Virus record (IMG/VR): IMGVR_UViG_3300005518_000002
Span: 17,860 to 81,859 of that record
Strand: one strand, 5' to 3'
Source of the DNA: a virus
Length of the DNA: 64,000 bases
How positions within the stretch are numbered: position 1 is the stretch's first letter; each line of letters opens with the position of its first letter. The translations under genes were made by a program, and so were the position numbers. Shown piece after piece: positions 1 through 64,000 of the stretch. Below the pieces are notes generated by a model, which saw nothing but the letters and a program-made list of their open reading frames with translations, was not told where the DNA came from and ran no database searches.

Positions 1-194
1 TCGCACATGACGATGCCCAGGGGCGCCGGTCCGCCTTTGAAGATCGGGCGGATGTGGTGCTTCATCGAACCGGGGGCGAGCAGCCGGGCACGGGCAGCGA
101 CTGCTTCGGTCTTGAGGGCGATGTGAGCAGAAGCCGTCTTGCGGGCAAGGCGCATGGCCTTCTCCGGCGACACGGTGATGAAGTCCTTGGCCAT
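1..194 (-). CDS. Partial virion morphogenesis protein (HK97 gp10-like position), truncated by window edge
   Basis: Hand-translated MAKDFITVSPEKAMRLARKTASAHIALKTEAVAARARLLAPGSMKHHIRP...; follows head-tail genes. Confidence 0.5.
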   Translation of the reverse strand, partial: MAKDFITVSPEKAMRLARKTASAHIALKTEAVAARARLLAPGSMKHHIRPIFKGGPAPLGIVMC

Positions 195-197
195 GGT

Positions 198-692
198 TCA
201 GCCTCTCGGAAGCCCGACACGGATGCGGAGCTCGGTACCGACGCAGCCGCCCTCCGGACCCTTGACGATCTGTGTGTCAATGATGAAGTCCTCAATCTCC
301 ACGTCCTTCATCAGGCAGAGCTTGTGGGACACAGCATTGAGGACTTCCTGTGCGTCCACCCGGACCTGGAGGGCCGAGGTGTCCAGCTCGGGACAGGGCA
401 CCTCCATGTTCTGGCCGGTGGGGTTCGGCGCACAGCGCATCAGGGCGAAGATGAGCTCCTGCGTTTCGTACGGGGAGTCGCACGGGGACAGGACAACACC
501 ACGCTGCTCGGGGAAGGTGTCCGAGAGCACGAGGATCGTGTGGCCGACGTACAGAGCGCCGCAGGTGCAGCCGTCCCACGCGATGTCCCCGGGCACGATG
601 CAGCTGCGCTGGACCGGGGTGGTCAGTCCGGCGACAACCGCGTCCCGCAGGGCAGCGGCCACCTGGTACCACTTGTCCGTACCGGTGATCAC
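198..692 (-). CDS. Putative tail terminator / head-tail joining protein
   Basis: 164 aa, 4-nt overlap with upstream adaptor gene, structural operon position. Confidence 0.5.
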   Translation of the reverse strand: MITGTDKWYQVAAALRDAVVAGLTTPVQRSCIVPGDIAWDGCTCGALYVGHTILVLSDTFPEQRGVVLSPCDSPYETQELIFALMRCAPNPTGQNMEVPCPELDTSALQVRVDAQEVLNAVSHKLCLMKDVEIEDFIIDTQIVKGPEGGCVGTELRIRVGLPRG

Positions 693-1486
693 GTCCCTGC
701 CCTCCGGTGGCGCGGCCTGTCGATGCTGTACACCCGGGCCTTCTGTGCCAGGCCGTAAGGATTGTCGGACGCCAGGAACAGATCAACCAGGTAGAGTCCG
801 GTCCGCCCGTCCTTGAGCAGCTGACCCACGTCGGGGTAGCTGATGGTGATCCCCTGCCGTACCAGCTGTGTGACCCCCGGCGGCAGGCGGCAGTCCTCCC
901 CGCTCATGGCCTTCAGGATCTCGCAGGCCATCTCCCCCACGGCGAGACGTCCCGCTACGGGAACCTCCTGGCCGTACTCCGCAGTGACGGACCAGGTACC
1001 CACCTGTGTGTCCGCAAGCAGCAGATTGTTGCAGCGGGGCCAGTCCGATCCGTCCGTGCGCACCAGAAGCCGGTTGTCATCCACCCGGTAGGCCCCGGTG
1101 ACCAGGGCAACGCCGTCCACCTTCACGCTGACGATCCGGCTCACCGGGGAGGGGAGGATGACCTCGGGCACCTGGTTGCAGGAGCAGCTGTTGCCACAGG
1201 CGCCGCACAGCTGGGGAAGCCAGTACCAGTCGAAGTACGGGCCGCTGTAGCTGAGCCCGGACCAGATGGGGTAATCCCAGCTGAGCCAGTTCTCGTTGCC
1301 GCAGTACTTCCGGCACGGGCGCAGGGTGATCTCACAGGTGCCGTACCGGCGGCCGGACAGCGCCCACAGGATTTCGGTTGCCGCGGTCACGGCGTTGCCG
1401 GTCGCGGTGGGGCTCGATGTGGAGACCAGCTCAGGACAGTTCCAGATGACGGGCCAGTCGGAGCAGGGACCGAAGTCAGCAGTCAT
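689..1486 (-). CDS. Head-to-tail adaptor protein
   Basis: ATEILWALSGRRYG, WPRC, CRLP.GVTQLVRQGITI and GRTGLYLVDLFL motifs typical of actinophage adaptors. Confidence 0.75.
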   Translation of the reverse strand: MTADFGPCSDWPVIWNCPELVSTSSPTATGNAVTAATEILWALSGRRYGTCEITLRPCRKYCGNENWLSWDYPIWSGLSYSGPYFDWYWLPQLCGACGNSCSCNQVPEVILPSPVSRIVSVKVDGVALVTGAYRVDDNRLLVRTDGSDWPRCNNLLLADTQVGTWSVTAEYGQEVPVAGRLAVGEMACEILKAMSGEDCRLPPGVTQLVRQGITISYPDVGQLLKDGRTGLYLVDLFLASDNPYGLAQKARVYSIDRPRHRRAGT

Positions 1487-1493
1487 GATCGCC

Positions 1494-1832
1494 TCAGATG
1501 CTCGGGACAGGGCCGACGGCTACACGGACGTTGTACTCCAGGCGCAGGGAGCAGAACTTCTGGACGGTGTTGCCGACCCAGAACTCCGCCCAGAAGTCGC
1601 CCGCCGACGGGAACTCCGCGCCGGTCCAGGTGTGGGTCACCTGTCCTGTAAGGGGAGTGGTCACAGTGGCCAGGCCCGCAGTCGACGTACCGTCCACCGG
1701 CCTGAAGTTGAACACAGCCGTGTACCCGGTCAGGTTGATGGCTGCGCCCGCGCTGTCCAGGAACTGATAGACCAGCGGTGGGGGCTTCTCACCCTGAACG
1801 TACGGGCCGATCGTGACGGACGTAGCGGCCAT
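1494..1832 (-). CDS. BppU N-terminal-like Ig-fold virion protein
   Basis: AINLTGYTAVF...GQVTHTWTGAEFPSAGDFWAEFWV pattern. Confidence 0.6.
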   Translation of the reverse strand: MAATSVTIGPYVQGEKPPPLVYQFLDSAGAAINLTGYTAVFNFRPVDGTSTAGLATVTTPLTGQVTHTWTGAEFPSAGDFWAEFWVGNTVQKFCSLRLEYNVRVAVGPVPSI

Positions 1833-1834
1833 GG

Positions 1835-4147
1835 TCAGGGCTCCCTTCCCGATATCGAACTGGTCGGTCCTCTGCCCGTGATCGACGATACCGGCTCGCG
1901 CGCCACTGGCCTTTCCGCACCGTACCGGCCGGACGCCGTATCCCCCGGCTCATGGCCGTACACCTGCTCCCGGGAGGACGTATGAGGATCAACGGTGTCG
2001 TACGCCGTACCGGTAGACTGCGCTGTGCCTGGAAGGGCCGTCGCCGCAGCCATAGGGCTGGACGCAGCACCGGCTGCGGCGGCAACTCCGGCGAATGCCT
2101 GGTAGTTCGCGTCCACCGTGGCCCCGAAAGCAACGGCAGTCATACCGGCAGATGTTGCCAGTGCTTCGATCCGGGCCAGTTCGGTATCAACTGTTGCGGC
2201 CGCACTGGCAACATCTGCCGCTGCACCTGCGCCCGTACTGGCACCGGACGTGCTGCCTGCGGCAGCCGCCGTCCCCGGGAAGACCTCCAGTGCCGCCCCG
2301 GCGTCCTGCGCCGCACCCGAACCTGAGGAAGCCTGCTCCGGAACTGTGATCGCAGTACTCGGGGTGAGGGCAGTTCCGGACGCTGCGATGTCCTGCGCCG
2401 GGGCGTTCGTGTTGCCGCTCGTGCTGACAACCGGATCTTCGCTCGTACCGGTCGCGGCTGCTGTGCCAGCACCCGGGGCGGCAGCGACCGACGGATCCGG
2501 AGCTGACCCCGTGGCTGTAGCTGCCTGGGCAGGAGCTTCGCGCCCGGTGAGCACCGCAGCGTCGGACGCTGCCCCCGTGGCGGACGCTGCACCCGCACCG
2601 GCCGTGACGGACGTGCTGGGACTCTCAGCACTCGCGGCAGCAGATGCAGCGTCCGCCGTCACGGTACCCGAGACGGCCGCTGCCAGGGCCGTCGCTGCCG
2701 CGGAGGGGGTATCTGGGGCGGTGGTACCAGCCACAGAGGGATCGGCCGCTACAGCGGAAGCTGAAGCCGTCTGTGCAGGTGCGCTGGTCTCCGCCACCGT
2801 GCTGACAGTGGCATCGAACGCCGTACCTGCGGCTGCGGCCTGGCCGGAATTGACGGTGGCATCCGTGGAGGGGGCCAGCGCTGAACCTGTTCCCGCGGGA
2901 GTGTCCGGCTGCGCACCAGCGGCCGCCTGCGGACTGCTAGCCGAGCCGCTAGCACTCGCAGCCTCCGCAGGAGCGTCCTTGCCCACGGCCGCGGTGGCGT
3001 CGAACGCCGTGCCTGTGGCTGCGGCCTGTCCGGCGTTCGCCGTGAGCGCCGCGGAGGGATCAGTGGCCGTGCCTGTGGCTGCGGCCTGTCCGGCATTCGC
3101 CGTGAGCGCCGTGCTCGCGGTGTTCGCCGTGCCTGCCCCTGTCGGGGTATCCGGCTGCGCACCCACGGCCGCGGTGGCGTCGAACGCCGTGCCGGTCGCG
3201 CTCACTGCCCCGGCGGGAGCCTCGCGTCCGGTGAGCACGGTGGCGTCGGATGCTGCACCTGTTGCTGCGGCCTGACCCGCGTTCGCCGTGAGCGCCGTGC
3301 TCGCGGTGTTCGCCGTGCCTATGGCTGCCGGGGTATCCGGCTGCGCACCAGCGGCCGCCTGACCCGCGTTCGCCGTGCCTGTGGCTGCCGGGGTATCCGG
3401 CTGCGCACCAGCGGCCGCCTGACCCGCGTTCGCCGTGCCAGTCGCGGCTGCCTGCTCGGCCGGGGCACTGGTGGCAGGGTCTACCGCGAGGATGGAACGG
3501 ATCGGGGGCGAGCCCCAGCTGAGTCCGGGGCCGTCTTCGGTGGTGGCTCCGGAACCGCCGGAAAGGGTATTGTCCAGGCCGCTGTAGTCAGTGGTCTCCG
3601 CCTGAGTGAGCGGGTACCAGGCAGTCATGTTCGCCGTGCGGGCGGGCCGTATGGACCAGCGCTCCTGAGCAAACTCCGCCGCGGTAAGCGTAGCCCCCAC
3701 CCAGAACTTCACCCCGGTCACGCAGCCGTTGAGCCAGTCGTTCGAGGTGGAGTCGTGCAGGTTGCCGATCAGCAGCGACGTAGCCGTGGTAGTCGTGGAT
3801 CCCCCGGTCCAGGTAGTGGCCGAGGGGAAAGCTTCCGTGCCCTGCGCCACAGCCCAGAGCGAACCGTTCGCCCCGTTGCTCGACATGGCGATGAAGTACC
3901 AGGTGCCCACGGTGAGCGCCGGACCGGCCGTGGCACTGGCGTCGTCGTAGAAGCGCAGCGTCGTGCCGTCGGTGTTGGTGCCCAGACTCCAGTACTCCGC
4001 GGTGGAGGAGCCGATGGAGAAAATGCCGGAGATAACGTTCCGGTCGGAGGAAATCTTGGCCCAGCAGCATGCGGAGAGCTGGGACTGGGAGCCGAGCGTG
4101 ACGGTACGGCTGTAGGTGTGCGCACTGGCCGAGAACCGGACAGCCAT
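1835..4147 (-). CDS. LamG/concanavalin-like domain plus long Ala/Thr/Ser-rich repeat stalk; virion fibre or decoration protein
   Basis: N-terminal ~210 aa with GTWYFIAM and WLNGCVTGVKFW; then 20-aa-period repeats such as AATGTANAGQAAAGAQPDTP. Confidence 0.7.
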   Translation of the reverse strand: MAVRFSASAHTYSRTVTLGSQSQLSACCWAKISSDRNVISGIFSIGSSTAEYWSLGTNTDGTTLRFYDDASATAGPALTVGTWYFIAMSSNGANGSLWAVAQGTEAFPSATTWTGGSTTTTATSLLIGNLHDSTSNDWLNGCVTGVKFWVGATLTAAEFAQERWSIRPARTANMTAWYPLTQAETTDYSGLDNTLSGGSGATTEDGPGLSWGSPPIRSILAVDPATSAPAEQAAATGTANAGQAAAGAQPDTPAATGTANAGQAAAGAQPDTPAAIGTANTASTALTANAGQAAATGAASDATVLTGREAPAGAVSATGTAFDATAAVGAQPDTPTGAGTANTASTALTANAGQAAATGTATDPSAALTANAGQAAATGTAFDATAAVGKDAPAEAASASGSASSPQAAAGAQPDTPAGTGSALAPSTDATVNSGQAAAAGTAFDATVSTVAETSAPAQTASASAVAADPSVAGTTAPDTPSAAATALAAAVSGTVTADAASAAASAESPSTSVTAGAGAASATGAASDAAVLTGREAPAQAATATGSAPDPSVAAAPGAGTAAATGTSEDPVVSTSGNTNAPAQDIAASGTALTPSTAITVPEQASSGSGAAQDAGAALEVFPGTAAAAGSTSGASTGAGAAADVASAAATVDTELARIEALATSAGMTAVAFGATVDANYQAFAGVAAAAGAASSPMAAATALPGTAQSTGTAYDTVDPHTSSREQVYGHEPGDTASGRYGAERPVAREPVSSITGRGPTSSISGREP
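2990..3450. repeat. Coding tandem repeats, 60-nt period
   Basis: Successive 60-nt lines nearly identical (GACCCGCGTTCGCCGTGCCTGTGGCTGCCGGGGTATCCGGCTGCGCACCAGCGGCCGCCT). Confidence 0.9.
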
Positions 4148-4157
4148 GGGGTTCTCC

Positions 4158-4661
4158 CTACGTGTTGGAGTAGGTGAACCTTGCCTGCGTCAGCCAGGCA
4201 TCCCCCGCCATCGTGTCGTTGGCGTGCGCCCCGAGACGGCTCAGCTTGATCCAGAGCACGTCCCCATTGGTGATCGAGTCGAGGTTTGTGATGGTGATCG
4301 TTGCTTGCATGATGCGCCGGGCCGTCGTACCCAGATGCGTGTCGTCGACTGTCTGAGCCGTAGCGAAGGCTTTGGTGGTCGCATCCTGCGTGTCAGTCTC
4401 CGGGGTGATTGCAGCAAGCTGCGCCTCCCACCGGACCACGCCGCTGGTGGCCGTGTCGGCAGCCCACTCGATGTCCAGAACCGGGTTGCCGCTGGCGTAC
4501 CCGAACGGGTCGATCACCCAGAACGCAGTCTCCGTTGCAGCAGCGTCGAACTTGAGAACCGGCACCGGGCCGTTCGTACCGTTGATCTTGTCGTACTGCG
4601 GGAACGCGGATCCCAGGTACTGCGCGGATCCGGGATCGAGCATGACGCGCACATTGGCCAT
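4158..4661 (-). CDS. Virion structural protein, beta-rich
   Basis: 167 aa, phage-like codon bias, in structural operon. Confidence 0.6.
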   Translation of the reverse strand: MANVRVMLDPGSAQYLGSAFPQYDKINGTNGPVPVLKFDAAATETAFWVIDPFGYASGNPVLDIEWAADTATSGVVRWEAQLAAITPETDTQDATTKAFATAQTVDDTHLGTTARRIMQATITITNLDSITNGDVLWIKLSRLGAHANDTMAGDAWLTQARFTYSNT

Positions 4662-4663
4662 GA

Positions 4664-4936
4664 TCAGCCGTCCTCTTCCGCCCGCAGGCGTCCCGCCCGG
4701 CGCATGGCCACGTAGCAGAAGAGGAAGGTCTTGGTCGCCAGGTTCGCGTTGGTCCGGAAGTTGACCGGCAGCGCCGTGTTGAAACTGGCCTGGTTGGTGT
4801 CGATCCAGTCATCCGTCGCTGCTACGGCTGCGGTGATATCGGTCTTGGTGATGCCTGCCAGGGACGCACCGGCAATCACCGCGTCGCGCATGAACTGCGC
4901 AACGGCACGGGCCCGGTTGGTGGCGTCCAGAGGCAT
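4664..4936 (-). CDS. Hypothetical protein, 90 aa (MPLDATNRAR...)
   Basis: True start inside the 240-aa track ORF; TGATCATG junction with previous gene. Confidence 0.7.
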   Translation of the reverse strand: MPLDATNRARAVAQFMRDAVIAGASLAGITKTDITAAVAATDDWIDTNQASFNTALPVNFRTNANLATKTFLFCYVAMRRAGRLRAEEDG

Positions 4937-4938
4937 GA

Positions 4939-5418
4939 TCAGACCGTCACTCGGTAGATCCCGTTGGCGTTCCAGACGATCGTGAACGTCCCCGCGGTGA
5001 CACTCTGCGCCCCGCCGAAGTAGTTGTAGCAGACCCCCTGGTCGGCCACGGTGCCGCCGGAAATCGTGTCGTCGTAGACCAGGCACCCGAACGCGTTGGT
5101 GATGGTGACGGTGCCGCCACCTGCCAGGTCCGCAGCGTCGAACATGAAAACCCCGGTGGACGGGGTGGTGAAGGTCTTGGACGCCAGCGCGCGGCCGCCA
5201 CTGACCCAGTTGGTCACGTCGGTCACTTCGTTGGCCGTGACCCAGGTGCCCGTGTTGAAGCCGGTGGACGCGGCGGCCGCGTCCTTGTCCGGCGTCACGG
5301 AGTTGTTGAACAGCGCCGCCTTGACCGTGTCGGAGTCCAGGCCGGTGTAGCTGGTGCCGGAGACCTGGACCTCCTGGGAGAACCACTCCCGGAACAGCTT
5401 GCTGTCAGCCCATGCCAT
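4939..5418 (-). CDS. Virion structural protein (tail/fibre-associated)
   Basis: DSDTVKAALF...FDAADL...GTFTIVWNANGI pattern common in phage structural modules. Confidence 0.65.
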   Translation of the reverse strand: MAWADSKLFREWFSQEVQVSGTSYTGLDSDTVKAALFNNSVTPDKDAAAASTGFNTGTWVTANEVTDVTNWVSGGRALASKTFTTPSTGVFMFDAADLAGGGTVTITNAFGCLVYDDTISGGTVADQGVCYNYFGGAQSVTAGTFTIVWNANGIYRVTV

Positions 5419-5729
5419 TACCGATCACTCCTTGCATACGCCGTGGGCGCATAAGCCACGCAGTCCTGGCCGTCGTCCCGGATGGTGACCACCGACATGA
5501 TCGGACGTCCGGCACCGTTGAGCCGGACGTCCTCGGTGCCGATGTAGTCCTCGCGCTCCACAGCGACGACCCGGCAGTTCGTGCCCCGGCGGACCATGGG
5601 CGCGAGCAGCCCCTCCAGCCCGCGGCAGTCGTGGAACCGGTTGGGGCAGTCCCAGGGCGTGCGGGCGACCACCGGGCAGTTGGGGCACTCCCACTCGACC
5701 GGCGGCCGCTCGAATACCGGAATCTTCAT
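5418..5729 (-). CDS. Hypothetical Cys-containing protein
   Basis: 103 aa, CPNC...FHDC, coupled to downstream gene. Confidence 0.6.
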   Translation of the reverse strand: MKIPVFERPPVEWECPNCPVVARTPWDCPNRFHDCRGLEGLLAPMVRRGTNCRVVAVEREDYIGTEDVRLNGAGRPIMSVVTIRDDGQDCVAYAPTAYARSDR

Positions 5730-5733
5730 CGGA

Positions 5734-6432
5734 TCACGTCAGGGTGGTCGGGTTGCAGGCTTCGGTGGGCGGTGCCGTGGTGGTGATGTTCCACAGCCAG
5801 TGCTCCCCGGCGCCCAGCGTCTCGGACGTCGGGAGCCAGTTGGTACCGGTACCCGGTCCGTTCAGCCAGCCCGTGACCGCGGTGGTACTGCCTGCCCTCG
5901 TCTCGGACATGACCTGGAGCGTGGTCCGGCCGTTCTCGATGTCGTATCCGCCGAGCTTGCTGGAGCCGACGTTGGGCCAGGCGTTGTAGATATAGCGCTG
6001 CGCACCCGAGGCATCACAGGCACCGGAACCCGCGACCCGCTGCCAGACTTCGAGGGAGTACCGGTTGGTCGGCTGGCCCTCCGCGAAGGCGAAACCGGAT
6101 CCGGTGACCCCCGCCGCGCCCACGGTGAGTTCACGGGCGCTGGTGATGTACGCCGTGCCCGTCGTGTTGATCTCACAGAAGTCGATCGTCAGCTGCATGC
6201 GCTTGAGGACGGGGTCGTCCTTCTGGTTCACGCAGACGCTGCCGTCGGCCGTCCTCTCGAAGAACTCCTCGCCGTCCTCGTACTGCGGCTCCATGGAGAC
6301 CTTCACGAAGCCCTTGGACACGATGACCATGGACCCGGAACCGGTCACCGGGTTGCCACAGGTGTCCAGCTTGACGATGCGGTAGTGCGTGCCCTTGATC
6401 GGGGTTGCACACGCGGAAACAGTTGCGACCAT
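5734..6432 (-). CDS. Major tail protein
   Basis: RIVKLDTCG, GEEFFERTADGSVCV and YSLEVW motifs of actinophage major tail proteins. Confidence 0.75.
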   Translation of the reverse strand: MVATVSACATPIKGTHYRIVKLDTCGNPVTGSGSMVIVSKGFVKVSMEPQYEDGEEFFERTADGSVCVNQKDDPVLKRMQLTIDFCEINTTGTAYITSARELTVGAAGVTGSGFAFAEGQPTNRYSLEVWQRVAGSGACDASGAQRYIYNAWPNVGSSKLGGYDIENGRTTLQVMSETRAGSTTAVTGWLNGPGTGTNWLPTSETLGAGEHWLWNITTTAPPTEACNPTTLT

Positions 6433-6442
6433 GATTCACCCC

Positions 6443-7330
6443 TTACGTGGGTACTCCGAGGTTGACGAGCGCCGCGATCAGGCAGCATTCGAAGCCGAGC
6501 ACGTACGTGCGCTCAGCCAGCATGTGGACGGTGTTCTCCGCCCGGTTGAACGACTCGGCCAGCGTCGTGACGCGCATGTCGCTGCGGTAGCCGAACACCG
6601 CGCCGGTCGCGTAGATCCAGCTGGTCTGGTCCGCGGCCGCCGTGCCGATGGGTGAGGATCCGTCGTACCCGGTACCGACCACGACCAGATTGCCCGCCGC
6701 GGTGTGCAGGACGCCGTTGTCCTCCTCCACCAGATCCCACGCGACGAAGGTGGGCAGCGCCTCGGGAGCCATGTGGATGACTCCCTGACCGTGGTAGCAG
6801 TCGGCCAGGGAAGCCTCCACAGCACCGAGGGCATGGGCGGCGTCCCCGGTGGCTGCTACGGATGCGGCGGACTGGAGCGTGATGTTCTGCGGGTCCACCA
6901 GCTCTGTGCTGGAGGCCAGGTGGGGCCAGACGGTGGTGCGTCCGCCGGACGTCCCCGTCCATACGGCGCGCTCCACCCACCAGCCCTCCACCCGGGCCAG
7001 CGCGTCGGACGCGAGAGCATTGGTCTCCGCCTCGGTCCGGCCGACGGGCGAACAGGTGTACTCCGCGAACACCGTGAACGGCGTGGCTCCGCGGAACAGC
7101 TGGTCGACGTTGTCAGCCTTGTTCTCCGGTGCGGGCGGAACAGCTCCGCCCGTACCCGTGACCGCGATGCACTCGTCGTAGGTGGTCGCACCTGCGTCGC
7201 AGCGCTCTTCCCAGGTGATCCCGTGCTGCCAGTGGGGATTGTCGATACCGGGCTTCTGCGCTGCGTCCCACAGGCCGTAAGGGAGCGGTGAGAAAGACGG
7301 GCCGCTGACGATCTGTCGTGCTCCGGCCAT
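6443..7330 (-). CDS. Second capsid protein (pentamer-type, as in cluster B-like actinophages)
   Basis: PYGLW..., HWQHGITW, TPFTVFAEYTCSPVG, VERAVWTG, AERTYVLGFECC; downstream of main capsid gene. Confidence 0.65.
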   Translation of the reverse strand: MAGARQIVSGPSFSPLPYGLWDAAQKPGIDNPHWQHGITWEERCDAGATTYDECIAVTGTGGAVPPAPENKADNVDQLFRGATPFTVFAEYTCSPVGRTEAETNALASDALARVEGWWVERAVWTGTSGGRTTVWPHLASSTELVDPQNITLQSAASVAATGDAAHALGAVEASLADCYHGQGVIHMAPEALPTFVAWDLVEEDNGVLHTAAGNLVVVGTGYDGSSPIGTAAADQTSWIYATGAVFGYRSDMRVTTLAESFNRAENTVHMLAERTYVLGFECCLIAALVNLGVPT

Positions 7331-7343
7331 CGGTTACGCCTCC

Positions 7344-7625
7344 TCACACAATCGTGGTGTTGACCATGTAGCTGATGTAACCCGGACTCAGCGAACTCAT
7401 TGACCAGGCCCAGAGCGCCGCCCCGGCTGCGAGTGGGAATGAGACGGGGCCGCTGTCCCCGGTCTGCACCAGGCGGCACCCGTGCTCGTTGTCGTTCGCA
7501 GACCCGATCTTCACGGAGTACTCGGACCAGAAGATCGTCACCATGCGCGTCCCGAGCAGGGACGACGCGACGATCTGGACCGGCGTCGTCCCTTCGAGAT
7601 ATGCCTCTTCGGTGATCAGAGTCAC
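7344..7625 (-). CDS. Hypothetical protein, 93 aa
   Basis: GTG start at 7625 with AGGGAGGA RBS. Confidence 0.55.
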   Translation of the reverse strand: MTLITEEAYLEGTTPVQIVASSLLGTRMVTIFWSEYSVKIGSANDNEHGCRLVQTGDSGPVSFPLAAGAALWAWSMSSLSPGYISYMVNTTIV

Positions 7626-7659
7626 GCTGTCCTCCCTGCGGATACGGATGAAGGGAGAA

Positions 7660-9468
7660 TCAGACGTGAGCACCGTTCGGCGTGGCAACCGCGCCACCGG
7701 CCTGGCCGGAGACGTTGAAGGCCACGGTGTACTTACGTGCGGCGTGGCCGACCAGAGCGATCAGGTGGCACTCCTCCGCCCACAGCGCGGTGTAGTCGTT
7801 CTCCGCGTTGAGGACCGAGTCCCTGATGACGCCCAGGTCGAGCTGGAGGCCGGTGCCGTGGAGGAACGTCCCCGCTGCGTACATGAGGAAGTTCACCGTG
7901 CCGGGCCACACGAGCTGGACCGTGCTGTTGCCGGGCTGGGAAGCGCCGCGCACCTGGTAGTCGTTGACCCACTGGACGCGGACGTTGCGCGCGGAGAAGA
8001 ACGAGTCGATCTCTGCGTCGCTGACAGCCTGCTGGTTGGAGACACCCTGCTTGAGGGCCAGGTCCGCCCGGATCACTTCCCGGATGTAGTACGGCATGAT
8101 CACCTCAAGCACCGCATTGGTGCTCATGGCGAACCGGGCCCGGTAGTCCGTCGCAGCCAGGGCCACGGAGTTGTAGATCCTCGGGGCAGGGCCGTCGGTG
8201 GCAACGGCACCGATGGTGTTCGCACCACCGGCCGCAGTGTCCATCAGGCTGATCAGCCGCGCATTGATCGCGTGGGCGTAGGCCGCGCGCATCAGCCGGA
8301 TGAAGTTCTGCGTCGACTCGGGGTACGCGTCGTCCGTCAGGTTGCCCGCGGTGAGGCTGAGGCCGTAGCACTCCAGCCGGACCTCGGAGAACGTGGGGCA
8401 GGGGACGCGCAGCGTCGGCTTGTTGACGGATCCGGTGACAGTGAGAATGTCGTCGGACTCGGTCCACAGCCACGGGTCGGTCGCGTTGCTCATCGGGAAG
8501 GCGAAGCCACCGAGACCGGAGGCCGCCGTAGCGCCGCCGCCCACGGACGCCTGGAAGAACACGTCGCCGATGGCCGGGGAGACCGGGAAGCGGATACCGC
8601 CACGGCTCACACCGACGGACGGAAGGTCGACCATTCCGTCTGCTTCGGCGATGTTGAAGAAGTTATACATGATCTCCGACGGCGCACACCATCCGCCACC
8701 GGCAACCAGCGCGTCCAGGTTGCTGGACTTCCCCTGGAGGATGCTCTTCCAGAGCTCTTCCACCGTGGCGGGGTTGGTCCGCTCGTCGATGGTGTGCTCG
8801 AAGGTGTTGCGCACCGAGGCGACCAGGTGACGCGCGGCACCCCTGCCGTCGCGGGTGATCGGGATGGCGCGGGCCTTCTGCTGGAAGGCACTGCCGAGGG
8901 CTTCGATGGTGGGCAGGGCCTGGCCGGTGGCCACGCCGGGAATGTCCACCGAGGCGGTGATGGCCGGTACGGCTCCGGGAACCTTGAGCGGCGGAGCCTG
9001 GTTACGGGTGGCGGACAGCGACGCCATCCGGCTCTTGACCTGCTCCATCTGCGGGCTGTTCTCCCCGAACAGCGCCATGGCGACACCCTGCGCGGTGGCC
9101 TGCGTCAGCTCCCCGAGGTTGATCTGTCCGCCGGGACCGGCGGCCGCAGCGGCGGTGGCAGTCTCGCCGCCTTCACCCGTTCCGTCGCCGTGCACCCGGC
9201 CGCGGAGATCCTGCATACGGCGCTCTGCCGCCAGGCGCTCCGTCTCGGCCTTCCGGCTGGCGCGGTCCTCACGCACCTGGAGCTCGGCCCGGATACGGTC
9301 GAGGCTTTCGGTGATGGTGGCGGAGTAGGTCAGGGCTTCGGCCGTGAACTCCCCTGCCTGCTCGATCCGGTCGAATTCAGCGACGGCCTGGTCCTGGAGT
9401 GCTGCCAGATCGGCATCACTGACCAGGGAGAGGTCGTCGGGTGCGTGGAAAAGCTCAGGCTCCGGCAC
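7660..9468 (-). CDS. Major capsid (hexamer) protein with N-terminal scaffold-like coiled coil
   Basis: LVAGGGWCAPSEIMYNF, DLPSVGVSRGGIRF, LDLGVIRDSVLNAENDY motifs; GGAGG RBS. Confidence 0.85.
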   Translation of the reverse strand: MPEPELFHAPDDLSLVSDADLAALQDQAVAEFDRIEQAGEFTAEALTYSATITESLDRIRAELQVREDRASRKAETERLAAERRMQDLRGRVHGDGTGEGGETATAAAAAGPGGQINLGELTQATAQGVAMALFGENSPQMEQVKSRMASLSATRNQAPPLKVPGAVPAITASVDIPGVATGQALPTIEALGSAFQQKARAIPITRDGRGAARHLVASVRNTFEHTIDERTNPATVEELWKSILQGKSSNLDALVAGGGWCAPSEIMYNFFNIAEADGMVDLPSVGVSRGGIRFPVSPAIGDVFFQASVGGGATAASGLGGFAFPMSNATDPWLWTESDDILTVTGSVNKPTLRVPCPTFSEVRLECYGLSLTAGNLTDDAYPESTQNFIRLMRAAYAHAINARLISLMDTAAGGANTIGAVATDGPAPRIYNSVALAATDYRARFAMSTNAVLEVIMPYYIREVIRADLALKQGVSNQQAVSDAEIDSFFSARNVRVQWVNDYQVRGASQPGNSTVQLVWPGTVNFLMYAAGTFLHGTGLQLDLGVIRDSVLNAENDYTALWAEECHLIALVGHAARKYTVAFNVSGQAGGAVATPNGAHV

Positions 9469-9529
9469 GATAACCTCCGACGGCTGGCCAGAATGATCTG
9501 TGTGTCAGCCGGAAGATAGCATCAGAAAA

Positions 9530-9567
9530 CCGATTCACCAAAGATCGAATTCTCTTTGGTGAATCGG
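9530..9567. promoter_or_regulatory. Perfect 15-bp inverted repeat upstream of capsid gene
   Basis: CCGATTCACCAAAGA-8 nt-TCTTTGGTGAATCGG. Confidence 0.7.
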
Positions 9568-9588
9568 CTAAATGAATGCTGGACACTG

Positions 9589-9651
9589 TCAGGTCAGCGA
9601 TTCAGGCTCCGGTACCGGCGGCGGAGGCGCAGGCTTGTTGCAGCCGCACAT
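9589..9651 (-). CDS. 20-aa peptide MCGCNKPAPPPPVPEPESLT
   Basis: GGAGAGGGG RBS; sits between protease and capsid genes. Confidence 0.5.
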   Translation of the reverse strand: MCGCNKPAPPPPVPEPESLT

Positions 9652-9656
9652 GATGA

Positions 9657-12600
9657 TCACCCCTCTCCGTGGACGCGACGGCGCATGATGTCCATCACCC
9701 GAGCGTATGCCCATTTGTCGAGCTGATCCTCCCGGACCTGGTTGGACAGGTGCGGGATGCCGCTGGCCACCAGGGCGAACTGGGATCCGGCCTTGACCGA
9801 GGTGCGCAGCTTCGGCACAGGGAAGCCCGGAGTGTTCACGGCCAGCAGGCCCACCAGGCGGAGCTGTCCGCCGATCCTGCGCCAGTCTCCGGAGACCTGT
9901 CCGGCACCGCGGAGCTCGTGCACACGGCTGCTGTCCGCGCCGGGGCGCACCGCACCGGCCACCCAGATCCCGTGAGCGTCGTTGCCGACCACGACGTCCG
10001 CCACGGCGGCACCCGTGTTGTCGTAGTGGTCGCTGGCAGCGTGAGCGTTGTAGCTGATCGGGGCGTGCCCCGTACCCACGGTGATCTGACCGACGGACAC
10101 CCGGGAGTCGTCCGCACAGACGATCTCGCCCGTCATGAAGTACGGGTGGTCCTCCTCGTGCGGCGGGGTGACGCACACTCCGGCCTGACCGATGTGGCAG
10201 GTACCCCACAGGGCGGCATGACCGTAAACGCGCCCCTCGTTGTCCACGGTGATTCCTGTGGGCACGGAGAGGGCAGGATCCTGGAACCAGGTCACGGGGG
10301 GAGCCCAGCCGGAACCGCTGGCGCGCAGGACCGGACCGGTGAACACGGGCCGCGGAGTACGGGAAGCGCGCAGTGCGCCGATGCGCTCACCCCCGGCAAG
10401 CACGGCTCCCTCTTCATCGAGCAGGGCAATGTACGCCTCAGCGAAGGCGGGGATGTCCACCACCGTGGCTGCACGGATGCGTCCCCGGTGGAACACGATC
10501 TTCTCGGGGGACGCGAACAGCATCTCGAACAGATCGGCTTCCTCCCCGCCCTCCCCGTCCGGCATGTCCGGCCAGACGAGCTCCATGTCCGCGTCCTTGA
10601 TCGAGTCGACGTCTACCGAGACACCGCGGAGGAACTGACCCTTGATCTTGTCGTGGACGCGCTGGCCGTCCTCGTCACCCAGGTCGAGCAGGCCCTCTCC
10701 CATGACCAGGCTGCCCTCACGCCAGATCTTGGTGATGTTGCCGACGTTGACCGCCACGGTGTGCGGCTCCCCGCCGTGACTGTCCTCCTTGTTCCAGCGC
10801 AGGGGGAGGGGGAGGTCTGCCCAGGTGAGGGAGTCGGTGTCGAACTCGCGTCCGTCGCCGGTCTCGATGCCCTCCACGGTGAGGGGCCCGCGCCAGGGGG
10901 CCGTCTTGCCTTCCAGCTCAACGGGTCCTGAGGTGAGCTCCTGCTCCGCCTCGGTAACGACGACTCCCGCCTCCTCCCCGTACTTGTTTTCCTTGATCCT
11001 CTTGTCCTTCTTCGTGCCCTCGCTCGGCTTGGCTCCCAGGTCGGCTTCGGTTGTCATTTCACCGCTCGATTCCGCCGCGTAGAGAGCGGCAAGCTGATCA
11101 TTCGCTTCCTGTTCCGAGGCATGGCATCCGGCAACGCTGCCGTCCGAATCCTTGACTACCGCCCAGGGCTCAGAGGACGGGCATCCGGAATGTCCCTGCA
11201 CCGTGTGCCACGGCATGGTTCCCTCCTCCACCAGGGCTTCGGTCGCGCTCATGATGCCACCGTCGGCCGTTACCGAGTCGTCCAGACCACCCCACACGGC
11301 CAGGAGCGTGCCCCGGCAGCGGGATCCGCCCTGGCATTTTGCGTAGCCCGATCCGCCGCTGGGGTACGCCTCCATCGCATCCTGGCGGGAGACGAACTCC
11401 ATGCCGTCGATGCTGATGCAGGGCTTGCAGGTGTTCTTGTCCAGCGCTTCCGACGCGACGTACTGACCCAGCGGGGCAACCATGAGCACGGCCATGCGTC
11501 CGGTGTTCTGCGCGCCGGTCATCGCGGCACCGATGGCCTCCTCGTCCGAAGCGTCGGACAGCTCGTCCAGAGCACCGTCCACGTCGTCCGCCAGCTCCTC
11601 GCTGTCCCGGCCGGAGCCGAACAGGGCTGCCAGACGCGAACGGGCCGACTGAACCAGCCGGTTGCCCATGATGCTGGCGCGCATGGAAGCGACACCCCGC
11701 AGGATGTCCGAACCCGAGAGTGCGGCAGTCAGACTGTCCAGGGTCCACTCCGGAACCGTGACCCCCTGCTCCTCGGCCTCCCGCTGCTGTGCTTCACCGG
11801 CCTGCTGAGCGAGCAGCAGCATGCGGTGGTACAGGGTCTCGGCCGCTGCCGTGGTGTCCACGGAGATCTGCGGCGAGATCCCCCCGGCCGAAGTGATCTG
11901 CTGCCGGATCTCCCTGCGCCATGAGAGCTTGACCTCCTGCCAGCTGCTCAGTGCATCAGCGACCGCTTCGGTCCAGTCCTTCTGGTGAGCGGCGAAGTCC
12001 CAGCGGCTGGCCTCCTCCAGAGGCGTCAGATTGCGCCTGAGGGGAGCGGCAGCAGCTGTCAGAGCGGCCGTCAGGGGAATGTCGGTGTCTTCGTCGGCGA
12101 AGCTGATGCGGATGCGGTCGAACGTCACCTCCCCCAGCCTCTTCTCCAGCTCCTTGGCCAGGGTGAGGTCCCCGGTGTACGCCGCGCAGATGTGCGCGAC
12201 CCAGGGGGTGTGCTGCGCGGGCAGGGTAGGGTGGTTGTGCATGTACTCCAGTGCCTCGGTGGCCAGAATGTGGGCGAAGGAGAGGCTGCCTCCCAGCTGT
12301 ACGGCTGGCTCAGGTTCTGCGTCGCCCACCGACCACACCCAGCTGGGTGACTCCCCGCCAGCGTTCCAGTGGGAGACGCCGAACACCTTGGCACTGACAG
12401 GGCCGTCCAGCTCCTGAGCGAGCATGGTCATGCTGGAGATGAGCTCCTGGCGCTGCTCCGGCGTCCAGAGCTCCGCATCATCACCCACGAAGAACAGGGT
12501 GCAGTGCAGATCTTCAGCCTTCTCCCCGCCCTTGATCGCCAGACGCTTCGCGTCGGCCACTGTCGGCATGAGCGCGATCATGCAGCCGGACAGATGACTG

Positions 12601-12698
12601 CTGTCACTCGCCATCGTCACCCGGCGCCCGTGGGCCTTCTGGACGTGCTGGCCACGGCGGTGCATGGCCACTCGGTGATCAGAGCCGTGCATGACCAT
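9657..12698 (-). CDS. Fusion: 2H phosphoesterase + MuF-like minor head domain + capsid maturation protease
   Basis: LHCTLFF and WVAHICAAY (two Hx[T/C] motifs); DKNTCKPC...CQGGSRCRG MuF-like Cys motif; EGIETGDGR, GVSVD, RAATVVDIPAF, VSGDWR protease region. Start may be 12692 or 12614. Confidence 0.75.
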   Translation of the reverse strand: MVMHGSDHRVAMHRRGQHVQKAHGRRVTMASDSSHLSGCMIALMPTVADAKRLAIKGGEKAEDLHCTLFFVGDDAELWTPEQRQELISSMTMLAQELDGPVSAKVFGVSHWNAGGESPSWVWSVGDAEPEPAVQLGGSLSFAHILATEALEYMHNHPTLPAQHTPWVAHICAAYTGDLTLAKELEKRLGEVTFDRIRISFADEDTDIPLTAALTAAAAPLRRNLTPLEEASRWDFAAHQKDWTEAVADALSSWQEVKLSWRREIRQQITSAGGISPQISVDTTAAAETLYHRMLLLAQQAGEAQQREAEEQGVTVPEWTLDSLTAALSGSDILRGVASMRASIMGNRLVQSARSRLAALFGSGRDSEELADDVDGALDELSDASDEEAIGAAMTGAQNTGRMAVLMVAPLGQYVASEALDKNTCKPCISIDGMEFVSRQDAMEAYPSGGSGYAKCQGGSRCRGTLLAVWGGLDDSVTADGGIMSATEALVEEGTMPWHTVQGHSGCPSSEPWAVVKDSDGSVAGCHASEQEANDQLAALYAAESSGEMTTEADLGAKPSEGTKKDKRIKENKYGEEAGVVVTEAEQELTSGPVELEGKTAPWRGPLTVEGIETGDGREFDTDSLTWADLPLPLRWNKEDSHGGEPHTVAVNVGNITKIWREGSLVMGEGLLDLGDEDGQRVHDKIKGQFLRGVSVDVDSIKDADMELVWPDMPDGEGGEEADLFEMLFASPEKIVFHRGRIRAATVVDIPAFAEAYIALLDEEGAVLAGGERIGALRASRTPRPVFTGPVLRASGSGWAPPVTWFQDPALSVPTGITVDNEGRVYGHAALWGTCHIGQAGVCVTPPHEEDHPYFMTGEIVCADDSRVSVGQITVGTGHAPISYNAHAASDHYDNTGAAVADVVVGNDAHGIWVAGAVRPGADSSRVHELRGAGQVSGDWRRIGGQLRLVGLLAVNTPGFPVPKLRTSVKAGSQFALVASGIPHLSNQVREDQLDKWAYARVMDIMRRRVHGEG

Positions 12699-14484
12699 TC
12701 CTCACCGGCAGCAGATTGGTGCTGATCATCTTGCTGGTGTCCTGGTAGGGAGAGGGGCCGTCGATCTTCAGCAGGCCGAAGGCGTCCAGATGGCAGACGT
12801 AGGCACCGCTGGTACCGGGTACGGCCTGTGGCGCTGCCGTTCTGATCGCGTAGGTGAACGGACAGCTGTAGACGTGTCCGGTGCACACCTCGGGATGCAG
12901 GAGGTCCCATCTGCTGCCCGCGGTGAACTTGAGCACGTGCTGTGTGGCTGCCTGCCGGGACATGCGCTCCGTGCGTGCGGCGGCCGCCTTGGGAACCGCC
13001 TCCTCGGGCGGCGACGGAGGACCGTGCGCCTCGGGCGGGCCGCCCTCCTCCCCCGGCGGTGGCTTGCCGGTACCGGAGGGCGGCTGGGACGCCTTCGGTG
13101 CGGTGAGCAGGGGATCGAGCACCTTCTTACCGGTGAGCGCGTCCAGCGCAGCAGGCCCGGCGCCCGGCACCGTACGAACCATGATCTTGAGGCCGATGGC
13201 CTCCAGCTCCTCTTCGGTCGGAGCGTCGTCCTCGTCGAACCCGACTTCCCGGCGCAGCGCTGCACCGGACAGCTCCATGCGGTCGTACGCGTCCTTGGCG
13301 TTCTCGCTGCGGTCGGGGCGCAGGGCCAGTTCGCTCATGTCGTACCAGACGACCCACTGCCCGGCGTCAGTGGCGCCGCTGGCAGCCAGTCGCGGCTGGA
13401 GGTACCCCCGGGTGAGGGAGTCGCAGATGAGCTCCGCCACGGGAGCGATGTGCGTCTTGAGCGCCCCTTCCTCCAGCTGCCAGGCACCCCAGTGATTGAC
13501 GTCGCCCATGCCGAGCAGGATCTCCGCGGGCATGTCGAGTTTGGTCGCCAGACGCTTGATCGCGGAATCCCGCTTCTCAATGATCTTCTCGTCGGCCTGG
13601 AGTGTGAAGTCGACGTGGCGGAACTCCTTCAGCACCTCGGCCGGTCCCGTGATCGGAATGGGGATGACGGCGGAGGCAGAGCCGGGGTTCTTGATCGCCT
13701 CAGAAGCGATCTCGATGAACTCCAGCATGAAGGGGTTCGGTTCGTCCAGGAACTCCTCGCGCACCGGGAAGTCGATTTCACTGGGTACGAGGACGACTCC
13801 CGCAGACGCCAGTCGGCTCAGGTAGTCCGCCTGAATCTTCCGGTTGACCAGCTCCAGCTCCCGCAGAACCTCCCGGGCGCTGCGCGCCGGGGAATCGGCC
13901 AGGTGGTAGAACCGGTCGTCCGGCCGCCAGATGCGCACGACCAGGCTGTCCGGACCGAGCTTGCGCCAGTCGCGGCCTGCGTTGACGGACTCCTCGTCCA
14001 TGACGAAGAACGTGCCGGACTCGGCCCTGATCTCATCGACGGAGCGGATCATCCACCTCTCCGTACCGTCGGTGGTCTCACCCACCAGGTAGCCCTCACC
14101 GGGGACGGAGAGGTGGACAGTGGCCCGCTTCAGGATCTGGGACTGCCCGCCCACGCCTCCGCCGAGCATCATCATCAGCTCGGCCGCGGGGCCCTTCATC
14201 TCGATCTCCGGCTCATCTGCGTCCGGCTGGAGCTTCGCCGCGCGCAGCCGGACACGGGAGAGCATGTTGGAGAGCCACCACACCCCGAAGTTGAACTCCC
14301 CCACGGTGGTGTAGTACCGCCACAGCTCGTCCTGCCACGACTCGGTATGGCGCAGAAGCTGATCGCGGGCACCCTTGGCCTGTGTGGCTGCGGCGGTGAG
14401 GGCGGGAGGCGCAGAAGCCGTCAGGGCGGCCGGAACGGAATCCTTGGGCGGGGTGCGCTGGAGCCGGGGGATCCTCCATACCAT
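12679..14484 (-). CDS. Portal protein
   Basis: WQDELWRYY..VGE, RIWRP, ADSPARSA, SRLASAG, NHWGAWQ, WYD..L..RPDRS motifs. Confidence 0.85.
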   Translation of the reverse strand: MVWRIPRLQRTPPKDSVPAALTASAPPALTAAATQAKGARDQLLRHTESWQDELWRYYTTVGEFNFGVWWLSNMLSRVRLRAAKLQPDADEPEIEMKGPAAELMMMLGGGVGGQSQILKRATVHLSVPGEGYLVGETTDGTERWMIRSVDEIRAESGTFFVMDEESVNAGRDWRKLGPDSLVVRIWRPDDRFYHLADSPARSAREVLRELELVNRKIQADYLSRLASAGVVLVPSEIDFPVREEFLDEPNPFMLEFIEIASEAIKNPGSASAVIPIPITGPAEVLKEFRHVDFTLQADEKIIEKRDSAIKRLATKLDMPAEILLGMGDVNHWGAWQLEEGALKTHIAPVAELICDSLTRGYLQPRLAASGATDAGQWVVWYDMSELALRPDRSENAKDAYDRMELSGAALRREVGFDEDDAPTEEELEAIGLKIMVRTVPGAGPAALDALTGKKVLDPLLTAPKASQPPSGTGKPPPGEEGGPPEAHGPPSPPEEAVPKAAAARTERMSRQAATQHVLKFTAGSRWDLLHPEVCTGHVYSCPFTYAIRTAAPQAVPGTSGAYVCHLDAFGLLKIDGPSPYQDTSKMISTNLLPVRNGHARL

Positions 14485-14645
14485 GGCACGCCTCCGATCA
14501 TGAGGTCGTGCTCATGGTAGCCGCTGGCCTGCGGATGACCATTCCCGCAGCACGAAGGCCCCCCGCTGTCCATACGAGGGGCCCTCTGTGCACGCTTCGG
14601 CATACCCACCCGAGAAGCACGTTCAGTGTGCCTTACGCTCGCCAC

Positions 14646-15035
14646 ATGTCCAAAGCCCGATGGACCCTCGGCACGCTCAAAGCGCTGATGGACGAGCGCG
14701 ACACCCGTTACCAGCAGCGCTACGACGCTCAGCAGAAGGCTCTTGACGCTGCGCTGCTGGCGGCGAAAGAGGCCGTACAGGCAGCGCTGCTGGCAGCGAA
14801 GGAAGCCGTACTGAAGGCGGAGCTCTCGGCCGACAAACGTCTCGAACTGCTGAACGAACTGCGAACCGGAGTTGCCACCACGGAGCAGCTGGAGGCGCTG
14901 GACAAGGTCGTCACGAGCCTTTCCAAACGGCTCGACCTGACCGAGGGGCGCAGCATGGGCAGAGGGGCGACGTGGGGATACCTGGTAGCGGGAATCAGTC
15001 TGCTGACCGCGGTACTCGCCTTCCTGCTCCGTTGA
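14646..15035 (+). CDS. Coiled-coil protein with C-terminal membrane anchor, on opposite strand
   Basis: MSKARWTLG...; heptad-rich; ends WGYLVAGISLLTAVLAFLLR. Confidence 0.6.
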   Translation: MSKARWTLGTLKALMDERDTRYQQRYDAQQKALDAALLAAKEAVQAALLAAKEAVLKAELSADKRLELLNELRTGVATTEQLEALDKVVTSLSKRLDLTEGRSMGRGATWGYLVAGISLLTAVLAFLLR

Positions 15036-15269
15036 TCATCCGGGCAGGATCAGTCCGCTCATGTTCGCCACGCCCGCGTTGATCGTGGAAGCCCAGTTGG
15101 TGGCGACGTCCCGGGGCAGCAGGACAGTCAGCGTGGTGGACGTCGTCCGCACGGTGACCATCAGACGGCTTCCGCTAGGGCCGTTGACCGGCGTCACGGA
15201 CATGGCCACGGGAACCTCGGTCAGCAGTCCATTGCTTTCGTCCCAGCCGGATGTTCCGTTGCCGGTCAT
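15036..15269 (-). CDS. Hypothetical protein
   Basis: 77 aa with AAAGGAGG RBS. Confidence 0.6.
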   Translation of the reverse strand: MTGNGTSGWDESNGLLTEVPVAMSVTPVNGPSGSRLMVTVRTTSTTLTVLLPRDVATNWASTINAGVANMSGLILPG

Positions 15270-15361
15270 GACTGCCTCCTTTCATAGCGCCAGACGAGGT
15301 ACAGCACGACACCGACGACAACGCCGGAGCCGAGCAGGGCACCGATCATCTCCAGGATCAT
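15266..15361 (-). CDS. Small membrane protein, 31 aa
   Basis: MILEMIGALLGSGVVVGVVLYLVWRYERRQS; ATGA overlaps on both sides. Confidence 0.55.
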   Translation of the reverse strand: MILEMIGALLGSGVVVGVVLYLVWRYERRQS

Positions 15362-15954
15362 GACGCCGTCCACATCTGGAACAGGTACGTGTCGGGGTGG
15401 TCGTACTCCGGCTGCCAGAGCTCGTGCTTCAGATCCGTCCAGCCTGCCGCCAGGAGCATGTCTTTGACGTCCTGCCAGCCCCAGCCCCAGTAGTGCTCGG
15501 GATTGCGCGTGTGGTTCTCCCCGCACGGCGTGGTGAGGAGGAGGTGCTTCGCCCTGTCCCGGATGGCGCGCAGCAGCGCGTCAGGATCCTCCACGTGCTC
15601 CAGGGTCTCGGAGCAGAGGAACATGTCGACCGCGGGGATCCGGGCCACCGTTTCCTCGATCGGTCCGGAGTAGTAGTACCCACGGACTCCCGGCGGGGGG
15701 AGAACGAGATCCCCCACATGGACGTCGCGCCAGGCGTGGGTGCAGTTCTGAATGATCGCGGCATCTCCGCAGGACAGATCGGCGATCGTCTGCGCCCCGG
15801 TTTCCGCGGCAAACCGGCCGAGCAGCTGGGAGGTTTTGGCCACCCGCTCCAGATGGTCCGGCCACCAGGTGTGGTCGTAGGTGCGGTGGTAGATGCGGGC
15901 GCGCTCTTCATCGGTGTAGAACGGGCGGATCTGCCAGCGGGTCATGACCAGCAC
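15358..15954 (-). CDS. Class I SAM-dependent methyltransferase
   Basis: IADLSCGDA motif I; CSETLEHVEDPDALL; LLLTTP. Confidence 0.8.
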   Translation of the reverse strand: MLVMTRWQIRPFYTDEERARIYHRTYDHTWWPDHLERVAKTSQLLGRFAAETGAQTIADLSCGDAAIIQNCTHAWRDVHVGDLVLPPPGVRGYYYSGPIEETVARIPAVDMFLCSETLEHVEDPDALLRAIRDRAKHLLLTTPCGENHTRNPEHYWGWGWQDVKDMLLAAGWTDLKHELWQPEYDHPDTYLFQMWTAS

Positions 15955-16466
15955 TCCGTGTCCGGCAGCCCGAGGCGGGCCAGATCTCCGGGGGTGACGT
16001 CGTGGGGCTTGCGGCCGTCGCTGAAGAGATGATCCCCGGCATGTTCGGCGATCCAGTCCACGGCCTGTGAACAGATCATCTTGTTGGGGCGGGACACCCG
16101 CTTACGCAGCAGGCGTGTGGTGAGCGGGAGGTGCAGCCGGTAGGCCGAGAGGTAGAAGTAGGTGGTCCAGTTGTACGGGCTGCCCTCCAGTCCCCGGGCA
16201 ATCTGGATCATCATGGCGCGCTGGGAGTCGGACAGGTTGACCCTGTGGAGCACCCGTACGGGATGCCCGTCGTACCGGTCCTGATGACTGAGCACTGCAC
16301 CGCCGGGCTGCGCCTCGAACAGGCGGCCGTCCGGCATCACGAGACCCGCGTGGGTCCATTCGGACAGGTCTCCGTTGATCGCCTGTCCGAGCCAGATGAG
16401 CTTGCCCCCGATGCCCGGGATTTTCGTCAGGAAGATGTCCCCTGCCACTGCTCTGTCGAAGGTCAT
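15942..16466 (-). CDS. Permuted papain-like (YiiX/YebB-type NlpC/P60) hydrolase
   Basis: GDIFL, WTHAGLV, GSPYNW, MICSQAV (His precedes Cys). Confidence 0.75.
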   Translation of the reverse strand: MTFDRAVAGDIFLTKIPGIGGKLIWLGQAINGDLSEWTHAGLVMPDGRLFEAQPGGAVLSHQDRYDGHPVRVLHRVNLSDSQRAMMIQIARGLEGSPYNWTTYFYLSAYRLHLPLTTRLLRKRVSRPNKMICSQAVDWIAEHAGDHLFSDGRKPHDVTPGDLARLGLPDTECWS

Positions 16467-16900
16467 GCCCACTCCTTGGAAGCGATCAGTGCGCTGGCGC
16501 CCCAGACGGCGGGCCAGACGAGCAGCGGAGCCGGGAGACCGACGGCGAACGCCGCGCCGAGGGTCAGGCCGAGGGACACATACGCGCTGACGCACCACGG
16601 GCAGCTGATCAGGTCTCCGAGCCAGAACGGAGCCCAGCCGACTTTGCGTACGTAGATCTGGACCTCTTCCTCCACCAGACCGAACATCCCGAGTCCGGGC
16701 ACATTGGTGAGACTGCCCTTCTCAATCTGCCCGGTGGGGTAGCTCTCGTGATGCTGCTCCTTGGTGGTGGGACGGCGCCAGCCCCCGGCCAGCCTGTCGC
16801 GCACCCAGAGCACGGGCGGGAAGTCGTCTTTGGTGATCAGCCGTGTGAGCCGGTAGGAGCCGAGCACGAGCACGATCAGCAGGAGCCAGAGCGGCATCAC
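16463..16900 (-). CDS. DUF1360-like membrane protein
   Basis: YRLTRLITKD and LISCPWCVSAY with TM helices. Confidence 0.7.
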   Translation of the reverse strand: MMPLWLLLIVLVLGSYRLTRLITKDDFPPVLWVRDRLAGGWRRPTTKEQHHESYPTGQIEKGSLTNVPGLGMFGLVEEEVQIYVRKVGWAPFWLGDLISCPWCVSAYVSLGLTLGAAFAVGLPAPLLVWPAVWGASALIASKEWA

Positions 16901-17031
16901 GCACCGCCGGTTTCACTGTTCACGGGTCACTGTCCTTTGATCTTGGGCACGGGACGTCCAACGTCTCAGATTGGAGGTGGTCGGCCGGACGTCCCGCTAC
17001 CTGGCAGACGTCCGGCCGGACCGGTTGGTTC

Positions 17032-17403
17032 CTAGCTGGCGGGAGCCTTCAGCTGAACGGGTCCGGACACTGTCGAAGCCGGTACGGGCGCTACGACATT
17101 CTGCCGGGTGATGTAGCCGAGGATCAGTGCGAGACCGCCCAGGAACATGGTCTGCTTCTCCGCGGACCAGTCGAGACCGAGACCGGTGAACAGGGAAATC
17201 GCAGCCTGGACGAAGCCGAGTGCGGCGGCAATGATCCCGTCCCCGACCATGAACGCCACGATCAGGCCGAAACCGGCGGTGACGAGTGCAGTGATGATCG
17301 CCTGCCACTTGGGGCTGACGTCGATGCCGAAGGACGTCAGTACCTGGATACCGGCCGACACCAGGCCCAGCCAGACGGCGAGCTCTCTTCCGAAGACCTT
17401 CAT
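17032..17403 (-). CDS. Holin-like membrane protein
   Basis: MKVFGRE..., four hydrophobic helices, ITRQNVVAPV C-terminus. Confidence 0.7.
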   Translation of the reverse strand: MKVFGRELAVWLGLVSAGIQVLTSFGIDVSPKWQAIITALVTAGFGLIVAFMVGDGIIAAALGFVQAAISLFTGLGLDWSAEKQTMFLGGLALILGYITRQNVVAPVPASTVSGPVQLKAPAS

Positions 17404-17450
17404 ACTTCCTTCTCTCCACGGGCGGCACGCATGGAATATAGCGCACCGGT

Positions 17451-18839
17451 TCAGCCAATTTTGCGGCTGACTGCTGCGAGCCCCTTACCGCCGGATTTGT
17501 TGCCGGTCATCATCAGCTTGACGATCCGCTGATGCCACGCTGGCCACACCATCGCGTCCAGCCGGTCGGGAGACCAGTCGAGCTCTTCGTGCCATGTACA
17601 CAGCTGGTCCTCAAGCTCAGGATGCACCCCGACGAGGTGCCAGCGGTTCTGCTCGGTCAGCGCGCTGACGGGGGAAGCACGGACCTTCTTCCCCCGGCTG
17701 GCTGTGACCTTGCGCACCGGGATGCTGATCCCCATGGAGTCCGCGGCCGCGCGGATCGTGCCGATCGCCATGTCGCCCCCGTAGTTGATCTCTACGCAGA
17801 TGTCGTCCGCCTCGTAGTCGACGGCAGCCTGGACAGCGCGCCGCCCCCATCCGTCAGGGGTGAGGTGACAGGTACGGTCGGCCAGCACGAAGCCGTGTGC
17901 CAGGGGAGTGCGCAGCCGGGCATCCTCCGTCTCCCGGGTGATGAGGGACTTGCCGACAACGACGATGCCCTGCTCCCCGGCTCCGCCCGACGGGTCCACT
18001 CCGACGCTGCGCCGGACGTTGGGGGTCATGAGATCGAGATTCGGTATGCGGCTGGAGTCGAGACCGGCGTGGGTCCACAGTGCGTTCTCGTCCTGGTCGA
18101 GGACTTCGGCATGCAGCTCCTGACGGCCCAGCTGCGTACCGCCGTACTCGTCCTCCAGCTCCTGGCGGAGCTCCCCGTCCAGGTGGGGGTTGTCGTACAT
18201 GGAGGCACGGGAGACGGAGACGTTGCGGAACTCCCCGCGGTCCAGCTTTTTGATCAGCGGACGTGGCTTCGGCGTGGTCGATGCAACCCAGTGGGGCCGC
18301 TGTCCGACGCGGAGACCGAAACGCATGTGAGGCCAGCACGCGTCGAGGTAGCGCCAGGCTGCAAGCTCTTCTGCCCAGACCACACAACGGTTACCACCGG
18401 AACGAAGACGTTCAACATCCTCCGGAGTATGCGCACCAAACAGCTTCGCCTCGGATCCATTGGGCCAGCGTACGGACAGACCACCGGCACCGGAGAACAT
18501 GCGTGCGTCGGGGTTGTGCGCCTTGAGGCCCGAAGGTCCGTTGACGCAGCTCGTCGCCGCGTCGCCGAGAGTGGGAGCGATGATGCCGATCCAGTGCGGG
18601 GTGTGACCGGGCAGGCACGGCGGACCGTTGACATGATCGGTGATGTACTTGGCGCAGGCGTCCGTCTTACCGGCGCCGCGCCCCGCGAGCAGCAGCCAGC
18701 CCCGCCAGTCGCCCGGGGGAGGAATCTGGTGAGGCAGGGGCTGCCACTTGACGATGGACATGGCACGCAGATGCATGGCCAGCCGGTCGCTGGCCCCGCG
18801 TGCGATGCTGCCCTTCGCGCTCATGTGATCAGTGTGCAT
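17451..18839 (-). CDS. terL: Terminase large subunit
   Basis: Walker A AGRGAGKT, Walker B VWAEE, STTPKP, GVDPS and SPDRLDAMVW nuclease motifs. Confidence 0.92.
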   Translation of the reverse strand: MHTDHMSAKGSIARGASDRLAMHLRAMSIVKWQPLPHQIPPPGDWRGWLLLAGRGAGKTDACAKYITDHVNGPPCLPGHTPHWIGIIAPTLGDAATSCVNGPSGLKAHNPDARMFSGAGGLSVRWPNGSEAKLFGAHTPEDVERLRSGGNRCVVWAEELAAWRYLDACWPHMRFGLRVGQRPHWVASTTPKPRPLIKKLDRGEFRNVSVSRASMYDNPHLDGELRQELEDEYGGTQLGRQELHAEVLDQDENALWTHAGLDSSRIPNLDLMTPNVRRSVGVDPSGGAGEQGIVVVGKSLITRETEDARLRTPLAHGFVLADRTCHLTPDGWGRRAVQAAVDYEADDICVEINYGGDMAIGTIRAAADSMGISIPVRKVTASRGKKVRASPVSALTEQNRWHLVGVHPELEDQLCTWHEELDWSPDRLDAMVWPAWHQRIVKLMMTGNKSGGKGLAAVSRKIG

Positions 18840-18872
18840 CAGCGGGGACCGGACACTTTCCGGCCGGGCACT

Positions 18873-19079
18873 TCAGCTGGCTATGTGAACGCTGACCTTG
18901 CCAAGGATGTCTCCGATGACCGGCCACACCTGCGGTCCCCAGGACGTCGTCGTTCCCATGGAGATCCCGGTGAGGATGGCGATCACCGCGACAATCTTCG
19001 TCACCCGCTGGCGGCCGGAGAGGAAAGCCAGCAGAACGAGAACAGCGAAGATCCATAAACCTACGGTTATGTTTGTCAT
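18873..19079 (-). CDS. Small membrane protein
   Basis: 68 aa, two hydrophobic segments. Confidence 0.55.
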   Translation of the reverse strand: MTNITVGLWIFAVLVLLAFLSGRQRVTKIVAVIAILTGISMGTTTSWGPQVWPVIGDILGKVSVHIAS

Positions 19080-19115
19080 TCCACCGAAGCTACTCGTCCA
19101 GCTCAGGACAGCAAG

Positions 19116-19152
19116 AAGACCCCTCCGCGAGGCAGATACCCGGAGGGGTCTT
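19116..19152 (-). terminator. GC hairpin, probable terminator
   Basis: AAGACCCCTCCG...CGGAGGGGTCTT, followed by CTT on the minus strand. Confidence 0.55.
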
Positions 19153-19216
19153 CACCCGTGAACCGGAAGTCGGTGAGACTCCGAATCACGGACCAGCATA
19201 GCCGCACCCGGTGCAC

Positions 19217-19250
19217 AGAAAACCCCCGCTGTCAGGAGCGGGGGTTTTCT
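19217..19250. terminator. Bidirectional intrinsic terminator
   Basis: AGAAAACCCCCGCT-GTCAGG-AGCGGGGGTTTTCT. Confidence 0.85.
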
Positions 19251-19375
19251 GGAGCGGCGTGTCCTGCCAGGGACGACAGGAGCAGACTACCGCAGGGAAC
19301 CAGCGCCACGTGGGTTTAGACGTCCTGGTCGGCCTTGAGCCCCCGGACTCGCCAGTTCCCTGCTCACTCAGACTA

Positions 19376-20632
<1,257 letters not shown>

Positions 20633-20691
20633 CTACCAGGGCCGTGCCCAAGGGTGGAACGGTAGAGGGTGAAACCCGATTCACCAAACGG

Positions 20692-21741
20692 TCACGCAGA
20701 CGCCAGCCATTCGGGATGAGCCAGGGTCCAGGCAACAGTCTTGGCCATGGAGTCGTCCAGACTGATCGGCGCGCGCCAGCCGAGGTCAGCAATCTTGGAG
20801 CCGTCCAGTGCGTAGCGCAGATCATGGCCGGGGCGCGAGGAGTGGAAACTCTCCATCTTGATCTCCGGGGGCCGACGGGCCTGGAGACCGGCCAGACGCA
20901 TCCATTCGTAGATCATGCCTACCAGGTCGAGATTATTGACCTCCCTGTCCCCCACGATGTGGAACCGGGGCGGCCTGCGCGCGCCGCCCGCGTAGGGGAC
21001 CATGTCGACTTTCTCGTCCAGAACCTGGCGAGCGAGGTAGAGCCAGGCGTCCGCGAGGTTGCGCGCGTGGAGGTAGAAACGGGAGCCCGGGGTCCCGTCC
21101 GGCGCGCAGTGCACGATGACCGGCACACTACGCATGATCTTGCTCATGGTCATCGGCACGAACTTCTCGGGATCCTGCATCTCCCCGACGATGTTCATCG
21201 TATTCGTGATGACCACCGGCACACCGTAGGTGCGCCAGTAGCTGAAGCAGATCGCCTCCTGCGCAGCCTTGCTGGCGCTGTAGGGATTGGACGGTGCGAG
21301 CGTTTCCCACTCCTTGTGCCGGTGGTCGCCGTAGGCCGGACCGTAGACCTCGTCCGTGCTCATCTGGAGGAAAATCTTCGGCTTGTGCCGCCGGGCCAGC
21401 TCCAGCACGTTGAGCATCAGCGAGGTGTTGTTCAGGGTGAAGCCGACGGGATCTTCAATCGACCGGTCCACGTGGCTCTCCGAGGCGACGTTCATGAACA
21501 CCTCGCAGCCCTCCAGCGCAGCGTGGAGACTCATGGGCGCGGGGGCCTGCATGTCCCAGTGGACGATGGTCACGCGCCGGGCCCACTTGTCGTCACCGCA
21601 GGTGCTCGAAGCGATGCGCTCCGGCATGCCCTTGTGCTGGAACGAGACAGAGCAGACGATCTCCCAGTCCGTCTCCATGAGCAGGTGGCGCAGGACGTGC
21701 GAGCCGACGAAGCCACCGGCTCCGGTGAGGAACGCCTTCAT
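20692..21741 (-). CDS. rmlB: dTDP-glucose 4,6-dehydratase-like SDR
   Basis: GAGGFVG, ASESHVDRSI, STDEVYG, PSNPYSASKA, RPGHDLRYALD. Confidence 0.85.
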   Translation of the reverse strand: MKAFLTGAGGFVGSHVLRHLLMETDWEIVCSVSFQHKGMPERIASSTCGDDKWARRVTIVHWDMQAPAPMSLHAALEGCEVFMNVASESHVDRSIEDPVGFTLNNTSLMLNVLELARRHKPKIFLQMSTDEVYGPAYGDHRHKEWETLAPSNPYSASKAAQEAICFSYWRTYGVPVVITNTMNIVGEMQDPEKFVPMTMSKIMRSVPVIVHCAPDGTPGSRFYLHARNLADAWLYLARQVLDEKVDMVPYAGGARRPPRFHIVGDREVNNLDLVGMIYEWMRLAGLQARRPPEIKMESFHSSRPGHDLRYALDGSKIADLGWRAPISLDDSMAKTVAWTLAHPEWLASA

Positions 21742-21757
21742 GATCTTGCTCCTGTGG

Positions 21758-22501
21758 TCAGGGGTGGACGATCCAGTTCGGGTTGCCGGACGCCACCGAC
21801 GGGAACAGCGACGTGCCGACCGAGTGATAGCCGACGGCGAAGCGCCCCTGGAGCGGAGCCCAGCAGCTGTAGGCCCGCGCGGACTGCCGGACAGCGATCT
21901 TGGTTTCTTCCGCGTACTGCGCCGGGATGACGTACTGATCGCAAGGGATCTCGCCGGACAGTGCCTGCGACTCCCGCACCAGCCAGCGCACGTCCGGCCA
22001 CGCGGCAGGATTCGCCTCACGGAGCTGCTTGAGCGCGAGCCCGTACATGGAATGGGTGGGGTCAACGTCCTGCCAGTGCATGGTGTACATGCCTGCCGCG
22101 GGGTCCAGATCGTGGAAGTACTGGAGGACTGCCTTGGCCTGGTCGATGGTGGGGGAGTCGTGACGCAGGGCCGTGTTGAGATGGATCTCCCCGGGCACGG
22201 CGCCGAGCAGCGCGGCGGAGTCCATGAACTCCGCATCCCGGCTGGCGACGATGTCGTCCGGGGTCAGGGTGGCGTATCCCTCCCGGGCCAGGTCGTGCGT
22301 TCCGCCCCACCAGGAGTTCGCCGTCAGGCCATTGATCGAGTCGATGGCTGTGGTGGTGCGGCCGGGCGCACCGAGGATGAACGAAACCCGGCGGCCGACA
22401 CGGGCGTGGTACCAGGCAACCTGTCCCATGGACAGGCAGTCGTCGTCCGCATGGGGCGAGAGGAAGTACACCCGGCGCCCGGTCGGATTGATGATCGTCA
22501 A
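21758..22501 (-). CDS. PIG-L/LmbE family N-acetylsugar deacetylase
   Basis: SPHADDDCLSMG, RDAEF, HWQDVDPTH. Confidence 0.75.
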   Translation of the reverse strand: MTIINPTGRRVYFLSPHADDDCLSMGQVAWYHARVGRRVSFILGAPGRTTTAIDSINGLTANSWWGGTHDLAREGYATLTPDDIVASRDAEFMDSAALLGAVPGEIHLNTALRHDSPTIDQAKAVLQYFHDLDPAAGMYTMHWQDVDPTHSMYGLALKQLREANPAAWPDVRWLVRESQALSGEIPCDQYVIPAQYAEETKIAVRQSARAYSCWAPLQGRFAVGYHSVGTSLFPSVASGNPNWIVHP

Positions 22502-22515
22502 GCTGGTCTCCTCGG

Positions 22516-22728
22516 TCAGTCACCAGGCTGGTAGCGGACGGAGTCCGCCGTGTCGGACATCTCTTTGAGCCCGCGCATGAGAGTCAGGATCTCCTCCACG
22601 CTGTAGCCGCGGAACTCCTGCGTTTCGCCGCTCAGGACCACGTACCGCCGTTCGTCGTAGCCCAGGCGCAGGATTTCCCCGGCTCCCCAGTTCTCCGGAT
22701 GGGCGGTGCCGCCCTGCGATTCGGTCAT
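22516..22728 (-). CDS. Hypothetical protein
   Basis: 70-aa ORF with GGAGA RBS. Confidence 0.55.
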   Translation of the reverse strand: MTESQGGTAHPENWGAGEILRLGYDERRYVVLSGETQEFRGYSVEEILTLMRGLKEMSDTADSVRYQPGD

Positions 22729-22730
22729 GG

Positions 22731-23375
22731 TCAGTCTCCGCTCTCCGTGGTCTCTTCCACCACTTCACCGTCGATGGTGCGCAGGTGGGACTGTGCTGCT
22801 TCCAGCGCGAGCATACGCGACTGCGGTTCCAGTCCCGCGGCGTCGAACCCCGCGAGGATCGCTTCGGCCACCACGGCTGATTCGAGATCCTGCCGCCGCT
22901 CCAGTGCGACGTTCAGCTTCTCCGGAGCGTTGAGGCCGTGACGCATGGTGTACCGGTCCTCCACCTTGAGCAGCCGGTCGATTGCCGCGAAGACGGGACC
23001 GAGGTCATTGACGGTTTCCTCCTCCCCGGTCTCCTCGTTATGGATCTTTACGATCTTCCCGTTCTGGATCAGAGGATGCTTCCTGGACATGATCGTATAG
23101 AGCCTGCGGCGCAGATCGTCGTCGCGCATGTCGGCCAGCTGGACCAGTTCTTCGAGGTTCTGGTTCAGCTCGTTACGTGCTGTCATCAGTGCACGCTTGA
23201 CGTCCTCGCACGCAGCAGCACGGGAAGGTTTGCCACCGCTATCAAGGTAGGGGACAGCCTCAGCCACTTGTTCCCAGGTCAAACCCTGGTTCCGTAGCTT
23301 GATCGCCTTTGCTCGCCGTTGCGCAACGAGGGCCCGGTTGCTGTTCTCGTGCGACGGGGGAATGTGATGTCCCAC
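22731..23375 (-). CDS. Probable terminase small subunit (HTH)
   Basis: RRAKAIKLRNQGLTWEQVAE HTH; AIDRLLKVEDR...GLNAPEKL. Confidence 0.6.
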   Translation of the reverse strand: MGHHIPPSHENSNRALVAQRRAKAIKLRNQGLTWEQVAEAVPYLDSGGKPSRAAACEDVKRALMTARNELNQNLEELVQLADMRDDDLRRRLYTIMSRKHPLIQNGKIVKIHNEETGEEETVNDLGPVFAAIDRLLKVEDRYTMRHGLNAPEKLNVALERRQDLESAVVAEAILAGFDAAGLEPQSRMLALEAAQSHLRTIDGEVVEETTESGD

Positions 23376-23398
23376 TTGTTACCCCTCCAATAAAGTAA

Positions 23399-24292
23399 TC
23401 AGCGAGTGACGCCCTTGGTTGTCTCCCGGAACTCCTGCGCCCGCTTGATCTCTTCCCGCTCGCTCCCGCAGTTGACCATGGCCGTGCGCATGTAGCTGAC
23501 GACGCTGATGCGCTCCGCCCCGCAGTCCGGGCAGGCCGAGGTGCGCGTCACCCCGCAGGCGCAGACGATGGCCGTGTTGCCGTGCCACTGGTGCGCGTCC
23601 ATGAGGATCAGGTCGCCGTCCTGTAGATCCACGGCCACCCGGTACTCCGGGAAGACGAAGACTCCCCCGGTGTACTCCCCCCGGCGCAGCGTGAAGATCG
23701 TGCTGAAGCCCTTGTCCAGATCACCCTTGTCCGTGTGCACGCCGGTCGGGTACGTGTTGTTCACCGTGATCGTGGTAAACGGGGTACCCGGCACCACCCA
23801 GTCATCGTGCGTCCGGCCGATCTCCTCCATCTGCGCCTGCCAGCGGTCCGGCACGTGGATGCTCATCTGCTCGGAGACCTGACGGAGCAGCGGATGCAGC
23901 GCCTGCCACTCCGGGAGGTGGCGACCGGTCCACTGGGTGAGGCGGCAGAAGTTGAAGGCGTTGGTCGGGTCAGCCGAACCGATCATCGAACTGGCAAGGT
24001 TCTTGGCATAGGTGCGCTTCTGTTCTCCGACCTTGACCCTGCGGGTGGCACCGGCCAGGCCCCGGTTGTCCGTACGTACGCTGCGCAGCGAGTGCAGGAT
24101 CTCGTACTGCTCGGGAGTGACGGCTTCGCGCATGGCTCCGGGGAGGTACACGCACAGCGGCCGCCCGTCGGGCAGGAGAAGACGGGTGGGTCCGGTCATC
24201 AGCAGGCTGTACGCCCCGGACGTGATGACCTTGCCCTTCATCTCCTCCAGTGTCTGAGGGTCGATACGGCTGCGCAGCCGGGCACTGATCAC
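23399..24292 (-). CDS. TET/JBP-family 2OG-Fe(II) dioxygenase
   Basis: PFTTITVN, HTDKGD (HxD), DAHQWHGNT, RISVVSYMR. Confidence 0.85.
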   Translation of the reverse strand: MISARLRSRIDPQTLEEMKGKVITSGAYSLLMTGPTRLLLPDGRPLCVYLPGAMREAVTPEQYEILHSLRSVRTDNRGLAGATRRVKVGEQKRTYAKNLASSMIGSADPTNAFNFCRLTQWTGRHLPEWQALHPLLRQVSEQMSIHVPDRWQAQMEEIGRTHDDWVVPGTPFTTITVNNTYPTGVHTDKGDLDKGFSTIFTLRRGEYTGGVFVFPEYRVAVDLQDGDLILMDAHQWHGNTAIVCACGVTRTSACPDCGAERISVVSYMRTAMVNCGSEREEIKRAQEFRETTKGVTR

Positions 24293-24873
24293 GAGCGCAC
24301 TCCGTCCGTGAGGAATCCGAGAGCGGGGATGTCCTGCACCCGTTCAGCCATGCAGCCGGGCTCCACCAGATGCGTGCTGGTCATGGAGTGGAAGTCGATG
24401 CCCCCGTCAGCCGCTGCCCACTCCGCCAGGTTGTACGCGCGGGTCTGGGCTCCCTTGCGCCAGCTGTAGTTCTGGGACGTGCCCCGCTGCGCGCAGCGAT
24501 GATCCAGGACATCGTCGTCCGCATACAGGTAGAGCAGGTGGACCCGCACTCCCGCAGCCGTCAGCCGGGACAGGAAGGGACGCGTGGCCAGCCGGGCTCC
24601 CTCCCCCAGGGCGAAGTCGACCGGGGTGCGCAGCAGGAAGTCCGAGGCACGGAAGGAGATGTCCATGGCCAGGCTGTCCGTGCCGGGATGCTGCTGACGG
24701 GGCACTCCGAGTTCGAGCCCGTGCAGGGCTCCGCTGTTCATGGAGCGCAGCAGCGTGTGCGGCACGGGCGGACCCTTGACGACTTCCATGTCCCAGGGCA
24801 GGCGCAGGTAGCGCATCAGCGTGGACTTGCCGACGCCGGGTGCTCCGCAGATGTACAGCAGGTCTTTGATCAC
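24289..24873 (-). CDS. P-loop kinase (hydroxymethyluracil-DNA kinase-like)
   Basis: GAPGVGKST, GTDSLAM, GEGARLA, RCAQRG..Q..SWRKG. Confidence 0.8.
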   Translation of the reverse strand: MIKDLLYICGAPGVGKSTLMRYLRLPWDMEVVKGPPVPHTLLRSMNSGALHGLELGVPRQQHPGTDSLAMDISFRASDFLLRTPVDFALGEGARLATRPFLSRLTAAGVRVHLLYLYADDDVLDHRCAQRGTSQNYSWRKGAQTRAYNLAEWAAADGGIDFHSMTSTHLVEPGCMAERVQDIPALGFLTDGVRS

Positions 24874-25718
24874 AGTGGTCCTCCGACGATCCAGAAGCAG
24901 GTCGTGCCGTCCCGGCGCTTCCACCAGTCCGGCGCAAGCTGGTCCAGATGGTGGGCGACCTTTCCCTCATAGGTGGGGTGCAGGACGATGCCGTCCAGCG
25001 TGTGGGGCTGCCGGTCACCGTAGGCATAGACGCCTGTGCCGTGCAGGTCGATGTGCTCGTAATCATCCCAGACCAGACCCATGCGCAGCAGCCGCGCGCG
25101 CATCCACTCCCGCCGGTCCGGGCCTATGCCGATCAGCTTGACCTCCACGTCGCTGCGCTTGTGGGCGATCAGTCCGGTGAGGATGCCGGTCGCGGTGTTC
25201 GCCGACCCGAACGGGATCACCAGCGTGCGCACCTCCAGCGGCAGGTTGGCGACCTGTTCGGCCACGGGACCGTGGAACGCCATGAGCTCCACAGCACTGG
25301 CGTCCGGCGGGGTGGTGATGCCGTACTCCAGGAGATAGGCCGAGCCGTCCCTCCGCACGAGCTCCCGGGCTGCGCGCTGCAAGGCCGGGTTGTACCCCAC
25401 GCCGATGAAATCGAAGTCCGCTCCGGCCGCCTGAGCAATCTGCGGAGAGGGGTGGCGGAAGGCAGTCGACGGACGGGTGCCCCCGTAGATCACGAGGCAG
25501 TCCATGTCCAGCTCCCGCGCCGTGATGGAGACCATGGCCGCCTGCGGGCTGAGCACGCTGCACGCGGTGACCACCCGGGTGTAGCCGAGGGCGGACGCGC
25601 GGCGGAGCAGGTGCTGGCAGGCACGGAGCTTGGATCCGTTGATGCCGTGCTGTCCGGTGTAGAGATCTTCCCGCTTGAGCTGGAGTCCGCCGCGCAGCTG
25701 TACGGGGGTCAGATCCAC
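24870..25718 (-). CDS. PLP-dependent enzyme (fold II; ACC deaminase/Cys desulfhydrase-like)
   Basis: LTPV...KREDL...NGSKLR, SPQ, VIPFGSANT, LHPTYEGK; GTG start at 25718. Confidence 0.8.
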   Translation of the reverse strand: MDLTPVQLRGGLQLKREDLYTGQHGINGSKLRACQHLLRRASALGYTRVVTACSVLSPQAAMVSITARELDMDCLVIYGGTRPSTAFRHPSPQIAQAAGADFDFIGVGYNPALQRAARELVRRDGSAYLLEYGITTPPDASAVELMAFHGPVAEQVANLPLEVRTLVIPFGSANTATGILTGLIAHKRSDVEVKLIGIGPDRREWMRARLLRMGLVWDDYEHIDLHGTGVYAYGDRQPHTLDGIVLHPTYEGKVAHHLDQLAPDWWKRRDGTTCFWIVGGPL

Positions 25719-26785
25719 CGGATCTCCCGGCGCCCGAAGCTGCCCTGCGCCACGGCGGACTCGAAGCCATTGGCGAAGCAGGGCCACTCCTCCGTCATGT
25801 TGATCACTTCTCCGTGTTCGAGGAACCAGTTCTGCTTGACCGGCACGCAGCCGGGGTCCAGCGGACTGTCCTCCAGGAGGAGCCGGGGCGGGAATGCGGT
25901 GCGCCGGGCCTCCCACAGCAGATCGAACCTCCGCCCGAACTTGATCTCTCCGTGGCGGATGCGGTCGTACAGCATGTCGTTGTACACACCGGGGTAGCGC
26001 CGGTTCGGCTTGTGCCAGCTCTTGAAGGTGCACAGCGCACTCTCCAGGCTGAGGTAGCCCAGCGCACGGTCGTCCCAGCCGAGCGTGCGCACCAGGTCCC
26101 GTGCGTCCCCCAGAAGCCGGGCACCCTCGGATTCGAGCTTCCTGATCATTCCCGGGGAGTAGCGCCCGCCGTAGCTGCCGAGCTGGTGGTCACTGATCCA
26201 GCCCTCGTGTCCGGACACCAGGCACAGGCCGTTGCGGTGGGAGCGGGATCCGGAGATGTCCTGGAGCATCAGCGTGTCCGCGTCGGGCACCGGCAGGCCG
26301 AGGATGCGCAGGTACTCCAGGTAGCTCCAGGCCGAGAGCCGTCCCATGGTCGGAATGGCGAGAGCACGCTCCCAGCAGCTGTCCCAGTCACCCTTGCGCC
26401 AGTAGCGGGCCTGTCCCGCTCCGGTCAGCGCACGGTACCCGGCGCAGGCCCGGGGGAACTTGGCCTTGTGGTAGCGGCGGTCGGTGTCCCACTGGAGCGC
26501 GCCCCAGTGCTCGTTGAGAAAGGCGACGGCCTTGTCCGAGTCCTCCGGCCGGGGCGCAGCCCCGAACAGCAGCAGCGTCGTGACGGGGTTCTGCGTGTTG
26601 CCGTTGAGGAAAGCGAGCCAGGCCCGCTGCTCCTCGTCGAGGTCCAGCTCCCGGGCGACGTGCGGCAGCACGTAATGCACACCGCCGGGGAAGGACTGGT
26701 ACTTCAGGGACCAGGCGTAGAAGCGCAGGAAGATCTCCCTCCGGTACTCGGGCTTGCGGAAGTCAGCGCCGTGCTCAGGATTCAT
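25709..26785 (-). CDS. Amino acid:DNA transferase (aGPT-Pplase2-like)
   Basis: NGNTQNP, DTDRRY, GRLSAWSYLEY, SRSHRNGL, LESALCTFKSWH...RYPGVY.DM. Confidence 0.8.
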   Translation of the reverse strand: MNPEHGADFRKPEYRREIFLRFYAWSLKYQSFPGGVHYVLPHVARELDLDEEQRAWLAFLNGNTQNPVTTLLLFGAAPRPEDSDKAVAFLNEHWGALQWDTDRRYHKAKFPRACAGYRALTGAGQARYWRKGDWDSCWERALAIPTMGRLSAWSYLEYLRILGLPVPDADTLMLQDISGSRSHRNGLCLVSGHEGWISDHQLGSYGGRYSPGMIRKLESEGARLLGDARDLVRTLGWDDRALGYLSLESALCTFKSWHKPNRRYPGVYNDMLYDRIRHGEIKFGRRFDLLWEARRTAFPPRLLLEDSPLDPGCVPVKQNWFLEHGEVINMTEEWPCFANGFESAVAQGSFGRREIRWI

Positions 26786-27545
26786 CCGGACCCTCCGGGG
26801 AGTCCGCGTACTCCAGCGCGTTGCCCTCGTCGCTCAGTCCGTGCTGGTCGATCACCCGCGCGGTCACCCGGGCCGCGCACAGCAGGATCTCTCCCTGGCT
26901 GCGGGCGCCCAGATTCTCCCGGATCTTCATGATCAGCTGTCCGAGCTCGTCGGCCTGCGCACTGGGCAGGGCGAGGACGATGTCCCGCACCCCCCGGCTG
27001 GCCATCGTCGTGGAGTCGTGTCCGCCGTGGGACGCAATACGCCGCTCCACGTCCTCCGGGGTGTCGTTCCAGGACGTATCGGGGGTGGCATAGGGGGTCA
27101 CCTCGGCCTCCTCTCCTGAGGCTGCCTCCAGGGCTTCCAGGAGGTCCGCCACTTCGTCATCCGCGAAGCCGGTCCCCTCGTAGTCGCCCTCCAGCGCGGT
27201 GAGCAGCGCGGCGAGAGCTCCGGAGTCGTAGTCCCCGTCGTCGGCCGCCTTGTTGTCCACCAGGTTGATCTTTTTGGCGGTCCTGTCGTCGCACGTGATC
27301 ACCTCGCAGCGGGCTTCGGTCTCGCCCTCCTCGGCCAGCGCGATCATCGTGTGGTTGCCCGCCAGCACGACCAGCCCGGCGTCCGGCGTCTCGCGGACGA
27401 CCAGGGACCGGTACTGACCGTGCTCCCGCAGGCTTCCGCGGATCACGTCCACCCGGCCACGCTTGGCGTTGCCCGGGAAGGGGGTCAGCTCCCCCAGGGG
27501 GATGACATCGGTGCGGACATAGGTGCTCTTGGCTGTCTGGGTCAT
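26775..27545 (-). CDS. ParB-like protein
   Basis: LTPFPGNAKRG, SLREHGQYRSLVV, VLAGNHT, INLVDNK. Confidence 0.85.
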   Translation of the reverse strand: MTQTAKSTYVRTDVIPLGELTPFPGNAKRGRVDVIRGSLREHGQYRSLVVRETPDAGLVVLAGNHTMIALAEEGETEARCEVITCDDRTAKKINLVDNKAADDGDYDSGALAALLTALEGDYEGTGFADDEVADLLEALEAASGEEAEVTPYATPDTSWNDTPEDVERRIASHGGHDSTTMASRGVRDIVLALPSAQADELGQLIMKIRENLGARSQGEILLCAARVTARVIDQHGLSDEGNALEYADSPEGPDES

Positions 27546-27898
27546 CGGGCTTTCCTCGCTCCTCGGACGGTCCACTGGACAACATGATCCAGCTCATGGC
27601 GCACAACAGCGTCCAGCCGCTTCTGCGCCTCGGGACTCAGCAGTACGTACGAGCACCCGGTGCGCCGCTCGATGCGCTCCAGGACGATGTCCTCCAGCTG
27701 CTGGTTCGTCCTTCTGATCCAGTTGTCGGTATCCAGGCAACCAGCCTGGAACACCTGATATTCGAGCAGTCTGGTCTTCCGCTCCTGCTTCTTCCGCCGA
27801 CCGGCAGGGGTGAGTTCGTTCTCCCTGATCAGGAAGACGGCCAGACCGAAAAACGTCAGGGTGGTCACGATGAGGCCGATCACCGTTTCAGCGTTCAC
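27542..27898 (-). CDS. Membrane-anchored hypothetical protein
   Basis: GTG start; N-terminal hydrophobic helix. Confidence 0.5.
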   Translation of the reverse strand: MNAETVIGLIVTTLTFFGLAVFLIRENELTPAGRRKKQERKTRLLEYQVFQAGCLDTDNWIRRTNQQLEDIVLERIERRTGCSYVLLSPEAQKRLDAVVRHELDHVVQWTVRGARKAR

Positions 27899-28199
27899 GG
27901 TTGCCCTCCCAGACGATGCCCCGGGAGAAACCCCCGCGCTCCATGGCCTTCGCCCTGCGGATCTCCTCCAGCTCCGACGCACTGACGCCGAGACCCAGCG
28001 CCAGCGTGTAGACGACTTCGAGCACGTCGGCCAGTTCCTCCGGCGCGGTCCTGTCGTCGGCCTGGAGGAATTCACCGACTTCTTCGGTCAGCTTCTGGCG
28101 CAGCCTGCGGCGGTACTCTGCGGAGTCCGCGATGTGGGTGACGGGCTCCTGCCCGTTCTCCCGGCAGATCTCAGGGATCCTGTCCCTCACGAGCTTCAT
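27888..28199 (-). CDS. MazG-like / PRA-PH NTP pyrophosphohydrolase
   Basis: MKLVRDRIPEI, KLTEEVGEF, EELADVLEV, KAMERGGF. Confidence 0.85.
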   Translation of the reverse strand: MKLVRDRIPEICRENGQEPVTHIADSAEYRRRLRQKLTEEVGEFLQADDRTAPEELADVLEVVYTLALGLGVSASELEEIRRAKAMERGGFSRGIVWEGNRER

Positions 28200-28635
28200 G
28201 ACGGTGTCCTGCCGCTCCGCTTCAGCAGCTGCGCGGCGATAGCACTGATCTCCTCGGCCACGGCCCCCACCACGGCCGCGCCGTGCTCCCGCTCCAGCTC
28301 TTCGGGCCACCAGCCCGCCTGAACCACAGACTTCAGGATGAGCGCCGCGCGGAACGCCGCATACTTCTTGATCTCTGCCTTGTTCATGCCTGCTCCTTGA
28401 TCACTTCTGGTCCGAACAGTGTCGCCCTGTCGGAGTAGTCGGCCATGAAGTTGCCCGGTGCACCGACGGGAGACCGTGAGCACACGTCATAGAAGATCAC
28501 ATCCGCACTCGTGTCCTGGTCCGGGAGTGCACCGGAATACCCCAGACACAAGTGGTCCTGGTCCGGGAGGTGACTTTCGGGAAGGTCGCAGCCGTGGGAC
28601 GTCCAGCACACAGGACATGTACGGACCGATTTCAT
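28196..28635 (-). CDS. Two small hypothetical genes (28196-28387, 28384-28635)
   Basis: ATGA-coupled ORFs. Confidence 0.55.
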
Positions 28636-29129
28636 ACCTGCTCCTTGGTCAGTTGTCCGGCCAGGCGCCGCTCCCAGCGCTCAGCCTCCTTCTCATGACA
28701 CGTGATCAGGTTCGTCGCGATCCGCACGTCGCGGTCGCTCATCTCCTCCAGGCCGTAATTGTTGCGCAGCCAGGTCATCTTCCGGGCCCGGTGCCCGCGC
28801 TGGTTCAGCTGTACGCAGTGCACGAGTTCGTGCACGCAGGTGGCGGCAGCCTGGAGACCGTCACCCCGGGGGTGCAGGTCCCAGTTGACCAGCACCAGAC
28901 ATCCCGTCCGGTTCAGTGTGGTGCATCCGTAGGGAACGTCCGTCTCGGGCCACAGCGGAGCGCTGCGGATGCGCAGCACTTCCTGTTCCGCGCGCTCCCG
29001 GATCCGGTTGAGCTCGTGCCCGCGCACGATCTCCAGCGTCACCCGTCCGGGGTCCCCCACCCGGCGCCGGACCAGATCCCTGGCCCGGCCGAAGATCTCA
29101 AAGATCTCTTTGATGTCAGGACGGTTCAC
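28632..29129 (-). CDS. HExxH zincin-like protein
   Basis: TCVHELVHCVQ ... HEKEA. Confidence 0.6.
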   Translation of the reverse strand: MNRPDIKEIFEIFGRARDLVRRRVGDPGRVTLEIVRGHELNRIRERAEQEVLRIRSAPLWPETDVPYGCTTLNRTGCLVLVNWDLHPRGDGLQAAATCVHELVHCVQLNQRGHRARKMTWLRNNYGLEEMSDRDVRIATNLITCHEKEAERWERRLAGQLTKEQV

Positions 29130-29551
29130 GGGGTACTCCTGTTCACCGGCAGCTCGCCCCACGTGGCCAGGAATGCCTCGCTGCTCTGCTGGCCGCTGGC
29201 CACGGCACGCTCGTCCATCCGGCGAGCCGCATGCTGCGCTTCCTCCGTGCCGCCCTCCAGGTAGGTCTGGAGATCGTAAGAGTTCAGGTCCGTGCAGCCT
29301 TCGGGGTAGGCATACGTGTCCGGGCGGTCGTCCGGGTGCGTCATGATCAGTGCTCCTGTTCAGTGATCGGTGGATTCTGCATGCTCGGCCGCCGTGATGA
29401 TCGCAACGGCGTCGCTCCGGAAGCTCCGGTCCTTCATCTGTTCGCAGCCTGAGCAGATGACGCGCCGCTGTCCGGTCTCGCGGTCGGCCTCCGCGTAGAC
29501 GAAGGAACCGTAGAGGGTTTCAGGGATCTTGCTGATCCTCTCCCACGCCAT
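29126..29551 (-). CDS. Two small hypothetical genes (29126-29344, 29360-29551)
   Basis: Closely spaced ORFs; first has AGGAG RBS, second follows a TGATCATG junction. Confidence 0.55.
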
Positions 29552-29553
29552 GA

Positions 29554-30078
29554 TCAGACCCTTCCGCTCTGGCCGTGCTCGAAGCGCGCGCTGCGCGCAG
29601 CGTCGTAGGGGCAGTGCCCGGTGCAGGGTCCCGGCTGTACCGGAACGCTGAGCCAGGGGCCTCCGTAACCCTTGAGGGTCTTGCTGGCTGCCGCGCCGCG
29701 CGGCCGGTAGTCGAACCAGCTCGCATGCAGCAGGGGCGGGCCGTCCGGCCGGGCGAGCAGCACAGCCCGTCCCGGCAGGCCCTGCGTGCAGTTCGGCACC
29801 GGACCGAGAACGGTCAGATGACCAAGAACCGAGGCTGCCCGCATAAGGTACGGTTTGTCCAGATTTTCCTCGGTTCCCTTCACTTCGACATATCCCGAGC
29901 CGTTGGTGCGGAAGTCCGGCAGGTACGTTCCCCCGCCGGGCAGCGCCACCCTCTCGGGCTCGTACTCGTAGTCGATGCCCGCGGCGGCGAAGAAGACAGC
30001 CCAGCGGGCCTCCAGACGGCTCCTGAAAAGGATGCCGTTGTAGCGGGTCTCGATGGCTTTGATCTTTGGTCGTTTCAT
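29554..30078 (-). CDS. PD-(D/E)XK nuclease
   Basis: FRSRLEARWAVFF, YEYEP, YLPDF, YVEVKG. Confidence 0.8.
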   Translation of the reverse strand: MKRPKIKAIETRYNGILFRSRLEARWAVFFAAAGIDYEYEPERVALPGGGTYLPDFRTNGSGYVEVKGTEENLDKPYLMRAASVLGHLTVLGPVPNCTQGLPGRAVLLARPDGPPLLHASWFDYRPRGAAASKTLKGYGGPWLSVPVQPGPCTGHCPYDAARSARFEHGQSGRV

Positions 30079-30103
30079 GATTCCTCCATTCCCTGATCAC
30101 TGA

Positions 30104-33100
30104 TCACTTGGCGGAGATTTCTCCCCAGTTGTGGCCCGGCTTCGAGAGATCGCACAGGATCGGCACATCCCTCCATTCCCAGGTGAAAGCGTCCTTGATC
30201 TCTGCGCCGACTTCCGCCGCCAGGTTCTCGGGTACCGAGAACACGAACTCGTCGTGGACCCAGCCCCTCAGGTACGCCCGGTACTCGGGGTGGCGGTCCA
30301 TCAGGCGGAGCAGCACCTCACAGGTGATGTCCCGCGCCCCGCCCTGGCCCATCAGCGCGGGAGCCACCGTGTACGCCCACTTCGGGTCACAGCGCATCAG
30401 GCGCCCGAATCCGTTGTCGAGCAGTTCCCCGTTCGCCCCCTTGGCCCGTACGTCGTCGCGCCATTCCATCAGCCGGGGGAACCGGGCCTCCATTCCGTTG
30501 ACGAAGGCATAAACGATTTTCGGGTCCGCACCGTCTTCGATCATCCGCCGGGCCCCGAGACCGTAGTTCCAGCCGTGACCCCGGGCCTTCGCATCCTGCC
30601 TGCTGATTCCGAGCATGTCCGCGATCAGCTGGTGCGCGTCCTTCTGTGTGCCGTCCTCCTCGAACCCGAACAGCGCCATGTAACCCGGGTCCTGGCAGTG
30701 CCCGGCAATCGCCCGCATGTCGACCTGCGCCAGGTCGCAGGCCATCAGCACGTCCCCGTCGTCCGCCTCGAAGATCTCCCGCTCCACGTGGCGGCCGCCG
30801 TGCTTCCCGTAGACGGTCATGCCCGGTTCGGTGACCGAGCCCCGGCCGCTGGCCTGGCGCATGGACACCTTCGGGTGCACGCGCCCCTCGGGCGTCAGGT
30901 ACTTCTGCGCGGTCTGGTAGACGGTGCGGGTGGTGGTGACCACGCGCATCAGCTCCAGCGCCCGCTTCAGCTCCGCAGGGCACCGCGGGTGCTCCGCCAC
31001 CCGGTCCAGCGTGTCGGCCGCCGTGCTCAGCCTGCCGTTCTCGGTCTTCGGGGGCTGGGTGACGCCGTGCTGCTTCCACAGGTCCGTGAGCCAGGCGATC
31101 CCCTCCGTGGTGGCGAGAGGGGAGCTGAACGGCTCCCTGACGGCCTTGCGTGCCTTCCCCCGCCCCCGCATCACCTCCCGGGACAGCGGGAGCCCGTAGC
31201 CCTCGCTGAGCTCTTTGAGGGCTGCCTGCTTCTTCTCCTCCCCGTCCCGCAGCCGCTGGTTCAGCAGCTCCGTGTTGACCTTGAACCCGTTGAGCGTCAT
31301 CCGCCCCATGAGGGGGAGGATCCTGTGCTCGCGCCGGGTGTAGTCGTCCGAGGGCAGGATCCCGCGCACCGCCCGGGAGGCTTCAAGATCGCCCCGCAGG
31401 TAGTCGTTGTACTCAGAGTCATCTTTCGGGATCTTGTCGAACCCGCCGTGCTTGCGCGCCAGAACCCGGATGTCGTTGGTCTTCCCGGCCACCCCGTAGC
31501 GCTGAGCCACATGATCCAGATCGTACTCGTCCACCGACGACTTGCCCCGGCTCCTCGGGGGGTGCGCCTGCCGGGCGAGAGGTTCGGTGTCGACCGCCTT
31601 GCGGGCGAACGCGTCGAAGTCCATCCGGTGCCAGTGCGCGAGTGCCGGGCCGTCGAACCCGAGGATGTTGTGCCCGTAGACCTCCGGTGCCCGGGAGATC
31701 ATTTCCACCAGTTCCGCGGGGGGCACGCCCGTCCTCGAATTGCCGTGCTGGTCGATCACTCCGGCAAGGCGCACGAAGCCCTCCCCGTAGGTGAACGCGG
31801 CGGACGCGTCAGCGGTCTCCAGGTCGAACCCGATGGGGCCCGAGAGGTCGATTTCCACGGGGGGTGCGGGGTCCGCAAAAGGATCTACGGAGAGGTCGAA
31901 ATCAAGATCGTCCCCAAGGGCGTTCCAAGATCGGGTACCGTCAGTACCGTCAGCGCCGTTAAGTCCTCGTGATGGCTCATTTTTTCTGGTTAACCGGGCT
32001 GACGGTACTGACGGTACCTGATCTTGGTCCAGCTCTGTGACGTGCATTTTTTCATTTTTCGCTTGTTCAGTGTTCAACGACTTTTCTCCCTCCAGAATTT
32101 TTTCTGCGCCCGTTTTGTACCCATTCTCGCGACCGGCCGCGGGACCCTCCGACGGACCCCGGAAAGGATCATCAGGACAGTCCGTGCAGTCGTCCCCGGG
32201 AAGATCGTCCGGGGTGAATTTCAGCCCCCTCCAGGCGTAGTAGGTCGACCCGAGAGGAACGGACATTCCGGACGGCCGGGAGAGCCCCGACTGCTTTTTG
32301 ATCTTCTTCCTGTCGACCGGATTCTGCGACACCAGGTCGTGTCCCCCGAACCGGCTCACGAAGGTTTTGTCCCCCCATTCCTTCTGTCCCTTGTCCTTGA
32401 TGTAGGAGTTGAAATCCGCGTACAGCTCCTTTGCGATCACGTGTGAGGCGTCGTCGAACTCCAGCCGGTCCTGGATGTACGACATGATCAGATCGGAGGA
32501 CCGGCGCCATTCCTGGGTGTCCTTGTCCACCCGGTCCGGAGGAGGGGGCATGATCGTACCCAGCTCGTACCAGCGCCGGGCACCGGCCGCCATCCACGCC
32601 AGAACGGCCTCCTGGATCTTCGGATCGGTCTTGCAGCGGTCACGGAGCGTAGCGTCACCGAGCCGGTCGTTCGGCCCTTTCACCTCTTCCTGCGTCTTGC
32701 GGTAGGTGTAGGGCCAGCGCACCAGCGCCAGGCGCCTCCAGGTGCCGTGGTCCGTCTCGTCGACCACCGGCTTGTGGTTGGAGTTGATGAACAGGCTGTG
32801 CGTCGCCTTGAAGGTCACCGGGTCCTGCCGGATGCGCCGGGCCGTCACGTACGCCGTACCGGCCAGCTTCTTCGCCCGGTTGGTGTCCAGGCGCCGGGCC
32901 TCCGGCGTCTCCTCCAGCACCGCGTAGCGCGCCCCCATCAGATCCATCATTTCGGTGGGGTGGTTGTCGTTCGCGTTGCCGAGCATCACCCGGTCGCTCA
33001 CCTGCACGTGGTACTTCCCGGCTGCTTTGGCGCACGCGTCGTAGATCGTGCTCTTGCCGTTGGCCCCGCCGCCCTGACAGATCAGGATCAGATCGTCCGG

Positions 33101-34402
33101 AGTCATGTGCCCGGTGATCGCCTGTCCCTCCCTCAGCTGGAACCACTCCACCACGTCACCCGGCAGGGCCAGCAGCGCCTTGTCCCAGTCCGCGTGGTGT
33201 GCGTCCTTGACGAAGTCCACTCCCGCAATCTTCGTCATCAGCTGGTCGGGATCATGCGGCGTCAGCACCCCGGTCTTCAGGTCCACCACACCGTTGGGGC
33301 AGTTGAGCAGATCCGGATCGCCGTCGAAGCTCTCCGCGTCGCACTCCAGCGTTCCCTTCGCCAGCCGGATCACCGCACCCACCCGGCTCGCGCTCAGCAC
33401 GCCCCGCCAGCCGTCCACCGCCGCACCCAGGTCCCTGCCCGTGCCGCTGTGCTGCGCGTCCACGGCCCGGTGGTAGTGCTCCAGTGCCCAGCGGCTCACC
33501 GTCTCCACGACAGTGACCTCCGTGGCCTCCTTCCACACCTTGCCGGTCCACTGCATCCACCCCATGCCCGCAGCCCAGCGGAAGCGGCCGTCCAGCTCCT
33601 CGTCGCACACCGTGTCGGCCAGCACCCTGTCCGTGAACGTGGCGTCGCGCGATTCGTTGGGCAGCTGGTCCATGCTGGCCTGGCCGAGGACTTCCAGCGT
33701 CCCTCCGGCATGGAAGAAGTCGTCCACGCCCTTCACGGCCGTGCCGTCCACCTCGGCCGGGATGATCAGGTACCGGACCGTGGCACCCTTGCTCTCCAGC
33801 CAGCGGCCGAGCCGCTGCATGGCCAGAAGAACGTTTCTCTTCTCCCGGGCGTCCGCGTCGAAACAGACCACGACCGTCCGGTCCATCAGGGGAATGTCTT
33901 CCCAGTCCCCGAGCGTTCCCATCTTGCTGCGCCAGTTGAACACCCCGGTCAGCGTGATCACTGCCTTGCCCAGGGAGGCCAGGCAGTCGGCCTTCTTCAG
34001 CCCTTCCGTGATCCACAGCGGTTCGCTCGGGTCGCGCACCCCGTCGCTCACGGGCGGGGGGACGTCCAGCCGGTTGGGCACGCCGGTCTGGCTGGCGTAC
34101 TTCTGGAGCTTGCCGCCGGGGGCCTCCTGCGGAATGGCAGGCTTGAACTGGCAGCCGATCTTCTCGCCGGTCACCCGGTACATCGGGATGAGCAGCCCCG
34201 GGAACGCCATCGGGTCCCGCCATGCCCAGCGCGGCACCCGCAGGTCGTGCAGCCGGGCCTGGTCGTCGTCCGAGCCGTACAGGGTCTCGTACCCGCGGGC
34301 GCGGCGCACCTCCTCGCTGATGCAGCTCTCCTCCAGCTCCCGCAGGTGCCCGGCCATCAGCTCCTGGGCAGCTGCCACGGGTGGTTCCTCGGTGGTCGTC
34401 AC
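30104..34402 (-). CDS. Fusion: DUF3854 TOPRIM primase + D5/SF3 helicase + 3'-5' exonuclease + family A DNA polymerase
   Basis: WITEGLKKAD, VCFDAD, KGVDD; LNCPNGVVDL, GGGANGKST; FDLET, HNILGFD; DLAQVDMR, RQDAKARGHGWNYG, WVHDE; one 1432-aa frame. Confidence 0.9.
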   Translation of the reverse strand: MTTTEEPPVAAAQELMAGHLRELEESCISEEVRRARGYETLYGSDDDQARLHDLRVPRWAWRDPMAFPGLLIPMYRVTGEKIGCQFKPAIPQEAPGGKLQKYASQTGVPNRLDVPPPVSDGVRDPSEPLWITEGLKKADCLASLGKAVITLTGVFNWRSKMGTLGDWEDIPLMDRTVVVCFDADAREKRNVLLAMQRLGRWLESKGATVRYLIIPAEVDGTAVKGVDDFFHAGGTLEVLGQASMDQLPNESRDATFTDRVLADTVCDEELDGRFRWAAGMGWMQWTGKVWKEATEVTVVETVSRWALEHYHRAVDAQHSGTGRDLGAAVDGWRGVLSASRVGAVIRLAKGTLECDAESFDGDPDLLNCPNGVVDLKTGVLTPHDPDQLMTKIAGVDFVKDAHHADWDKALLALPGDVVEWFQLREGQAITGHMTPDDLILICQGGGANGKSTIYDACAKAAGKYHVQVSDRVMLGNANDNHPTEMMDLMGARYAVLEETPEARRLDTNRAKKLAGTAYVTARRIRQDPVTFKATHSLFINSNHKPVVDETDHGTWRRLALVRWPYTYRKTQEEVKGPNDRLGDATLRDRCKTDPKIQEAVLAWMAAGARRWYELGTIMPPPPDRVDKDTQEWRRSSDLIMSYIQDRLEFDDASHVIAKELYADFNSYIKDKGQKEWGDKTFVSRFGGHDLVSQNPVDRKKIKKQSGLSRPSGMSVPLGSTYYAWRGLKFTPDDLPGDDCTDCPDDPFRGPSEGPAAGRENGYKTGAEKILEGEKSLNTEQAKNEKMHVTELDQDQVPSVPSARLTRKNEPSRGLNGADGTDGTRSWNALGDDLDFDLSVDPFADPAPPVEIDLSGPIGFDLETADASAAFTYGEGFVRLAGVIDQHGNSRTGVPPAELVEMISRAPEVYGHNILGFDGPALAHWHRMDFDAFARKAVDTEPLARQAHPPRSRGKSSVDEYDLDHVAQRYGVAGKTNDIRVLARKHGGFDKIPKDDSEYNDYLRGDLEASRAVRGILPSDDYTRREHRILPLMGRMTLNGFKVNTELLNQRLRDGEEKKQAALKELSEGYGLPLSREVMRGRGKARKAVREPFSSPLATTEGIAWLTDLWKQHGVTQPPKTENGRLSTAADTLDRVAEHPRCPAELKRALELMRVVTTTRTVYQTAQKYLTPEGRVHPKVSMRQASGRGSVTEPGMTVYGKHGGRHVEREIFEADDGDVLMACDLAQVDMRAIAGHCQDPGYMALFGFEEDGTQKDAHQLIADMLGISRQDAKARGHGWNYGLGARRMIEDGADPKIVYAFVNGMEARFPRLMEWRDDVRAKGANGELLDNGFGRLMRCDPKWAYTVAPALMGQGGARDITCEVLLRLMDRHPEYRAYLRGWVHDEFVFSVPENLAAEVGAEIKDAFTWEWRDVPILCDLSKPGHNWGEISAK
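31934..32018. repeat. 29-bp inverted repeat beside AT-rich tract; candidate origin
   Basis: GGTACCGTCAGTACCGTCAGCGCCGTTAA (31934-31962) / TTAACCGGGCTGACGGTACTGACGGTACC (31990-32018). Confidence 0.8.
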
Positions 34403-34605
34403 AGCGCAGCCTCTTTCCTGGCCGGGCTGGCGACGGGCTGCGGGGTGATGAGCTGCATGAGCTCACTCCGCCGCACCCGCACGCTCCTCGGGCCGACGCG
34501 GTACTTGGTCAGCCGCTGCTCGTTGAACCAGCGGCGGATGGTCTTCGGGTCCTTACCGGCCAGCCGTGCAGCCTCCGGAACCGTGATGTACTCGTCTTCT
34601 TCCAC
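34399..34605 (-). CDS. Excisionase-family (MerR-like) HTH protein
   Basis: YITVPEAARLAGKDPKTIRRW...YRVGPRSVRV; AAGGAGG RBS. Confidence 0.8.
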   Translation of the reverse strand: MEEDEYITVPEAARLAGKDPKTIRRWFNEQRLTKYRVGPRSVRVRRSELMQLITPQPVASPARKEAAL

Positions 34606-34711
34606 CTGGAGCACCTCCTTCCACATGTAGGGGTCAACTGACCTCACTGTACCCCGCGAGGGGTCAGGGGGGTATATTGGAGGGAGCATACCGCGAACAA
34701 GGAGACTGATC

Positions 34712-35218
34712 ATGGACCAGTGCCTCAGGTGCGCCCATCCGGCGCATCCCACGAAGACCTGCCAGGAGAACACCGATCCCGACTTCCCCGACGCGGGCAC
34801 GGACTGCGGCTGCACTCCGGTGCAGGTGCACGAGGTGTTAGCGGCCGAGCGCCGGGCACAGCACCTGGCCCGGTTCAGCGACGGAGAACTGCGCAGCCGC
34901 CTGAACGACCTGCTGGTCCAGTGCGACAAGGAGCAGAAGGCGTACCCCGCTACGGGCAAGGCGGGTTACCTGTACGTCGAGGAGATCTACCGGCTGCTGG
35001 GCCTGTCGCCCGAGGGGAAGATCCGGGAGAGCCGCGCGGCCGCGGAGCTCTCCCAGATGATCGAGCAGGGCCGCGCGGCCGAAGTGCTGGAGGCGTACGA
35101 CGACCATCACCTCAGCTGCGGCTACGTCGCCGGGATCATCAGCCACGTGGCGGCCGAGGGCGGCGAGATGACCGCGCAGGAGTTCGCCCGGTCCCTCCAG
35201 GAAGAGGCGCAGAAGTGA
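34712..35218 (+). CDS. Hypothetical protein, first gene of rightward operon; contains a TTA codon
   Basis: AAGGAG RBS; N-terminal Cys/His; in-frame TTA at 34838-34840. Confidence 0.7.
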   Translation: MDQCLRCAHPAHPTKTCQENTDPDFPDAGTDCGCTPVQVHEVLAAERRAQHLARFSDGELRSRLNDLLVQCDKEQKAYPATGKAGYLYVEEIYRLLGLSPEGKIRESRAAAELSQMIEQGRAAEVLEAYDDHHLSCGYVAGIISHVAAEGGEMTAQEFARSLQEEAQK

Positions 35219-35331
35219 AGGCCGGACAGGACACGACCCCGTGCCCCTGCGCGTGCAGTCCGGGAACCCGGTGCAGCTGCACCGGCTGTGTCTGCGAGGA
35301 GCACCACCCGGAGGAAACCGATGAGCGCTGA
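35215..35331 (+). CDS. 38-aa Cys-rich metallothionein-like peptide
   Basis: MKAGQDTTPCPCACSPGTRCSCTGCVCEEHHPEETDER (GTG start); overlaps both neighbours. Confidence 0.5.
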   Translation: MKAGQDTTPCPCACSPGTRCSCTGCVCEEHHPEETDER

Positions 35332-37978
35332 CATGATCCGCCTGCGCGACTACCAGAACGAGTGCGTGGACAAGGTGATTGCCGCCTGGCTCACCAACAC
35401 CCAGCGTCCGGCCGTCGTGCTCCCGACCGGCTGTCATCGGGCGGGGCAACGCGTTCTCATGTACGACGGCTCCGTCTGCACTGTCGAGAACGTCCGGGCT
35501 GGTGATCGCCTCATGGGTCCTGACAGCACCCCTCGTGAGGTTCTGTCCCTGGCCCGGGGTACCGGACCCATGATGGAGGTCCGGCCGGTCAAAGGACGCC
35601 CCTGGGTGGTCAATGATGAGCACGTGCTGACTCTGGTCCGCACCGCAGCCGGGGGTAAATACCCCTCGGAGCAGGGGGGCGTGATCACCGACGTAGCGCT
35701 GCCGGACTGGTGGCAGTGGGCCCGGTACCGGAAGCACACCCATAAGATCTTCAGGGTGCCGGTCGACTTTCCCGCTCAGCCTGTGCCGGACCTCGATCCG
35801 TATTTTCTCGGAGTAGTGCTCGGAGATGGGTCACTGTCCGTCCGGCACCGGCTGTCGATCGCCACGGCGGACCCGGAGATCACGGAACTGTGCGAGCAGG
35901 TGGCACAGGACCACGGCCGACGGGGCGGGGGCAATCCCCTGGTGACAAAAATCCGTGCACTGGGACTGTGCCCGATCGCATGCGCAGACCGGTTCGTTCC
36001 GGAGATCTACAAACTGGGCAGCCGGAAGGTCCGGCTGGAGACCTTGGCCGGTCTGATCGACTCGGACGGAGCTCTGTCCGGGGACGGATACGACTTCGGA
36101 TCCAAGTCAGAACGGTTGGCCGATGACGTGGCGTTCATGGCCCGGAGTCTCGGGCTGGCTGCGTACGTAACCAAGCGTCCGAGCGGCCATTACCGGGTGT
36201 CGGTCTCCGGGGACTGCACAGTCATCCCGGTGCGGATCAGGCGTAAGAAAGCACCAGCACGGACGGCAGTCAAGGATGTGCTGCGTACGGGATTCGATGT
36301 GATCCCCACGGGCACTGTGGAGCCGTATTACGGGTTCCACCTGGACGGCGACCACCGATACCTCCTGGACGATTTCACGGTGACGCACAACTCGGGCAAG
36401 ACTGTGATCTTCTCCCATCTGGCGGACGACTGGCTCAACCACCGCGGCCGGGGCACCCGCGTCGTGATCCTGGTGCACCGTGATGAGCTGGCCGACCAGG
36501 CGATCCGCAAGCTGCACGACGTCGCACCCCACATGAGCGTCGGCAAGGTCAAAGCGGCGGACAACGACGTCCATGCCGACGTCATGGTCTGCTCCGTGCA
36601 GACCCTGGCCCGCCAGTCCCGTCTGGACCGGCTGATCAGCAGCCAGTACGCGTTCTCTCCCCCGGGAGAACCGGCTCCGCTGGAGCGGCCGATCGGACTG
36701 GTCATCGTGGACGAATGCCATCATGCCGCCGCACCCAGCTACCGCCGGATCATGGAACAGCTGGGCTGCTTCACCCTGGAGCCGGAAAATGCCTACGGCC
36801 ACTGCGCCGGTACCCGGGCGGTAGGCTTCACCGCCACCCTGGCCCGCGGTGACGGGGTGGGGCTGGGCTCCGTGTGGGACAGCGTGGCCTACACCCGCAC
36901 CACCCTGGAGATGATCCGGGACGGCTTCCTGACGGACGTCAAGGGGCGTAACGTCGATCTTGATTTCGACCTGTCGGGGGTCAAGACCTCCGCGGGCGAC
37001 TACCAGGCCAAGTCGCTCGGAGAGGCGATCGTCTCGGCCGACGGTCCGCGCAAGATCGCTGCCGCTGTCCTGGAGTACGCGGAGGACCGGCGCCCGATCG
37101 TCTTCACGCCCGACGTGGCCAGCGCCTATCTCACCGCGGCGGAGCTGGACAAGCTCGGCATCCTGTGTGACGTGGTGGAGGGCAACACCAGCCGCGAGGA
37201 GCGCCAGCTGATCTACAAGAAGTACCGCACCGGGGAATTGCAGGCCGTGGTCAACTGCATGGTGCTGACCGAGGGAGCCGACTTCCCCTGGGCGGACTGC
37301 GCGGTGATCGCCCGTCCGACCAGGAGCGCCCCGCTCTACATTCAGATGGTCGGCCGTGTGCTGCGTCCCTGGCCCGGCAAGTCCGACGCGCTGGTGCTCA
37401 ACGTGATCGGCCAGGGCGGCACCATCTCCACCCTGATCGACCTGGACCCGGGCCTGGTCACCACGCCCCGGCCGGGGGAGTCACTGGCCGACGCCTACAC
37501 CCGGCAGGAGGAACGGGCGGACTCGAAGGTCCCCGCCGGATCACTCGCCTTCGAGCTCAAGTACCGCGACATGGACCTGTTCGCCGCCTCCAGCCAGGCG
37601 TGGCTGCGCACCCCCGGCGGGGTGATGTTCCTCCCCCTCGGACAGGGAGAGGTCTTCCTGTGGCCGGACGCAGAGGGCACCTGGGCGGTGTGCTTCGCCC
37701 CCACTCAGGGTCGCAAGTGGGTCCGCCTGCACCGGGAGCTTCCCCTCGGCCTGGCCATGGCATGGGCGGAAACCGAGGCGGGCGCGGCGGTCTTCGCCCT
37801 GTCGGCCAAGGACAAGCGCTGGCGCAAGGAGAAGGCCGACGCCAAGCAGATCGGCAAGGCCCGCTCGATGGGTATCGACGTCGGGCCCGACCCCCGCAAG
37901 GGGTCAGTGTCAGACGCCATCAGTACAGTGCTCGCGAGCTGGAAGTTCGATGAGCGCGTGAAGAAGGTCCAGGTATGA
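35321..37978 (+). CDS. SF2 DExH helicase interrupted by an intein
   Basis: LRDYQ, PTG|intein|SGKT, DECHH, GFTAT, LTEGADFP, QMVGRVLR. Confidence 0.92.
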   Translation: MSADMIRLRDYQNECVDKVIAAWLTNTQRPAVVLPTGCHRAGQRVLMYDGSVCTVENVRAGDRLMGPDSTPREVLSLARGTGPMMEVRPVKGRPWVVNDEHVLTLVRTAAGGKYPSEQGGVITDVALPDWWQWARYRKHTHKIFRVPVDFPAQPVPDLDPYFLGVVLGDGSLSVRHRLSIATADPEITELCEQVAQDHGRRGGGNPLVTKIRALGLCPIACADRFVPEIYKLGSRKVRLETLAGLIDSDGALSGDGYDFGSKSERLADDVAFMARSLGLAAYVTKRPSGHYRVSVSGDCTVIPVRIRRKKAPARTAVKDVLRTGFDVIPTGTVEPYYGFHLDGDHRYLLDDFTVTHNSGKTVIFSHLADDWLNHRGRGTRVVILVHRDELADQAIRKLHDVAPHMSVGKVKAADNDVHADVMVCSVQTLARQSRLDRLISSQYAFSPPGEPAPLERPIGLVIVDECHHAAAPSYRRIMEQLGCFTLEPENAYGHCAGTRAVGFTATLARGDGVGLGSVWDSVAYTRTTLEMIRDGFLTDVKGRNVDLDFDLSGVKTSAGDYQAKSLGEAIVSADGPRKIAAAVLEYAEDRRPIVFTPDVASAYLTAAELDKLGILCDVVEGNTSREERQLIYKKYRTGELQAVVNCMVLTEGADFPWADCAVIARPTRSAPLYIQMVGRVLRPWPGKSDALVLNVIGQGGTISTLIDLDPGLVTTPRPGESLADAYTRQEERADSKVPAGSLAFELKYRDMDLFAASSQAWLRTPGGVMFLPLGQGEVFLWPDAEGTWAVCFAPTQGRKWVRLHRELPLGLAMAWAETEAGAAVFALSAKDKRWRKEKADAKQIGKARSMGIDVGPDPRKGSVSDAISTVLASWKFDERVKKVQV
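35432..36391 (+). mobile_element. Intein (320 aa) with LAGLIDADG homing endonuclease, in Walker A
   Basis: Starts CHRAGQRVLMYDGS, block B VNDEHVL, LGVVLGDG and LAGLIDSDG, ends VTHN before Ser. Confidence 0.93.
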
Positions 37979-40416
37979 CCACGGAAGAAAAGGATCAGAA
38001 GATGACCAAGGTTGTGTGCCCCGGGTGCCGGAAGGACTTCGTCCCGATCGCCTCGGGGAAGATCAAGGTCCACAGGATCAAGGGTGTGGAGTGCGAAGGG
38101 GTCGGCGAAGACCCGTACACCGGGGAGGAAGGCTCCCCGTCGGGCAGCCAGTGCCGGGTGTGCAAGGGACCGGTCGTGCTGGAGCCCAGCGGCCGCACCA
38201 AGCCCCACCTGACCCGCGAGCAGGTTCCGCAGCCGTGCGACGGAGGCAGCGACTGGCCGCTGGGTGTCTACCCGGACATCGAGGGTTCCACCCGGGGTCC
38301 TGCCCGCAGCGACGTCGCCACCGCGGGGGACGAGAGCTGGCGGCCGGGTTCCGGCTGGCAGCTGGCGGATCATGACCACACCTACGAGTGGGGCGACGAC
38401 AACAACGGCCACAGCGGCAGTTTCTGCACGACCTGCGGCAAGGAGGAGCCGCAGGACCCGCCGGACCGTCCGCTGATCTCCGGCGGATCCATGGGAGACA
38501 TGGAGGACGACCGTTTCCCGAGCGGCGGACACACGATGGTCGGCTCCGGAACGGTGAAGGCCCGTCCCGTCGATGCGGCGAACGACTTTCTCAGCGGCAC
38601 CCGGAAGGCCCTCACTCCCCCCGGCGCGGCCGACGACTTTCTCAGCGGCAGCGCGGAGGATGACGGAGACGACGACGAGAGCAGTGGTCCGGGCTCCTGG
38701 TTCGAGGCCCGGTACGACGGGGATTGCGGCACCTGCGGAACGCACTTCGAGGCGGGAGACCGCATCCGTGCCGACGGGTCGGGCGACTGGGAGGCCGAAG
38801 ACTGCTGCGGGGACGAGATCGAGACCCCCGCGGAGAAGGCCGCGGAGAAGGCCCGGCAGCCGGTCACCGCTGACCCCTCCCTGCCGGTGCGCAATGGCCG
38901 GTACGTCGCCCCGCACCCCAAGACCGGCAAGCAGGCCAAGTTCACCCGCACCACCACCTTCGCCGAAGCCGTCTCCGACTCCATCGCTCTGGACCAGTGG
39001 AAAGGCCGGATGGAGGCCATGGGCCTCGCGCTCAATCCGGACCTGATCGCCAAGGTGCGCAGCGCGGTGCAGGGCCGTGTGCCCTACGAGGTCGCCAAGG
39101 AGCAGCGGGAGTTCCTGAACGGCGTGGTCGAGCAGGCCAAGCTTGCTGCCGGATCCAAGGACCGGGCGCGCAAGGGCACGATCCTCCACAAGCACACGCA
39201 GGAGATCGACTCGGGCCGCCGGACGCTGGCCGAGGTGCCCGAGGAGTTCCGGCCGGACGTCGCCGCCTACCTGACAGCGATGGAGGGAGCGGGTCTGCGC
39301 CTGCTGCCGCAGCTGATCGAGCGTTCCGTCGTGACCACGGAGCTGGACGTCGTCGGTACGTTCGACCGGATCGTCGAAGTCCTGTGGGACCAGGAGGCAC
39401 AGGATCTGAGCGGACGGCCGGTCCGGCTGCGCAAGGGTGACCACGTCATCGGGGATGTGAAGTCCGGCGCCAGCCTGCTGTTCGCCTGGCCGGAGATCGA
39501 GATCCAGCTGGCCATCTACGCGCACGCGGTCAACGAGAACGGCGTGGCCGTCCCCGACGGACCCCGGGGCCAGACCACCTGGCGCTGGGCTCCGCTGGCC
39601 GAGTTCGGGGTGCCCGCAGTGCGTCAGGACGTCGGCATCGTCATGCACATGCCGTACGGCGAGAAGACGTGCGAGCTGCACCTGGCCGATCTGGTCGAGG
39701 GCTGGCGCGGAGCGCAGCTGTGCAAGGTCGTCCGCGAATGGCGCAGGATCAAGTTCCCCGACGCGCCGTTCTTCCGCCATGTCGAGCTGGTCAAGGAGGC
39801 GCCCCGGGAGGACCGCCCCACCGGCTTCGACGTGACGCCGACCGGCGAGAGCTGGGAGGAGCGGTTCCGCGCCGTGCAGACCAAGGAGGAGGGCAGTGCG
39901 CTGTGGCGCGAGGCGAAGGCGGCCGGAATGCCCCCGGACGAGCTGAAGCGGCTGACCGGCCTGGTCCGTCTCCCGGCCGTCGTTCACGCAGCGGCAGGGG
40001 ACCACGCAGACTCCGAGCCGCTGCCTTCCCCGGAGCTCTCCGAAGCGCTGCATCACAAGCGTGAGGCTGACAGTGCTCTGGACCAGCAGGAGCGGTACGG
40101 GGGGTCCGGGGGAACCTCCCGGGCCGAGGACCCGTGGCCCACGTGGGAAAGCCGGTTCCGCGCCGTGCAGACCAAGGAGGAGGGCAGCGCGCTGTGGCGC
40201 GAGGCGAAGGCGGCGGGTGTCGTGCCTGTCGAGCTCAAGCGGCTGACCGGCCTGGTGAAACTGTCCCCTCCCACCCTGGAGGAACGCGCCGCCGCAGTGA
40301 CCACCCGGGCCGAAGCGTCCGCCCTGTTCCAGGAGATGCGAGACAACGTGGAGACGATCGGTAAGCCCCGTATCGCGGGGCTGGTAAAGATCATGCAGGA
40401 GGCTCTACCGGCCTAG
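37975..40416 (+). CDS. PD-(D/E)XK exonuclease (RecE/Cas4-like) with N-terminal Zn-finger segments and repeated C-terminal helical unit
   Basis: TRTTT, KGTILHKHT, GTFDRI, IGDVKSG, IQLAIYAHA; multiple CxxC. Confidence 0.75.
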   Translation: MTTEEKDQKMTKVVCPGCRKDFVPIASGKIKVHRIKGVECEGVGEDPYTGEEGSPSGSQCRVCKGPVVLEPSGRTKPHLTREQVPQPCDGGSDWPLGVYPDIEGSTRGPARSDVATAGDESWRPGSGWQLADHDHTYEWGDDNNGHSGSFCTTCGKEEPQDPPDRPLISGGSMGDMEDDRFPSGGHTMVGSGTVKARPVDAANDFLSGTRKALTPPGAADDFLSGSAEDDGDDDESSGPGSWFEARYDGDCGTCGTHFEAGDRIRADGSGDWEAEDCCGDEIETPAEKAAEKARQPVTADPSLPVRNGRYVAPHPKTGKQAKFTRTTTFAEAVSDSIALDQWKGRMEAMGLALNPDLIAKVRSAVQGRVPYEVAKEQREFLNGVVEQAKLAAGSKDRARKGTILHKHTQEIDSGRRTLAEVPEEFRPDVAAYLTAMEGAGLRLLPQLIERSVVTTELDVVGTFDRIVEVLWDQEAQDLSGRPVRLRKGDHVIGDVKSGASLLFAWPEIEIQLAIYAHAVNENGVAVPDGPRGQTTWRWAPLAEFGVPAVRQDVGIVMHMPYGEKTCELHLADLVEGWRGAQLCKVVREWRRIKFPDAPFFRHVELVKEAPREDRPTGFDVTPTGESWEERFRAVQTKEEGSALWREAKAAGMPPDELKRLTGLVRLPAVVHAAAGDHADSEPLPSPELSEALHHKREADSALDQQERYGGSGGTSRAEDPWPTWESRFRAVQTKEEGSALWREAKAAGVVPVELKRLTGLVKLSPPTLEERAAAVTTRAEASALFQEMRDNVETIGKPRIAGLVKIMQEALPA

Positions 40417-40519
40417 GCGATTTAGCAAAATCCCCGTATCATGGGTGGGGTAGCAGTACCCCACCCACTCACAGGTTCAAGCACTCACAGGTTCACAGGC
40501 TCACAGAAGAGGCAGGAAC

Positions 40520-41116
40520 ATGACCACTCAGGCAGACCCGTTCAGCACCCAGAAGCGCGAGGCCGACGAATTCCTCTCCGGTGGCGGCTCCACCATGATC
40601 GCGGCCAAGTGGCCCACCGTCGGTGCCGTCGTGGAGGGGACCATCACCGCGTGGGAGGGTCCCGTCCAGAAGACCGACATGGAGTCCGGGGAGCTCCTGT
40701 ACTTCGAGGCCAAGAAGATGGTCAAGGAGTCCGACCTGAGGGGCAACCCGGCCACCGCACGCAAGGCCATGGAGCTCCGCGTCGATCTCCAGTGCGAGGC
40801 GACCGGCATCACCTGGAAGACCAACCAGTACATCGAGGAAGAGGTTCCGGACGACGACGGCATGCGCCGCATGTACATCAGCGGAGCTCTCCAGAAGGCG
40901 TTCGCCGCAGCCAAGGAGGCCGCGGGCACCGACGGTGTTCCCGCGCCGCTGGAGACCGGAGCGTACGTGAAGATCACCCGGACCAAGTCGAAGAAGATGC
41001 CCAACGGGTTCTTCGCCTACACCTTCGAGGGTGAGTGGACCCCCGCCAAGCAGAACGCCAAGGCGGCGGACGGCTTCCTGAGTGACGACGCGGAAGAGAA
41101 CCCGTTCGCCGAGTAG
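40520..41116 (+). CDS. Single-stranded DNA-binding protein
   Basis: OB-like beta pattern, acidic tail DDAEENPFAE, follows exonuclease. Confidence 0.6.
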   Translation: MTTQADPFSTQKREADEFLSGGGSTMIAAKWPTVGAVVEGTITAWEGPVQKTDMESGELLYFEAKKMVKESDLRGNPATARKAMELRVDLQCEATGITWKTNQYIEEEVPDDDGMRRMYISGALQKAFAAAKEAAGTDGVPAPLETGAYVKITRTKSKKMPNGFFAYTFEGEWTPAKQNAKAADGFLSDDAEENPFAE

Positions 41117-41127
41117 TCCCCCATGCA

Positions 41128-41161
41128 GAAGGCCCCCGGGAATCTCTCCCGGGGGCCTTCT
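41128..41161. terminator. Bidirectional terminator
   Basis: AGAAGGCCCCCGGGA-ATCTC-TCCCGGGGGCCTTCT between convergent genes. Confidence 0.85.
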
Positions 41162-41181
41162 GTTGTGCGAGGTCTCGTGTA

Positions 41182-41325
41182 CTACTCGCTGGTCCTGCCC
41201 TCTTCGCCGCAGTGGCACTCATCGGTCGACTGAGCATCTGGGTGGTGCGCGGCCATGTGCTCCAGCATTTCCCCGAATCCCTCGGGGATACCGGCCTTCG
41301 TCAGCAACTTTTCCCAGATATCCAT
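41182..41325 (-). CDS. Small hypothetical protein
   Basis: 47 aa, GAAGGAGG RBS. Confidence 0.5.
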   Translation of the reverse strand: MDIWEKLLTKAGIPEGFGEMLEHMAAHHPDAQSTDECHCGEEGRTSE

Positions 41326-41357
41326 TACGTACCCTCCTTCAACAGCTGTGTGGAGCC

Positions 41358-41900
41358 TCAGGCAGCGTTCTGAGGACTCCGGGGCCGCAGTCCGGCACGG
41401 GTGGCCGGGGTCCAGTCCACCCGCTCCAGACGGGCCCGCTGAGCGGCAGGAAGAGGGAACGCAGGCTCCCCCGCCCAGTCCAGTCCGAGCCAGCGCAGCC
41501 AGGCCGCGTCGCACTCGTTGTCATCCGTGAACTCGACGCCGGAGCGCTTGTACGCAGCCATGATCATCGCTGCCTTGTCCCCTGTCCTGCCCAGCGCGTA
41601 CGCCTTGAGCGTGCTCGGGTTGACCTCCACATAGGGGAATCCCCGGCTCAGCAGCTCGACCCGCACGGCTCCGTGGACCATCGGGATCTGCCGGGCGGAG
41701 GCCCCCTTGAGACCGGCGCGGATGTCCTCCAGGATCACCAGGTCCGGCCAGGCGTCGAGCAGCGCGACCGCCAGATGATCGCGGATGTGCAGCAGACGGC
41801 CGTCTCCCCCGCCGTCCTTCGTCCTGATCAGTCCGGTGGAGCCGTCCGGATAGGCGAGCCCGGTGCGGGTGAGCGCAGCGTCTATTCCCATGATCTTCAT
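41358..41900 (-). CDS. ruvC: RuvC-like Holliday junction resolvase
   Basis: IMGID...TGLA, LVILED, VNPSTLKAYALG, DDNECDA. Confidence 0.85.
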   Translation of the reverse strand: MKIMGIDAALTRTGLAYPDGSTGLIRTKDGGGDGRLLHIRDHLAVALLDAWPDLVILEDIRAGLKGASARQIPMVHGAVRVELLSRGFPYVEVNPSTLKAYALGRTGDKAAMIMAAYKRSGVEFTDDNECDAAWLRWLGLDWAGEPAFPLPAAQRARLERVDWTPATRAGLRPRSPQNAA

Positions 41901-41996
41901 GTCGTTCCTCCGTGGTCTGTTTGATTAAATCAACCGTACCACCTAGGATGGAACAGGAGTGCATCGTGAACACCGACCAGATGATCAAGGAGTGGT

Positions 41997-42697
41997 ATGG
42001 CTCTCGACCCGGCGGCGAAACCCGCCTATGACGCTCTTGTGGAAGAACACAACGCTCTGCTGAAGGAAGTGGGACGCAGTCCCCTGACCCGCGCACAGCT
42101 GGCGGGGGTGCGCACCCAGCTCTCGTACGCCGCCCGCGGTTTCCGCATCACCTCTCTCATGGTTCCCCGCGAGGGAGAGAAGGGCGAGAACTTCTGGAGG
42201 GGCCTCGCGAGCATCCGTAAGAACCTGGCGGCCGCCCGCGCCGGACTGGAGGAGCGATGAGCTTCACCACAGGACAGCTCGGCATGAAGGCATACGAGAT
42301 CTACGTGGCCGAGGAGATCTCCCAGGAAGCGGCCTGTGCCCGGGTGGGCACAGGCCGCAACAACCTGCGCCGGGTACTGGAGATCATCCGGAACGACCCG
42401 AGCGAGGAACTGCTGCTCCAGCTGAAAGCCGGAGAGATCTCCCTGATGCAGGCACTGGCGGACAGCCGGAAGAACATGGACATCCCGGACCGGCTCAGTG
42501 TTCAGCAGATCCGCACCGCCATGGAGCGCTTCGTCGGATTCGACAGTGTGCGTGCCGAGTTCACCGACGCGCTGCTGCTCCGGGTGCCTGCCGATGAACT
42601 CGCGGAGTTCGAGCGCAGGCTGTGCGCCAGCCGCGCTGCCACCTGGAACCTGATCAACGCAATCCGGAAGACCAACGAACAGAGGATCACAGAATGA
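41997..42697 (+). CDS. Two hypothetical genes (41997-42260; 42257-42697, HTH-like)
   Basis: RBS, ATGA coupling; ISQEAACARVGTGRNNLRR. Confidence 0.6.
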
Positions 42698-43506
42698 GCG
42701 AGATCATGAAGGACGGCGAACTCCGGTTCGTCATCGAGCACCTGAGCGCCAACCTGCTCGAAGTCGACCCCGCCGTCCAGCGGGACATCAGCCAGGCCCG
42801 GGTGAAGAAGATCGCCAACAACTTCGCCGAGCACAGTCTCGGAGTCCTGGTCGTCTCCCGCCGGGGAGGCGTCACCTCGGAGCCCCGCTACGTCGTCCTG
42901 GACGGCCAGACCCGCCTGGAGGTGATCCGCCAGGTCGCCGGAACGGCGGAGACCACCATGCCCGTGCTGTGCCAGGTGTACCTCAACCTGAGCCGCAGGG
43001 AGGAGGCGGAGATCTTCCTCACGCACAACGACCGGGCCGCCGTGCGCAAGCTGGACGGCTTCCGGATCTCCCTGGTGGCGCAGGAGCAGTGGGCCGTGGA
43101 GATCAACGCCGTGGCCGACCGCTACGGCTACCACGTGAACAAGGACAAGGATCCCGGCCACCGGTTCCTGGCCGTGGGTGTCGCGGAGCGGCTGTACCGC
43201 GGGGAGCGGGGCCTGGACGTTCTCGACCGGACGTTCGACACGATCAACCGGGCCTGGAACCACACCCCCAACGCCGCTTCCGCGGAAGCGGTCATCGGAC
43301 TGGGGCTGCTCTACCAGCGCCACCCCGGGGACATCGACTTCAAGGGACTGGCGAGCAGGCTGGCCAAGGCAGGCAGCCCGCAGCAGTTCATGGGGGTCGT
43401 GGCTCAGCACCGGCACGCCCTGGGCATCACCATGCCCGAGGCTGCCTACCGGTACGCGGTCCAGCTGCACGACAAGGGCCGCAAGTCCCGCCGTCTGAGC
43501 GGCTGA
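42694..43506 (+). CDS. ParB/Srx-fold (DUF6551-like) protein
   Basis: VDPAVQRDIS..RVKKI, VVSRR, YVVLDGQTRL, EEAEIFL..N. Confidence 0.75.
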   Translation: MSEIMKDGELRFVIEHLSANLLEVDPAVQRDISQARVKKIANNFAEHSLGVLVVSRRGGVTSEPRYVVLDGQTRLEVIRQVAGTAETTMPVLCQVYLNLSRREEAEIFLTHNDRAAVRKLDGFRISLVAQEQWAVEINAVADRYGYHVNKDKDPGHRFLAVGVAERLYRGERGLDVLDRTFDTINRAWNHTPNAASAEAVIGLGLLYQRHPGDIDFKGLASRLAKAGSPQQFMGVVAQHRHALGITMPEAAYRYAVQLHDKGRKSRRLSG

Positions 43507-43583
43507 CGGACACGGGCGGGGGCCGTCGGGGCTCCCGCCCTGCCGTACGATCTAGCTCAACGACCACGGACTGAGGAGAACCA

Positions 43584-45218
43584 GTGAATACGAACACGCA
43601 GCTCCCCGGGGAGGACGATGCCGGGACCGAAGGTGTCTGGACCTTCACGGACCAGTACAACGAGACGTTCACCGTCACCGGGACGTTCCTGGGCGTGGGG
43701 TCCTCGCACCGGCCGCGCCACAAGGGTCATGAAGCGGGTACGTTCATCCCCCGCCGGGAGCACTGCTCCACGTGCCGCTGGACGGAGATCCGCATCTTCG
43801 TGGAGGCCGGGGAGCGCACCCGGTACGCCGTCGTCAACCGTGGCGTGTCCATCGTTCCCGGTGAACGGGAGCTGGTCACCTGCGAGAGGTTCACCACCGG
43901 ATTCTCCGTGGTGGAGGGTGTCACCACCCGCAAGACCCAGAGGGACGGCAGCCAGGTCGTTGCCCTGACCCTCCCGGCCGCCCGTGCGCTGGCGCAGGCG
44001 GCCGCCCATGACGAGAGCATCCGGGACGCGTACGTCAACCGGGCCACCGTCTGAGCACATCCGCACAACGACCAGGAGACCGACATGAACAGACCCTCCG
44101 TAACCACCTTCGCCGAAACCGCCGTCGTCTATGCCGTGATCGAAGGCCGTACGGACGAAGCCCGACGACTCCTCGGCAACATGCTGGACGACGAGCTGCG
44201 GGACTACCACCGCCAGGTCAGCACAGTTCTCGACCTGGTCAACGACGAAGGCAACGGACGTCGCCTGGAGGGCGGGTTCTGATGACCGACTTCCCCTGGA
44301 CGGATCCTCCCTGTACCTGCGAGGAGTGCCGTCCGGGGCCCGGCATCGACTACGCCAGCACGCACCTGAGCCGGATGCTGAACAGGCTGGACGAGGAGCG
44401 TGCCCAGCGGGCTGTGGAAATCACAGCATGGATCGACGGATGTCACGGCAACCCCGTGATCAAGAAGGAGCCCTCATGATGAAGCTCATCGGTTGCCTGG
44501 TGTTTCTCACCGCGCTAGCGCTGATCTTCCTGATAGCCACGAACAAGATCTGACCGTGGGCAGGCACCGCGCCGGGCCACCGGTCACACCACGCGCCGCG
44601 GAGGCTGTACCTCACCCTCCGCGGCGCGTACTGCGTCAGGAGTACGAGCGGCTGTACCGCTTCTACAAAGACCTCCAGCGGGAGCACAGTGCCCTTCTGG
44701 ACAGGCTGGAGCAGGACACCGAGGAGGTTCCCCTCCCCCTTCCGGCCGACTGAGAAATCGACCAAGGAGAACAGATCATGACCATCCGCTTCATCGCTGT
44801 GGCCGGGTACATCAACAAGGTCACAACGGACGGCCGCATCCTGGAACACACCCCGGATGTTCCCCTCGCTCCCGAGGACATGCTTTCACTGATGATCCAC
44901 GACCATTCCCGGGGTGAGCACGTCGGCCGGATCGACCGGGTGAGCCTGATCGGGGACCAGATCGTCCTGATCGGCATCCTCTTCGAGGACAGCTGGGCCA
45001 GGCCCTCCGTCGATGCGCTCCGCGCCGGTACGGACAGGCTCAATCTCGACGTCGGCTCCCGTAGTTCCAGCTGGGACTCGCGGGACTCCGGGAAGCCCTT
45101 CAAGACGTATGCCGAGGTGATGCGCATCCACGACTGGTGGATCCGGGCCGCACATGTCCACAGCAATCCCTGCTGGCCCCTCCCGGCGGCAGACGTCTGG
45201 GCGGACCCCGGATGCTGA
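43584..45218 (+). CDS. Run of hypothetical genes (43584-44054, 44085-44282, 44282-44479, 44476-44553, ~44556-44753, 44778-45218)
   Basis: RBS-led or coupled ORFs with GC3 bias. Confidence 0.6.
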
Positions 45219-45288
45219 CTGCCCCTCCCGCCACAGGGGGTTCTGCTGTTAAGGTAAATTGACCCGATTTACTGAAAGGGGTACCACC

Positions 45289-45540
45289 ATGACCACCACC
45301 AAGCGACCCAGGGGACGACCCCGTCCCATCGAGACGATCGAGCGGGACGAGAAGATCCTCAAGCTGCTCCAGCAGAGCGGATCGTTCACCCGCAATCAGA
45401 TCGCCGAAGCCCTGGGCCTGGACACCACCATCACCTACCTCTCCCTGGACCGGCTGCGCCGCCAGGGACGCGTCCGCAAGTGCGCGGGCACCGGCTCGAA
45501 CACCCTGTGGACGAGCGAGGCGAATGCCCCGTGCCCCTGA
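45289..45540 (+). CDS. Winged-HTH regulator with AT-hook-like RPRGRPR
   Basis: ILKLLQQSGSFTRNQIAEALGL...SLDRLRRQGRV. Confidence 0.7.
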   Translation: MTTTKRPRGRPRPIETIERDEKILKLLQQSGSFTRNQIAEALGLDTTITYLSLDRLRRQGRVRKCAGTGSNTLWTSEANAPCP

Positions 45541-45742
45541 TCACCGGACCTGCGGACGAGCAGGAAGAGGCGCTGGGACCGCGGGAGATCTGCGAGCTGG
45601 GAGAGATCTGCGTAAAGATGGCCCGGCAGCTGCGAGAAACGAGCGAGGCAGCGGCAGCCATCTTCAGATCGCTCCCCGCCGCGGGAGCCCTGCTGACGTC
45701 CCCGGACGCCATGCGCTGGACCCCCGGGGAAGGAGTTGCGCT

Positions 45743-46372
45743 GTGAGCGGTGACCGGCTCACCGTGGCTGTGTGCATCCCGACCATCGACGGCCGGGAGC
45801 GCATGCTGGCCAACGCCATGCGCACGGTAAGGATCCAGCGCCGCAAGCCCGACCAGATCCTGATCGAGCGGGACCGGGAAAGGACGGGCGCAGCAGCCAC
45901 ACGCAACCGGCTGCTGGCCCGGGTGGAGACCGACGTGATCGCCTGGCTCGACGATGATGACCTTCTGGAGCCGAACCACCTGATCGCCAACCTCCGGGTG
46001 CTCAAGGAGCGGCCGGAGGTCACACTCGTCTACCCCCGGCCGCGCATGGTCGGCGGGAAGGACCCCACGGCAGTGACTTACCAGGGACGGTTCCCGACCC
46101 CTCCCTGGGGCCTGCGCTGGTGCCCGGAGTTCGACAAGCACCTGAGGATGCGCGGCTCCTTCATCCCCATGACGCACCTCGTGCGCACGCAGGCGGTGCG
46201 CGACGCCGGAGGATTCCCGCCCGGTGAAGTCCTGCCGGACGGCCGGTACCGGGGTGAGGACGAGGCGTACCTGATCAGGCTTCTCGATCACGGCGCGGTG
46301 TTCGAGCACCTGGACGCGAAGACCTGGAAGTGGGTCGTGCACACCCGGCAAACCGCCGGACGGGGTGTATAA
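45743..46372 (+). CDS. GT2 glycosyltransferase
   Basis: VAVCIPT, GAAATRNR, WLDDDD, GEDEAY. Confidence 0.85.
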   Translation: MSGDRLTVAVCIPTIDGRERMLANAMRTVRIQRRKPDQILIERDRERTGAAATRNRLLARVETDVIAWLDDDDLLEPNHLIANLRVLKERPEVTLVYPRPRMVGGKDPTAVTYQGRFPTPPWGLRWCPEFDKHLRMRGSFIPMTHLVRTQAVRDAGGFPPGEVLPDGRYRGEDEAYLIRLLDHGAVFEHLDAKTWKWVVHTRQTAGRGV

Positions 46373-46625
46373 CTACCCGCGGATCAGGAGGAATCGGGCA
46401 ATGACCGTTTTGACCGATTCGTTAAACCACTCCCTGACCAGCGAAAACTCCTAGGAGAAGAGGGGCTGGGCCTCGTTGAGGGGTGGTTCTGGAAGGTCCG
46501 GAGAAGGGAACCTCCGGACTTTCCTACTCTACGGACCGGTAACCAGAGCGGATCAGTCCGTTCGGTTACGGATTAATTAAACAGGCATCCGTATAACGAT
46601 ACCTGCCGGACGAGGGAGAACGATC

Positions 46626-47027
46626 ATGGGAAACAACGGACGGACGTACCGGGGTGTGCCGGTTCCGAGCCGTCTGCGCGAGATCGAAGAGAAGGGCGAC
46701 CAGGATCATGATTTTTCCTACATGGGGTGGAAAGATGGCGTAGATGCAGCTTGGGCGGCGGGCATCCGCAATGAACCCGACCCTGGGCAAGGAGAACCGA
46801 CCATGACAGACCTACTCGAAGACAGCACCGATCCGCCCGAGAAGCGGGACAGTGAGGTACCGGCCGGGGCGGAAGTCGAAGCACTGTGCGCGGTGTTCAA
46901 CGAGAACGGGACCAGGGCCCGGGAGATCGTCAGGAGCATGCCCCGGCGGGACCGGGCGATCTTCACCTTCTGGCTGCTGGAGCTCACCAACATCATCGAC
47001 GAGATCCAGCTGGGTGACCGCTTGTAG
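46626..47027 (+). CDS. Hypothetical protein
   Basis: 133 aa, GAGGGAG RBS. Confidence 0.55.
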   Translation: MGNNGRTYRGVPVPSRLREIEEKGDQDHDFSYMGWKDGVDAAWAAGIRNEPDPGQGEPTMTDLLEDSTDPPEKRDSEVPAGAEVEALCAVFNENGTRAREIVRSMPRRDRAIFTFWLLELTNIIDEIQLGDRL

Positions 47028-47290
47028 GACAGGACACCCGGACAAGACAGGACAGGACACCAGGACACGGTGTCCTGTCCTGTCTTTGTCTTGTCTGCCC
47101 CCCTTGTCCAATGCGCCCCCGGGTGCGCCCGTACACCTGTCCGTGCGCCGTCCCGGGACAGGACATCCCGGCAGGACGCTCCTGGACAGGACACGGTGTG
47201 CCAGTCCACCTGGACAAATATGCCGCTGGACATGTCCAGTCAACGTCCTGGACAACCCCGGGTAATACAGCACTGGACAAGCGCGCTGGC
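47027..47290. repeat. GGACA/TGTCC repeat array with 18-bp perfect inverted repeat; candidate clt
   Basis: Dense GGACA copies; AAGACAGGACAGGACACC (47044-47061) / GGTGTCCTGTCCTGTCTT (47069-47086). Confidence 0.75.
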
Positions 47291-47344
47291 TGCCCCGTAC
47301 ATTGACTGGACCGATTAAAGAAAATCGACCAGGGAGGACAGGCC

Positions 47345-48445
47345 ATGCGAACCAGGACAGAGCGCAGGACACGGATGGTGTCCAGGACGGTGGGGGACAA
47401 GACACACCCCGTCTCCCAGGAGTACGAGGTCCAGGTCCCGGTTGTCCCGACAGACTGGGACGCCGTCGCGCTGTCCACTGTCCGGGCCGCGACCACCCTG
47501 TCCGTCCTGGGCGCCATGGCCTGGAGCACGGTGTCCATCGGGGACCTGCTGTCCATGGTGGCCCCGAGCTGGGTGGCGTACACCGTCGCCGGGGTCTTCG
47601 ACCTGGCCTGGATCGTCTGCATGATCCTTGAATGGCTGGGCCGCTACGACCCCGCCCGCGCACGCATTCCCCGCCGGGCTGGCTGGTCGGCCCTGGGCAT
47701 CAGCATGGTCCTCATCGCAGGTCACGGCTATGCATACGGCGTGCTCAACGGCCACGGACGGAGCTTCCTGGCTGTGGGCATCGGAGGTGCGCTGGTCTCC
47801 GCCATCGCGAAGAGCATGTGGTCGGTGGTCATGAACCACACGGCCGTGAAGCTCTCCGCGGAACACGAGGAATGGCTGGCGGCGGAGCGTGCAGAGACCG
47901 GCACGGAGCTGGCCCTGACGGCTGAGCGCCGCAGGCTCGCCCGGACACGGGACTCCATTGAAGCCGAGCGCCGCGCACTGGGGCAGGACACAACGCCGGA
48001 GCCGGACGTCCAGGACATCCGGCCGGAGCCGGACGGGACACTGTCCGCCTCCCTGGACACGGACAAGGAAAAGGCTGTCCGGGCACTCGCCAAGGCCATG
48101 GACATCCCCGTGGAGCTGTTCGGCCTGGACAGGACAGCCGGACAGGACACGGACAGCCGGACAGGACACGGACAGCCGGACAGGACACGGACAGCCGGAC
48201 AGGACGGCCGGACAGGACGGCCGGACAGGACACGGACAGTCGTCCCCCTGGACAGGACACGCAGTGTCTCGTCCTATGTCCTGTCCCTCCTGTCCGAAGC
48301 GCCGGACATGGACGGGACAGCGGTCAGGACAGCGGTCCGGCTCGAATTCCCGGGCGCTTCGGAAGACAGCATCGCCAAGGCGATCACCCGCACACGTCTG
48401 AAGATCAGGAACACCGAGAAGAGGGATGGAGAGAACCATGGCTGA
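47345..48445 (+). CDS. SpdB-like plasmid spread protein (4 TM + coiled coil + repeat linker + C-terminal HTH-like)
   Basis: AWSTVSIGDLL, AGVFDLAWIVC..LEWL.RYDP.RA..PRRAGW; linker built from GGACA repeats. Confidence 0.7.
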   Translation: MRTRTERRTRMVSRTVGDKTHPVSQEYEVQVPVVPTDWDAVALSTVRAATTLSVLGAMAWSTVSIGDLLSMVAPSWVAYTVAGVFDLAWIVCMILEWLGRYDPARARIPRRAGWSALGISMVLIAGHGYAYGVLNGHGRSFLAVGIGGALVSAIAKSMWSVVMNHTAVKLSAEHEEWLAAERAETGTELALTAERRRLARTRDSIEAERRALGQDTTPEPDVQDIRPEPDGTLSASLDTDKEKAVRALAKAMDIPVELFGLDRTAGQDTDSRTGHGQPDRTRTAGQDGRTGRPDRTRTVVPLDRTRSVSSYVLSLLSEAPDMDGTAVRTAVRLEFPGASEDSIAKAITRTRLKIRNTEKRDGENHG

Positions 48446-49043
48446 GCACAACGGCTGGCCGTCTGCGCCGGACTACCCGGCAGGCATGCAGCGTCCGGCG
48501 AACCGGACCACGCTGACCGCGGACGAAGCCACAGCACGGGGCACGGACGGATTCGGGCACCCTCTGGGACCCGACTCCACGTTCCCCAACGGCACCGGAG
48601 AGATCTTCCCCCCGGGCACCCGGGGCACGATGTCCTCGGGCAAGGGGGGAAAGCACAGCAACCTGCTGGATCTGATCAAGACCCTGGAGGACGGCGATCT
48701 GGGTGACCAGGTCGAGATGCACGCCTATGTCGAGGACGCACGCGCACTGTTCATGCGCATCGCAGTGATCATCGCACTGGCGTCCGGCGGGATGAAGGAA
48801 GACGCCAAGCGCAAGGCCCGGGAGTCCGCGGACGGCCGCATGACCCTCGGGGACAAGATCAAGCTGGCTGCCGCGCTGCGGAAGATCTCCCGCAAGTTCG
48901 GCGCGGCCGCCGACCACGCCGCTGACGCGGCCGCCGACATGGCAGCCTCCTGGCGGATCATGGAAAGCTGCCTGGACGATCTGGAGCAGGGAGCGGCAAA
49001 GCCGCAGGCCAAGCGCGGTTTCAACATCACTCGCGGTCGTTAG
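48438..49043 (+). CDS. TraA-like plasmid transfer protein
   Basis: Helical RKISRKFGAAADHAADAAADM region; located between spdB-like and traB. Confidence 0.55.
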   Translation: MAEHNGWPSAPDYPAGMQRPANRTTLTADEATARGTDGFGHPLGPDSTFPNGTGEIFPPGTRGTMSSGKGGKHSNLLDLIKTLEDGDLGDQVEMHAYVEDARALFMRIAVIIALASGGMKEDAKRKARESADGRMTLGDKIKLAAALRKISRKFGAAADHAADAAADMAASWRIMESCLDDLEQGAAKPQAKRGFNITRGR

Positions 49044-49046
49044 GGG

Positions 49047-51020
49047 GTGGCCAGGATGAGCATCAACTTCGGTGCACGATTCGGCTGGCTGATGGCTGAG
49101 AAAACGGCTCCCTTTTCGGCGCCGGTACTGCTCAGCCTGGCTGCTATGCCGCTTGCCGTTCTCGCCCACTGGGGCTGGGGGGACGATCCGGTCTGGATCG
49201 CTGTCCTGGCTGTGGTCTCCACGATCCTGACCGCCTCCACGTACTGGACCTGGGGCCGCCGCAGCCGGGAGAGCCAGCGGGTGGCCACGGTGTTCACCGC
49301 CCTGGTACTGGGCTGGATCACCTTCGCGGCCGCGTCCAGCCCCTTCAACTCCGGCATGGTCAGTGCCTGGCTGCTCGGAACCGTCGCTCTCGGCATCCTG
49401 TGGGGTATCCGGCACGCCGGTCTCAAGCCCTCCAGCGAGAACGACAAGCAGGTCAGCGAGCCCGACCCGCTGGGCGGTCGTGTGGGCGTGCTGAAGGGAG
49501 CCCGGACAAAGAAGATCAAGGGGGACGACGAAGCGGTGGAGGCACGGGTGCAGATGCCCCGGGGCGGAGCCACCGTGGCGGATGTCCAGGCAGCCCGGGA
49601 CACCATCGCTTCGGCCGTCAGCATGGGGACGGACCAGGTCACCGTCCGGCCGGTCAAGGGACGTGCGGACCAGGTTGACCTGGCCTTCACCCAGCCCGTG
49701 GACATGGACAAAGTCCTGGCCTGGACAGGTCCGTCCCACCCCGGGAAGTCCATCGCGGATGCCCCGATCCGTCTGGGCTACCGCATGAACGGCAGCGAGA
49801 TCGCCTGGTGGCTGGTCGGGTCGGGAGACCCCGCCAACCCCCGGGTGCTGTCCCACACGCTGTGCACCGGCATGACCGGCTCCGGGAAGACGGAGACGAT
49901 CTGCACGGCGATCATCGAGATGCGCTCCCGCACGGACATCGTGCCGATCGTGGGAGACCCCGCCAAGTTCGCGCAGAGCTTCGGGGACATCGCGGACTGC
50001 CTGGAGATCGCGGCCAAGACCCCGGCCGAGGTCAAAAAGCTGATCAAGAACCTGCCGGACGCCGTGGTCTACCGTGCCGGGCTGCTGGGCACCCTGACCA
50101 GGGCAAACGGCCAGGTCGGGTACAAGGAGTGGATCCCGGAGTGCTACACCCTGCACGGGATCCCGGCAGTGTTCATCGACATCGAGGAAGCGGCCGACGT
50201 CGCCGATCTGATCGCTGATGAGCTGGACGAAGCAGTGCGCAAGCTCCGCTCCATAGGCATCCACCTCTGCATCTCGATGCAGACCGCACCGCACGACAAC
50301 ATGGCGCGCAAGACCCGCGGGCAGTTCGGCCAGTCGCTGGCCCACGGGTGCCAGGAAGCCCAGGATGCCAAGTACTCCCTGAACTCGAACACTCTCGACG
50401 CAGGGGCGGACCCCACCAAGTGGGGCAACGAATCCCCCGGCTCGCTGTATGCGGAGCTGGTCGGCACGGACAAGCTGCACTGGTCCGTGGACGGCAAGGT
50501 GCTCGCCACGACGTACGAGCAGAAGCGCACGTCGATCAGGGACACGAAGCGGTACTGGGCACACCTGGACGCCGGGACGAAGCAGATCCTCGGCCGGGGG
50601 ATCATCCTCCAGGACGAGCAGTTCCTGGCCGCGCTGCCGAGCGTTCCGGCCGACAGGGAAGTACCCGAAGAGGATGTGAGGCGGGACCTACACGCGGTCC
50701 CGACCGACGAAGGAGTGGTGGATGTGACACAGGAACTTCAGCCTCCGGTAGGTCCCCGGGTGGCCTTCGGGTCGCCCGAGCGTGACCGGATGAGCACCGA
50801 GGATGCACGTGCGCTGATCGAGGGAAGGATCGACGATCTGGAAGCCGGGGGCCGCGATTCGGTGGGCTTCGGAGACCTCGAAGATCTCGCCGCAGTGACC
50901 GGCCGCCAGCGCACCTGGATCTACCAGGAGCTGACACGGCTGGTAAAGGAGGGACGCCTGGTGGAGGGAACGAAGCCCCCGTACGCCATCAAGAGGCGTT
51001 CCGAGACAGCTGTCAGCTGA
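49047..51020 (+). CDS. traB: TraB-type FtsK/SpoIIIE conjugative DNA translocase
   Basis: N-terminal TMs, WTGPSHPGKSIADAPIRLG, Walker A GMTGSGKT, IDIEEA, RSIGIHLCISMQ, AGADPTKWGN, C-terminal wHTH (RQRTWIYQELTRL..EGRL). Confidence 0.85.
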   Translation: MARMSINFGARFGWLMAEKTAPFSAPVLLSLAAMPLAVLAHWGWGDDPVWIAVLAVVSTILTASTYWTWGRRSRESQRVATVFTALVLGWITFAAASSPFNSGMVSAWLLGTVALGILWGIRHAGLKPSSENDKQVSEPDPLGGRVGVLKGARTKKIKGDDEAVEARVQMPRGGATVADVQAARDTIASAVSMGTDQVTVRPVKGRADQVDLAFTQPVDMDKVLAWTGPSHPGKSIADAPIRLGYRMNGSEIAWWLVGSGDPANPRVLSHTLCTGMTGSGKTETICTAIIEMRSRTDIVPIVGDPAKFAQSFGDIADCLEIAAKTPAEVKKLIKNLPDAVVYRAGLLGTLTRANGQVGYKEWIPECYTLHGIPAVFIDIEEAADVADLIADELDEAVRKLRSIGIHLCISMQTAPHDNMARKTRGQFGQSLAHGCQEAQDAKYSLNSNTLDAGADPTKWGNESPGSLYAELVGTDKLHWSVDGKVLATTYEQKRTSIRDTKRYWAHLDAGTKQILGRGIILQDEQFLAALPSVPADREVPEEDVRRDLHAVPTDEGVVDVTQELQPPVGPRVAFGSPERDRMSTEDARALIEGRIDDLEAGGRDSVGFGDLEDLAAVTGRQRTWIYQELTRLVKEGRLVEGTKPPYAIKRRSETAVS

Positions 51021-51125
51021 CAGTGTCAGACAGTGTCAGAAAGGCTGTCAGAAGCCGTGTCAAAGGCTCCTGACAGCCCCTCTGGCCTAAGACTCTCCCC
51101 GCCTGACACGATCACGTGTCAGGAA
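51010..51125. repeat. TGTCAG/CTGACA repeat cluster at 3' end of traB
   Basis: CTGTCAGCTGACAGTGTCAGACAGTGTCAGAAAGGCTGTCAGAAGCCGTGTCAAAGGCTCCTGACAG. Confidence 0.75.
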
Positions 51126-51155
51126 CACTGAACACAGAGAAACGGAAAGATCATC

Positions 51156-51365
51156 ATGACTCGTATCCTTGCCCGCTGGACGGCGGAGATCGTCGTCTTT
51201 GTGGGTGCCCTCATAGAGATCTACTTGTTCGCCAGCCTGCTCCCCGGGGACAGTGTCGATCTCCCTGTCGGCGGCACCCTGGTGACCATGCTCCTGATCG
51301 GAGCAGTCACCGCCGCTGTCGCCATTCCGCTCTGGTCGCACGGCCGCAAGCGCGACCGTGCCTAG
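51156..51365 (+). CDS. Small two-TM protein (Spd-like)
   Basis: 69 aa, hydrophobic, directly after traB. Confidence 0.55.
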   Translation: MTRILARWTAEIVVFVGALIEIYLFASLLPGDSVDLPVGGTLVTMLLIGAVTAAVAIPLWSHGRKRDRA

Positions 51366-51469
51366 GCATCACCACGGGCGCCGGGGACACCGTCGCCGTC
51401 ACAGCGGGAACGGAGACCTGATCTTCTGGGTCGGCCTGTTCCTCACCATCGTCTGGATCGCGGACCACT

Positions 51470-51862
51470 ATGGAAAATGAGATCGAGCGGCGGCAGCGCC
51501 TCGGGGAACTCACCGAGTACCTGCGGACGCAGCCGCTCACGAACACAGACCAGGGACAGCACGTCCACATCCACTACCACCAGGCGCCCGCCAGTACAGC
51601 GCCGGTCGACCAGAACCCGGGACAGAGCGTCCTGGACAAGTACACCCCGTACTTCATCCTGCTCCTGGCGGGGTGCGTGATCCTCGCGATCGTCGCGGTG
51701 ATCGCCGTCATCCTCCTGCCCATGGTCGTGACCATGCTGATCGCCGTTGCGGTCTGCCTGGGCGCGGTCGCCGTGCTGGCGCTGGCCGTCAGCGGCTCGC
51801 TGCGCAATATGCGGCTCCAGAAAATGGATGAAACCCTCCTGAAGAAAGTGATCAAAAAGTGA
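51470..51862 (+). CDS. SpdD-like membrane protein
   Basis: QHVHIHYHQAP followed by ~45 hydrophobic residues. Confidence 0.55.
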   Translation: MENEIERRQRLGELTEYLRTQPLTNTDQGQHVHIHYHQAPASTAPVDQNPGQSVLDKYTPYFILLLAGCVILAIVAVIAVILLPMVVTMLIAVAVCLGAVAVLALAVSGSLRNMRLQKMDETLLKKVIKK

Positions 51863-52545
51863 GCAGAGACCCGATGCTGGTGATCGTCCCCACCCGGGGA
51901 CGGCCGGAGAACATCGTCCGGCTGGAGGCCGCACTCACCGAGACCGGCACGATCGAGGCCGACTTCCTGTACGTGGTCGATCATGACGATCCGGCGCTGG
52001 ACGACTATCTCTCGCTCGGCCTGCGCCGGATCACGGTCATGCAGCGCCGGGCGCGTCTCGGCCGGACCCTGAACCATGTCTCCCAGCTCTACCGGGAGGC
52101 GTACGACGTGATCGGTTTCATGGGGGACGACCACTGCCCGCGGACCCCGGAATGGGACAAGCGGATCATGGACTCACTTCTGGAGGGCGCACCGCGGGTC
52201 GTCTACGGCAATGACCTCCTCCAGGGGGCGAACCTGCCGACGGCCGTCTTCATGCACAGCAGGATCATCAAGGAGCTCGGCTACATGGTTCCGGCGACCA
52301 TGGTCCACCTGTACCTGGACAACTTCTGGAAGGAGCTGGGCGCCGGACTGGACGGCCTGGTCTACCGGCCGGACGTGGTCATCGAGCACATCCACCCGGC
52401 TGCGGGCAAGGCCCCGATGGACGACGGGTACCGTGAGGCGAACTCGTCGGAGCAGGACCGGGCGGACCGGGAAGCCTGGCTGGCGTACCAGCAGAACTCT
52501 CTGCCCTACGCGGTCAAGAGGATCCGGGAGGCGTACGACAAGTGA
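51859..52545 (+). CDS. GT2-like glycosyltransferase
   Basis: LVIVPTRGRP, VVDHDD, FMGDDH, HLYLDN. Confidence 0.8.
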   Translation: MSRDPMLVIVPTRGRPENIVRLEAALTETGTIEADFLYVVDHDDPALDDYLSLGLRRITVMQRRARLGRTLNHVSQLYREAYDVIGFMGDDHCPRTPEWDKRIMDSLLEGAPRVVYGNDLLQGANLPTAVFMHSRIIKELGYMVPATMVHLYLDNFWKELGAGLDGLVYRPDVVIEHIHPAAGKAPMDDGYREANSSEQDRADREAWLAYQQNSLPYAVKRIREAYDK

Positions 52546-53138
52546 CCTTGAAATCAGGCGTAACAGCCGTCGTGTCTGCACACACTCCCCGTGTGCAGAC
52601 ACGCTTGCATTCCGCACTGGACAGTGTGCTGATGCAGACCCGTCCGGTGGACGCAATCAGCGTCTCCGTCGATCATCACCACGAAGGTGCCGCTGCCACG
52701 AAGAACCGGGCGCTGGCGGCCGTGGGCACCGAGTGGTCGGCCGTGCTGGATTCGGACGATCTCTGGTTCCCCGAGCACGTCGCACTCCTGCTCATGCATG
52801 CCGAGCAGACCGGAGCCGACATGGTCTACCCGTGGTTCGAGGTGGAGAACGGGTGGGATCCGTTCCCGATGTTCGAGGGCCAGCCGTTCGACCCGAACGC
52901 GCTCAACGAGCAGAACTACATCCCGACCACGGTGCTCGTCAGGACAGAGCTGTTCCGGAGCACCGGGGGCTTCCAGCCCCTGGGACCGGAGGAGAATCCC
53001 TGCGACGACTGGGGGGCCTGGCACGCGCTGCGGAACGCGGGAGCGAAGATCGAGCACCTGAACCGGCGGACCTGGAAATGGGTCTGGCACGATACGGACG
53101 GGGACCGCAACACCTCGGGGAGGGGGAACGCGTGGTGA
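52542..53138 (+). CDS. GT2 glycosyltransferase
   Basis: ALDSVLMQT, GAAATKNRAL, LDSDD, CDDW. Confidence 0.85.
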   Translation: MTLKSGVTAVVSAHTPRVQTRLHSALDSVLMQTRPVDAISVSVDHHHEGAAATKNRALAAVGTEWSAVLDSDDLWFPEHVALLLMHAEQTGADMVYPWFEVENGWDPFPMFEGQPFDPNALNEQNYIPTTVLVRTELFRSTGGFQPLGPEENPCDDWGAWHALRNAGAKIEHLNRRTWKWVWHDTDGDRNTSGRGNAW

Positions 53139-53287
53139 GGAAGAAGGCCACCCGCGACGGACCGGAGAAGTGCATCCATGGTCACCGGTACGACGAGAAG
53201 AACACGTACCGGCACAAGGGGAAGAAGTTCTGCCGGAAGTGCCATGCAGCGGGCCAGCGTGCGCGCCGGAGGAGGGGGGCCGCGTAA
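53132..53287 (+). CDS. Small Zn-binding basic protein
   Basis: CIHGHRYDEKNTY....CRKC. Confidence 0.6.
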   Translation: MVRKKATRDGPEKCIHGHRYDEKNTYRHKGKKFCRKCHAAGQRARRRRGAA

Positions 53288-53598
53288 TGATCAAAACCCT
53301 GCTGGTCACGGACAACGTGATCCGCCCGCAGCAGTGCGAGCTGTACCGGGGGCACACGTGTGCTGTGGTCAACAAGCACCACATCTGTCCGGAGTCCTGG
53401 TGGCACGCGGCCGGAGTCCTGGTGGACACTCCGATGATCGTGCTGTGCCCGAACTGTCACTACAACACGCACGCAGCCATCGACGGCATGATCCGGGAGC
53501 GGGACCTGCACTGTCTGCCGCCCCGCTGCATCAAGCTGGCGGAGCAGGCGTTCACGCTCGCTCTTGCCGCCGGTCTCACTCCCGCCCTTACTCTCTGA
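53287..53598 (+). CDS. HNH endonuclease
   Basis: KHHICP...VLCPNCHYNTH. Confidence 0.7.
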   Translation: MIKTLLVTDNVIRPQQCELYRGHTCAVVNKHHICPESWWHAAGVLVDTPMIVLCPNCHYNTHAAIDGMIRERDLHCLPPRCIKLAEQAFTLALAAGLTPALTL

Positions 53599-53607
53599 GG
53601 ACTGATC

Positions 53608-54519
53608 ATGAAGGCACTCGTCACCGGCAACAAAGGGTTCCTCGGCCGTCACTTCGAGGCTGAACTCGTCCGGCGCGGCTACGACGTGACCGGCCTGGAC
53701 ATCAAGACCACGAAGAGCCAGGACTGCCGGAGGTTCTTCCAGAGCTCGGAATCTCTGAAGAAGGAGTTCGATCTGGTGGTTCACGCCGCTGCTGTGATCA
53801 AGGGGCGGGAGACGATCGACGGGGCTCCGCTGGCCACCGCGGTGAACCTCGGACTGGACGCGGACATGTTCCGCTGGGCTTCGCTGGCCCGTCCGGGACG
53901 GGTGCTCTACCTCTCCAGCTCCGCCGCGTACCCCGTGTGGGCACAGGACGGGGAGCCCTCCTCCCCCTCCACGCAGGGTGGTCTGGGAGAGTTCTCGGTA
54001 GACGTCACCCGGGACGGAGGAGTCTCCCGGCCGGACCAGGTCTACGGCTGGAGCAAGGTCGTCGGAGAGGTGCTGACGCACGAGCTGCGCCGGACCGGCG
54101 TACCGGTCAGCGTGGTCCGGCCGTTCAGCGGATACGGCGCGGACCAGGACGACACGTACCCCTTCCCGGCCTTCGTCCGCCGGGCACTGGAGCGCCAGGA
54201 CCCCTTCGAGGTCTGGTGCGGCTCGTGCGTCAGGGACTTCATCCATGTCAGCGATGTGGTGGCGGGTGCGCTGGCCGTGGCTGAGGACGGCACCGAGGAT
54301 CCGGTCAACCTGTGCACCGGACGCGGGACCAGCTTCGACGACCTGGCAGAAATGATCACCGATGCCGTCGGATACTCCCCGGAGATCCTGGAACGGGCCG
54401 ACAAGCCGACCGGCGTCCGGCACCGTGTCGGAAGCACGCTGCGCATGTCCAAGATCTATGAGCCGGTGGTCACGCTGGAAGCCGGGATCGCGCTGGCGCT
54501 GGAGAAGTCGGCGGACTGA
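53608..54519 (+). CDS. NAD-dependent epimerase/dehydratase
   Basis: GNKGFLG, LSSSAAY, YGWSK, RPFSGYG, RDFIHVSD. Confidence 0.88.
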   Translation: MKALVTGNKGFLGRHFEAELVRRGYDVTGLDIKTTKSQDCRRFFQSSESLKKEFDLVVHAAAVIKGRETIDGAPLATAVNLGLDADMFRWASLARPGRVLYLSSSAAYPVWAQDGEPSSPSTQGGLGEFSVDVTRDGGVSRPDQVYGWSKVVGEVLTHELRRTGVPVSVVRPFSGYGADQDDTYPFPAFVRRALERQDPFEVWCGSCVRDFIHVSDVVAGALAVAEDGTEDPVNLCTGRGTSFDDLAEMITDAVGYSPEILERADKPTGVRHRVGSTLRMSKIYEPVVTLEAGIALALEKSAD

Positions 54520-54586
54520 GCGTGTTGTGAGCCGCTTGGCGCAGGGTGTACTGTTTAACTAAACAACTGAAACAGACCAGGGACCA

Positions 54587-55288
54587 GTGATCATCATGCG
54601 CACCGTCACCAGCACCCAGACCCTCCGCACCGTCATCGAGCGGGCCATCGCCAAGCAGCACCCGGTGACGATCTCGTACGTCACGGCCAGCGGCCGGAAT
54701 GTTGTCCGCACCGTGGAGCCCTACCGGATCAGCGTGTCGGCCGCTGGTGACGTCCTGGTCAAGACGATGGACCGCGAGTCGGGCGACTACCGCAGGTTCC
54801 GGCTCGACCGGATCACGCACTACACCGTGCACCGCACCTACTTCTCGATCAAGAACCCGACCCACCTGACGGAGGTCGTCCTGTCCGTCGACAGCGGCGT
54901 TCCGGCCACGGCAGCCGAAAAGATGACCATGATCCGCGAAGCGGTCCTGTTCACGATCAAGCACAGCAACGGCAACCCTGCCGACGTCGACATCGACGGA
55001 ACGGTCGGACTCCTTGCAGCGGAGACCGGGGAGATCACACCGAGCCGTATCTGGGAGGCAATCCGCATGAACAAGACCCCCGAGTACCGCACCAGCAACG
55101 GTGTGGCCATCCGCGCCGGTCTGCGGGTGCTCGACTACGACCGTAAGACCGGCAGCGTCGGCCACGCGCAGTTCACCCGCGGCGGCAGCTGTGACCCCGG
55201 TGGCGAGTACTTCAATGGCTGGTTCGAGGTCGTCCGGGACGACGGCAGCACGGCCCTGTTCAACGGTGAGCGCCTGCGGGCGCTCTGA
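54587..55288 (+). CDS. WYL-domain protein lacking N-terminal HTH
   Basis: AIAKQHPVTISY..SG....RTVEPYRI...YRRFRLDRI. Confidence 0.8.
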   Translation: MIIMRTVTSTQTLRTVIERAIAKQHPVTISYVTASGRNVVRTVEPYRISVSAAGDVLVKTMDRESGDYRRFRLDRITHYTVHRTYFSIKNPTHLTEVVLSVDSGVPATAAEKMTMIREAVLFTIKHSNGNPADVDIDGTVGLLAAETGEITPSRIWEAIRMNKTPEYRTSNGVAIRAGLRVLDYDRKTGSVGHAQFTRGGSCDPGGEYFNGWFEVVRDDGSTALFNGERLRAL

Positions 55289-55345
55289 CCCACCATCCCG
55301 GCCGGGAGGCAGACGCCTCCCGGCTCCGTCTATGAAAGGAAGATC

Positions 55346-57295
55346 ATGGCCAGGGACAAGTACCGGCACCGGACCGAGGACCGGGGGCGCGGCATCGTCG
55401 CCGTCTTCTCGGAGGGTCCGAGCAGCGAGGTGAACGCGGTCGACCGCGAAGGCCGGTCCTTCGCCAAGCGGGAGCTGACGTTCGAGCCGGGGCTGACCGG
55501 CAGGCCGGTTTCGGGCGGCGGCCGGTTCTACGACCATGGCGCCATGTACGAGGCGCAGCAGATCTTCGTCACGAAGAAGCTCACCCCGAGGGAGGACTGA
55601 TCATGGCACGTAAAACCGACTACCCCACAGGCAATCCGAACGGCATGTCGTTCATCTGCAACAGGTGGGTGTTCACCGGTCCGCAGGGCTACCGCGTCCA
55701 GAAGCAGGGCGACAAGTGGAGCGTCGTCTCGTACACCGCGAACGACACGCGTCCGGTGTCCAGCGGTGCCCGGATGACCGAGGACGACGCGCACGCGCTG
55801 GCAGCCGAGCTGGCCGGAGGTCACTGACCATGCCGATTCGCGATGTCCTCCAGGCAGCCCTCCGTCGGCTCAGCTGGTCTCAGCACGAGATCGACACGGC
55901 GCTGACCGAGCTCCAGGAGGACGTACTGACGGACCCCACGCTGTCCGACCACACGGCCTACCGGGAACTGGCGGACGCAGTGGTGGAGCAGATCGGCTGG
56001 CTCTCCGGGGACGGGGACAGCTGGGACGGCGACGACGACGAACTGACCATCCTGAAGAACTGGCTCACGGTCTCCGGGAAGTGGCTGCCGGAGATGTACG
56101 CACACCTGACTGCGGAGAAGATCAGGTTCTGCTGCAACTGCCTCGCGGGAGCGGGCTCGTGCGATGCGGCGGCCGACCGGATCGACCCGTGGCTCTCCAG
56201 CACGGAGCACGAGAGCTGGGGAACTCTGGTCCGGAAGTCGGACGGCACCGAAGTGCCCTGGAAAATCATGAACGCCGTGGAAGTCCTGAGGAACAAGGAG
56301 AAGTGACCATGAAGAAGACGATCACCATCCGGCTCACGCTGGACAACATCGAGACCGCACTGAAGCCGGGCGACGTGTTCGCCGACGACCCCGAGTTCGG
56401 GGCTGTCCGGTCCGCCCGCAAGCACGCCAACGGCACGGACGCCATGGTGTACACCGACAAGGGCAGCCGGGACTCCCTCGGCCTGCCGCAGACCGTGCGC
56501 GTGATCCGGGAGACCTGATCATGGAGAAGAAGCTGTACCTCGTGGGGGTTTCGCAGGGGGCTCCGGTGAGCGTCCTCGGCCCGTACCAGGAGAGCGAGCT
56601 CCGTCCGCTCATGACCGGCCGCAGGCAGCTGGAGGACGCGGGAGCCGACGAAGGCGTCTACCGGGCGCGGGCGCTCAGCGCCGAGGAAGCGCTGGCGCAG
56701 GTCGAGCGGGACCTGAGGGAAGGGAACTGATCATGGGACAGCGGGAACGGCTGGAAGCGCTGCGCAAGGACGCGAATGATCCGACACTTGAGGCCGGAGA
56801 CCTCGTGTTCTGCCGGGGCATCTACGCCAAGGTTCGGATGATCAGGGAACACAAGCCGGGTACACACTCGTGGTCACCGATCAAGAACGAAATGACGGCC
56901 CGGGAGATCGTGACAGACCTCGGCTCACGGTGGTTCGGACGCTGAGAGACCGGTCGGGTGCAGGGGCTGACGTCCCTGCACCCCCTCAGGCCGTCAGCCT
57001 GGAACAAGATCACAGACCAGCACGAGGAGAGATCATGGAAAAGGGATACACCGTCGTCCAGGTCACGGACCTGGCCCCCGGGGACCGGATCGCGCAGGTG
57101 TTCCCCGTCAGGGAACGCGGCATCGTCCGCAAGGGGGAGCGGGTGGTGAAGATCCTGGACGTCCAGCCGGAGACGGTTGAGCGCTGGGGCGAGAAGCTTC
57201 CGGTCTGCCGCGTCCTCGGTATCGACCCTGATCAGGGGGACGGGGTCGTGAAGTGGCTGGCCGTGCCGTCCCGCCGGTACGTCGTCGTCCGCTGA
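55346..57295 (+). CDS. Small early genes (55346-55600, 55603-55827, 55830-56306, 56309-56518, 56521-56730, 56733-56945, 57035-57295)
   Basis: Tightly packed ORFs with GGAG RBS and TGA-NN-ATG junctions. Confidence 0.65.
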
Positions 57296-57297
57296 CT

Positions 57298-57326
57298 GAG
57301 GGGCCCTTCGGGGCCCCTTCTTCCTT
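57298..57326 (+). terminator. Intrinsic terminator
   Basis: GAGGGGCCC-TTCG-GGGCCCCTTC followed by TTCCTT. Confidence 0.8.
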
Positions 57327-57415
57327 AAAAATCACGGTTTATTTTTAAAGCCCCAGGTCAGGGCGTTGATCGAAACTTTACAACGAGCCGGATTAGCTGT
57401 TTACTTAAAGCAGAA
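57327..57415 (+). promoter_or_regulatory. AT-rich promoter region
   Basis: UP-like AT tract, TTTACA...TACTT spacing, overlapping CTGTTTACTTAAA box. Confidence 0.6.
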
Positions 57416-57419
57416 CAAC

Positions 57420-57800
57420 AAAACAGCACGACCGAGCCACCGGGGGTCCAATCCCCCCGGAGCCCGGGGAAGATCGGGAAGAGGACGCTACGGTCAGCCT
57501 CACCGGATCACCCCACAGGGGCAGCGGATCGGGAGTCGAGATCTTCTCCTCCCCCGCAGGATCGGAGCCCGGAACATAACCGGGCGGGTCACGCAGCAGA
57601 CCTCAAGCGCTCGTCGCAGCTGGAGACAGGCACCGGACCTCCGCAAAACCGGTAGACGAACCGAGTAGGAGATCGGGCGCGGCTGGCATGAGGGTCAGTC
57701 ACCGTACCTCCCAAAGGACGAGTCGGAAGCACCGGCCAGCAACGGCGTAAGGGCAGCGAGCTACAGACTGCATCTCACGGGGCCGCCGGTGACGCACTAC
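57420..57800 (+). ncRNA. Candidate long structured RNA
   Basis: No credible ORF; stems GGGGAAGATC/GATCTTCTCC, GCCCGG/CCGGGC, GTCACCG/CGGTGAC. Confidence 0.5.
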
Positions 57801-57806
57801 ACACGA

Positions 57807-57884
57807 CCCTCCGCTCACAGTCGAAGTCCAGATATGACCCCGCACTGGAGTGACTGCCCGTTCGAGTCGGGCCCGGAGGGACCA
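57807..57884 (+). ncRNA. tRNA-like element lacking D-arm and anticodon, ending ACCA
   Basis: CCCTCCG/CGGAGGG acceptor; T-arm GCCCG-TTCGAGT-CGGGC; inner stems CAGTC/GACTG and TCCAG/CTGGA. Confidence 0.65.
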
Positions 57885-57922
57885 ACCGCACACCAACTGA
57901 AGATCACAACAAGGAGCACACC

Positions 57923-58126
57923 ATGATGGAATTCCCCCTCGGCACGCCGGTCGCCTACAAGGGGTCCGAGCGGTGGCCCAGCGCCATCGCTGCTGTGGTC
58001 GTCGAGCCCTTCATCGTGAACGGCCAGACCGACCCCGAGCGCGTGATCATCGACTGCGGGCCGACCCGGTACGCCGCTCCTTACGACCGGGACACCCGGA
58101 TCGTCTGGACCGACCAGCTGACCTGA
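57923..58126 (+). CDS. Small SH3-like hypothetical protein
   Basis: 67 aa, AAGGAG RBS. Confidence 0.65.
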   Translation: MMEFPLGTPVAYKGSERWPSAIAAVVVEPFIVNGQTDPERVIIDCGPTRYAAPYDRDTRIVWTDQLT

Positions 58127-58146
58127 TCATCGCTATCCCCCGATAA

Positions 58147-58205
58147 GGCGAAACCGGCGCGAGCCGGTCGGCCGGAGATCACCTCCCGGTCCTGACGAGC
58201 CAGGT
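58147..58205 (+). ncRNA. Type II hammerhead ribozyme
   Basis: GGC-GAAA-CCGGC(GCGA)GCCGG-UC^-GGCCGG..CCGGUC-CUGACGA-GCC; all core nucleotides present; ACCU/AGGU pseudoknot possible. Confidence 0.9.
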
Positions 58206-58231
58206 CAGTCCAACTGAATGACGGAGAGATC

Positions 58232-58740
58232 ATGGACAAGGACATCACCGTCCGGCGGCACTCGGCCGTCCCCGGCCTCAAGGACGTCCACCTGAAGGCC
58301 CAGCCCGCCTACACCTTCACCTACCGCGGAGAAAACTACTCCGCGGCCTACGACCGGCTGAGCGAGATGTGGAGCGTCAGCTGGGTGAGCTCGCCCGACG
58401 GTGCGACGCACCCCATGGCTGTGCGCTCCTCGCTGGAGCAGGCCGTGCGAGACGCCATGAGCGATGTGGACCTGATCGCCCGGCACCTCCCCAAGGTGCC
58501 CCAGACCACGACCCGGGAGAACTGACCATGCGTGACCTGACCGAGCCGGTCGACTGGCAAGTGCTCATCAGTCACCCAGCCTCACGGACTGAGTACCAGG
58601 AGGCCGAGACCAGCAGGGGCACAGTGGCCCGGGTGACCGAGGACGGGCACGAAGTCGTCTCCCCCAGCGGTGACACCGAGCAGGTGCGGCGGCAGTACAA
58701 CGGCCGGGTTCAGGCGTACCTGAAGTCCTACGGTCTGTAA
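58232..58740 (+). CDS. Two small early genes (58232-58525, 58528-58740)
   Basis: RBS-led ORFs. Confidence 0.65.
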
Positions 58741-58804
58741 ATCGCACCACCCGTGAACTGTACTGATCAAAGGCCCTCCACCGGCTACGGTGGAGGGCCC
58801 GCCA

Positions 58805-58875
58805 GCCTCCATGGGGTAATGGATGCCCGCCGGGTTCTCAGCCCGGAGATGCCGGATCGTGACCGGCTGGAGGTA
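58805..58875 (+). tRNA. Atypical tRNA-Glu(CUC)
   Basis: GCCTCCA/TGGAGGT acceptor; D GGGT-AATGGAT-GCCC; AC CCGGG-TTCTCAG-CCCGG; T GCCGG-ATCGTGA-CCGGC. Confidence 0.75.
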
Positions 58876-58916
58876 CGCAGGAACGACCAACTGAACAGGA
58901 CCACAGGGAGATCGCT

Positions 58917-59201
58917 ATGAGCACTGCTGCCAGGCCGACCTGTCTGGAGCTCGCAGTCAACTGGGAGCGCGGCTGGAAGGTCTACGAAGTGACCGGCACC
59001 CGGCACGCGCATTTCCTGCTGAAGAAGCTCGCTGCTCGCGACGGCTTCCTGGGAGCCCGGCTGCGGGATCTGCTGTACGAAAGTGACGGCACGGTGACGA
59101 ACAACGTCCTGATGTTCTCCAGCCAGGACATCCTGTACGGCAGCGAGAAGTTCGGCGCGCTGCTGGACCGGGGCAACAGCAACTATGACCTGGAGCACTG
59201 A
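58917..59201 (+). CDS. Hypothetical protein
   Basis: 94 aa, AGGGAG RBS. Confidence 0.65.
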   Translation: MSTAARPTCLELAVNWERGWKVYEVTGTRHAHFLLKKLAARDGFLGARLRDLLYESDGTVTNNVLMFSSQDILYGSEKFGALLDRGNSNYDLEH

Positions 59202-59206
59202 TCGAC

Positions 59207-59344
59207 CCCTCTGTCCGGATGGAACGGGCCGCGACCGCCTCGGGCGGGGAAGCCGGTCCGGACGGAGGCCATGCCGGGGATATCCAGCGGGTGCTCGCGT
59301 GATCAGCACGCCCCCGGGGGTTCGAGTCCCCCGCCCGGTACGCA
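59207..59344 (+). ncRNA. 12-bp hairpin ending CCA followed by second D-arm-less tRNA-like element
   Basis: CCTCTGTCCGGA/TCCGGACGGAGG-CCA; then GCCGGG.../GGGGG-TTCGAGT-CCCCC-GCCCGGT. Confidence 0.55.
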
Positions 59345-59370
59345 GGAACACAGACCAAGGAGGACCAGCC

Positions 59371-62112
59371 ATGGATGCAAAGGGATTCAAGATCACTAAG
59401 AAGGAGGTCCGGGGACGGGTCCTCGTGACCTGCTCCGAGCACGGGAAGCTCGCGGTTCACGGCGGAGACTTTCCGTGGACGGCCGCACAGGTCACGGAGT
59501 GGACCCACGCCCGCGACGTGCACCGCGTGCCCGTCACCTTGTAACTGTGGACGGCACATGTCCGGCGGGGCGGCACGCCTACCCCGCGACACGCATGGCC
59601 ACGATGAGCGAAGGCAAGCTCCGGTTCTACTGCGGCGGTTGCCGAAGGGACCGGGACGGAGCCCGGAGGGAGCGGGACTACCAGCCGTACGAGCCGGACA
59701 TGGAAGCCGTGAAGCGCGCGGTGTACGGCGATCCCCCCGAGTACCTGCATCCCGCGGAGCGCCGCCTGGCAGCGGAGGAGATCTACGCCGTCCCGCTGCC
59801 GCGCCGCCTCAGTCTCTCCGTATCGGCGCAGCATCTGCGCTGCACTCCCCGGCACGTCAGCTGGCTGTTCAAGAAGATCAAGGAAGCGAAAGAGGGGTAA
59901 TGGTCACTAAGAATCAGGCGCTGAGCGTCAACGACTTCCACTACGGCACCTGTACCCGCGAGACGGGACCCCGTGGCGGCGTGAAGGAGCGCATCGAGCG
60001 CTGGCGTCGCAACGGGTCCACCCAGACCTGGAAGACCCGTCCGCGGGAGTTCCGCCTTCCGGTCAAGTACGGCATGCGCGGCTACAGCGTGATCACTCAG
60101 GACAACGCGTCCGACTTCCACACCGAAGCGGACTGTCCGCTGAATGGAGGCTGATCATGGGTGCCACGTACAGCACGGTCCGCATCAGCCCGGTCCGGGT
60201 GGGCAACGGTCTCTGGAACCGCTGGGACTTCACCCGGGACGGTGCCACTGTCGGTGAGATCACCGAAACGGAGCGAGGCTACGTGGGCAAGCTGTTCGGT
60301 CCCCACGGACCGAACGGCAGGCCCGCGTTCACCGGCTGCGAGCTGCCGTTCCGGCAGTCGGTATTCGACCAGCTGACCAAGCAGGACGAGAAGAGGAGCT
60401 AGCTATGGCAATGGGGCAGGACCAGCGGGAAAAGGCACTGGACAGTCTGCGCGGCTGTTCACCTTTCAGGAGCGCGAACAGTGCCCTGTCGGCCGCGTAC
60501 GGGTGCCAGGGCACAGGAAAGCTGGACCACGAATACAAGGCCGATGCCGAGTCGGCCGGTTACGTGGTCTACAGCTACGAGACGCCTATCGCCTGGATCC
60601 GGCAGGACGGCACGCGGGTCATGCCGTCCGCCCGCTACAGCCAGGTAACGGCTCAGCACAAGGGCATCGTCCGTCAGGCATGGGCGGGGCGTGTGCGCGA
60701 GATCTGATCTCCGCCCGGCTGCACAGCCTCCGGTCTGTGCAGCCTGCGAGGCTGATCAGCCTTGACCACCGAGTGCCAGGAGACCACATGAACAAGATCG
60801 TCCGGCTTCTCTCCACTCTGTTCGGCAGCTGCCCCTCGGGTGGCGATCACCTTCCGGGCACGTCCGGTGAATGGGTCGGCCGCTGTACCAAGTGCGGCAA
60901 CCCCACCAGCTGATGGCAGGGACCAAGCGCCCCGGAGGGCTTCAGCCCAAAGGGCCCTGGGACAACAGGCCGCAGCCTCCGAGCCCCGGCCGTATGCAGT
61001 GACGACACCGCCGCCCGGAGCCTGAGCTCCGGGCGGCCGGGAGGGAAACATGCCAAAGATCGTTCTTCTTCAGCCGTCGGAGTACACCGACCACATCACC
61101 GCCGACGGTACGCAGCTGACCAAGCTGCCGTATCCGGTCGGTGTGCACATGGACGGCTCCGTCACCAATCAGGAGTTCTGGCAGGGCGACCCGTATCGGG
61201 TCATCGGCTTCCAGCGTGACCTTGCCCGGCACGAGATCGACGTGTGGTGGGCCGAGGTCTCCCGTGATCCGCAGAAGGCCGTCGGTCTGTACCTGGTCAC
61301 CGGGGACAGCAAGGGCGGCATGGGCGTGCACCAGACGGCCATCTCCAGCGTTGAGGTTCTGGGATCCGAATGAAGAGGATCCAGATCACGAAGACCAGGC
61401 GGCCGACCGGTCCGCCGGACATCGACACCCGGACGCCGTCCGGCCGACCCCTGCCGTACTGAGGGAGGGGCCGTGCAGACGAAGTTCGAACACGAAGTCG
61501 CGTACCTGATCGGCCGCCGGTATCACGTCTCCATATCGAAGACCGGGGGAGGCACCGTCGGTCGCCGGTACGACGGCGACTGGTCGTACGCGATCAGGAG
61601 CCAGAACTACCGGGGCAAGCTGCTGATGTTCGGCAGCGACCTGTCCACCGGCAATCCGTCAACCCACCGCGAGGCCGCGGAACTCGCGGTCGAGATGTAC
61701 GAGGGGATCTGACCATGAGGATGGCGTACCCCAACCTCACCTGGGAGAAGGCCAGCTGGCCGGACCAGACCTATCAGGCCAGGCTCGGGGAGTGGTCGTT
61801 CACCATTGACTACGTCGGCCCGGAATGGCGCCTGCGCGGCTGGCACTCCAAGGAATTCTCGGCCTGCCGTTATGCCAGGACCGCTGCTGAGCTCCAGCAG
61901 TGGGCCGACGACAACGTTCAGTAAGGATGATCATGGACAAGTGCACGAAGTGCGGCATCGCACACCCGCCCAGTCTCAAGCAGTGCGAGGGCTGTTCCGG
62001 TCCGCTGGAGAGCTACCTGAAGGCATACGAGAACGGCTGTCTGAAGGTGACATGGACCCTGTGCCCCTCGCACTACTCGCAGACGCTCAGCAGTCACCAC
62101 GACGAATACTGA
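59371..62112 (+). CDS. Small early genes (59371-59544, ~59595-59900, 59900-60154, 60157-60402, 60405-60707, 60788-60913, 61050-61373, 61473-61712, 61715-61924, ~61927-62112)
   Basis: Packed co-oriented ORFs with RBS or coupling. Confidence 0.6.
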
Positions 62113-62143
62113 TCAAGCACGACACCCGGCTTGCGCCGGGCCA

Positions 62144-62214
62144 GCCTCCATGGGGTAACGGATGCCCGCCAGGCTTTCAATCTGGAGATGCCGGATCATG
62201 ACCGGCTGGAGGTA
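62144..62214 (+). tRNA. Atypical tRNA-Glu(UUC)
   Basis: Same body as 58805-58875; AC arm CCAGG-CTTTCAA-TCTGG; T-loop ATCATGA. Confidence 0.75.
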
Positions 62215-62248
62215 CGCACCGCAACTGAACAACGACCAAGGAGCTCAC

Positions 62249-63224
62249 ATGAAACACGAAGGCCAGCTCGTCGTACCGGCAGTGAACCGGCTGGAGGTCA
62301 TGCCGTACTGGCCGATGTACGCGGACTGGATCGACCACCTGAACGAGTGTGCCCAGTGCGGCACCGTGATGGTCAGCGGCGATCAAATGATCAGCGGCCT
62401 GTGCCCGGAGGGCCAGACGCGTCAGCAGGATCTCCAGCACGACCTGATGGCTCAGTCGTCAATGGCCGCGCTCAACTGAAGAGGAGAAGTCATGGCAACG
62501 GCAAGCGCAGTGAGCCGGTACCTCGGTCAGACGTTCGCCCGGGCCGAGAGCTGGACGACGCGGGTGAAGGGCTGGCACAACTACAGCTCCGGGTTCGAGG
62601 TCCGGATGATCGGCTACGGAGAGAACCGGGGGAAGGTTCAGGTCGACCACAGCCTCGGGGACCACGGCCACCGGATGACCCCGGAACAGCGGGCGCCGAA
62701 GATCCGGAGCATGATCTCCGAGTACCGACAGAAGCTGGAGATCCGGTATTCGGTGGAGGTCGTCGCCGGGGGCACGCAGCTGATCGTGTCGGACAAGGGG
62801 AAGTCGTGAAGCCGCTGAAGGTAGGTGACCGGGTTGTCGTCACCCCGTCTGCTAAGGGTCCGGTCAAGGGCAGTCGCGGAAAGGTGGTCTCGGTGTATGC
62901 CCACGGCCGTGGCTACGGCGTACTGCTCGACTGGAAGTACGACCACCTCCAGCTGCCGTGCGCGTTCAAGCCGAACGAGATCAGGCCGGAGGACGAGAAG
63001 TCATGAAGACAGGGTTCACCGCAGCGGAGCTCCGCAGGGCACAGTCCGAGGGGGCGAAGATCATGGCGTATGACACTGAGGTGGAGTACAAGCCCTCCCG
63101 GGACCGGGACGTCACGCCCTGGCGGGCTCTCGGCTCCCGGGTACGCTACCGGTCCACAGAATGCCGTCCTGTGGAGCCCCGCGGGGGTGGCCCCTGGGCG
63201 GTGGCCAGGCTCATCAGGTTCTAG
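62249..63224 (+). CDS. Small early genes (62249-62479, 62492-62809, 62806-63006, 63003-63224)
   Basis: RBS-led or overlapping ORFs. Confidence 0.6.
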
Positions 63225-63270
63225 CGTCAGACGGCCGTACAAGCCCGCCGGGGGGCCAATCCCGGCACCC

Positions 63271-63342
63271 GCCCCTGTAGCTCAGCCGGAAGAGCGGCCG
63301 CTTTAAAACCGGCACGCACAGGTTCGAATCCTGTCGGGGGCA
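63271..63342 (+). tRNA. tRNA with UAA anticodon (Leu/bldA-type), short variable loop
   Basis: GCCCCTG/CGGGGGC; GCTC/GAGC; AC GCCGC-TTTAAAA-CCGGC (C.C mismatch at loop base); ACAGG-TTCGAAT-CCTGT; A73. Confidence 0.8.
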
Positions 63343-63369
63343 CTCGATCACGACCAGGGAGGAAAGGTC

Positions 63370-63997
63370 ATGGAAAAGAAGATCACGAAGGTGCGCGTCA
63401 GCATGCTGGTCGCGGTCGACGTGGAAGGCTACGCGAACGAGTACGGCCTGGAGCCGAAGCCCAACATCGTCCGCGCGGATGTGAAGCAGTACATCGAGGG
63501 GTGGATCAACGACGGCCCCGCGGGTTTCGAGTTCATGGAGATCATCGAACCGGGATAGGAGAACAGATCATGACCAAGACCATGGAAGACAAGGTCGAAC
63601 TGGTCCGGCTGAACCGGCTGTACCGCGAGGCCATCGGTTCGGAGTACTTCCTGTACACCGAACCGGCCGGTGGAGGAGACACCCGGTGGGTGTTCACGGA
63701 CGGCTCGGTGTACAGCCTGGACACTGCGCTTGTGCTCATGCGCGGAGCGCTGGAAGCCCTCGGTCTGGACTCCGTCCGATGAGCACTCCGGAGTGGGAAG
63801 GTCCCGCGTACCCGGATGTCTCGGTCCAGCTGTCCGGCCAGGACGGGAATGCTTTCGGCATCATCGGTTCCGTGTCCCGGGCCCTGCGCAGGGCGGGACA
63901 CCGGGAAGCGGCCGAGACGTTCTCCCGGGAAGCCGTGGACTCCCCGTCGTACGACGCGCTGATTCAGCTCGCCATGCGCACGGTGGACGTCCGGTGA
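63370..63997 (+). CDS. Small early genes (63370-63558, 63570-63782, 63779-63997)
   Basis: Last has VQLSGQDGNAFGIIG motif seen in small phage proteins. Confidence 0.65.
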
Positions 63998-64000
63998 GCC

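Follow-up and report, generated by a model that had tools for sequence, protein, structure and literature searches.

Results

Genomic setting of the locus

The 64-kb window, by which we mean the whole stretch of DNA analyzed, makes up the right-hand part of a virus record that is complete at 81,859 bp and bears direct terminal repeats. The phage genome has a G+C content of 65 to 68%, and its large terminase is nearest to that of Streptomyces phage mu1/6 (47% identity). Near-identical DNA occurs in rhizosphere and soil metagenomes, and the source is an uncultured, high-GC soil phage of about 82 kb and of the Streptomyces type. The locus is framed by two genes of unknown function on the + strand, an upstream gene of 67 amino acids (57923 to 58126; GC3 of 0.91) and a downstream gene of 97 amino acids (58232 to 58525; GC3 of 0.93). 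Because the genome as a whole is 66% GC, these GC3 values make both open reading frames look like real genes. Neither protein matched anything in Pfam or PHROGs or, by tblastn, among cultured phages, and their only relatives among viral contigs belong to a single strain that is 99.6% identical. The Atlas search returned hypothetical proteins only, and megablast of the 4-kb region against cultured phages gave no match.

Between the two genes and on the same strand lies an RNA element that starts 19 nt past the stop codon of the 67-aa gene and ends 22 nt ahead of the start of the 97-aa gene. The surrounding genes are co-oriented and closely packed, and a consensus scan found neither terminator-like nor promoter-like sites between these two. 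Farther upstream, a strong terminator-like hairpin lies at 57300 to 57326, directly past the stop of the gene at 57035 to 57295; its sequence is GGGGCCC-UUCG-GGGCCCC, and a U-rich run comes next. After the hairpin comes an unusually AT-rich stretch, then a noncoding leader of about 500 nt, and then the genes. The region from 57300 to 57420 probably marks the boundary of an operon and contains a promoter missed by the consensus scan. Elsewhere in the window, an 896-aa helicase (35288 to 37978; ResIII and Helicase_C) carries Hint and LAGLIDADG homing-endonuclease domains within residues 49 to 304 and thus probably contains an intein.

The intergenic element is a type II hammerhead ribozyme

The first-pass annotation had proposed a type II hammerhead ribozyme between two small genes, and both the placement and the identity were borne out. 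The Rfam search that it had suggested as a check matched RF02276 (Hammerhead_II) at 58146 to 58209 on the + strand, scoring 39.3 bits where the gathering score is 37. In cmscan, the alignment runs end to end over model positions 1 to 66, with an E-value of 1.8e-4 for the whole window against all 4227 Rfam families and of 5.2e-8 for RF02276 alone against the whole 81.9-kb genome. The margin over the gathering score is small (2.3 bits); we attribute the low score to a loop I without UGG/GGU and to an ACCU/AGGU pseudoknot of just 4 bp. No other ribozyme was matched by Rfam, even at E-values up to 1.

The catalytic core could be read directly where it had been claimed, as GAAA (58150 to 58153), GUC (58167 to 58169), and CUGACGA (58192 to 58198), and the three stems likewise form with standard pairs adjoining the core, 3 bp in stem II and 6 bp each in stems III and I. 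The 5′ strand of stem II, GGC (58147 to 58149), pairs with GCC (58199 to 58201), with C58149-G58199 as the 11.1-10.1 pair. It is followed by G12, A13, and A14 of the core (58150 to 58152) and by the stem III hairpin (58153 to 58168), in which A15.1-U16.1 and five further pairs join 58153 to 58158 with 58163 to 58168 beneath a GNRA loop, GCGA (58159 to 58162). According to the core alignment, the predicted scissile bond lies after C58169 (C17) and before G58170 (N1.1). Stem I (58170 to 58191) consists of 6 bp, formed by 58170 to 58175 and 58186 to 58191, and a 10-nt loop region; the CUGACGA strand then supplies C3, U4, G5, A6, C7, G8, and A9. The letters of the pseudoknot that had been noted as possible are also present, with ACCU in loop I (58181 to 58184) able to pair with AGGU in the 3′ tail (58202 to 58205). 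All 13 core positions are canonical, as are the core-adjacent pairs G58199-C58149, G58170-C58191, and A58153-U58168, and H17 is C58169. Loops close stems I and III while stem II is open, and the strands run in the order II-III-I-II, which is the type II topology.

To this we added a descriptor of our own, consisting of the core and minimum lengths of 2 bp for stem II and 4 bp each for stems III and I. Applied to both strands of the window, it found exactly one site, which is the ribozyme at 58146 to 58209, while 200 dinucleotide-preserving shuffles yielded 0.005 sites per shuffle and none with equally long stems. The motif is a genuine type II hammerhead, in which every testable feature of RF02276 was found.

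The hammerhead secondary structure has a predicted energy of −25.1 kcal/mol versus −28.3 for the minimum free energy fold, with the pseudoknot uncounted in both. The latter fold retains stems I and III and replaces stem II by a 5-bp hairpin between CUGAC (58192 to 58196, core C3 to N7) and GUCAG (58204 to 58208). This hairpin masks part of the core and of the tail and excludes both stem II and the pseudoknot, so that, judged by secondary structure, an inactive fold is favored by about 3 kcal/mol. The 22 other copies aligned below do not conserve this hairpin. That a plain minimum free energy prediction misses the hammerhead fold is expected, because the pseudoknot and the tertiary contacts lie outside the folding model.

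Further copies occur in related uncultured phages

A search with the terminase recovered 29 related viral-contig loci, including two identical fragments and three weak partial matches, the remainder being 55 to 71% identical. We scanned the whole records of 25 of these 29 loci with RF02276 and found that two complete genomes, G004 and G013, contain two strong copies each (66.2 and 61.4 bits in G004; 52.6 and 48.7 bits in G013). The copies in both genomes begin 1 to 15 nt past a stop codon, and those of G004 end 14 to 18 nt before the next start. The genes that flank them have no homology to the flanking genes of the window. The G013 copies occupy the same broad region as the copy in the window, between an Spd-like gene and a tRNA cluster, and the G004 copies lie in a 4.3-kb insert elsewhere in the genome. 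Within one genome, the two copies are 92 to 98% identical over only 78 to 81 nt, and they are 1160 nt (G004) or 600 nt (G013) apart.

Both genomes also have repeated gene leaders of their own. The leader GACCAAGGAAYCGAGGAA..AUG occurs three times in G004, twice fused to a hammerhead tail and once without a hammerhead, and GAUACGGACACAGGAGCCGAUCAUG occurs three times in G013, once directly after a hammerhead. Downstream of both G013 hammerheads, a match to the tRNA model extends over 137 nt (5610 to 5746 on the − strand of the scanned piece L160; 41.2 bits), about twice the normal tRNA length, which points to a tRNA interrupted by an intron or a large insertion.

In the near-identical strain of the window phage, the ribozyme is identical, with 28 differing sites nearby. 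The contigs of four soil or rhizosphere runs showed no variant within the ribozyme, which carries no weight given 13 variant sites in 2 kb. A separate, low-depth metagenome contig of 172 nt aligns to 58146 to 58204 only (59 nt), with two mismatches and three gaps; judged from this alignment, it may represent a close copy of the ribozyme in another genome of the same rhizosphere sample.

Cultured Streptomyces phages carry arrays of hammerheads

When the 76-nt region was compared with cultured phages by blastn, 33 Streptomyces phage records matched, among them Daudau, Diane, Salutena, Alvy, Thestral, and phiScoe1. The best matches are 80 to 86% identical over about 58 nt, and the matches listed have no feature or just a hypothetical protein underneath. 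One Daudau copy that passes the Rfam cutoff is 86% identical over 57 nt, and over its first 26 nt, which take in stem III with its loop, the window's element does not differ from a Salutena copy (L162:6002-6063) that is itself above the cutoff. Whole-genome cmscan identified 9 type II hammerheads in Daudau (NC_054668) and 12 in Salutena (NC_054657), of which 8 and 11, respectively, pass the cutoff. They are found at almost every boundary between the small early genes (38715 to 50602 in Daudau; 39716 to 51772 in Salutena), all on the gene strand and nearly all intergenic, in gaps or at their edges. They follow shortly after a stop codon and usually precede the next annotated start by 10 to 42 nt; three Daudau copies overlap that start. 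The few annotated coding sequence starts that overlap a ribozyme, such as those of Daudau gp82, gp74, and gp60, may be miscalled. Neither of the two records examined, those of Daudau and Salutena, annotates a hammerhead. We found no paper on hammerheads in Streptomyces phages in the literature searched, and the Rfam full alignment or subscription journals may already list them.

Stems and pseudoknot covary among homologs

For the stems, we aligned 23 copies from this phage, G004, G013, Daudau, and Salutena. The core is invariant, including G12, A13, and A14 and the CUGACGA strand except for N7, and H17 is always C. In stems I and III, which together have 12 pairs, 96.7% of the cells are paired, as compared to 70.5% in shuffles and at most 52% when the strands are slid. 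Changes on both sides were seen in 10 of these 12 pairs, comprising all six pairs of stem I and four of stem III, and none of 500 shuffles reached the observed values. In the middle of stem II, 19 copies have a G-C pair and 4 a C-G pair.

To evaluate the pseudoknot, we used a CCGG-anchored pattern to gather at least 112 distinct type II hammerheads from viruses, 60 of those listed having a 3-bp stem II. Among the matches listed, 95 of 112 share the 10-nt stem I spacing of the window's element. We defined the register K as the loop position plus the tail index counted from 10.1. In the 60 listed members with a 3-bp stem II, the K = 12 register is 85 to 92% paired at four positions, by GC, CG, AU, and UA types, and pairing in the neighboring registers is far lower. 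The ACCU/AGGU pairing falls exactly in K = 12, as does the GGUC/GACC pairing of the relative G004, so the pairing proposed in the first-pass annotation lies in the register that dominates and covaries among the listed members with a 3-bp stem II. Four or more pairs between loop I and the nucleotides just past stem II are the majority feature in Perreault et al. 2011. The window's pseudoknot has 4 bp and is without the fifth pair, between loop position 5 and tail position 7, found in 88% of the comparable listed members. An alternative pairing of GAUC (58177 to 58180) with GGUC (58203 to 58206) was rejected as weaker and as lying in the K = 9 register, which the family does not use. Compensatory change thus extends to every stem and to the pseudoknot, and RNA pairing is clearly under selection.

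The hammerhead adjoins a repeated gene leader

The hammerhead ends 1 nt before a standard gene leader (58211 to 58228, + strand) that consists of the 8-mer CAACUGAA (58211 to 58218) and the Shine-Dalgarno sequence GGAGAG (58223 to 58228). The 8-mer, CAACTGAA in the DNA, occurs nine times on the + strand of the genome, at window positions 54564, 57894, 58211, 58888, 62222, and 62473 and at genome positions 1851, 2270, and 3029, while neither the − strand nor a reversed control gave a single copy. Each copy lies 15 to 27 nt ahead of an ATG, just before a GGAG-type Shine-Dalgarno sequence. The 8-mer is a shared gene leader that might act as a translation enhancer, a protein site, or a phage promoter element. 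Four of the nine copies follow an RNA element by 1 to 11 nt, the elements being a tRNA-like sequence, the hammerhead, and two tRNA-Glu. We discarded the 8-mer as a general mark of processing elements, since it precedes nine genes and just four copies adjoin an RNA element.

Several tRNA genes share this part of the genome. Rfam matched tRNAs at 62144 to 62214 and 63271 to 63342. A tRNA-Glu(CUC) at 58805 to 58876 and a 90-nt tRNA-Ala(AGC) at 59252 to 59341 were called by ARAGORN only and had no Rfam tRNA match even at E-values up to 1. In addition, a tRNA-like 3′ half (57807 to 57884) ends the noncoding leader of about 500 nt. It has a 7-bp acceptor-like helix (57807 to 57813 with 57874 to 57880) and a T-arm-like hairpin, GCCCG-UUCGAGU-CGGGC (57856 to 57872), followed by ACCA. 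Neither ARAGORN nor Rfam (at E-values up to 1) called it, and its fold is no better than that of shuffled sequences.

Discussion

We consider it probable that the element is a functional type II hammerhead within a + strand operon of small genes and that it cuts the polycistronic RNA after C58169, thereby uncoupling the cistrons. Hammerheads cleave by internal transesterification, which leaves a 2′,3′-cyclic phosphate and a 5′-OH. By this established chemistry, cleavage after C58169 would most likely produce the same ends. We infer that the operon is transcribed through the site, and stems III and I would fold while the polycistronic RNA is being made. The CUGACGA strand, the 3-bp stem II, and the ACCU/AGGU pseudoknot would then dock stems I and II, and the RNA would cut itself after C58169 by internal transesterification. 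The products would be expected to separate, because just the 3-bp stem II joins them. The upstream message, which carries the 67-aa gene, would end in the GNRA-capped stem III hairpin and UC with the 2′,3′-cyclic phosphate. The downstream message, with the 97-aa gene and the later genes, would begin with a 5′-OH on the base-paired G58170 and acquire a fixed leader of 62 nt, made up of stem I, the core strand, the tail, the CAACUGAA leader, and the Shine-Dalgarno sequence. Cleavage would in this way leave the phage's standard CAACUGAA-SD-AUG unit intact.

The likely purpose of such a cut is to uncouple the stability and translation of neighboring cistrons, which would make the element a natural ribozyme insulator. 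The 81.9-kb genome has one hammerhead copy and so does not show the clustered, gene-bracketing arrangement of prophage hammerheads, although pairs are present in G004 and G013. A single copy cannot release a gene by cuts on either side of it, and a circular RNA or retrozyme-like reading was rejected on the same ground. Perreault et al. 2011 (PMC3088659) showed fast cleavage by type II hammerheads with this pseudoknot and proposed this same mRNA-processing role where hammerheads border variable genes of prophages. A 2019 review (PMC6765202) describes the biological role of bacterial and phage hammerheads as still largely elusive and lists mRNA processing as unproven. The product of the glmS ribozyme decays in a 5′-OH–dependent manner (Collins et al. 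2007, as cited in PMC6765202), and by analogy the 5′-OH end could have a destabilizing effect in an actinomycete with RNase J.

This last possibility bears on a different reading of the locus, in which the ribozyme is real and cleavage lowers or times the expression of the 97-aa gene instead of stabilizing its message. It might do so through RNase J attack on the 5′-OH product, through pairing of the freed stem II and tail with the Shine-Dalgarno sequence and AUG, or through a CUGAC/GUCAG hairpin that makes cleavage conditional. The better energy of the inactive fold, by 3 kcal/mol on secondary structure, speaks for such control, as does the glmS precedent for 5′-OH–dependent decay cited in PMC6765202; moreover, CCAGGUC (58200 to 58206) in the 3′ product can pair with GAUC-AUGG at the start codon, and UCC with the GGA of the Shine-Dalgarno sequence. 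However, the leader hairpin is no more stable than those of shuffled sequences (z = −0.71; 36 of 200 shuffles fold as well), and neither it nor the core-masking hairpin is conserved among the 23 homologs, so that both were rejected. The product should also hinder a 5′ exonuclease by its base-paired 5′ end, and we regard this reading as unlikely. The repeated leader invites another explanation, that the conserved CAACTGAA leader holds a separate promoter for every small gene and the hammerhead merely trims upstream read-through as a minor insulator, rather than processing a true polycistronic message. The nine + strand–only copies, always 15 to 27 nt before an ATG, and the end of the hammerhead 1 nt short of one of them are consistent with this. 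Yet CAACTGAA is unlike any sigma-70-type promoter, the promoter scan was empty, and a transcript begun past CAACTGAA, so near the Shine-Dalgarno sequence, would have almost no leader. The genes are, in addition, packed and co-oriented behind one terminator-like hairpin and the AT-rich stretch at 57300 to 57420, and we find promoters in the individual leaders very unlikely.

Two further readings deny the cleavage itself or its importance. A chance look-alike or a decayed, inactive relic would fit a score barely over the Rfam cutoff, a short pseudoknot, and a sole copy in the genome, but it is hard to reconcile with 13 of 13 canonical core positions and canonical core-adjacent pairs, with the expectation of 0.005 descriptor sites per shuffled window, with the 26-nt identity to the Salutena copy and the 86% identity over 57 nt to the Daudau copy, both above the cutoff, or with a ribozyme unchanged in a second strain that differs at 28 nearby sites. 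We judge it even less probable than the promoter explanation. Least credible to us is that the element matters mainly as DNA, as an intergenic repeat that promotes cassette recombination or shuffling between phages, with cleavage being incidental. The flanking genes are indeed nonhomologous among the three related phages, the copies within a genome are near-identical over only 78 to 81 nt, and the 172-nt metagenome contig holds an almost identical copy, though just 59 nt of the contig align. In contrast, every stem and the pseudoknot show compensatory change, a clear sign of selection on RNA pairing, and a single copy leaves no partner for recombination within this genome.

Our preferred reading, a self-cleaving insulator between cistrons, can be extended to a broader and distinctly doubtful conjecture, to which we give slightly less credence than to the lowering or timing of expression. 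The hammerhead, the tRNAs, and the tRNA-like 3′ half would be interchangeable "cut here" modules before CAACUGAA-SD-AUG, processing rather than promoters would set the 5′ ends of the mRNAs, and a phage or host factor would recognize the conserved leader only once processing had taken place. If true, the modules would amount to a programmed grammar of mRNA maturation, in which a ribozyme replaces an RNase P or RNase Z site.

Among known systems, the arrangement recalls RiboJ, an engineered hammerhead derived from a satellite RNA, with an added hairpin, that serves as a synthetic ribozyme insulator. In both cases, a self-cleaving hammerhead just before the ribosome-binding site trims, or in the phage would trim, the upstream RNA and leaves a fixed, hairpin-capped 5′ leader; RiboJ is engineered, whereas the phage element is natural, of type II, and docked by a pseudoknot. 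A second parallel is the tRNA punctuation of phage and organelle transcripts by RNase P and RNase Z, since the tRNA genes of the operon also lie between small genes and the hammerhead takes the same slot before the standard leader. tRNA processing, however, yields 5′-phosphate and 3′-OH ends, while a hammerhead needs no host enzyme and would yield 5′-OH and cyclic-phosphate ends. The glmS ribozyme, too, is a bacterial self-cleaving RNA in an mRNA leader, and its 5′-OH product decides the fate of the message; in contrast to glmS, which requires a metabolite cofactor and precedes a single particular gene, the phage hammerhead showed neither a ligand site nor a link to a given gene.

The type II hammerheads (RF02276) of Perreault et al. 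2011 share with the present element the core, the permuted topology with a short open stem II, the pseudoknot between loop I and the 3′ tail, and the setting between variable small phage genes on the same strand. They differ from it in that its loop I is without the common UGG/GGU and that it occurs as one copy and not as a flanking pair or cluster. The site therefore adds one well-formed member to a class known in phages since 2011 and leaves existing knowledge unchanged. Its practical value lies in its nearest relatives, the cultured Streptomyces phages with 9 to 12 copies each, unannotated in the two records examined. Their hosts include S. lividans JI 1326, for Alvy and Triumph, and S. xanthochromogenes, for Daudau and Thestral; such tractable phage-host pairs would allow a direct test of ribozyme cutting and of its effect on the stability and translation of neighboring cistrons, a role that has been called elusive (PMC6765202). 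The arrays of these Arquatrovirinae phages, as seen in Daudau and Salutena, are the closest in sequence to the window's hammerhead and have the same placement after a stop codon, but they comprise 9 to 12 copies in the early arm, whereas the window phage belongs to another group, with a terminase near that of mu1/6, and carries a single copy.

Follow-up and report, generated by a model that had tools for sequence, protein, structure and literature searches.

The 64,000-nt stretch of DNA analysed here (the window), which is part of the 82-kb genome of an uncultured, Streptomyces-type soil actinophage, carries two tRNA-Glu genes that are probably working, host-derived replacements of the elongator tRNA-Glu with a rewritten elbow, evasion of a host reader of the T-loop being the likeliest reason for the rewriting. 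The two genes most likely work in translation, and escape of the rewritten elbow from a host activity that reads the T-loop is plausible but unproven. The features concerned are as follows.

58772..58799, + strand: GC hairpin of 12 bp with loop GCUA (fold, -29 kcal/mol), ending 5 nt 5' of the tRNA start
58805..58875, + strand: tRNA-Glu(CUC), 71 nt from G1 to A73, no encoded CCA (ARAGORN; Rfam; minimum-energy cloverleaf; family covariation)
58837-58839, + strand: anticodon of tRNA-Glu(CUC)
58856-58862, + strand: T-loop of tRNA-Glu(CUC), ATCGTGA
59252..59341, + strand: doubtful 'tRNA-Ala(AGC)', 90 nt (ARAGORN only)
62125..62140, + strand: GC hairpin of 6 bp with loop UUGC (fold), ending 3 nt 5' of the tRNA start
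62144..62214, + strand: tRNA-Glu(UUC), 71 nt from G1 to A73, no encoded CCA (ARAGORN; Rfam; minimum-energy cloverleaf; family covariation)
62176-62178, + strand: anticodon of tRNA-Glu(UUC)
62195-62201, + strand: T-loop of tRNA-Glu(UUC), ATCATGA

Both tRNA-Glu genes, which had been proposed in a preliminary description of this DNA, were found alike by two independent detectors, ARAGORN and Rfam, with RF00005 scores of 48.6 bits for the CUC copy and 49.7 bits for the UUC copy (gathering score 29), and for both of them the cloverleaf is the minimum-energy as well as the centroid structure (fold z = -2.6 for the CUC gene at 58805-58875). Alignment of the two copies revealed identity at 63 of 71 positions. 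Six of the eight differences lie in the anticodon arm, where pair 29-41 changes in a compensatory manner from G-C in the CUC copy to A-U in the UUC copy, pair 31-39 changes from G-C to G-U, and positions 32, 34 and 38 also differ. The earlier observation that the anticodon-arm changes preserve pairing is thereby borne out, but the copies do not differ in that arm only, as position 16 in the D-loop and position 57 in the T-loop are changed as well. Tuning of the anticodon arm by six of eight differences is as expected of decoders. The anticodon loops, TTCTCAG in the CUC copy and CTTTCAA in the UUC copy, each have 7 nt with U33 and A37, and the anticodons CTC and TTC together serve both Glu codons. 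In E. coli, the determinants for GluRS are an augmented D-helix, U13-G22 with a purine at position 46 and the lack of nucleotide 47, and U11-A24 is a determinant also. By sequence, the window copies have U13-G22, a purine at 46 and a 4-nt variable loop (AGAT), and the predicted GluRS marks that would be kept further include a YUC anticodon, A37, G1:U72 and A73; their pair 11-24 is G-C, versus U-A in the host tRNA-Glu(CUC). ARAGORN also called a tRNA-Ala(AGC) between the two Glu genes, which recurs only in the near-identical phage G001; its T-arm is good and the loop there, TTCGAGT, is normal, but its acceptor, D and anticodon stems contain mismatches. This call is unsupported, as it had no Rfam match at E<=1 and a fold z of +0.56.

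Descent of the phage-specific tRNA-Glu family from the host tRNA-Glu(CUC) is the best reading of their comparison. Streptomyces chromosomal tRNA-Glu(CUC) genes (e.g., L053:1468-1540) have G1:U72, A73 and no encoded CCA. Their score is the same 59.1 bits wherever they are listed among 151 Streptomyces genomes, with two to three copies in each, a tally that takes in one unpublished genome (G144) on which alone no claim is made. The G1:U72 and A73 of the window copies match this host tRNA, and no CCA is encoded in them either, their A73 being followed by C. Both G1:U72 and the missing CCA had been described as non-canonical; they are real features of the genes, but these oddities by the E. coli textbook are simply host-like here. 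The family member L052 equals the host tRNA at 40 of 42 stem positions, with an identical acceptor stem, positions 8-13 and anticodon stem, and the 13 substitutions and the 2-nt deletion that separate the two are almost entirely in loops. Common to the host tRNA and the phage family are U13-G22, the 4-nt variable loop and the T-stem 5' strand GCCGG, whereas the T-loop is ATCRTGA in the phages and TTCGAAT in the host. The U54-A58 reverse-Hoogsteen pair of the host is absent from the window copies, which have A54/U58 instead, positions 59-60 are changed from AU to GA, and in the RF00005 covariance-model alignment neither position 54 nor positions 58-60 match the consensus. Beyond the T-loop, the phage tRNAs have A15:U48 for G15:C48, U21 for A21, a D-loop of 7 nt rather than 9 nt, the variable loop AGAT rather than TAGC, and G49-C65 rather than G49-U65, and the window copies are further unlike the host in their acceptor stem (GCCTCCA) and in having G11-C24 for U11-A24. 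Only the T-loop swap, together with the changes of D-loop and variable loop that are linked to it, is truly non-canonical in these genes, and the odd T-loop AUCRUGA of the preliminary description is indeed present in both copies. U54 and A58 are near-universal in tRNAs (PMC7912444), and our literature search found no published A54-U58 tRNA.

The search for homologues in actinophages, advised earlier as a check, yielded a family of 16 distinct sequences from 13 IMG/VR phage contigs and four Streptomyces assemblies with a conserved structure. Complete contigs of related phages are present in the assemblies of Streptomyces africanus NRRL B-24243 and Streptomyces sp. NRRL S-455. Among the 11 intact members, all 231 stem cells (231/231) are paired and 10 of 21 pairs are changed on both sides in a compensatory manner, a result that was reached by 0 of 500 shuffles, while slid controls paired at 30-48%. 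The argument that preserved pairing speaks for function, first made for the two window copies, is thus well supported and extends to the family. All intact members have A54 and U58, and the D-loop GG, U55, C56 and R57, which would form the G18-U55 and G19-C56 contacts, are invariant throughout the family. The apparent invariance of the T-arm owes much to the sequence pattern used for searching, and 8 of 11 genome matches and 11 of 12 new matches to a D-arm pattern were chance matches inside other sequence. The ATCRTGA loop was retained in a member with a divergent T-stem (ACCGG/CCGGT) that was found by the covariance model rather than by sequence pattern, and in every real tRNA recovered via the D-arm pattern alone. 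It is limited to the Glu tRNAs of these phages, whose Phe, Asn, Leu, Thr, Gln, Trp, Lys and other tRNAs have TTCRANN. The commonest and founding family member reads GAG, and in relatives with genomes of 92-98 kb the family tRNA-Glu is the sole standard-size tRNA. Several relatives have C33 in place of U33, and three (L021, L023 and L075) no longer have a usable anticodon loop but have kept the stems, which indicates that the element can persist without decoding. Megablast and blastn searches of 50,697 records from cultured or deposited phages, with the region and the tRNAs as queries, identified no family member; the only useful match in those records was to a tRNA-His of LR745208.1. Contigs from four soil and rhizosphere metagenomes, compared with positions 58600-62400, had 23 variant sites, none of which is inside the tRNAs, a result that is not significant because only ~0.9 would be expected there by chance.

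The tRNA-Glu genes are probably transcribed within a long operon of small genes that all run in one direction, in which there is also a hammerhead ribozyme, and no sigma-70-like promoter or U-tailed terminator was found on the + strand between 57 and 64 kb. The GC hairpin upstream of the Glu pair had been noted as an oddity; it is present, but one precedes all seven tRNA or tRNA-like genes of this phage by 2-8 nt, each of these genes has a ribosome-binding site and then a small gene 3' of it, and a GC hairpin also lies 5' of family members in other phages. Release of the tRNAs would proceed by RNase P and 3' processing, their excision would give the message 5' of them a 3' end protected by the hairpin, and CCA would be completed by the host CCA-adding enzyme. 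With the helices kept and the inner elbow (T-loop, D-loop and variable loop) rewritten, the phage copies would sustain GAG and GAA decoding during infection independently of the host tRNA-Glu, the UUC copy having presumably been derived inside the phage lineage from a phage-type body. The likeliest reason for the elbow rewrite would be that a host T-loop reader can no longer use the phage copies as substrates; the candidate readers are a defence or toxin directed at tRNAs and the TrmI/A58 and U54 modification enzymes. More tentatively, the phage tRNA-Glu is possibly an orthogonal one, whose elbow evades a putative Streptomyces activity that disables the genus-invariant tRNA-Glu(CUC) via the T-loop/D-loop corner during infection. 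This would explain the lone standard tRNA in the set of 92-98-kb Streptomyces phages. We know of no agent acting on Streptomyces tRNA-Glu, and a literature search found neither such an agent nor an actinomycete toxin directed at tRNA-Glu. The earlier suggestion of nuclease-resistant replacements is one that fits the data, although neither a nuclease nor another agent was identified.

A simpler explanation, plain codon supplementation, would have the tRNAs providing extra Glu decoding, mainly of GAA, with the odd T-loop a neutral variant fixed by descent, and we consider it rather doubtful. GAG and GAA account for 5.9% of phage codons, and supplementation would suit the GAA share of the phage's Glu codons, which is 24% (322/1324), against ~10% for sampled Streptomyces chromosomal loci and 14% for relatives with the CUC tRNA only, and also a host with one tRNA-Glu(UUC) type and two to three tRNA-Glu(CUC) copies. 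However, GAG, which is read by the founding and commonest member, is the Glu codon that the host prefers and serves best, and a tRNA-Glu as the only standard tRNA of several 92-98-kb phages despite that preference argues against supplementation. In addition, no clear trend of the GAA share with the presence of the UUC copy was found in small samples (G003, G008 and G002), and the constancy of the T-loop while the stems covary is contrary to what neutral drift predicts. It is less likely still that the main function of the genes is RNA-processing punctuation, with RNase P and RNase Z cutting the early transcript to leave hairpin-capped 3' ends and decoding being secondary. The hairpin and the small gene with its ribosome-binding site on either side of every tRNA or tRNA-like gene, the ribozyme in the same operon, the lack of recognisable promoters and terminators in the 57-64 kb interval, and the three relatives with stems but unusable anticodon loops are all in keeping with such a role. 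Any operon-embedded tRNA would inevitably be processed as a side effect, however, and punctuation leaves unexplained both a Glu-only odd T-loop and a body resembling the host tRNA-Glu, as well as being at odds with the perfect 7-nt anticodon loops, both Glu anticodons and tuned stems of the window copies.

The roles of decoy for a host tRNA-binding factor or of non-ribosomal Glu donor (for DNA hypermodification, heme or a peptide natural product), both raised in the preliminary description, are unsupported for the window copies and very improbable. GluTR and LanB-type dehydratases use Glu-tRNA outside the ribosome, which would favour a donor, and the relatives L021, L023 and L075 demonstrate that forms of the element with no anticodon exist. 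A tRNA-like decoy that does not decode would fit only those three relatives, since the anticodon loop, with its U33 and A37, is intact in both window copies, which serve both Glu codons and have tuned arms that would be needless for either role. Among 28 phage proteins scanned with Pfam and PHROGs, which took in every small gene adjoining the tRNAs, no tRNA enzyme, nuclease or synthetase was found, and neither the scanned proteins nor the surroundings of the tRNAs revealed a tRNA-dependent transferase, GluRS or similar protein, which speaks against a donor; the amino-acid:DNA transferases known to us, moreover, all use free amino acids. Least of all do we expect the genes to be decaying relics, either captured host tRNA genes turning into pseudogenes or an attP fragment. 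The degenerate copies in three relatives and the relic-like Ala call between the Glu genes are compatible with decay, but the fully paired stems of 11 members, with their 10 compensated pairs, and the retention of G18, G19, U55, C56 and R57 are not. An attP core would have identity to the 3' part of a host tRNA, and none was found; the T-loop and position 65 are unlike the host, and the whole gene is present, in two copies.

If the orthogonal reading is true, an anti-phage system still to be discovered would target tRNA-Glu(CUC), and the contest would be fought over the elbow rather than the anticodon loop. The host and phage tRNA-Glu(CUC) form a clean pair for determining whether an A54/U58 T-loop works in translation, and could serve as bait for any Streptomyces factor recognising the corner of the tRNA. 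The T-loop of eukaryotic initiator tRNA-Met has A54 and A60 (PMC7912444), with U55, C56 and G57 kept as in the phage tRNA-Glu. The initiator, which is not an elongator, keeps A58 and so has an A54-A58 purine pair, whereas the phage tRNAs have U58 and G59, and the resemblance is one of sequence only, with no relation implied. In the 485-kb uncultured phage LR745208.1, ATCGT.. T-loops are found in tRNA-His, tRNA-Ile and tRNA-Thr (3 of 35 tRNAs). There the swap is scattered over several identities in a large tRNA array, whereas in the family described here it is confined to Glu, often in a lone tRNA, and a host ancestor can be named.

Phage tRNAs are already known as counter-measures to tRNA-cutting immunity, as exemplified by the tRNA-Lys of T5, which replaces the host tRNA cut by PARIS (PMC11464382, PMC12409363), the tRNA-Thr of Bas32, which counters OLD (bioRxiv 10.64898/2026.07.10.737580), and the mycobacteriophage C1 tRNAs with anticodon-loop changes (PMC10264068). 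The phage tRNA-Glu family is like these counter-defence tRNAs in being a phage copy of a host isoacceptor in which a few conserved positions are changed and which reads a well-served codon, and the U33C change in some members is, as in those tRNAs, located in the anticodon loop. The published cases are alterations of the anticodon loop or stem in response to a known nuclease, whereas the phage tRNA-Glu is altered in the elbow and is known from sequence alone. The present case combines a named host ancestor and stems left as they were with changes that lie nearly all in the elbow, including the near-universal U54-A58, in a tRNA that is often the phage's only one.

The window covers bases 17860-81859 of its parent IMG/VR record (81,859 bp, 66% G+C, with a 120-bp terminal repeat). 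The portal protein encoded there shares only ~35–38% identity with portals from cultured actinophages; among the matches listed, a Streptomyces phage gave the highest value. ARAGORN identified seven tRNA or tRNA-like genes in this phage, all on the plus strand and clustered across the record ends within a run of small genes. Two of them are tRNA-Glu genes that score well above the Rfam RF00005 cut-off of 29 bits:

58805-58875, plus strand: tRNA-Glu(CTC), ARAGORN; RF00005, 48.6 bits
62144-62214, plus strand: tRNA-Glu(TTC), ARAGORN; RF00005, 49.7 bits

The cloverleaf is both the minimum-energy and the centroid structure of each gene. The copies are identical at 63 of 71 nt, and six of the eight differences are in the anticodon arm, where pair 29-41 changes from G-C to A-U, pair 31-39 from G-C to G-U, and positions 32, 34 and 38 differ singly. 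The preliminary description had the copies near-identical except in that arm, which overlooks position 16 in the D-loop and position 57 in the T-loop. Its observation of two genes is confirmed by the ARAGORN and Rfam calls, the folds and this concentration of differences, and the pair represents real, well-supported phage tRNA-Glu genes.

A 73-nt "tRNA-Leu(UAA)" (63271-63343, plus strand) is without the extended variable arm typical of tRNA-Leu in bacteria. Its D- and T-arms match those of the phage's own tRNA-Phe(GAA), suggesting a Phe-type body with U34; genome G003 has a comparable short UAA tRNA. Three tRNA-like genes of 92–99 nt have normal acceptor, D and T arms and a much longer anticodon arm (L112:4331-4422, which is 4331-4422 of the phage record and outside the window, and L002:5767-5865 and L023:1203-1299). 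In 92–98-kb Streptomyces phages the RF00005 matches are tRNA-Glu(CUC) and one such long-arm element with an encoded CCA, and no others. Elsewhere in the window, a helicase gene (ResIII/Helicase_C; 35288-37978, plus strand) is split by an intein with Hint and LAGLIDADG homing-endonuclease domains.

Comparison with reference genes from three Streptomyces genomes separated the ordinary from the unusual. The host tRNA-Glu(CUC) has the acceptor stem GCCCCCG/CGGGGGT, and hence G1:U72, discriminator A73 and no encoded CCA; it scored an identical 59.1 bits against R1, the covariance model built for the phage family, with 2–3 copies per genome among the matches listed (151 Streptomyces genomes). Therefore G1:U72 and the missing CCA, though present as first described, are host-like rather than non-canonical. 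What is left as odd is the T-loop, ATCGTGA or ATCATGA versus TTCGAAT in the host, together with linked changes: the Levitt pair is altered on both sides (A15:U48 versus G15:C48), U21 replaces A21, the D-loop has 7 nt rather than 9, the variable loop is AGAT rather than TAGC, and pair 49-65 is G-C rather than G-U. On its outer face the elbow is unchanged: G18, G19, U55, C56 and purine 57 are all present. In these phages only the Glu tRNAs carry the odd T-loop; every other tRNA has TTCRANN. U54 and A58 have been described as conserved in all tRNAs, the known exception being the eukaryotic initiator with A54 (PMC7912444).

Pattern scans and R1 identified the family tRNA on 13 IMG/VR phage contigs, in assembly contigs of S. 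africanus NRRL B-24243, Streptomyces sp. NRRL S-455 and Streptomyces sp. NPDC017936, and in a tRNA array of a fourth Streptomyces genome (G016); none was found in any cultured phage of a 50,697-record collection. In the dense G016 array (contig 9, L082:1501-1649), a tRNA-Glu(UUC) whose T-loop is the normal TTCGAGT starts 5 nt after the tRNA-Glu(CUC) with the odd T-loop, which ties the swap there to the CUC lineage. The S. africanus (92,743 bp) and S-455 (95,726 bp) contigs each equal an IMG/VR record in length and tRNA-locus sequence (L029/L036 and L023/L046; one of the two IMG/VR records has terminal repeats), and so appear to be entire phage genomes carried along with Streptomyces isolates, which points to Streptomyces as the family's host. 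Structure is retained among these relatives, which extends to a family the preliminary argument from preserved pairing to function: standard pairs occupied 231 of 231 stem cells in 11 intact, distinct members, with two-sided changes in 10 of 21 pairs, whereas 0 of 500 shuffles were as good and slid partners paired at just 30–48%. Invariance of the T-arm was partly imposed by the search pattern, which required it; a UUC tRNA in G008, picked up by the covariance model, has another T-stem (ACCGG/CCGGT) and still ATCATGA. A scan with the D-arm alone returned zero tRNAs combining the family D-arm with a normal T-loop.

The family is a captured tRNA-Glu(CUC) of the host, with a core that was then rewritten. 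Member L052:699-769 matches the host gene at 40 of 42 stem positions, and its 13 substitutions and 2-nt deletion almost all affect loops: the D-loop, the anticodon loop (U33C), the variable loop and the T-loop. The UUC versions (G000/G001, G003 and G008) have a phage-type body, unlike that of the host tRNA-Glu(UUC), and thus arose within phages; all three have A57. C33 in place of the near-universal U33 was seen in five distinct members (L012:2918-2988, L029:2921-2991, L032:2188-2258, L052:699-769 and L074:1501-1572), whose anticodon loops read CCCTCAA or CCTTCAC, whereas U33 is present in the window copies.

The GC hairpin noted upstream of both genes is real:

58772-58799, plus strand: GC hairpin, fold of -29 kcal/mol
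62125-62140, plus strand: GC hairpin, fold

It is not special to tRNA-Glu, as a comparable hairpin stops 2–8 nt before all seven of the phage's tRNA or tRNA-like genes and one precedes almost every family member of other phages; it is part of the operon design. Neither a sigma-70-like promoter nor a U-tailed terminator was found on the plus strand at 57–64 kb, in a scan covering some of the promoter types. A type II hammerhead ribozyme match (58146-58209, plus strand; 39.3 bits, just above the Rfam cut-off of 37) is in the same operon, with the first tRNA-Glu following ~600 nt downstream.

Most likely, the window copies are working tRNA-Glu isoacceptors, as they have everything a decoder needs and differ mainly where decoding is tuned. 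Glu codons represent 5.9% of phage codons (1002 GAG and 322 GAA of 22,390). A role in GAA supply fits the UUC copy, GAA being 24% of Glu codons versus ~10% in sampled host loci and 14% in relatives with the CUC tRNA alone, although small samples from other phages had no clean GAA trend. Supply cannot explain the CUC gene, however: its codon is the one that the host prefers for Glu and already serves with 2–3 genes, yet the 92–98-kb relatives G002, G007, G009, G010 and G013 have no other tRNA of standard size. Roles as RNA-processing punctuation or as a decoy have a low probability. Given the position of the genes in a long operon of one direction, RNase P cleavage would also sever the message right behind a stable hairpin, which we treat as a side effect rather than a purpose. 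Both ideas are kept alive by three relatives that retain their stems with unusable anticodon loops:

L021, 4149-4220, minus strand: anticodon loop folded up into a perfect hairpin (7 bp, 4-nt loop)
L023, 5522-5590, plus strand: anticodon loop of 5 nt
L075, 1501-1570, plus strand: unusable anticodon loop; D-loop GG and T-loop motif also lost

These are in phage contigs of Streptomyces isolates, with all four stems paired and the anticodon loop turned into a tighter hairpin. The changes in L021 and L023 made the hairpin more perfect and look like template-switch "correction" of a near-palindrome, in which case they may stem from one or two events. Such relatives show that some lineages can do without decoding, as an accessory gene would lead one to expect.

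For working isoacceptors, there is a likeness to phage tRNAs that substitute for host tRNAs eliminated in the course of infection (PMC11464382, PMC12409363, PMC10264068, bioRxiv 10.64898/2026.07.10.737580), both in a CUC tRNA occurring alone despite a well-served host codon and in the U33C of some members. By analogy, host tRNA-Glu would be attacked during infection and the rewritten elbow would make the phage version resistant; no agent attacking host tRNA-Glu was found in the papers searched. Among the host's genes is one for a TrmI-family (m1A58) methyltransferase, whose target base is missing from the phage tRNA-Glu.

A published description of a 54/58-swapped T-loop was not found in the literature, but the swap in itself is not unique to this family. 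In LR745208.1 (loci L111 and L125-L154), a 485-kb uncultured phage with 35 tRNAs, three of them, those for His, Ile and Thr(GGU), have T-loops beginning ATCGT. Its Gln(UUG) tRNA has ATCGATA, and the body of its tRNA-His is similar to the Glu family (77.6% over 58 nt). In contrast to that phage, the tRNA-Glu family restricts the swap to one identity, has a nameable host ancestor and linked changes at 15:48, 21 and in D-loop length, and includes phages with a single tRNA.

Follow-up and report, generated by a model that had tools for sequence, protein, structure and literature searches.

Background

Why would a phage encode a tRNA for the codon that it uses least, and which amino acid would such a tRNA deliver? 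The question is raised by a tRNA gene with the anticodon UAA in an IMG/VR viral genome of 81,859 bp, which has direct terminal repeats and 66% G+C. The stretch that we analyzed (“the window”) is the right-hand 64 kb of this genome. All that is known of the phage comes from metagenomes of soil and rhizosphere. A first-pass annotation of the window had described the gene as a short-armed tRNA with a bldA-type anticodon, supplied by the phage as its own UUA decoder and possibly charged with an amino acid other than leucine.

Streptomyces has a single tRNA that reads UUA, bldA, and both sporulation and the production of antibiotics are gated by it. A UUA reader of its own would free a phage from the bldA gate and could open that gate in the infected cell; if true, phages would here interfere in a new way with the main bacterial producers of antibiotics. 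Should the tRNA be charged with phenylalanine, it would amount to a natural and mobile reassignment of a sense codon (Leu to Phe), beside relatives that seemingly do likewise with alanine, and tRNA identity switching and ambiguous decoding would become directly testable in a tractable system. Small orthogonal UUA decoders would also be candidate tools for activating silent gene clusters that contain TTA. The interest is mainly for specialists in Streptomyces and in tRNA identity. Phage tRNAs, tRNAs with shifted anticodons, the type I tRNA-Leu of Streptomyces and the dual-identity tRNAs of Streptomyces (PMC10404621) are already known; in the literature that we searched, we found no description of a phage-borne class-I UAA tRNA, nor of one on a Phe body.

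In the present work, we sought to establish what this gene is, where its body comes from and what it might do. The best explanation, to which we assign a probability of about 0.5, is that it encodes a functional UUA decoder, independent of bldA, which would have arisen from the tRNA-Phe(GAA) lineage of the phage family through a G34-to-U change in a redundant copy. If the case of an ordinary leucine tRNA is counted in as well, a functional UUA decoder of one kind or the other is, in our estimate, fairly probable.

A complete class-I tRNA gene with the anticodon UAA in register

The locus at 63271-63342 (plus strand) is a real tRNA gene of class I, 72 nt long and without an encoded CCA. ARAGORN reports an anticodon-taa tRNA at 63271-63343, labelled ‘Leu(taa)’, as one of the four tRNAs that it calls in the window. 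The Rfam tRNA model RF00005 matches 63271-63342 from end to end (model positions 1-71 of 71) with 62.6 bits and an E-value of 3.3e-12, above the gathering score of 29 bits and higher than any other of the genome’s six tRNA matches.

On direct reading, the acceptor stem (63271-63277 with 63335-63341) consists of seven pairs, one of them U.G; its third pair is C3-G70, so that the alanine mark G3.U70 is not present. The D arm has a 4-bp stem (GCTC/GAGC) and an 8-nt loop that begins A14-G15, and the tRNA carries G15 together with C48. Four G-C pairs (GCCG/CGGC) make up the anticodon stem and are followed by C31 opposite C39 (63301 and 63309), a mismatch that flanks the 7-nt loop UUUAAAA. Within this loop, the anticodon T-A-A occupies positions 34-36 (63304-63306) in both the ARAGORN call and the Rfam alignment register, with U33 before it and the purine A37, then A38, after it. 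The variable loop is ACGC, only 4 nt long (63314-63317); the T arm (63318-63334) has a GTTCGAATC T loop, here TTCGAAT, and the discriminator base is A73 (63342). ARAGORN, Rfam and direct reading thus agree with the first-pass annotation on every structural detail that it gave, namely the cloverleaf, the anticodon at 63304-63306, the 4-nt variable loop, the C.C mismatch and A73, and the two programs also bear out its reading of a phage tRNA in canonical register for UUA.

The same annotation had kept open a shifted loop register, in which the tRNA would be an ochre suppressor. The C31.C39 mismatch could open a 9-nt loop, CUUUAAAAC, which contains UUA. However, U33 and A37 are where they belong in the canonical 7-nt loop, UAA remains central even in the 9-nt loop, and the anticodon placed at 34-36 by ARAGORN and Rfam is UAA and not the ochre anticodon UUA. 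The gene content gives no pointer to suppression either: TAA stops end 12 of the 105 predicted genes, the highest share in the phage family, and frames interrupted by TAA number 4 here versus 2-3 in three relatives that lack the tRNA and 5 in G018, a relative that carries one. This read-through screen is noisy in high-GC DNA, but it reveals no excess. With nothing in its favor beyond the geometry of the mismatch, ochre suppression through a shifted register is very improbable.

Two features could mean that the tRNA is weakened: the C31.C39 mismatch and the fact that, by thermodynamics alone, the bare transcript folds best into another hairpin and not into the cloverleaf. Minima of this kind are common for tRNAs, and the latter is a caveat that the covariance-model score outweighs.

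A body of the tRNA-Phe(GAA) type

A search with the phage’s replicase delineated an IMG/VR phage family of 62 loci at 40-67% identity, from which the tRNAs were extracted. We aligned 68 class-I tRNAs from this family and, on the host side, from S. venezuelae, and compared them domain by domain outside the anticodon loop. The acceptor stem with A73 is identical to that of the tRNA-Phe of relative G006 (15/15). The D arm (positions 8-26; 63278-63296) is identical to that of the phage’s own tRNA-Phe(GAA) (19/19; L001, genome 283-355, outside the window), and the T arm to those of the tRNA-Phe(GAA) of G007 and of a CUA tRNA in G423 (17/17 in both cases). The anticodon stem agrees at 9 of 10 positions with the Phe tRNA of G013 (L255:70-141), which likewise has a 4-nt variable loop, GCGC. 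When the eight Phe tRNAs are pooled, 2 mismatches are left outside the anticodon loop, as compared to 5 when all 59 non-Phe tRNAs are pooled. Random sets of eight non-Phe tRNAs leave a mean of 11.9 mismatches and a minimum of 6, and none of 20,000 such sets reaches 2.

The first-pass annotation had proposed isotype models as a check, and this was run in substitute form, with two covariance models of our own: one built from the eight Phe tRNAs and the other from type I tRNA-Leu(CAA) (five Streptomyces copies and one phage copy). With the Phe model, the UAA tRNA scores 75.7 bits and is the top non-member (members, 77.9-95.1), although the next non-Phe tRNA is only 6 bits lower and part of the lead comes from A35 and A36; its score with the leucine model is 48.1 bits. 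Among isolated phages, megablast found no close relative, and a sensitive search matched only other isotypes, the tRNA-Phe genes scoring highest.

A mismatch at 31.39 (A.C) is normal in the family’s Phe tRNAs, in which G32 is found too, so that the mismatch is a trait in common with the C31.C39 of the UAA tRNA. The two kinds of tRNA also have A73, A35 and A36 in common, and the 4-nt variable loop is as in G013. They differ in that the UAA tRNA has U34 instead of G, U32 instead of G, and C31 instead of A or G. As judged from sequence, then, the gene is a paralogue of the phage family’s tRNA-Phe(GAA) with G34 changed to U; because its anticodon is UAA and not GAA, it would be a derivative of the Phe lineage and not a Phe decoder. 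Its 5′ half (positions 8-38) is also similar to the UAA tRNA of another viral contig, L384, and a mosaic origin is therefore possible.

We also considered recent capture of a host tRNA and rejected it. By overall identity, the nearest host tRNAs, both by BLAST in five Streptomyces genomes and among all 69 tRNAs of S. venezuelae ATCC 10712, are Asn and Arg, and neither Leu(CAA) nor Phe of the host ranks first, which argues for a source within the phage lineage.

Genomic setting and the case for a neutral duplicate

The UAA tRNA lies 46 nt past one small ORF and 27 nt ahead of another. These small genes form a co-directional run, to which tRNA-Glu(CUC) (58805-58876, plus strand) and tRNA-Glu(UUC) (62144-62215, plus strand), both identified by ARAGORN and Rfam, and a 90-nt tRNA-like element also belong. 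An identical metagenome contig (L002) reveals that the cluster runs on over the genome ends, where it includes Phe(GAA), Asn(GUU) and a tRNA-like element of 92 nt; the Phe(GAA) gene is therefore located approximately 0.9 kb downstream of the UAA tRNA. A scan for promoter and terminator consensus sequences around the UAA tRNA found none nearby, and the ten neighboring ORFs tested contain no synthetase or tRNA-enzyme domain. By positional orthology, the small flanking ORFs have no conserved neighbors beside tRNAs in eight relatives.

The presence of a second Phe gene renders this copy redundant, and GAA differs from UAA by one base. The UAA tRNA could thus be a recent neutral or decaying duplicate of tRNA-Phe that acquired a chance mutation at position 34 and has no role, an idea to which the anticodon-stem mismatch and the bare transcript’s preference for another fold would lend some weight. 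The gene is identical in strain variants from three other sequencing runs; this constancy carries no weight, since the flanks diverge by only ~0.65%, and the variants are too alike to reveal purifying selection. On the other hand, all other stems are intact, the genome’s best tRNA score belongs to this gene, and the mismatch at 31.39 is found in the family’s own Phe tRNAs as well. Moreover, many stem differences from the nearest Phe relatives are compensated such that the tRNA still folds, so it is not a fresh copy. We consider a neutral duplicate unlikely, slightly more so than the leucine tRNA discussed below.

Comparison with the leucine tRNAs of Streptomyces

The UAA tRNA has the anticodon, and hence the codon, of the bldA tRNA-Leu(UAA), as well as A73 and the loop core U33-UAA-A37, and it would act in the same host lineage, for which UUA is a rare codon read under developmental limits. 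The likeness ends there. bldA is a class II tRNA of 85-87 nt (85 nt in the S. venezuelae copy, L214) whose variable arm is long and whose D arm is of the Leu type, whereas the phage tRNA has 72 nt, a 4-nt variable loop in place of the arm of more than 10 nt that marks class II tRNA-Leu, and a Phe-type body. A BLAST search with bldA against isolated Streptomyces phages returned no bldA-like tRNA. Beyond these shared features, the phage tRNA is not of the bldA type.

In Streptomyces, a short variable arm does not rule out leucine, contrary to the premise of the first-pass annotation. The single LeuRS of S. coelicolor charges a natural type I tRNA-Leu(CAA) whose variable loop has 5 nt (Fan et al. 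2019, PMC6614811). A version with CAA changed to UAA is reported to have replaced bldA in S. coelicolor (Pettersson and Kirsebom 2011, cited in PMC6614811). An ordinary spare leucine tRNA, leucylated by the host LeuRS, would read UUA correctly as Leu and would bypass only the timing imposed by bldA. The phage tRNA resembles the type I tRNA in having a short variable loop, A73 and an anticodon of the form NAA, and in its host lineage. Apart from the precedent in S. coelicolor, further observations are compatible with a leucine tRNA: the acceptor stem agrees at 13 of 15 positions with the type I Leu(CAA) of S. venezuelae. In addition, relative G428 has a class-I CAA tRNA that combines a Leu-like D arm with a Phe-like anticodon stem, which suggests traffic between Leu and Phe bodies in the phage family.

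The details of the body point the other way. The type I Leu(CAA) of S. venezuelae has a D arm with a 3-bp stem, C13.A22 and a loop starting from A14-A15-C16, and its variable loop has 5 nt. Both features are missing from the phage tRNA, which instead has a canonical 4-bp D stem with G15/C48 and a variable loop of 4 nt. The length of this loop matters for ScoLeuRS, for which A73 is not an identity element (PMC6614811). A loop of 5 nt is reported as the shortest with good charging, and ScotRNA-Leu(CAA) with one nucleotide removed, which brings it to the length in the phage tRNA, retains slight activity only (PMC6614811). ScoLeuRS is also selective among class-I UAA tRNAs, as it refuses human mitochondrial tRNA-Leu(UUR) (PMC6614811). 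Finally, the 48.1 bits with the type I Leu(CAA) model fall within the background of unrelated tRNAs (34.6-56.9) and far below the members (79.9-103.1).

The phage UAA tRNA is not a homologue of type I tRNA-Leu(CAA). Since its body is not that of a leucine tRNA, it may well be charged with another amino acid, as the first-pass annotation had suggested, even though the argument from arm length fails for Streptomyces. An ordinary leucine tRNA, while the most credible of the alternatives, is unlikely.

A probable Streptomyces-type host for the phage family

The relevance of bldA depends on the host, which the first-pass annotation had taken to be Streptomyces. One member of the phage family, G012, is a plasmid from Streptomyces sp. 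S1D4-14 (NZ_CP041606.1; 98,815 bp), with the same replicase coordinates. The replicase matches 455 plasmid records, of which Streptomyces accounts for 353 and Kitasatospora for 10. The CAA tRNA of G428 is similar to a tRNA type so far reported in Streptomyces, and both the G+C content and the avoidance of TTA are consistent with Streptomyces or close kin. A replicase search in 401 Actinomycetes genomes gave partial primase-helicase matches only, and an ORF supposed to be TraB has no relatives in the genome collection and belongs to no Pfam family. Given that G012 resides in a Streptomyces isolate, we infer that the host is Streptomyces or a close relative at the family level; the related replicon supports the assumption for the family as a whole and does not prove it for this phage. 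The sequencing runs that carry the phage are all soil or rhizosphere metagenomes in the form of contigs, with no RNA datasets listed among them.

TTA is the rarest codon of the phage and of its relatives

TTA occurs 5 times among the 23,299 codons of our gene set (105 ORFs, called crudely but consistently) and ranks last of the 61 sense codons. The codons read by the phage’s Glu, Phe and Asn tRNAs are far more common, with GAG ranking 4, TTC 17, AAC 21 and GAA 29 of 61. TTA is also the rarest codon in eight relatives (2-11 per genome), which bears out the view that the host lineage avoids it.

One TTA is codon 804 (31991-31993, minus strand), the only one in the essential replicase gene, which encodes a 1432-aa primase-helicase-polymerase identified by Pfam (30104-34402, minus strand). 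This codon falls in a linker that varies among relatives (V, I or Y at the aligned position), and it is uninformative about the amino acid inserted and says little about constraint. Another TTA is codon 8 (19056-19058, minus strand) of a predicted 68-aa hydrophobic ORF (18873-19079, minus strand), and the remaining three either belong to doubtful ORFs or precede the likely start. Of the TTA sites outside the replicase, one aligns with V; such sites are too few to point to an amino acid. In G018, homologues have Leu at the positions of two TTA sites, which fits an ordinary leucine tRNA.

The first-pass annotation had envisaged a tRNA that serves the phage’s own TTA genes. With at most five in-frame TTA codons, there are not many such genes to serve, and carriers do not have more of them than non-carriers: the two family genomes with a UAA tRNA have 5 and 4, and the seven without have 2-11. 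As there is no TTA excess in carriers, the phage’s own need extends to one or a few codons at most, and the usual codon compensation does not explain the UAA tRNA. That TTA use does not follow the presence of the tRNA is also what a neutral duplicate would predict.

A role outside ordinary decoding might be sought in host defense. Phage tRNAs have been proposed to evade host tRNA nucleases via changes in the anticodon loop (PMC10264068), and the UAA tRNA could be a decoy for such a nuclease, or resistant to it, with decoding being secondary. The family’s tRNAs do have unusual anticodon arms, with 31.39 mismatches and, in the Phe tRNAs, G32. We know of no nuclease that targets a UUA reader, however, and the neighboring ORFs give no pointer to defense. 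Furthermore, UUA is almost unused, so replacing its tRNA would gain little. An anti-defense function is therefore improbable, although less so than ochre suppression.

How a UUA decoder of Phe descent would act

We return to the reading that we prefer, a UUA decoder descended from tRNA-Phe(GAA). In this scenario, a redundant copy of tRNA-Phe(GAA) would have acquired the G34-to-U change; the intact Phe(GAA) gene lies beyond the genome ends at a distance of ~0.9 kb. The tRNA would be cut from an operon transcript, as the co-directional small ORFs and tRNAs suggest, and the host would add the CCA end. It would then pair with UUA, and wobble at U34 would probably extend this to UUG.

Hosts of the Streptomyces type have only the bldA tRNA, which is developmentally limited, to read UUA. 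With its reader scarce in young mycelium, TTA would be nearly a stop codon there, and the phage tRNA would act as a suppressor of the block. Ribosomes would be kept moving through the few TTA codons of the phage, including the one in the replicase, and the TTA codons of the host would also be read, at any growth stage. The sequence A36-A37-A38 would provide the usual context for isopentenylation of A37, a modification that matters for the reading of UUA by bldA (PMC10732093); we infer that the same link may apply to the phage tRNA.

As to the amino acid, PheRS is favored by the body and by A35, A36 and A73, and the tRNA would perhaps place Phe at Leu codons. G34 is a major determinant for PheRS, and its loss means that charging by this enzyme may be poor, lowered though not necessarily abolished. 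An engineered amber suppressor of E. coli, tRNA-Phe(CUA), was reportedly still charged with Phe in vivo (Normanly et al. in 1986). Like the phage tRNA, it joined a Phe body to a foreign anticodon, and the CUA tRNA of G423 would be a natural parallel; unlike the phage tRNA, which would read a sense codon, that suppressor reads a stop codon and is a laboratory construct in another organism. Given a functional decoder, we judge from these sequence features that charging with Phe is somewhat more likely than charging with Leu.

A closer precedent in terms of lineage is tRNA-ProX, a dual-identity mistranslating tRNA in Streptomyces and Kitasatospora (Schuntermann et al. 2023, PMC10404621). Both tRNAs have the body of one isotype with the anticodon of another, occur in the same bacterial lineage and are predicted to insert the wrong amino acid at one codon family. 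The differences are substantial: tRNA-ProX is chromosomal, is usually found beside a dedicated ProRS isoform and has been shown experimentally to mistranslate, whereas the UAA tRNA is phage-borne, is known from its sequence and has no synthetase gene among the ten neighboring ORFs.

Class-I UAA tRNAs recur on other viral contigs

We searched 2.9 million viral contigs with a pattern for a class-I tRNA with the anticodon UAA, a GC-rich anticodon stem and GAGC at positions 22-25. Five distinct genes were found: the present one and four on other high-GC viral contigs (L258:821-892, L382:3858-3929, L383:5791-5864 and L384:1143-1216), one of these in G018. A looser pattern gave no class-I UAA tRNA in 401 Streptomyces genomes. 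All five viral genes have the loop YUUAAAA and A73, and in four of them (three of the four others) C31 is mismatched with a pyrimidine at 39. Across the set, 12 of the 20 consensus stem pairs stay paired through two-sided changes. The occurrence of the same loop, mostly with the same C31 mismatch, on four more contigs is a further argument against a neutral duplicate.

The bodies, on the other hand, differ. The UAA tRNAs of G018 and L383 have G3.U70 together with G1-C72, G2-C71 and A73, which is the textbook identity set for alanine. We had initially regarded the tRNA of G018 as Val-derived, and dropped this assignment on seeing its G3.U70 pair. In L384, the acceptor stem and T arm are closest to the type I Leu(CAA) of Streptomyces. 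That different class-I bodies share the UAA anticodon and its loop suggests that the reading of UUA may be what is selected, with the amino acid being secondary.

A broader and more tentative proposal, toward which we are skeptical, is that Streptomyces phages treat UUA as a near-unreadable codon and have repeatedly put the UAA anticodon on whichever class-I body was available (a Phe body here, one with the alanine mark in G018 and in L383, and one like type I Leu in L384). UUA would then be read as different amino acids depending on the phage, and infection would switch on, or corrupt, the bldA-gated TTA regulon of the host, with its genes for development and antibiotics, early.

Anticodon variants in the phage family extend beyond UAA and the CAA tRNA of G428. 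The CUA tRNA of G423, the closest complete relative, has a Phe-like T arm and anticodon stem; other tRNAs in the family include a UCA tRNA in G451 and an Ile(UAU) tRNA in G440.

Identity elements and anticodons of related tRNAs

Class-I tRNAs with a UAA anticodon are also encoded on two other high-GC viral contigs, one belonging to the phage-family relative G018 (L258:821-892, minus strand) and the other at L383:5791-5864 (minus strand). Both carry G3.U70 together with G1-C72, G2-C71 and A73, a combination that constitutes the alanine identity set.

Among relatives of the phage, G423, whose replicase is 65% identical to that of the phage, encodes a 71-nt tRNA with a CUA anticodon of the amber-suppressor type (L367:5327-5397, minus strand; Rfam, 40.6 bits); this tRNA shares an identical T arm with the UAA tRNA of the phage and has a Phe-like anticodon stem. 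A tRNA with anticodon UCA is found in G451 (L381:30-102) and an Ile(UAU) tRNA in G440. The class-I tRNA with anticodon CAA in G428 (L370:35-108, minus strand) joins a D arm resembling Leu type I (3-bp stem, C13.A22, A14-A15-C16) to an anticodon stem that matches the Phe tRNAs of the phage family exactly. On the host side, the S. venezuelae chromosome encodes a 77-nt tRNA that ARAGORN calls Ala(agc) (L199:27-103, minus strand); its acceptor end is irregular, and it may be a member of the dual-identity tRNA-ProA kind known from Streptomyces.

Long tRNA-like elements and neighboring features

The phage genome contains two tRNA-like elements on the plus strand, of 90 nt (window 59252-59341) and 92 nt (L001:4331-4422, in genome coordinates), in which the acceptor, D and T arms are intact and the anticodon arm holds a long insertion. 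ARAGORN labels the first "Ala(agc)" and the second undetermined; the latter scores 56.1 bits in Rfam. Calls of 82-99 nt like these occur in many relatives, including G007, G012, G014 and G423, and similar Rfam matches of 88-98 nt are present in G019-G022, G426, G456 and G461.

Between the Asn tRNA and the 92-nt tRNA-like element lies a 122-aa ORF (L001:1878-2246, plus strand). Its product matches the phage ProQ C-terminal-like domain PF24203 at 51.4 bits and is possibly an RNA-binding protein. A type II hammerhead ribozyme match (window 58146-58209, plus strand; Rfam RF02276, 39.3 bits versus a gathering score of 37) is flanked by small ORFs, with the tRNA cluster downstream.

Other phage ORFs and replicon state

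A 657-aa ORF (window 49047-51020, plus strand), a candidate TraB-like conjugation protein, has no Pfam family, and querying the genome collection with it returned no relative. DUF3854/primase, D5-type helicase and family A DNA polymerase are fused within one 1432-aa ORF (window 30104-34402, minus strand); in G018 these functions are divided over two overlapping ORFs, a GTG start overlapping a TGA stop. Family member G012 (IMGVR_UViG_2917791510_000001) agrees in length and replicase coordinates with plasmid NZ_CP041606.1 of Streptomyces sp. S1D4-14, so at least part of the phage family persists in the form of extrachromosomal replicons.
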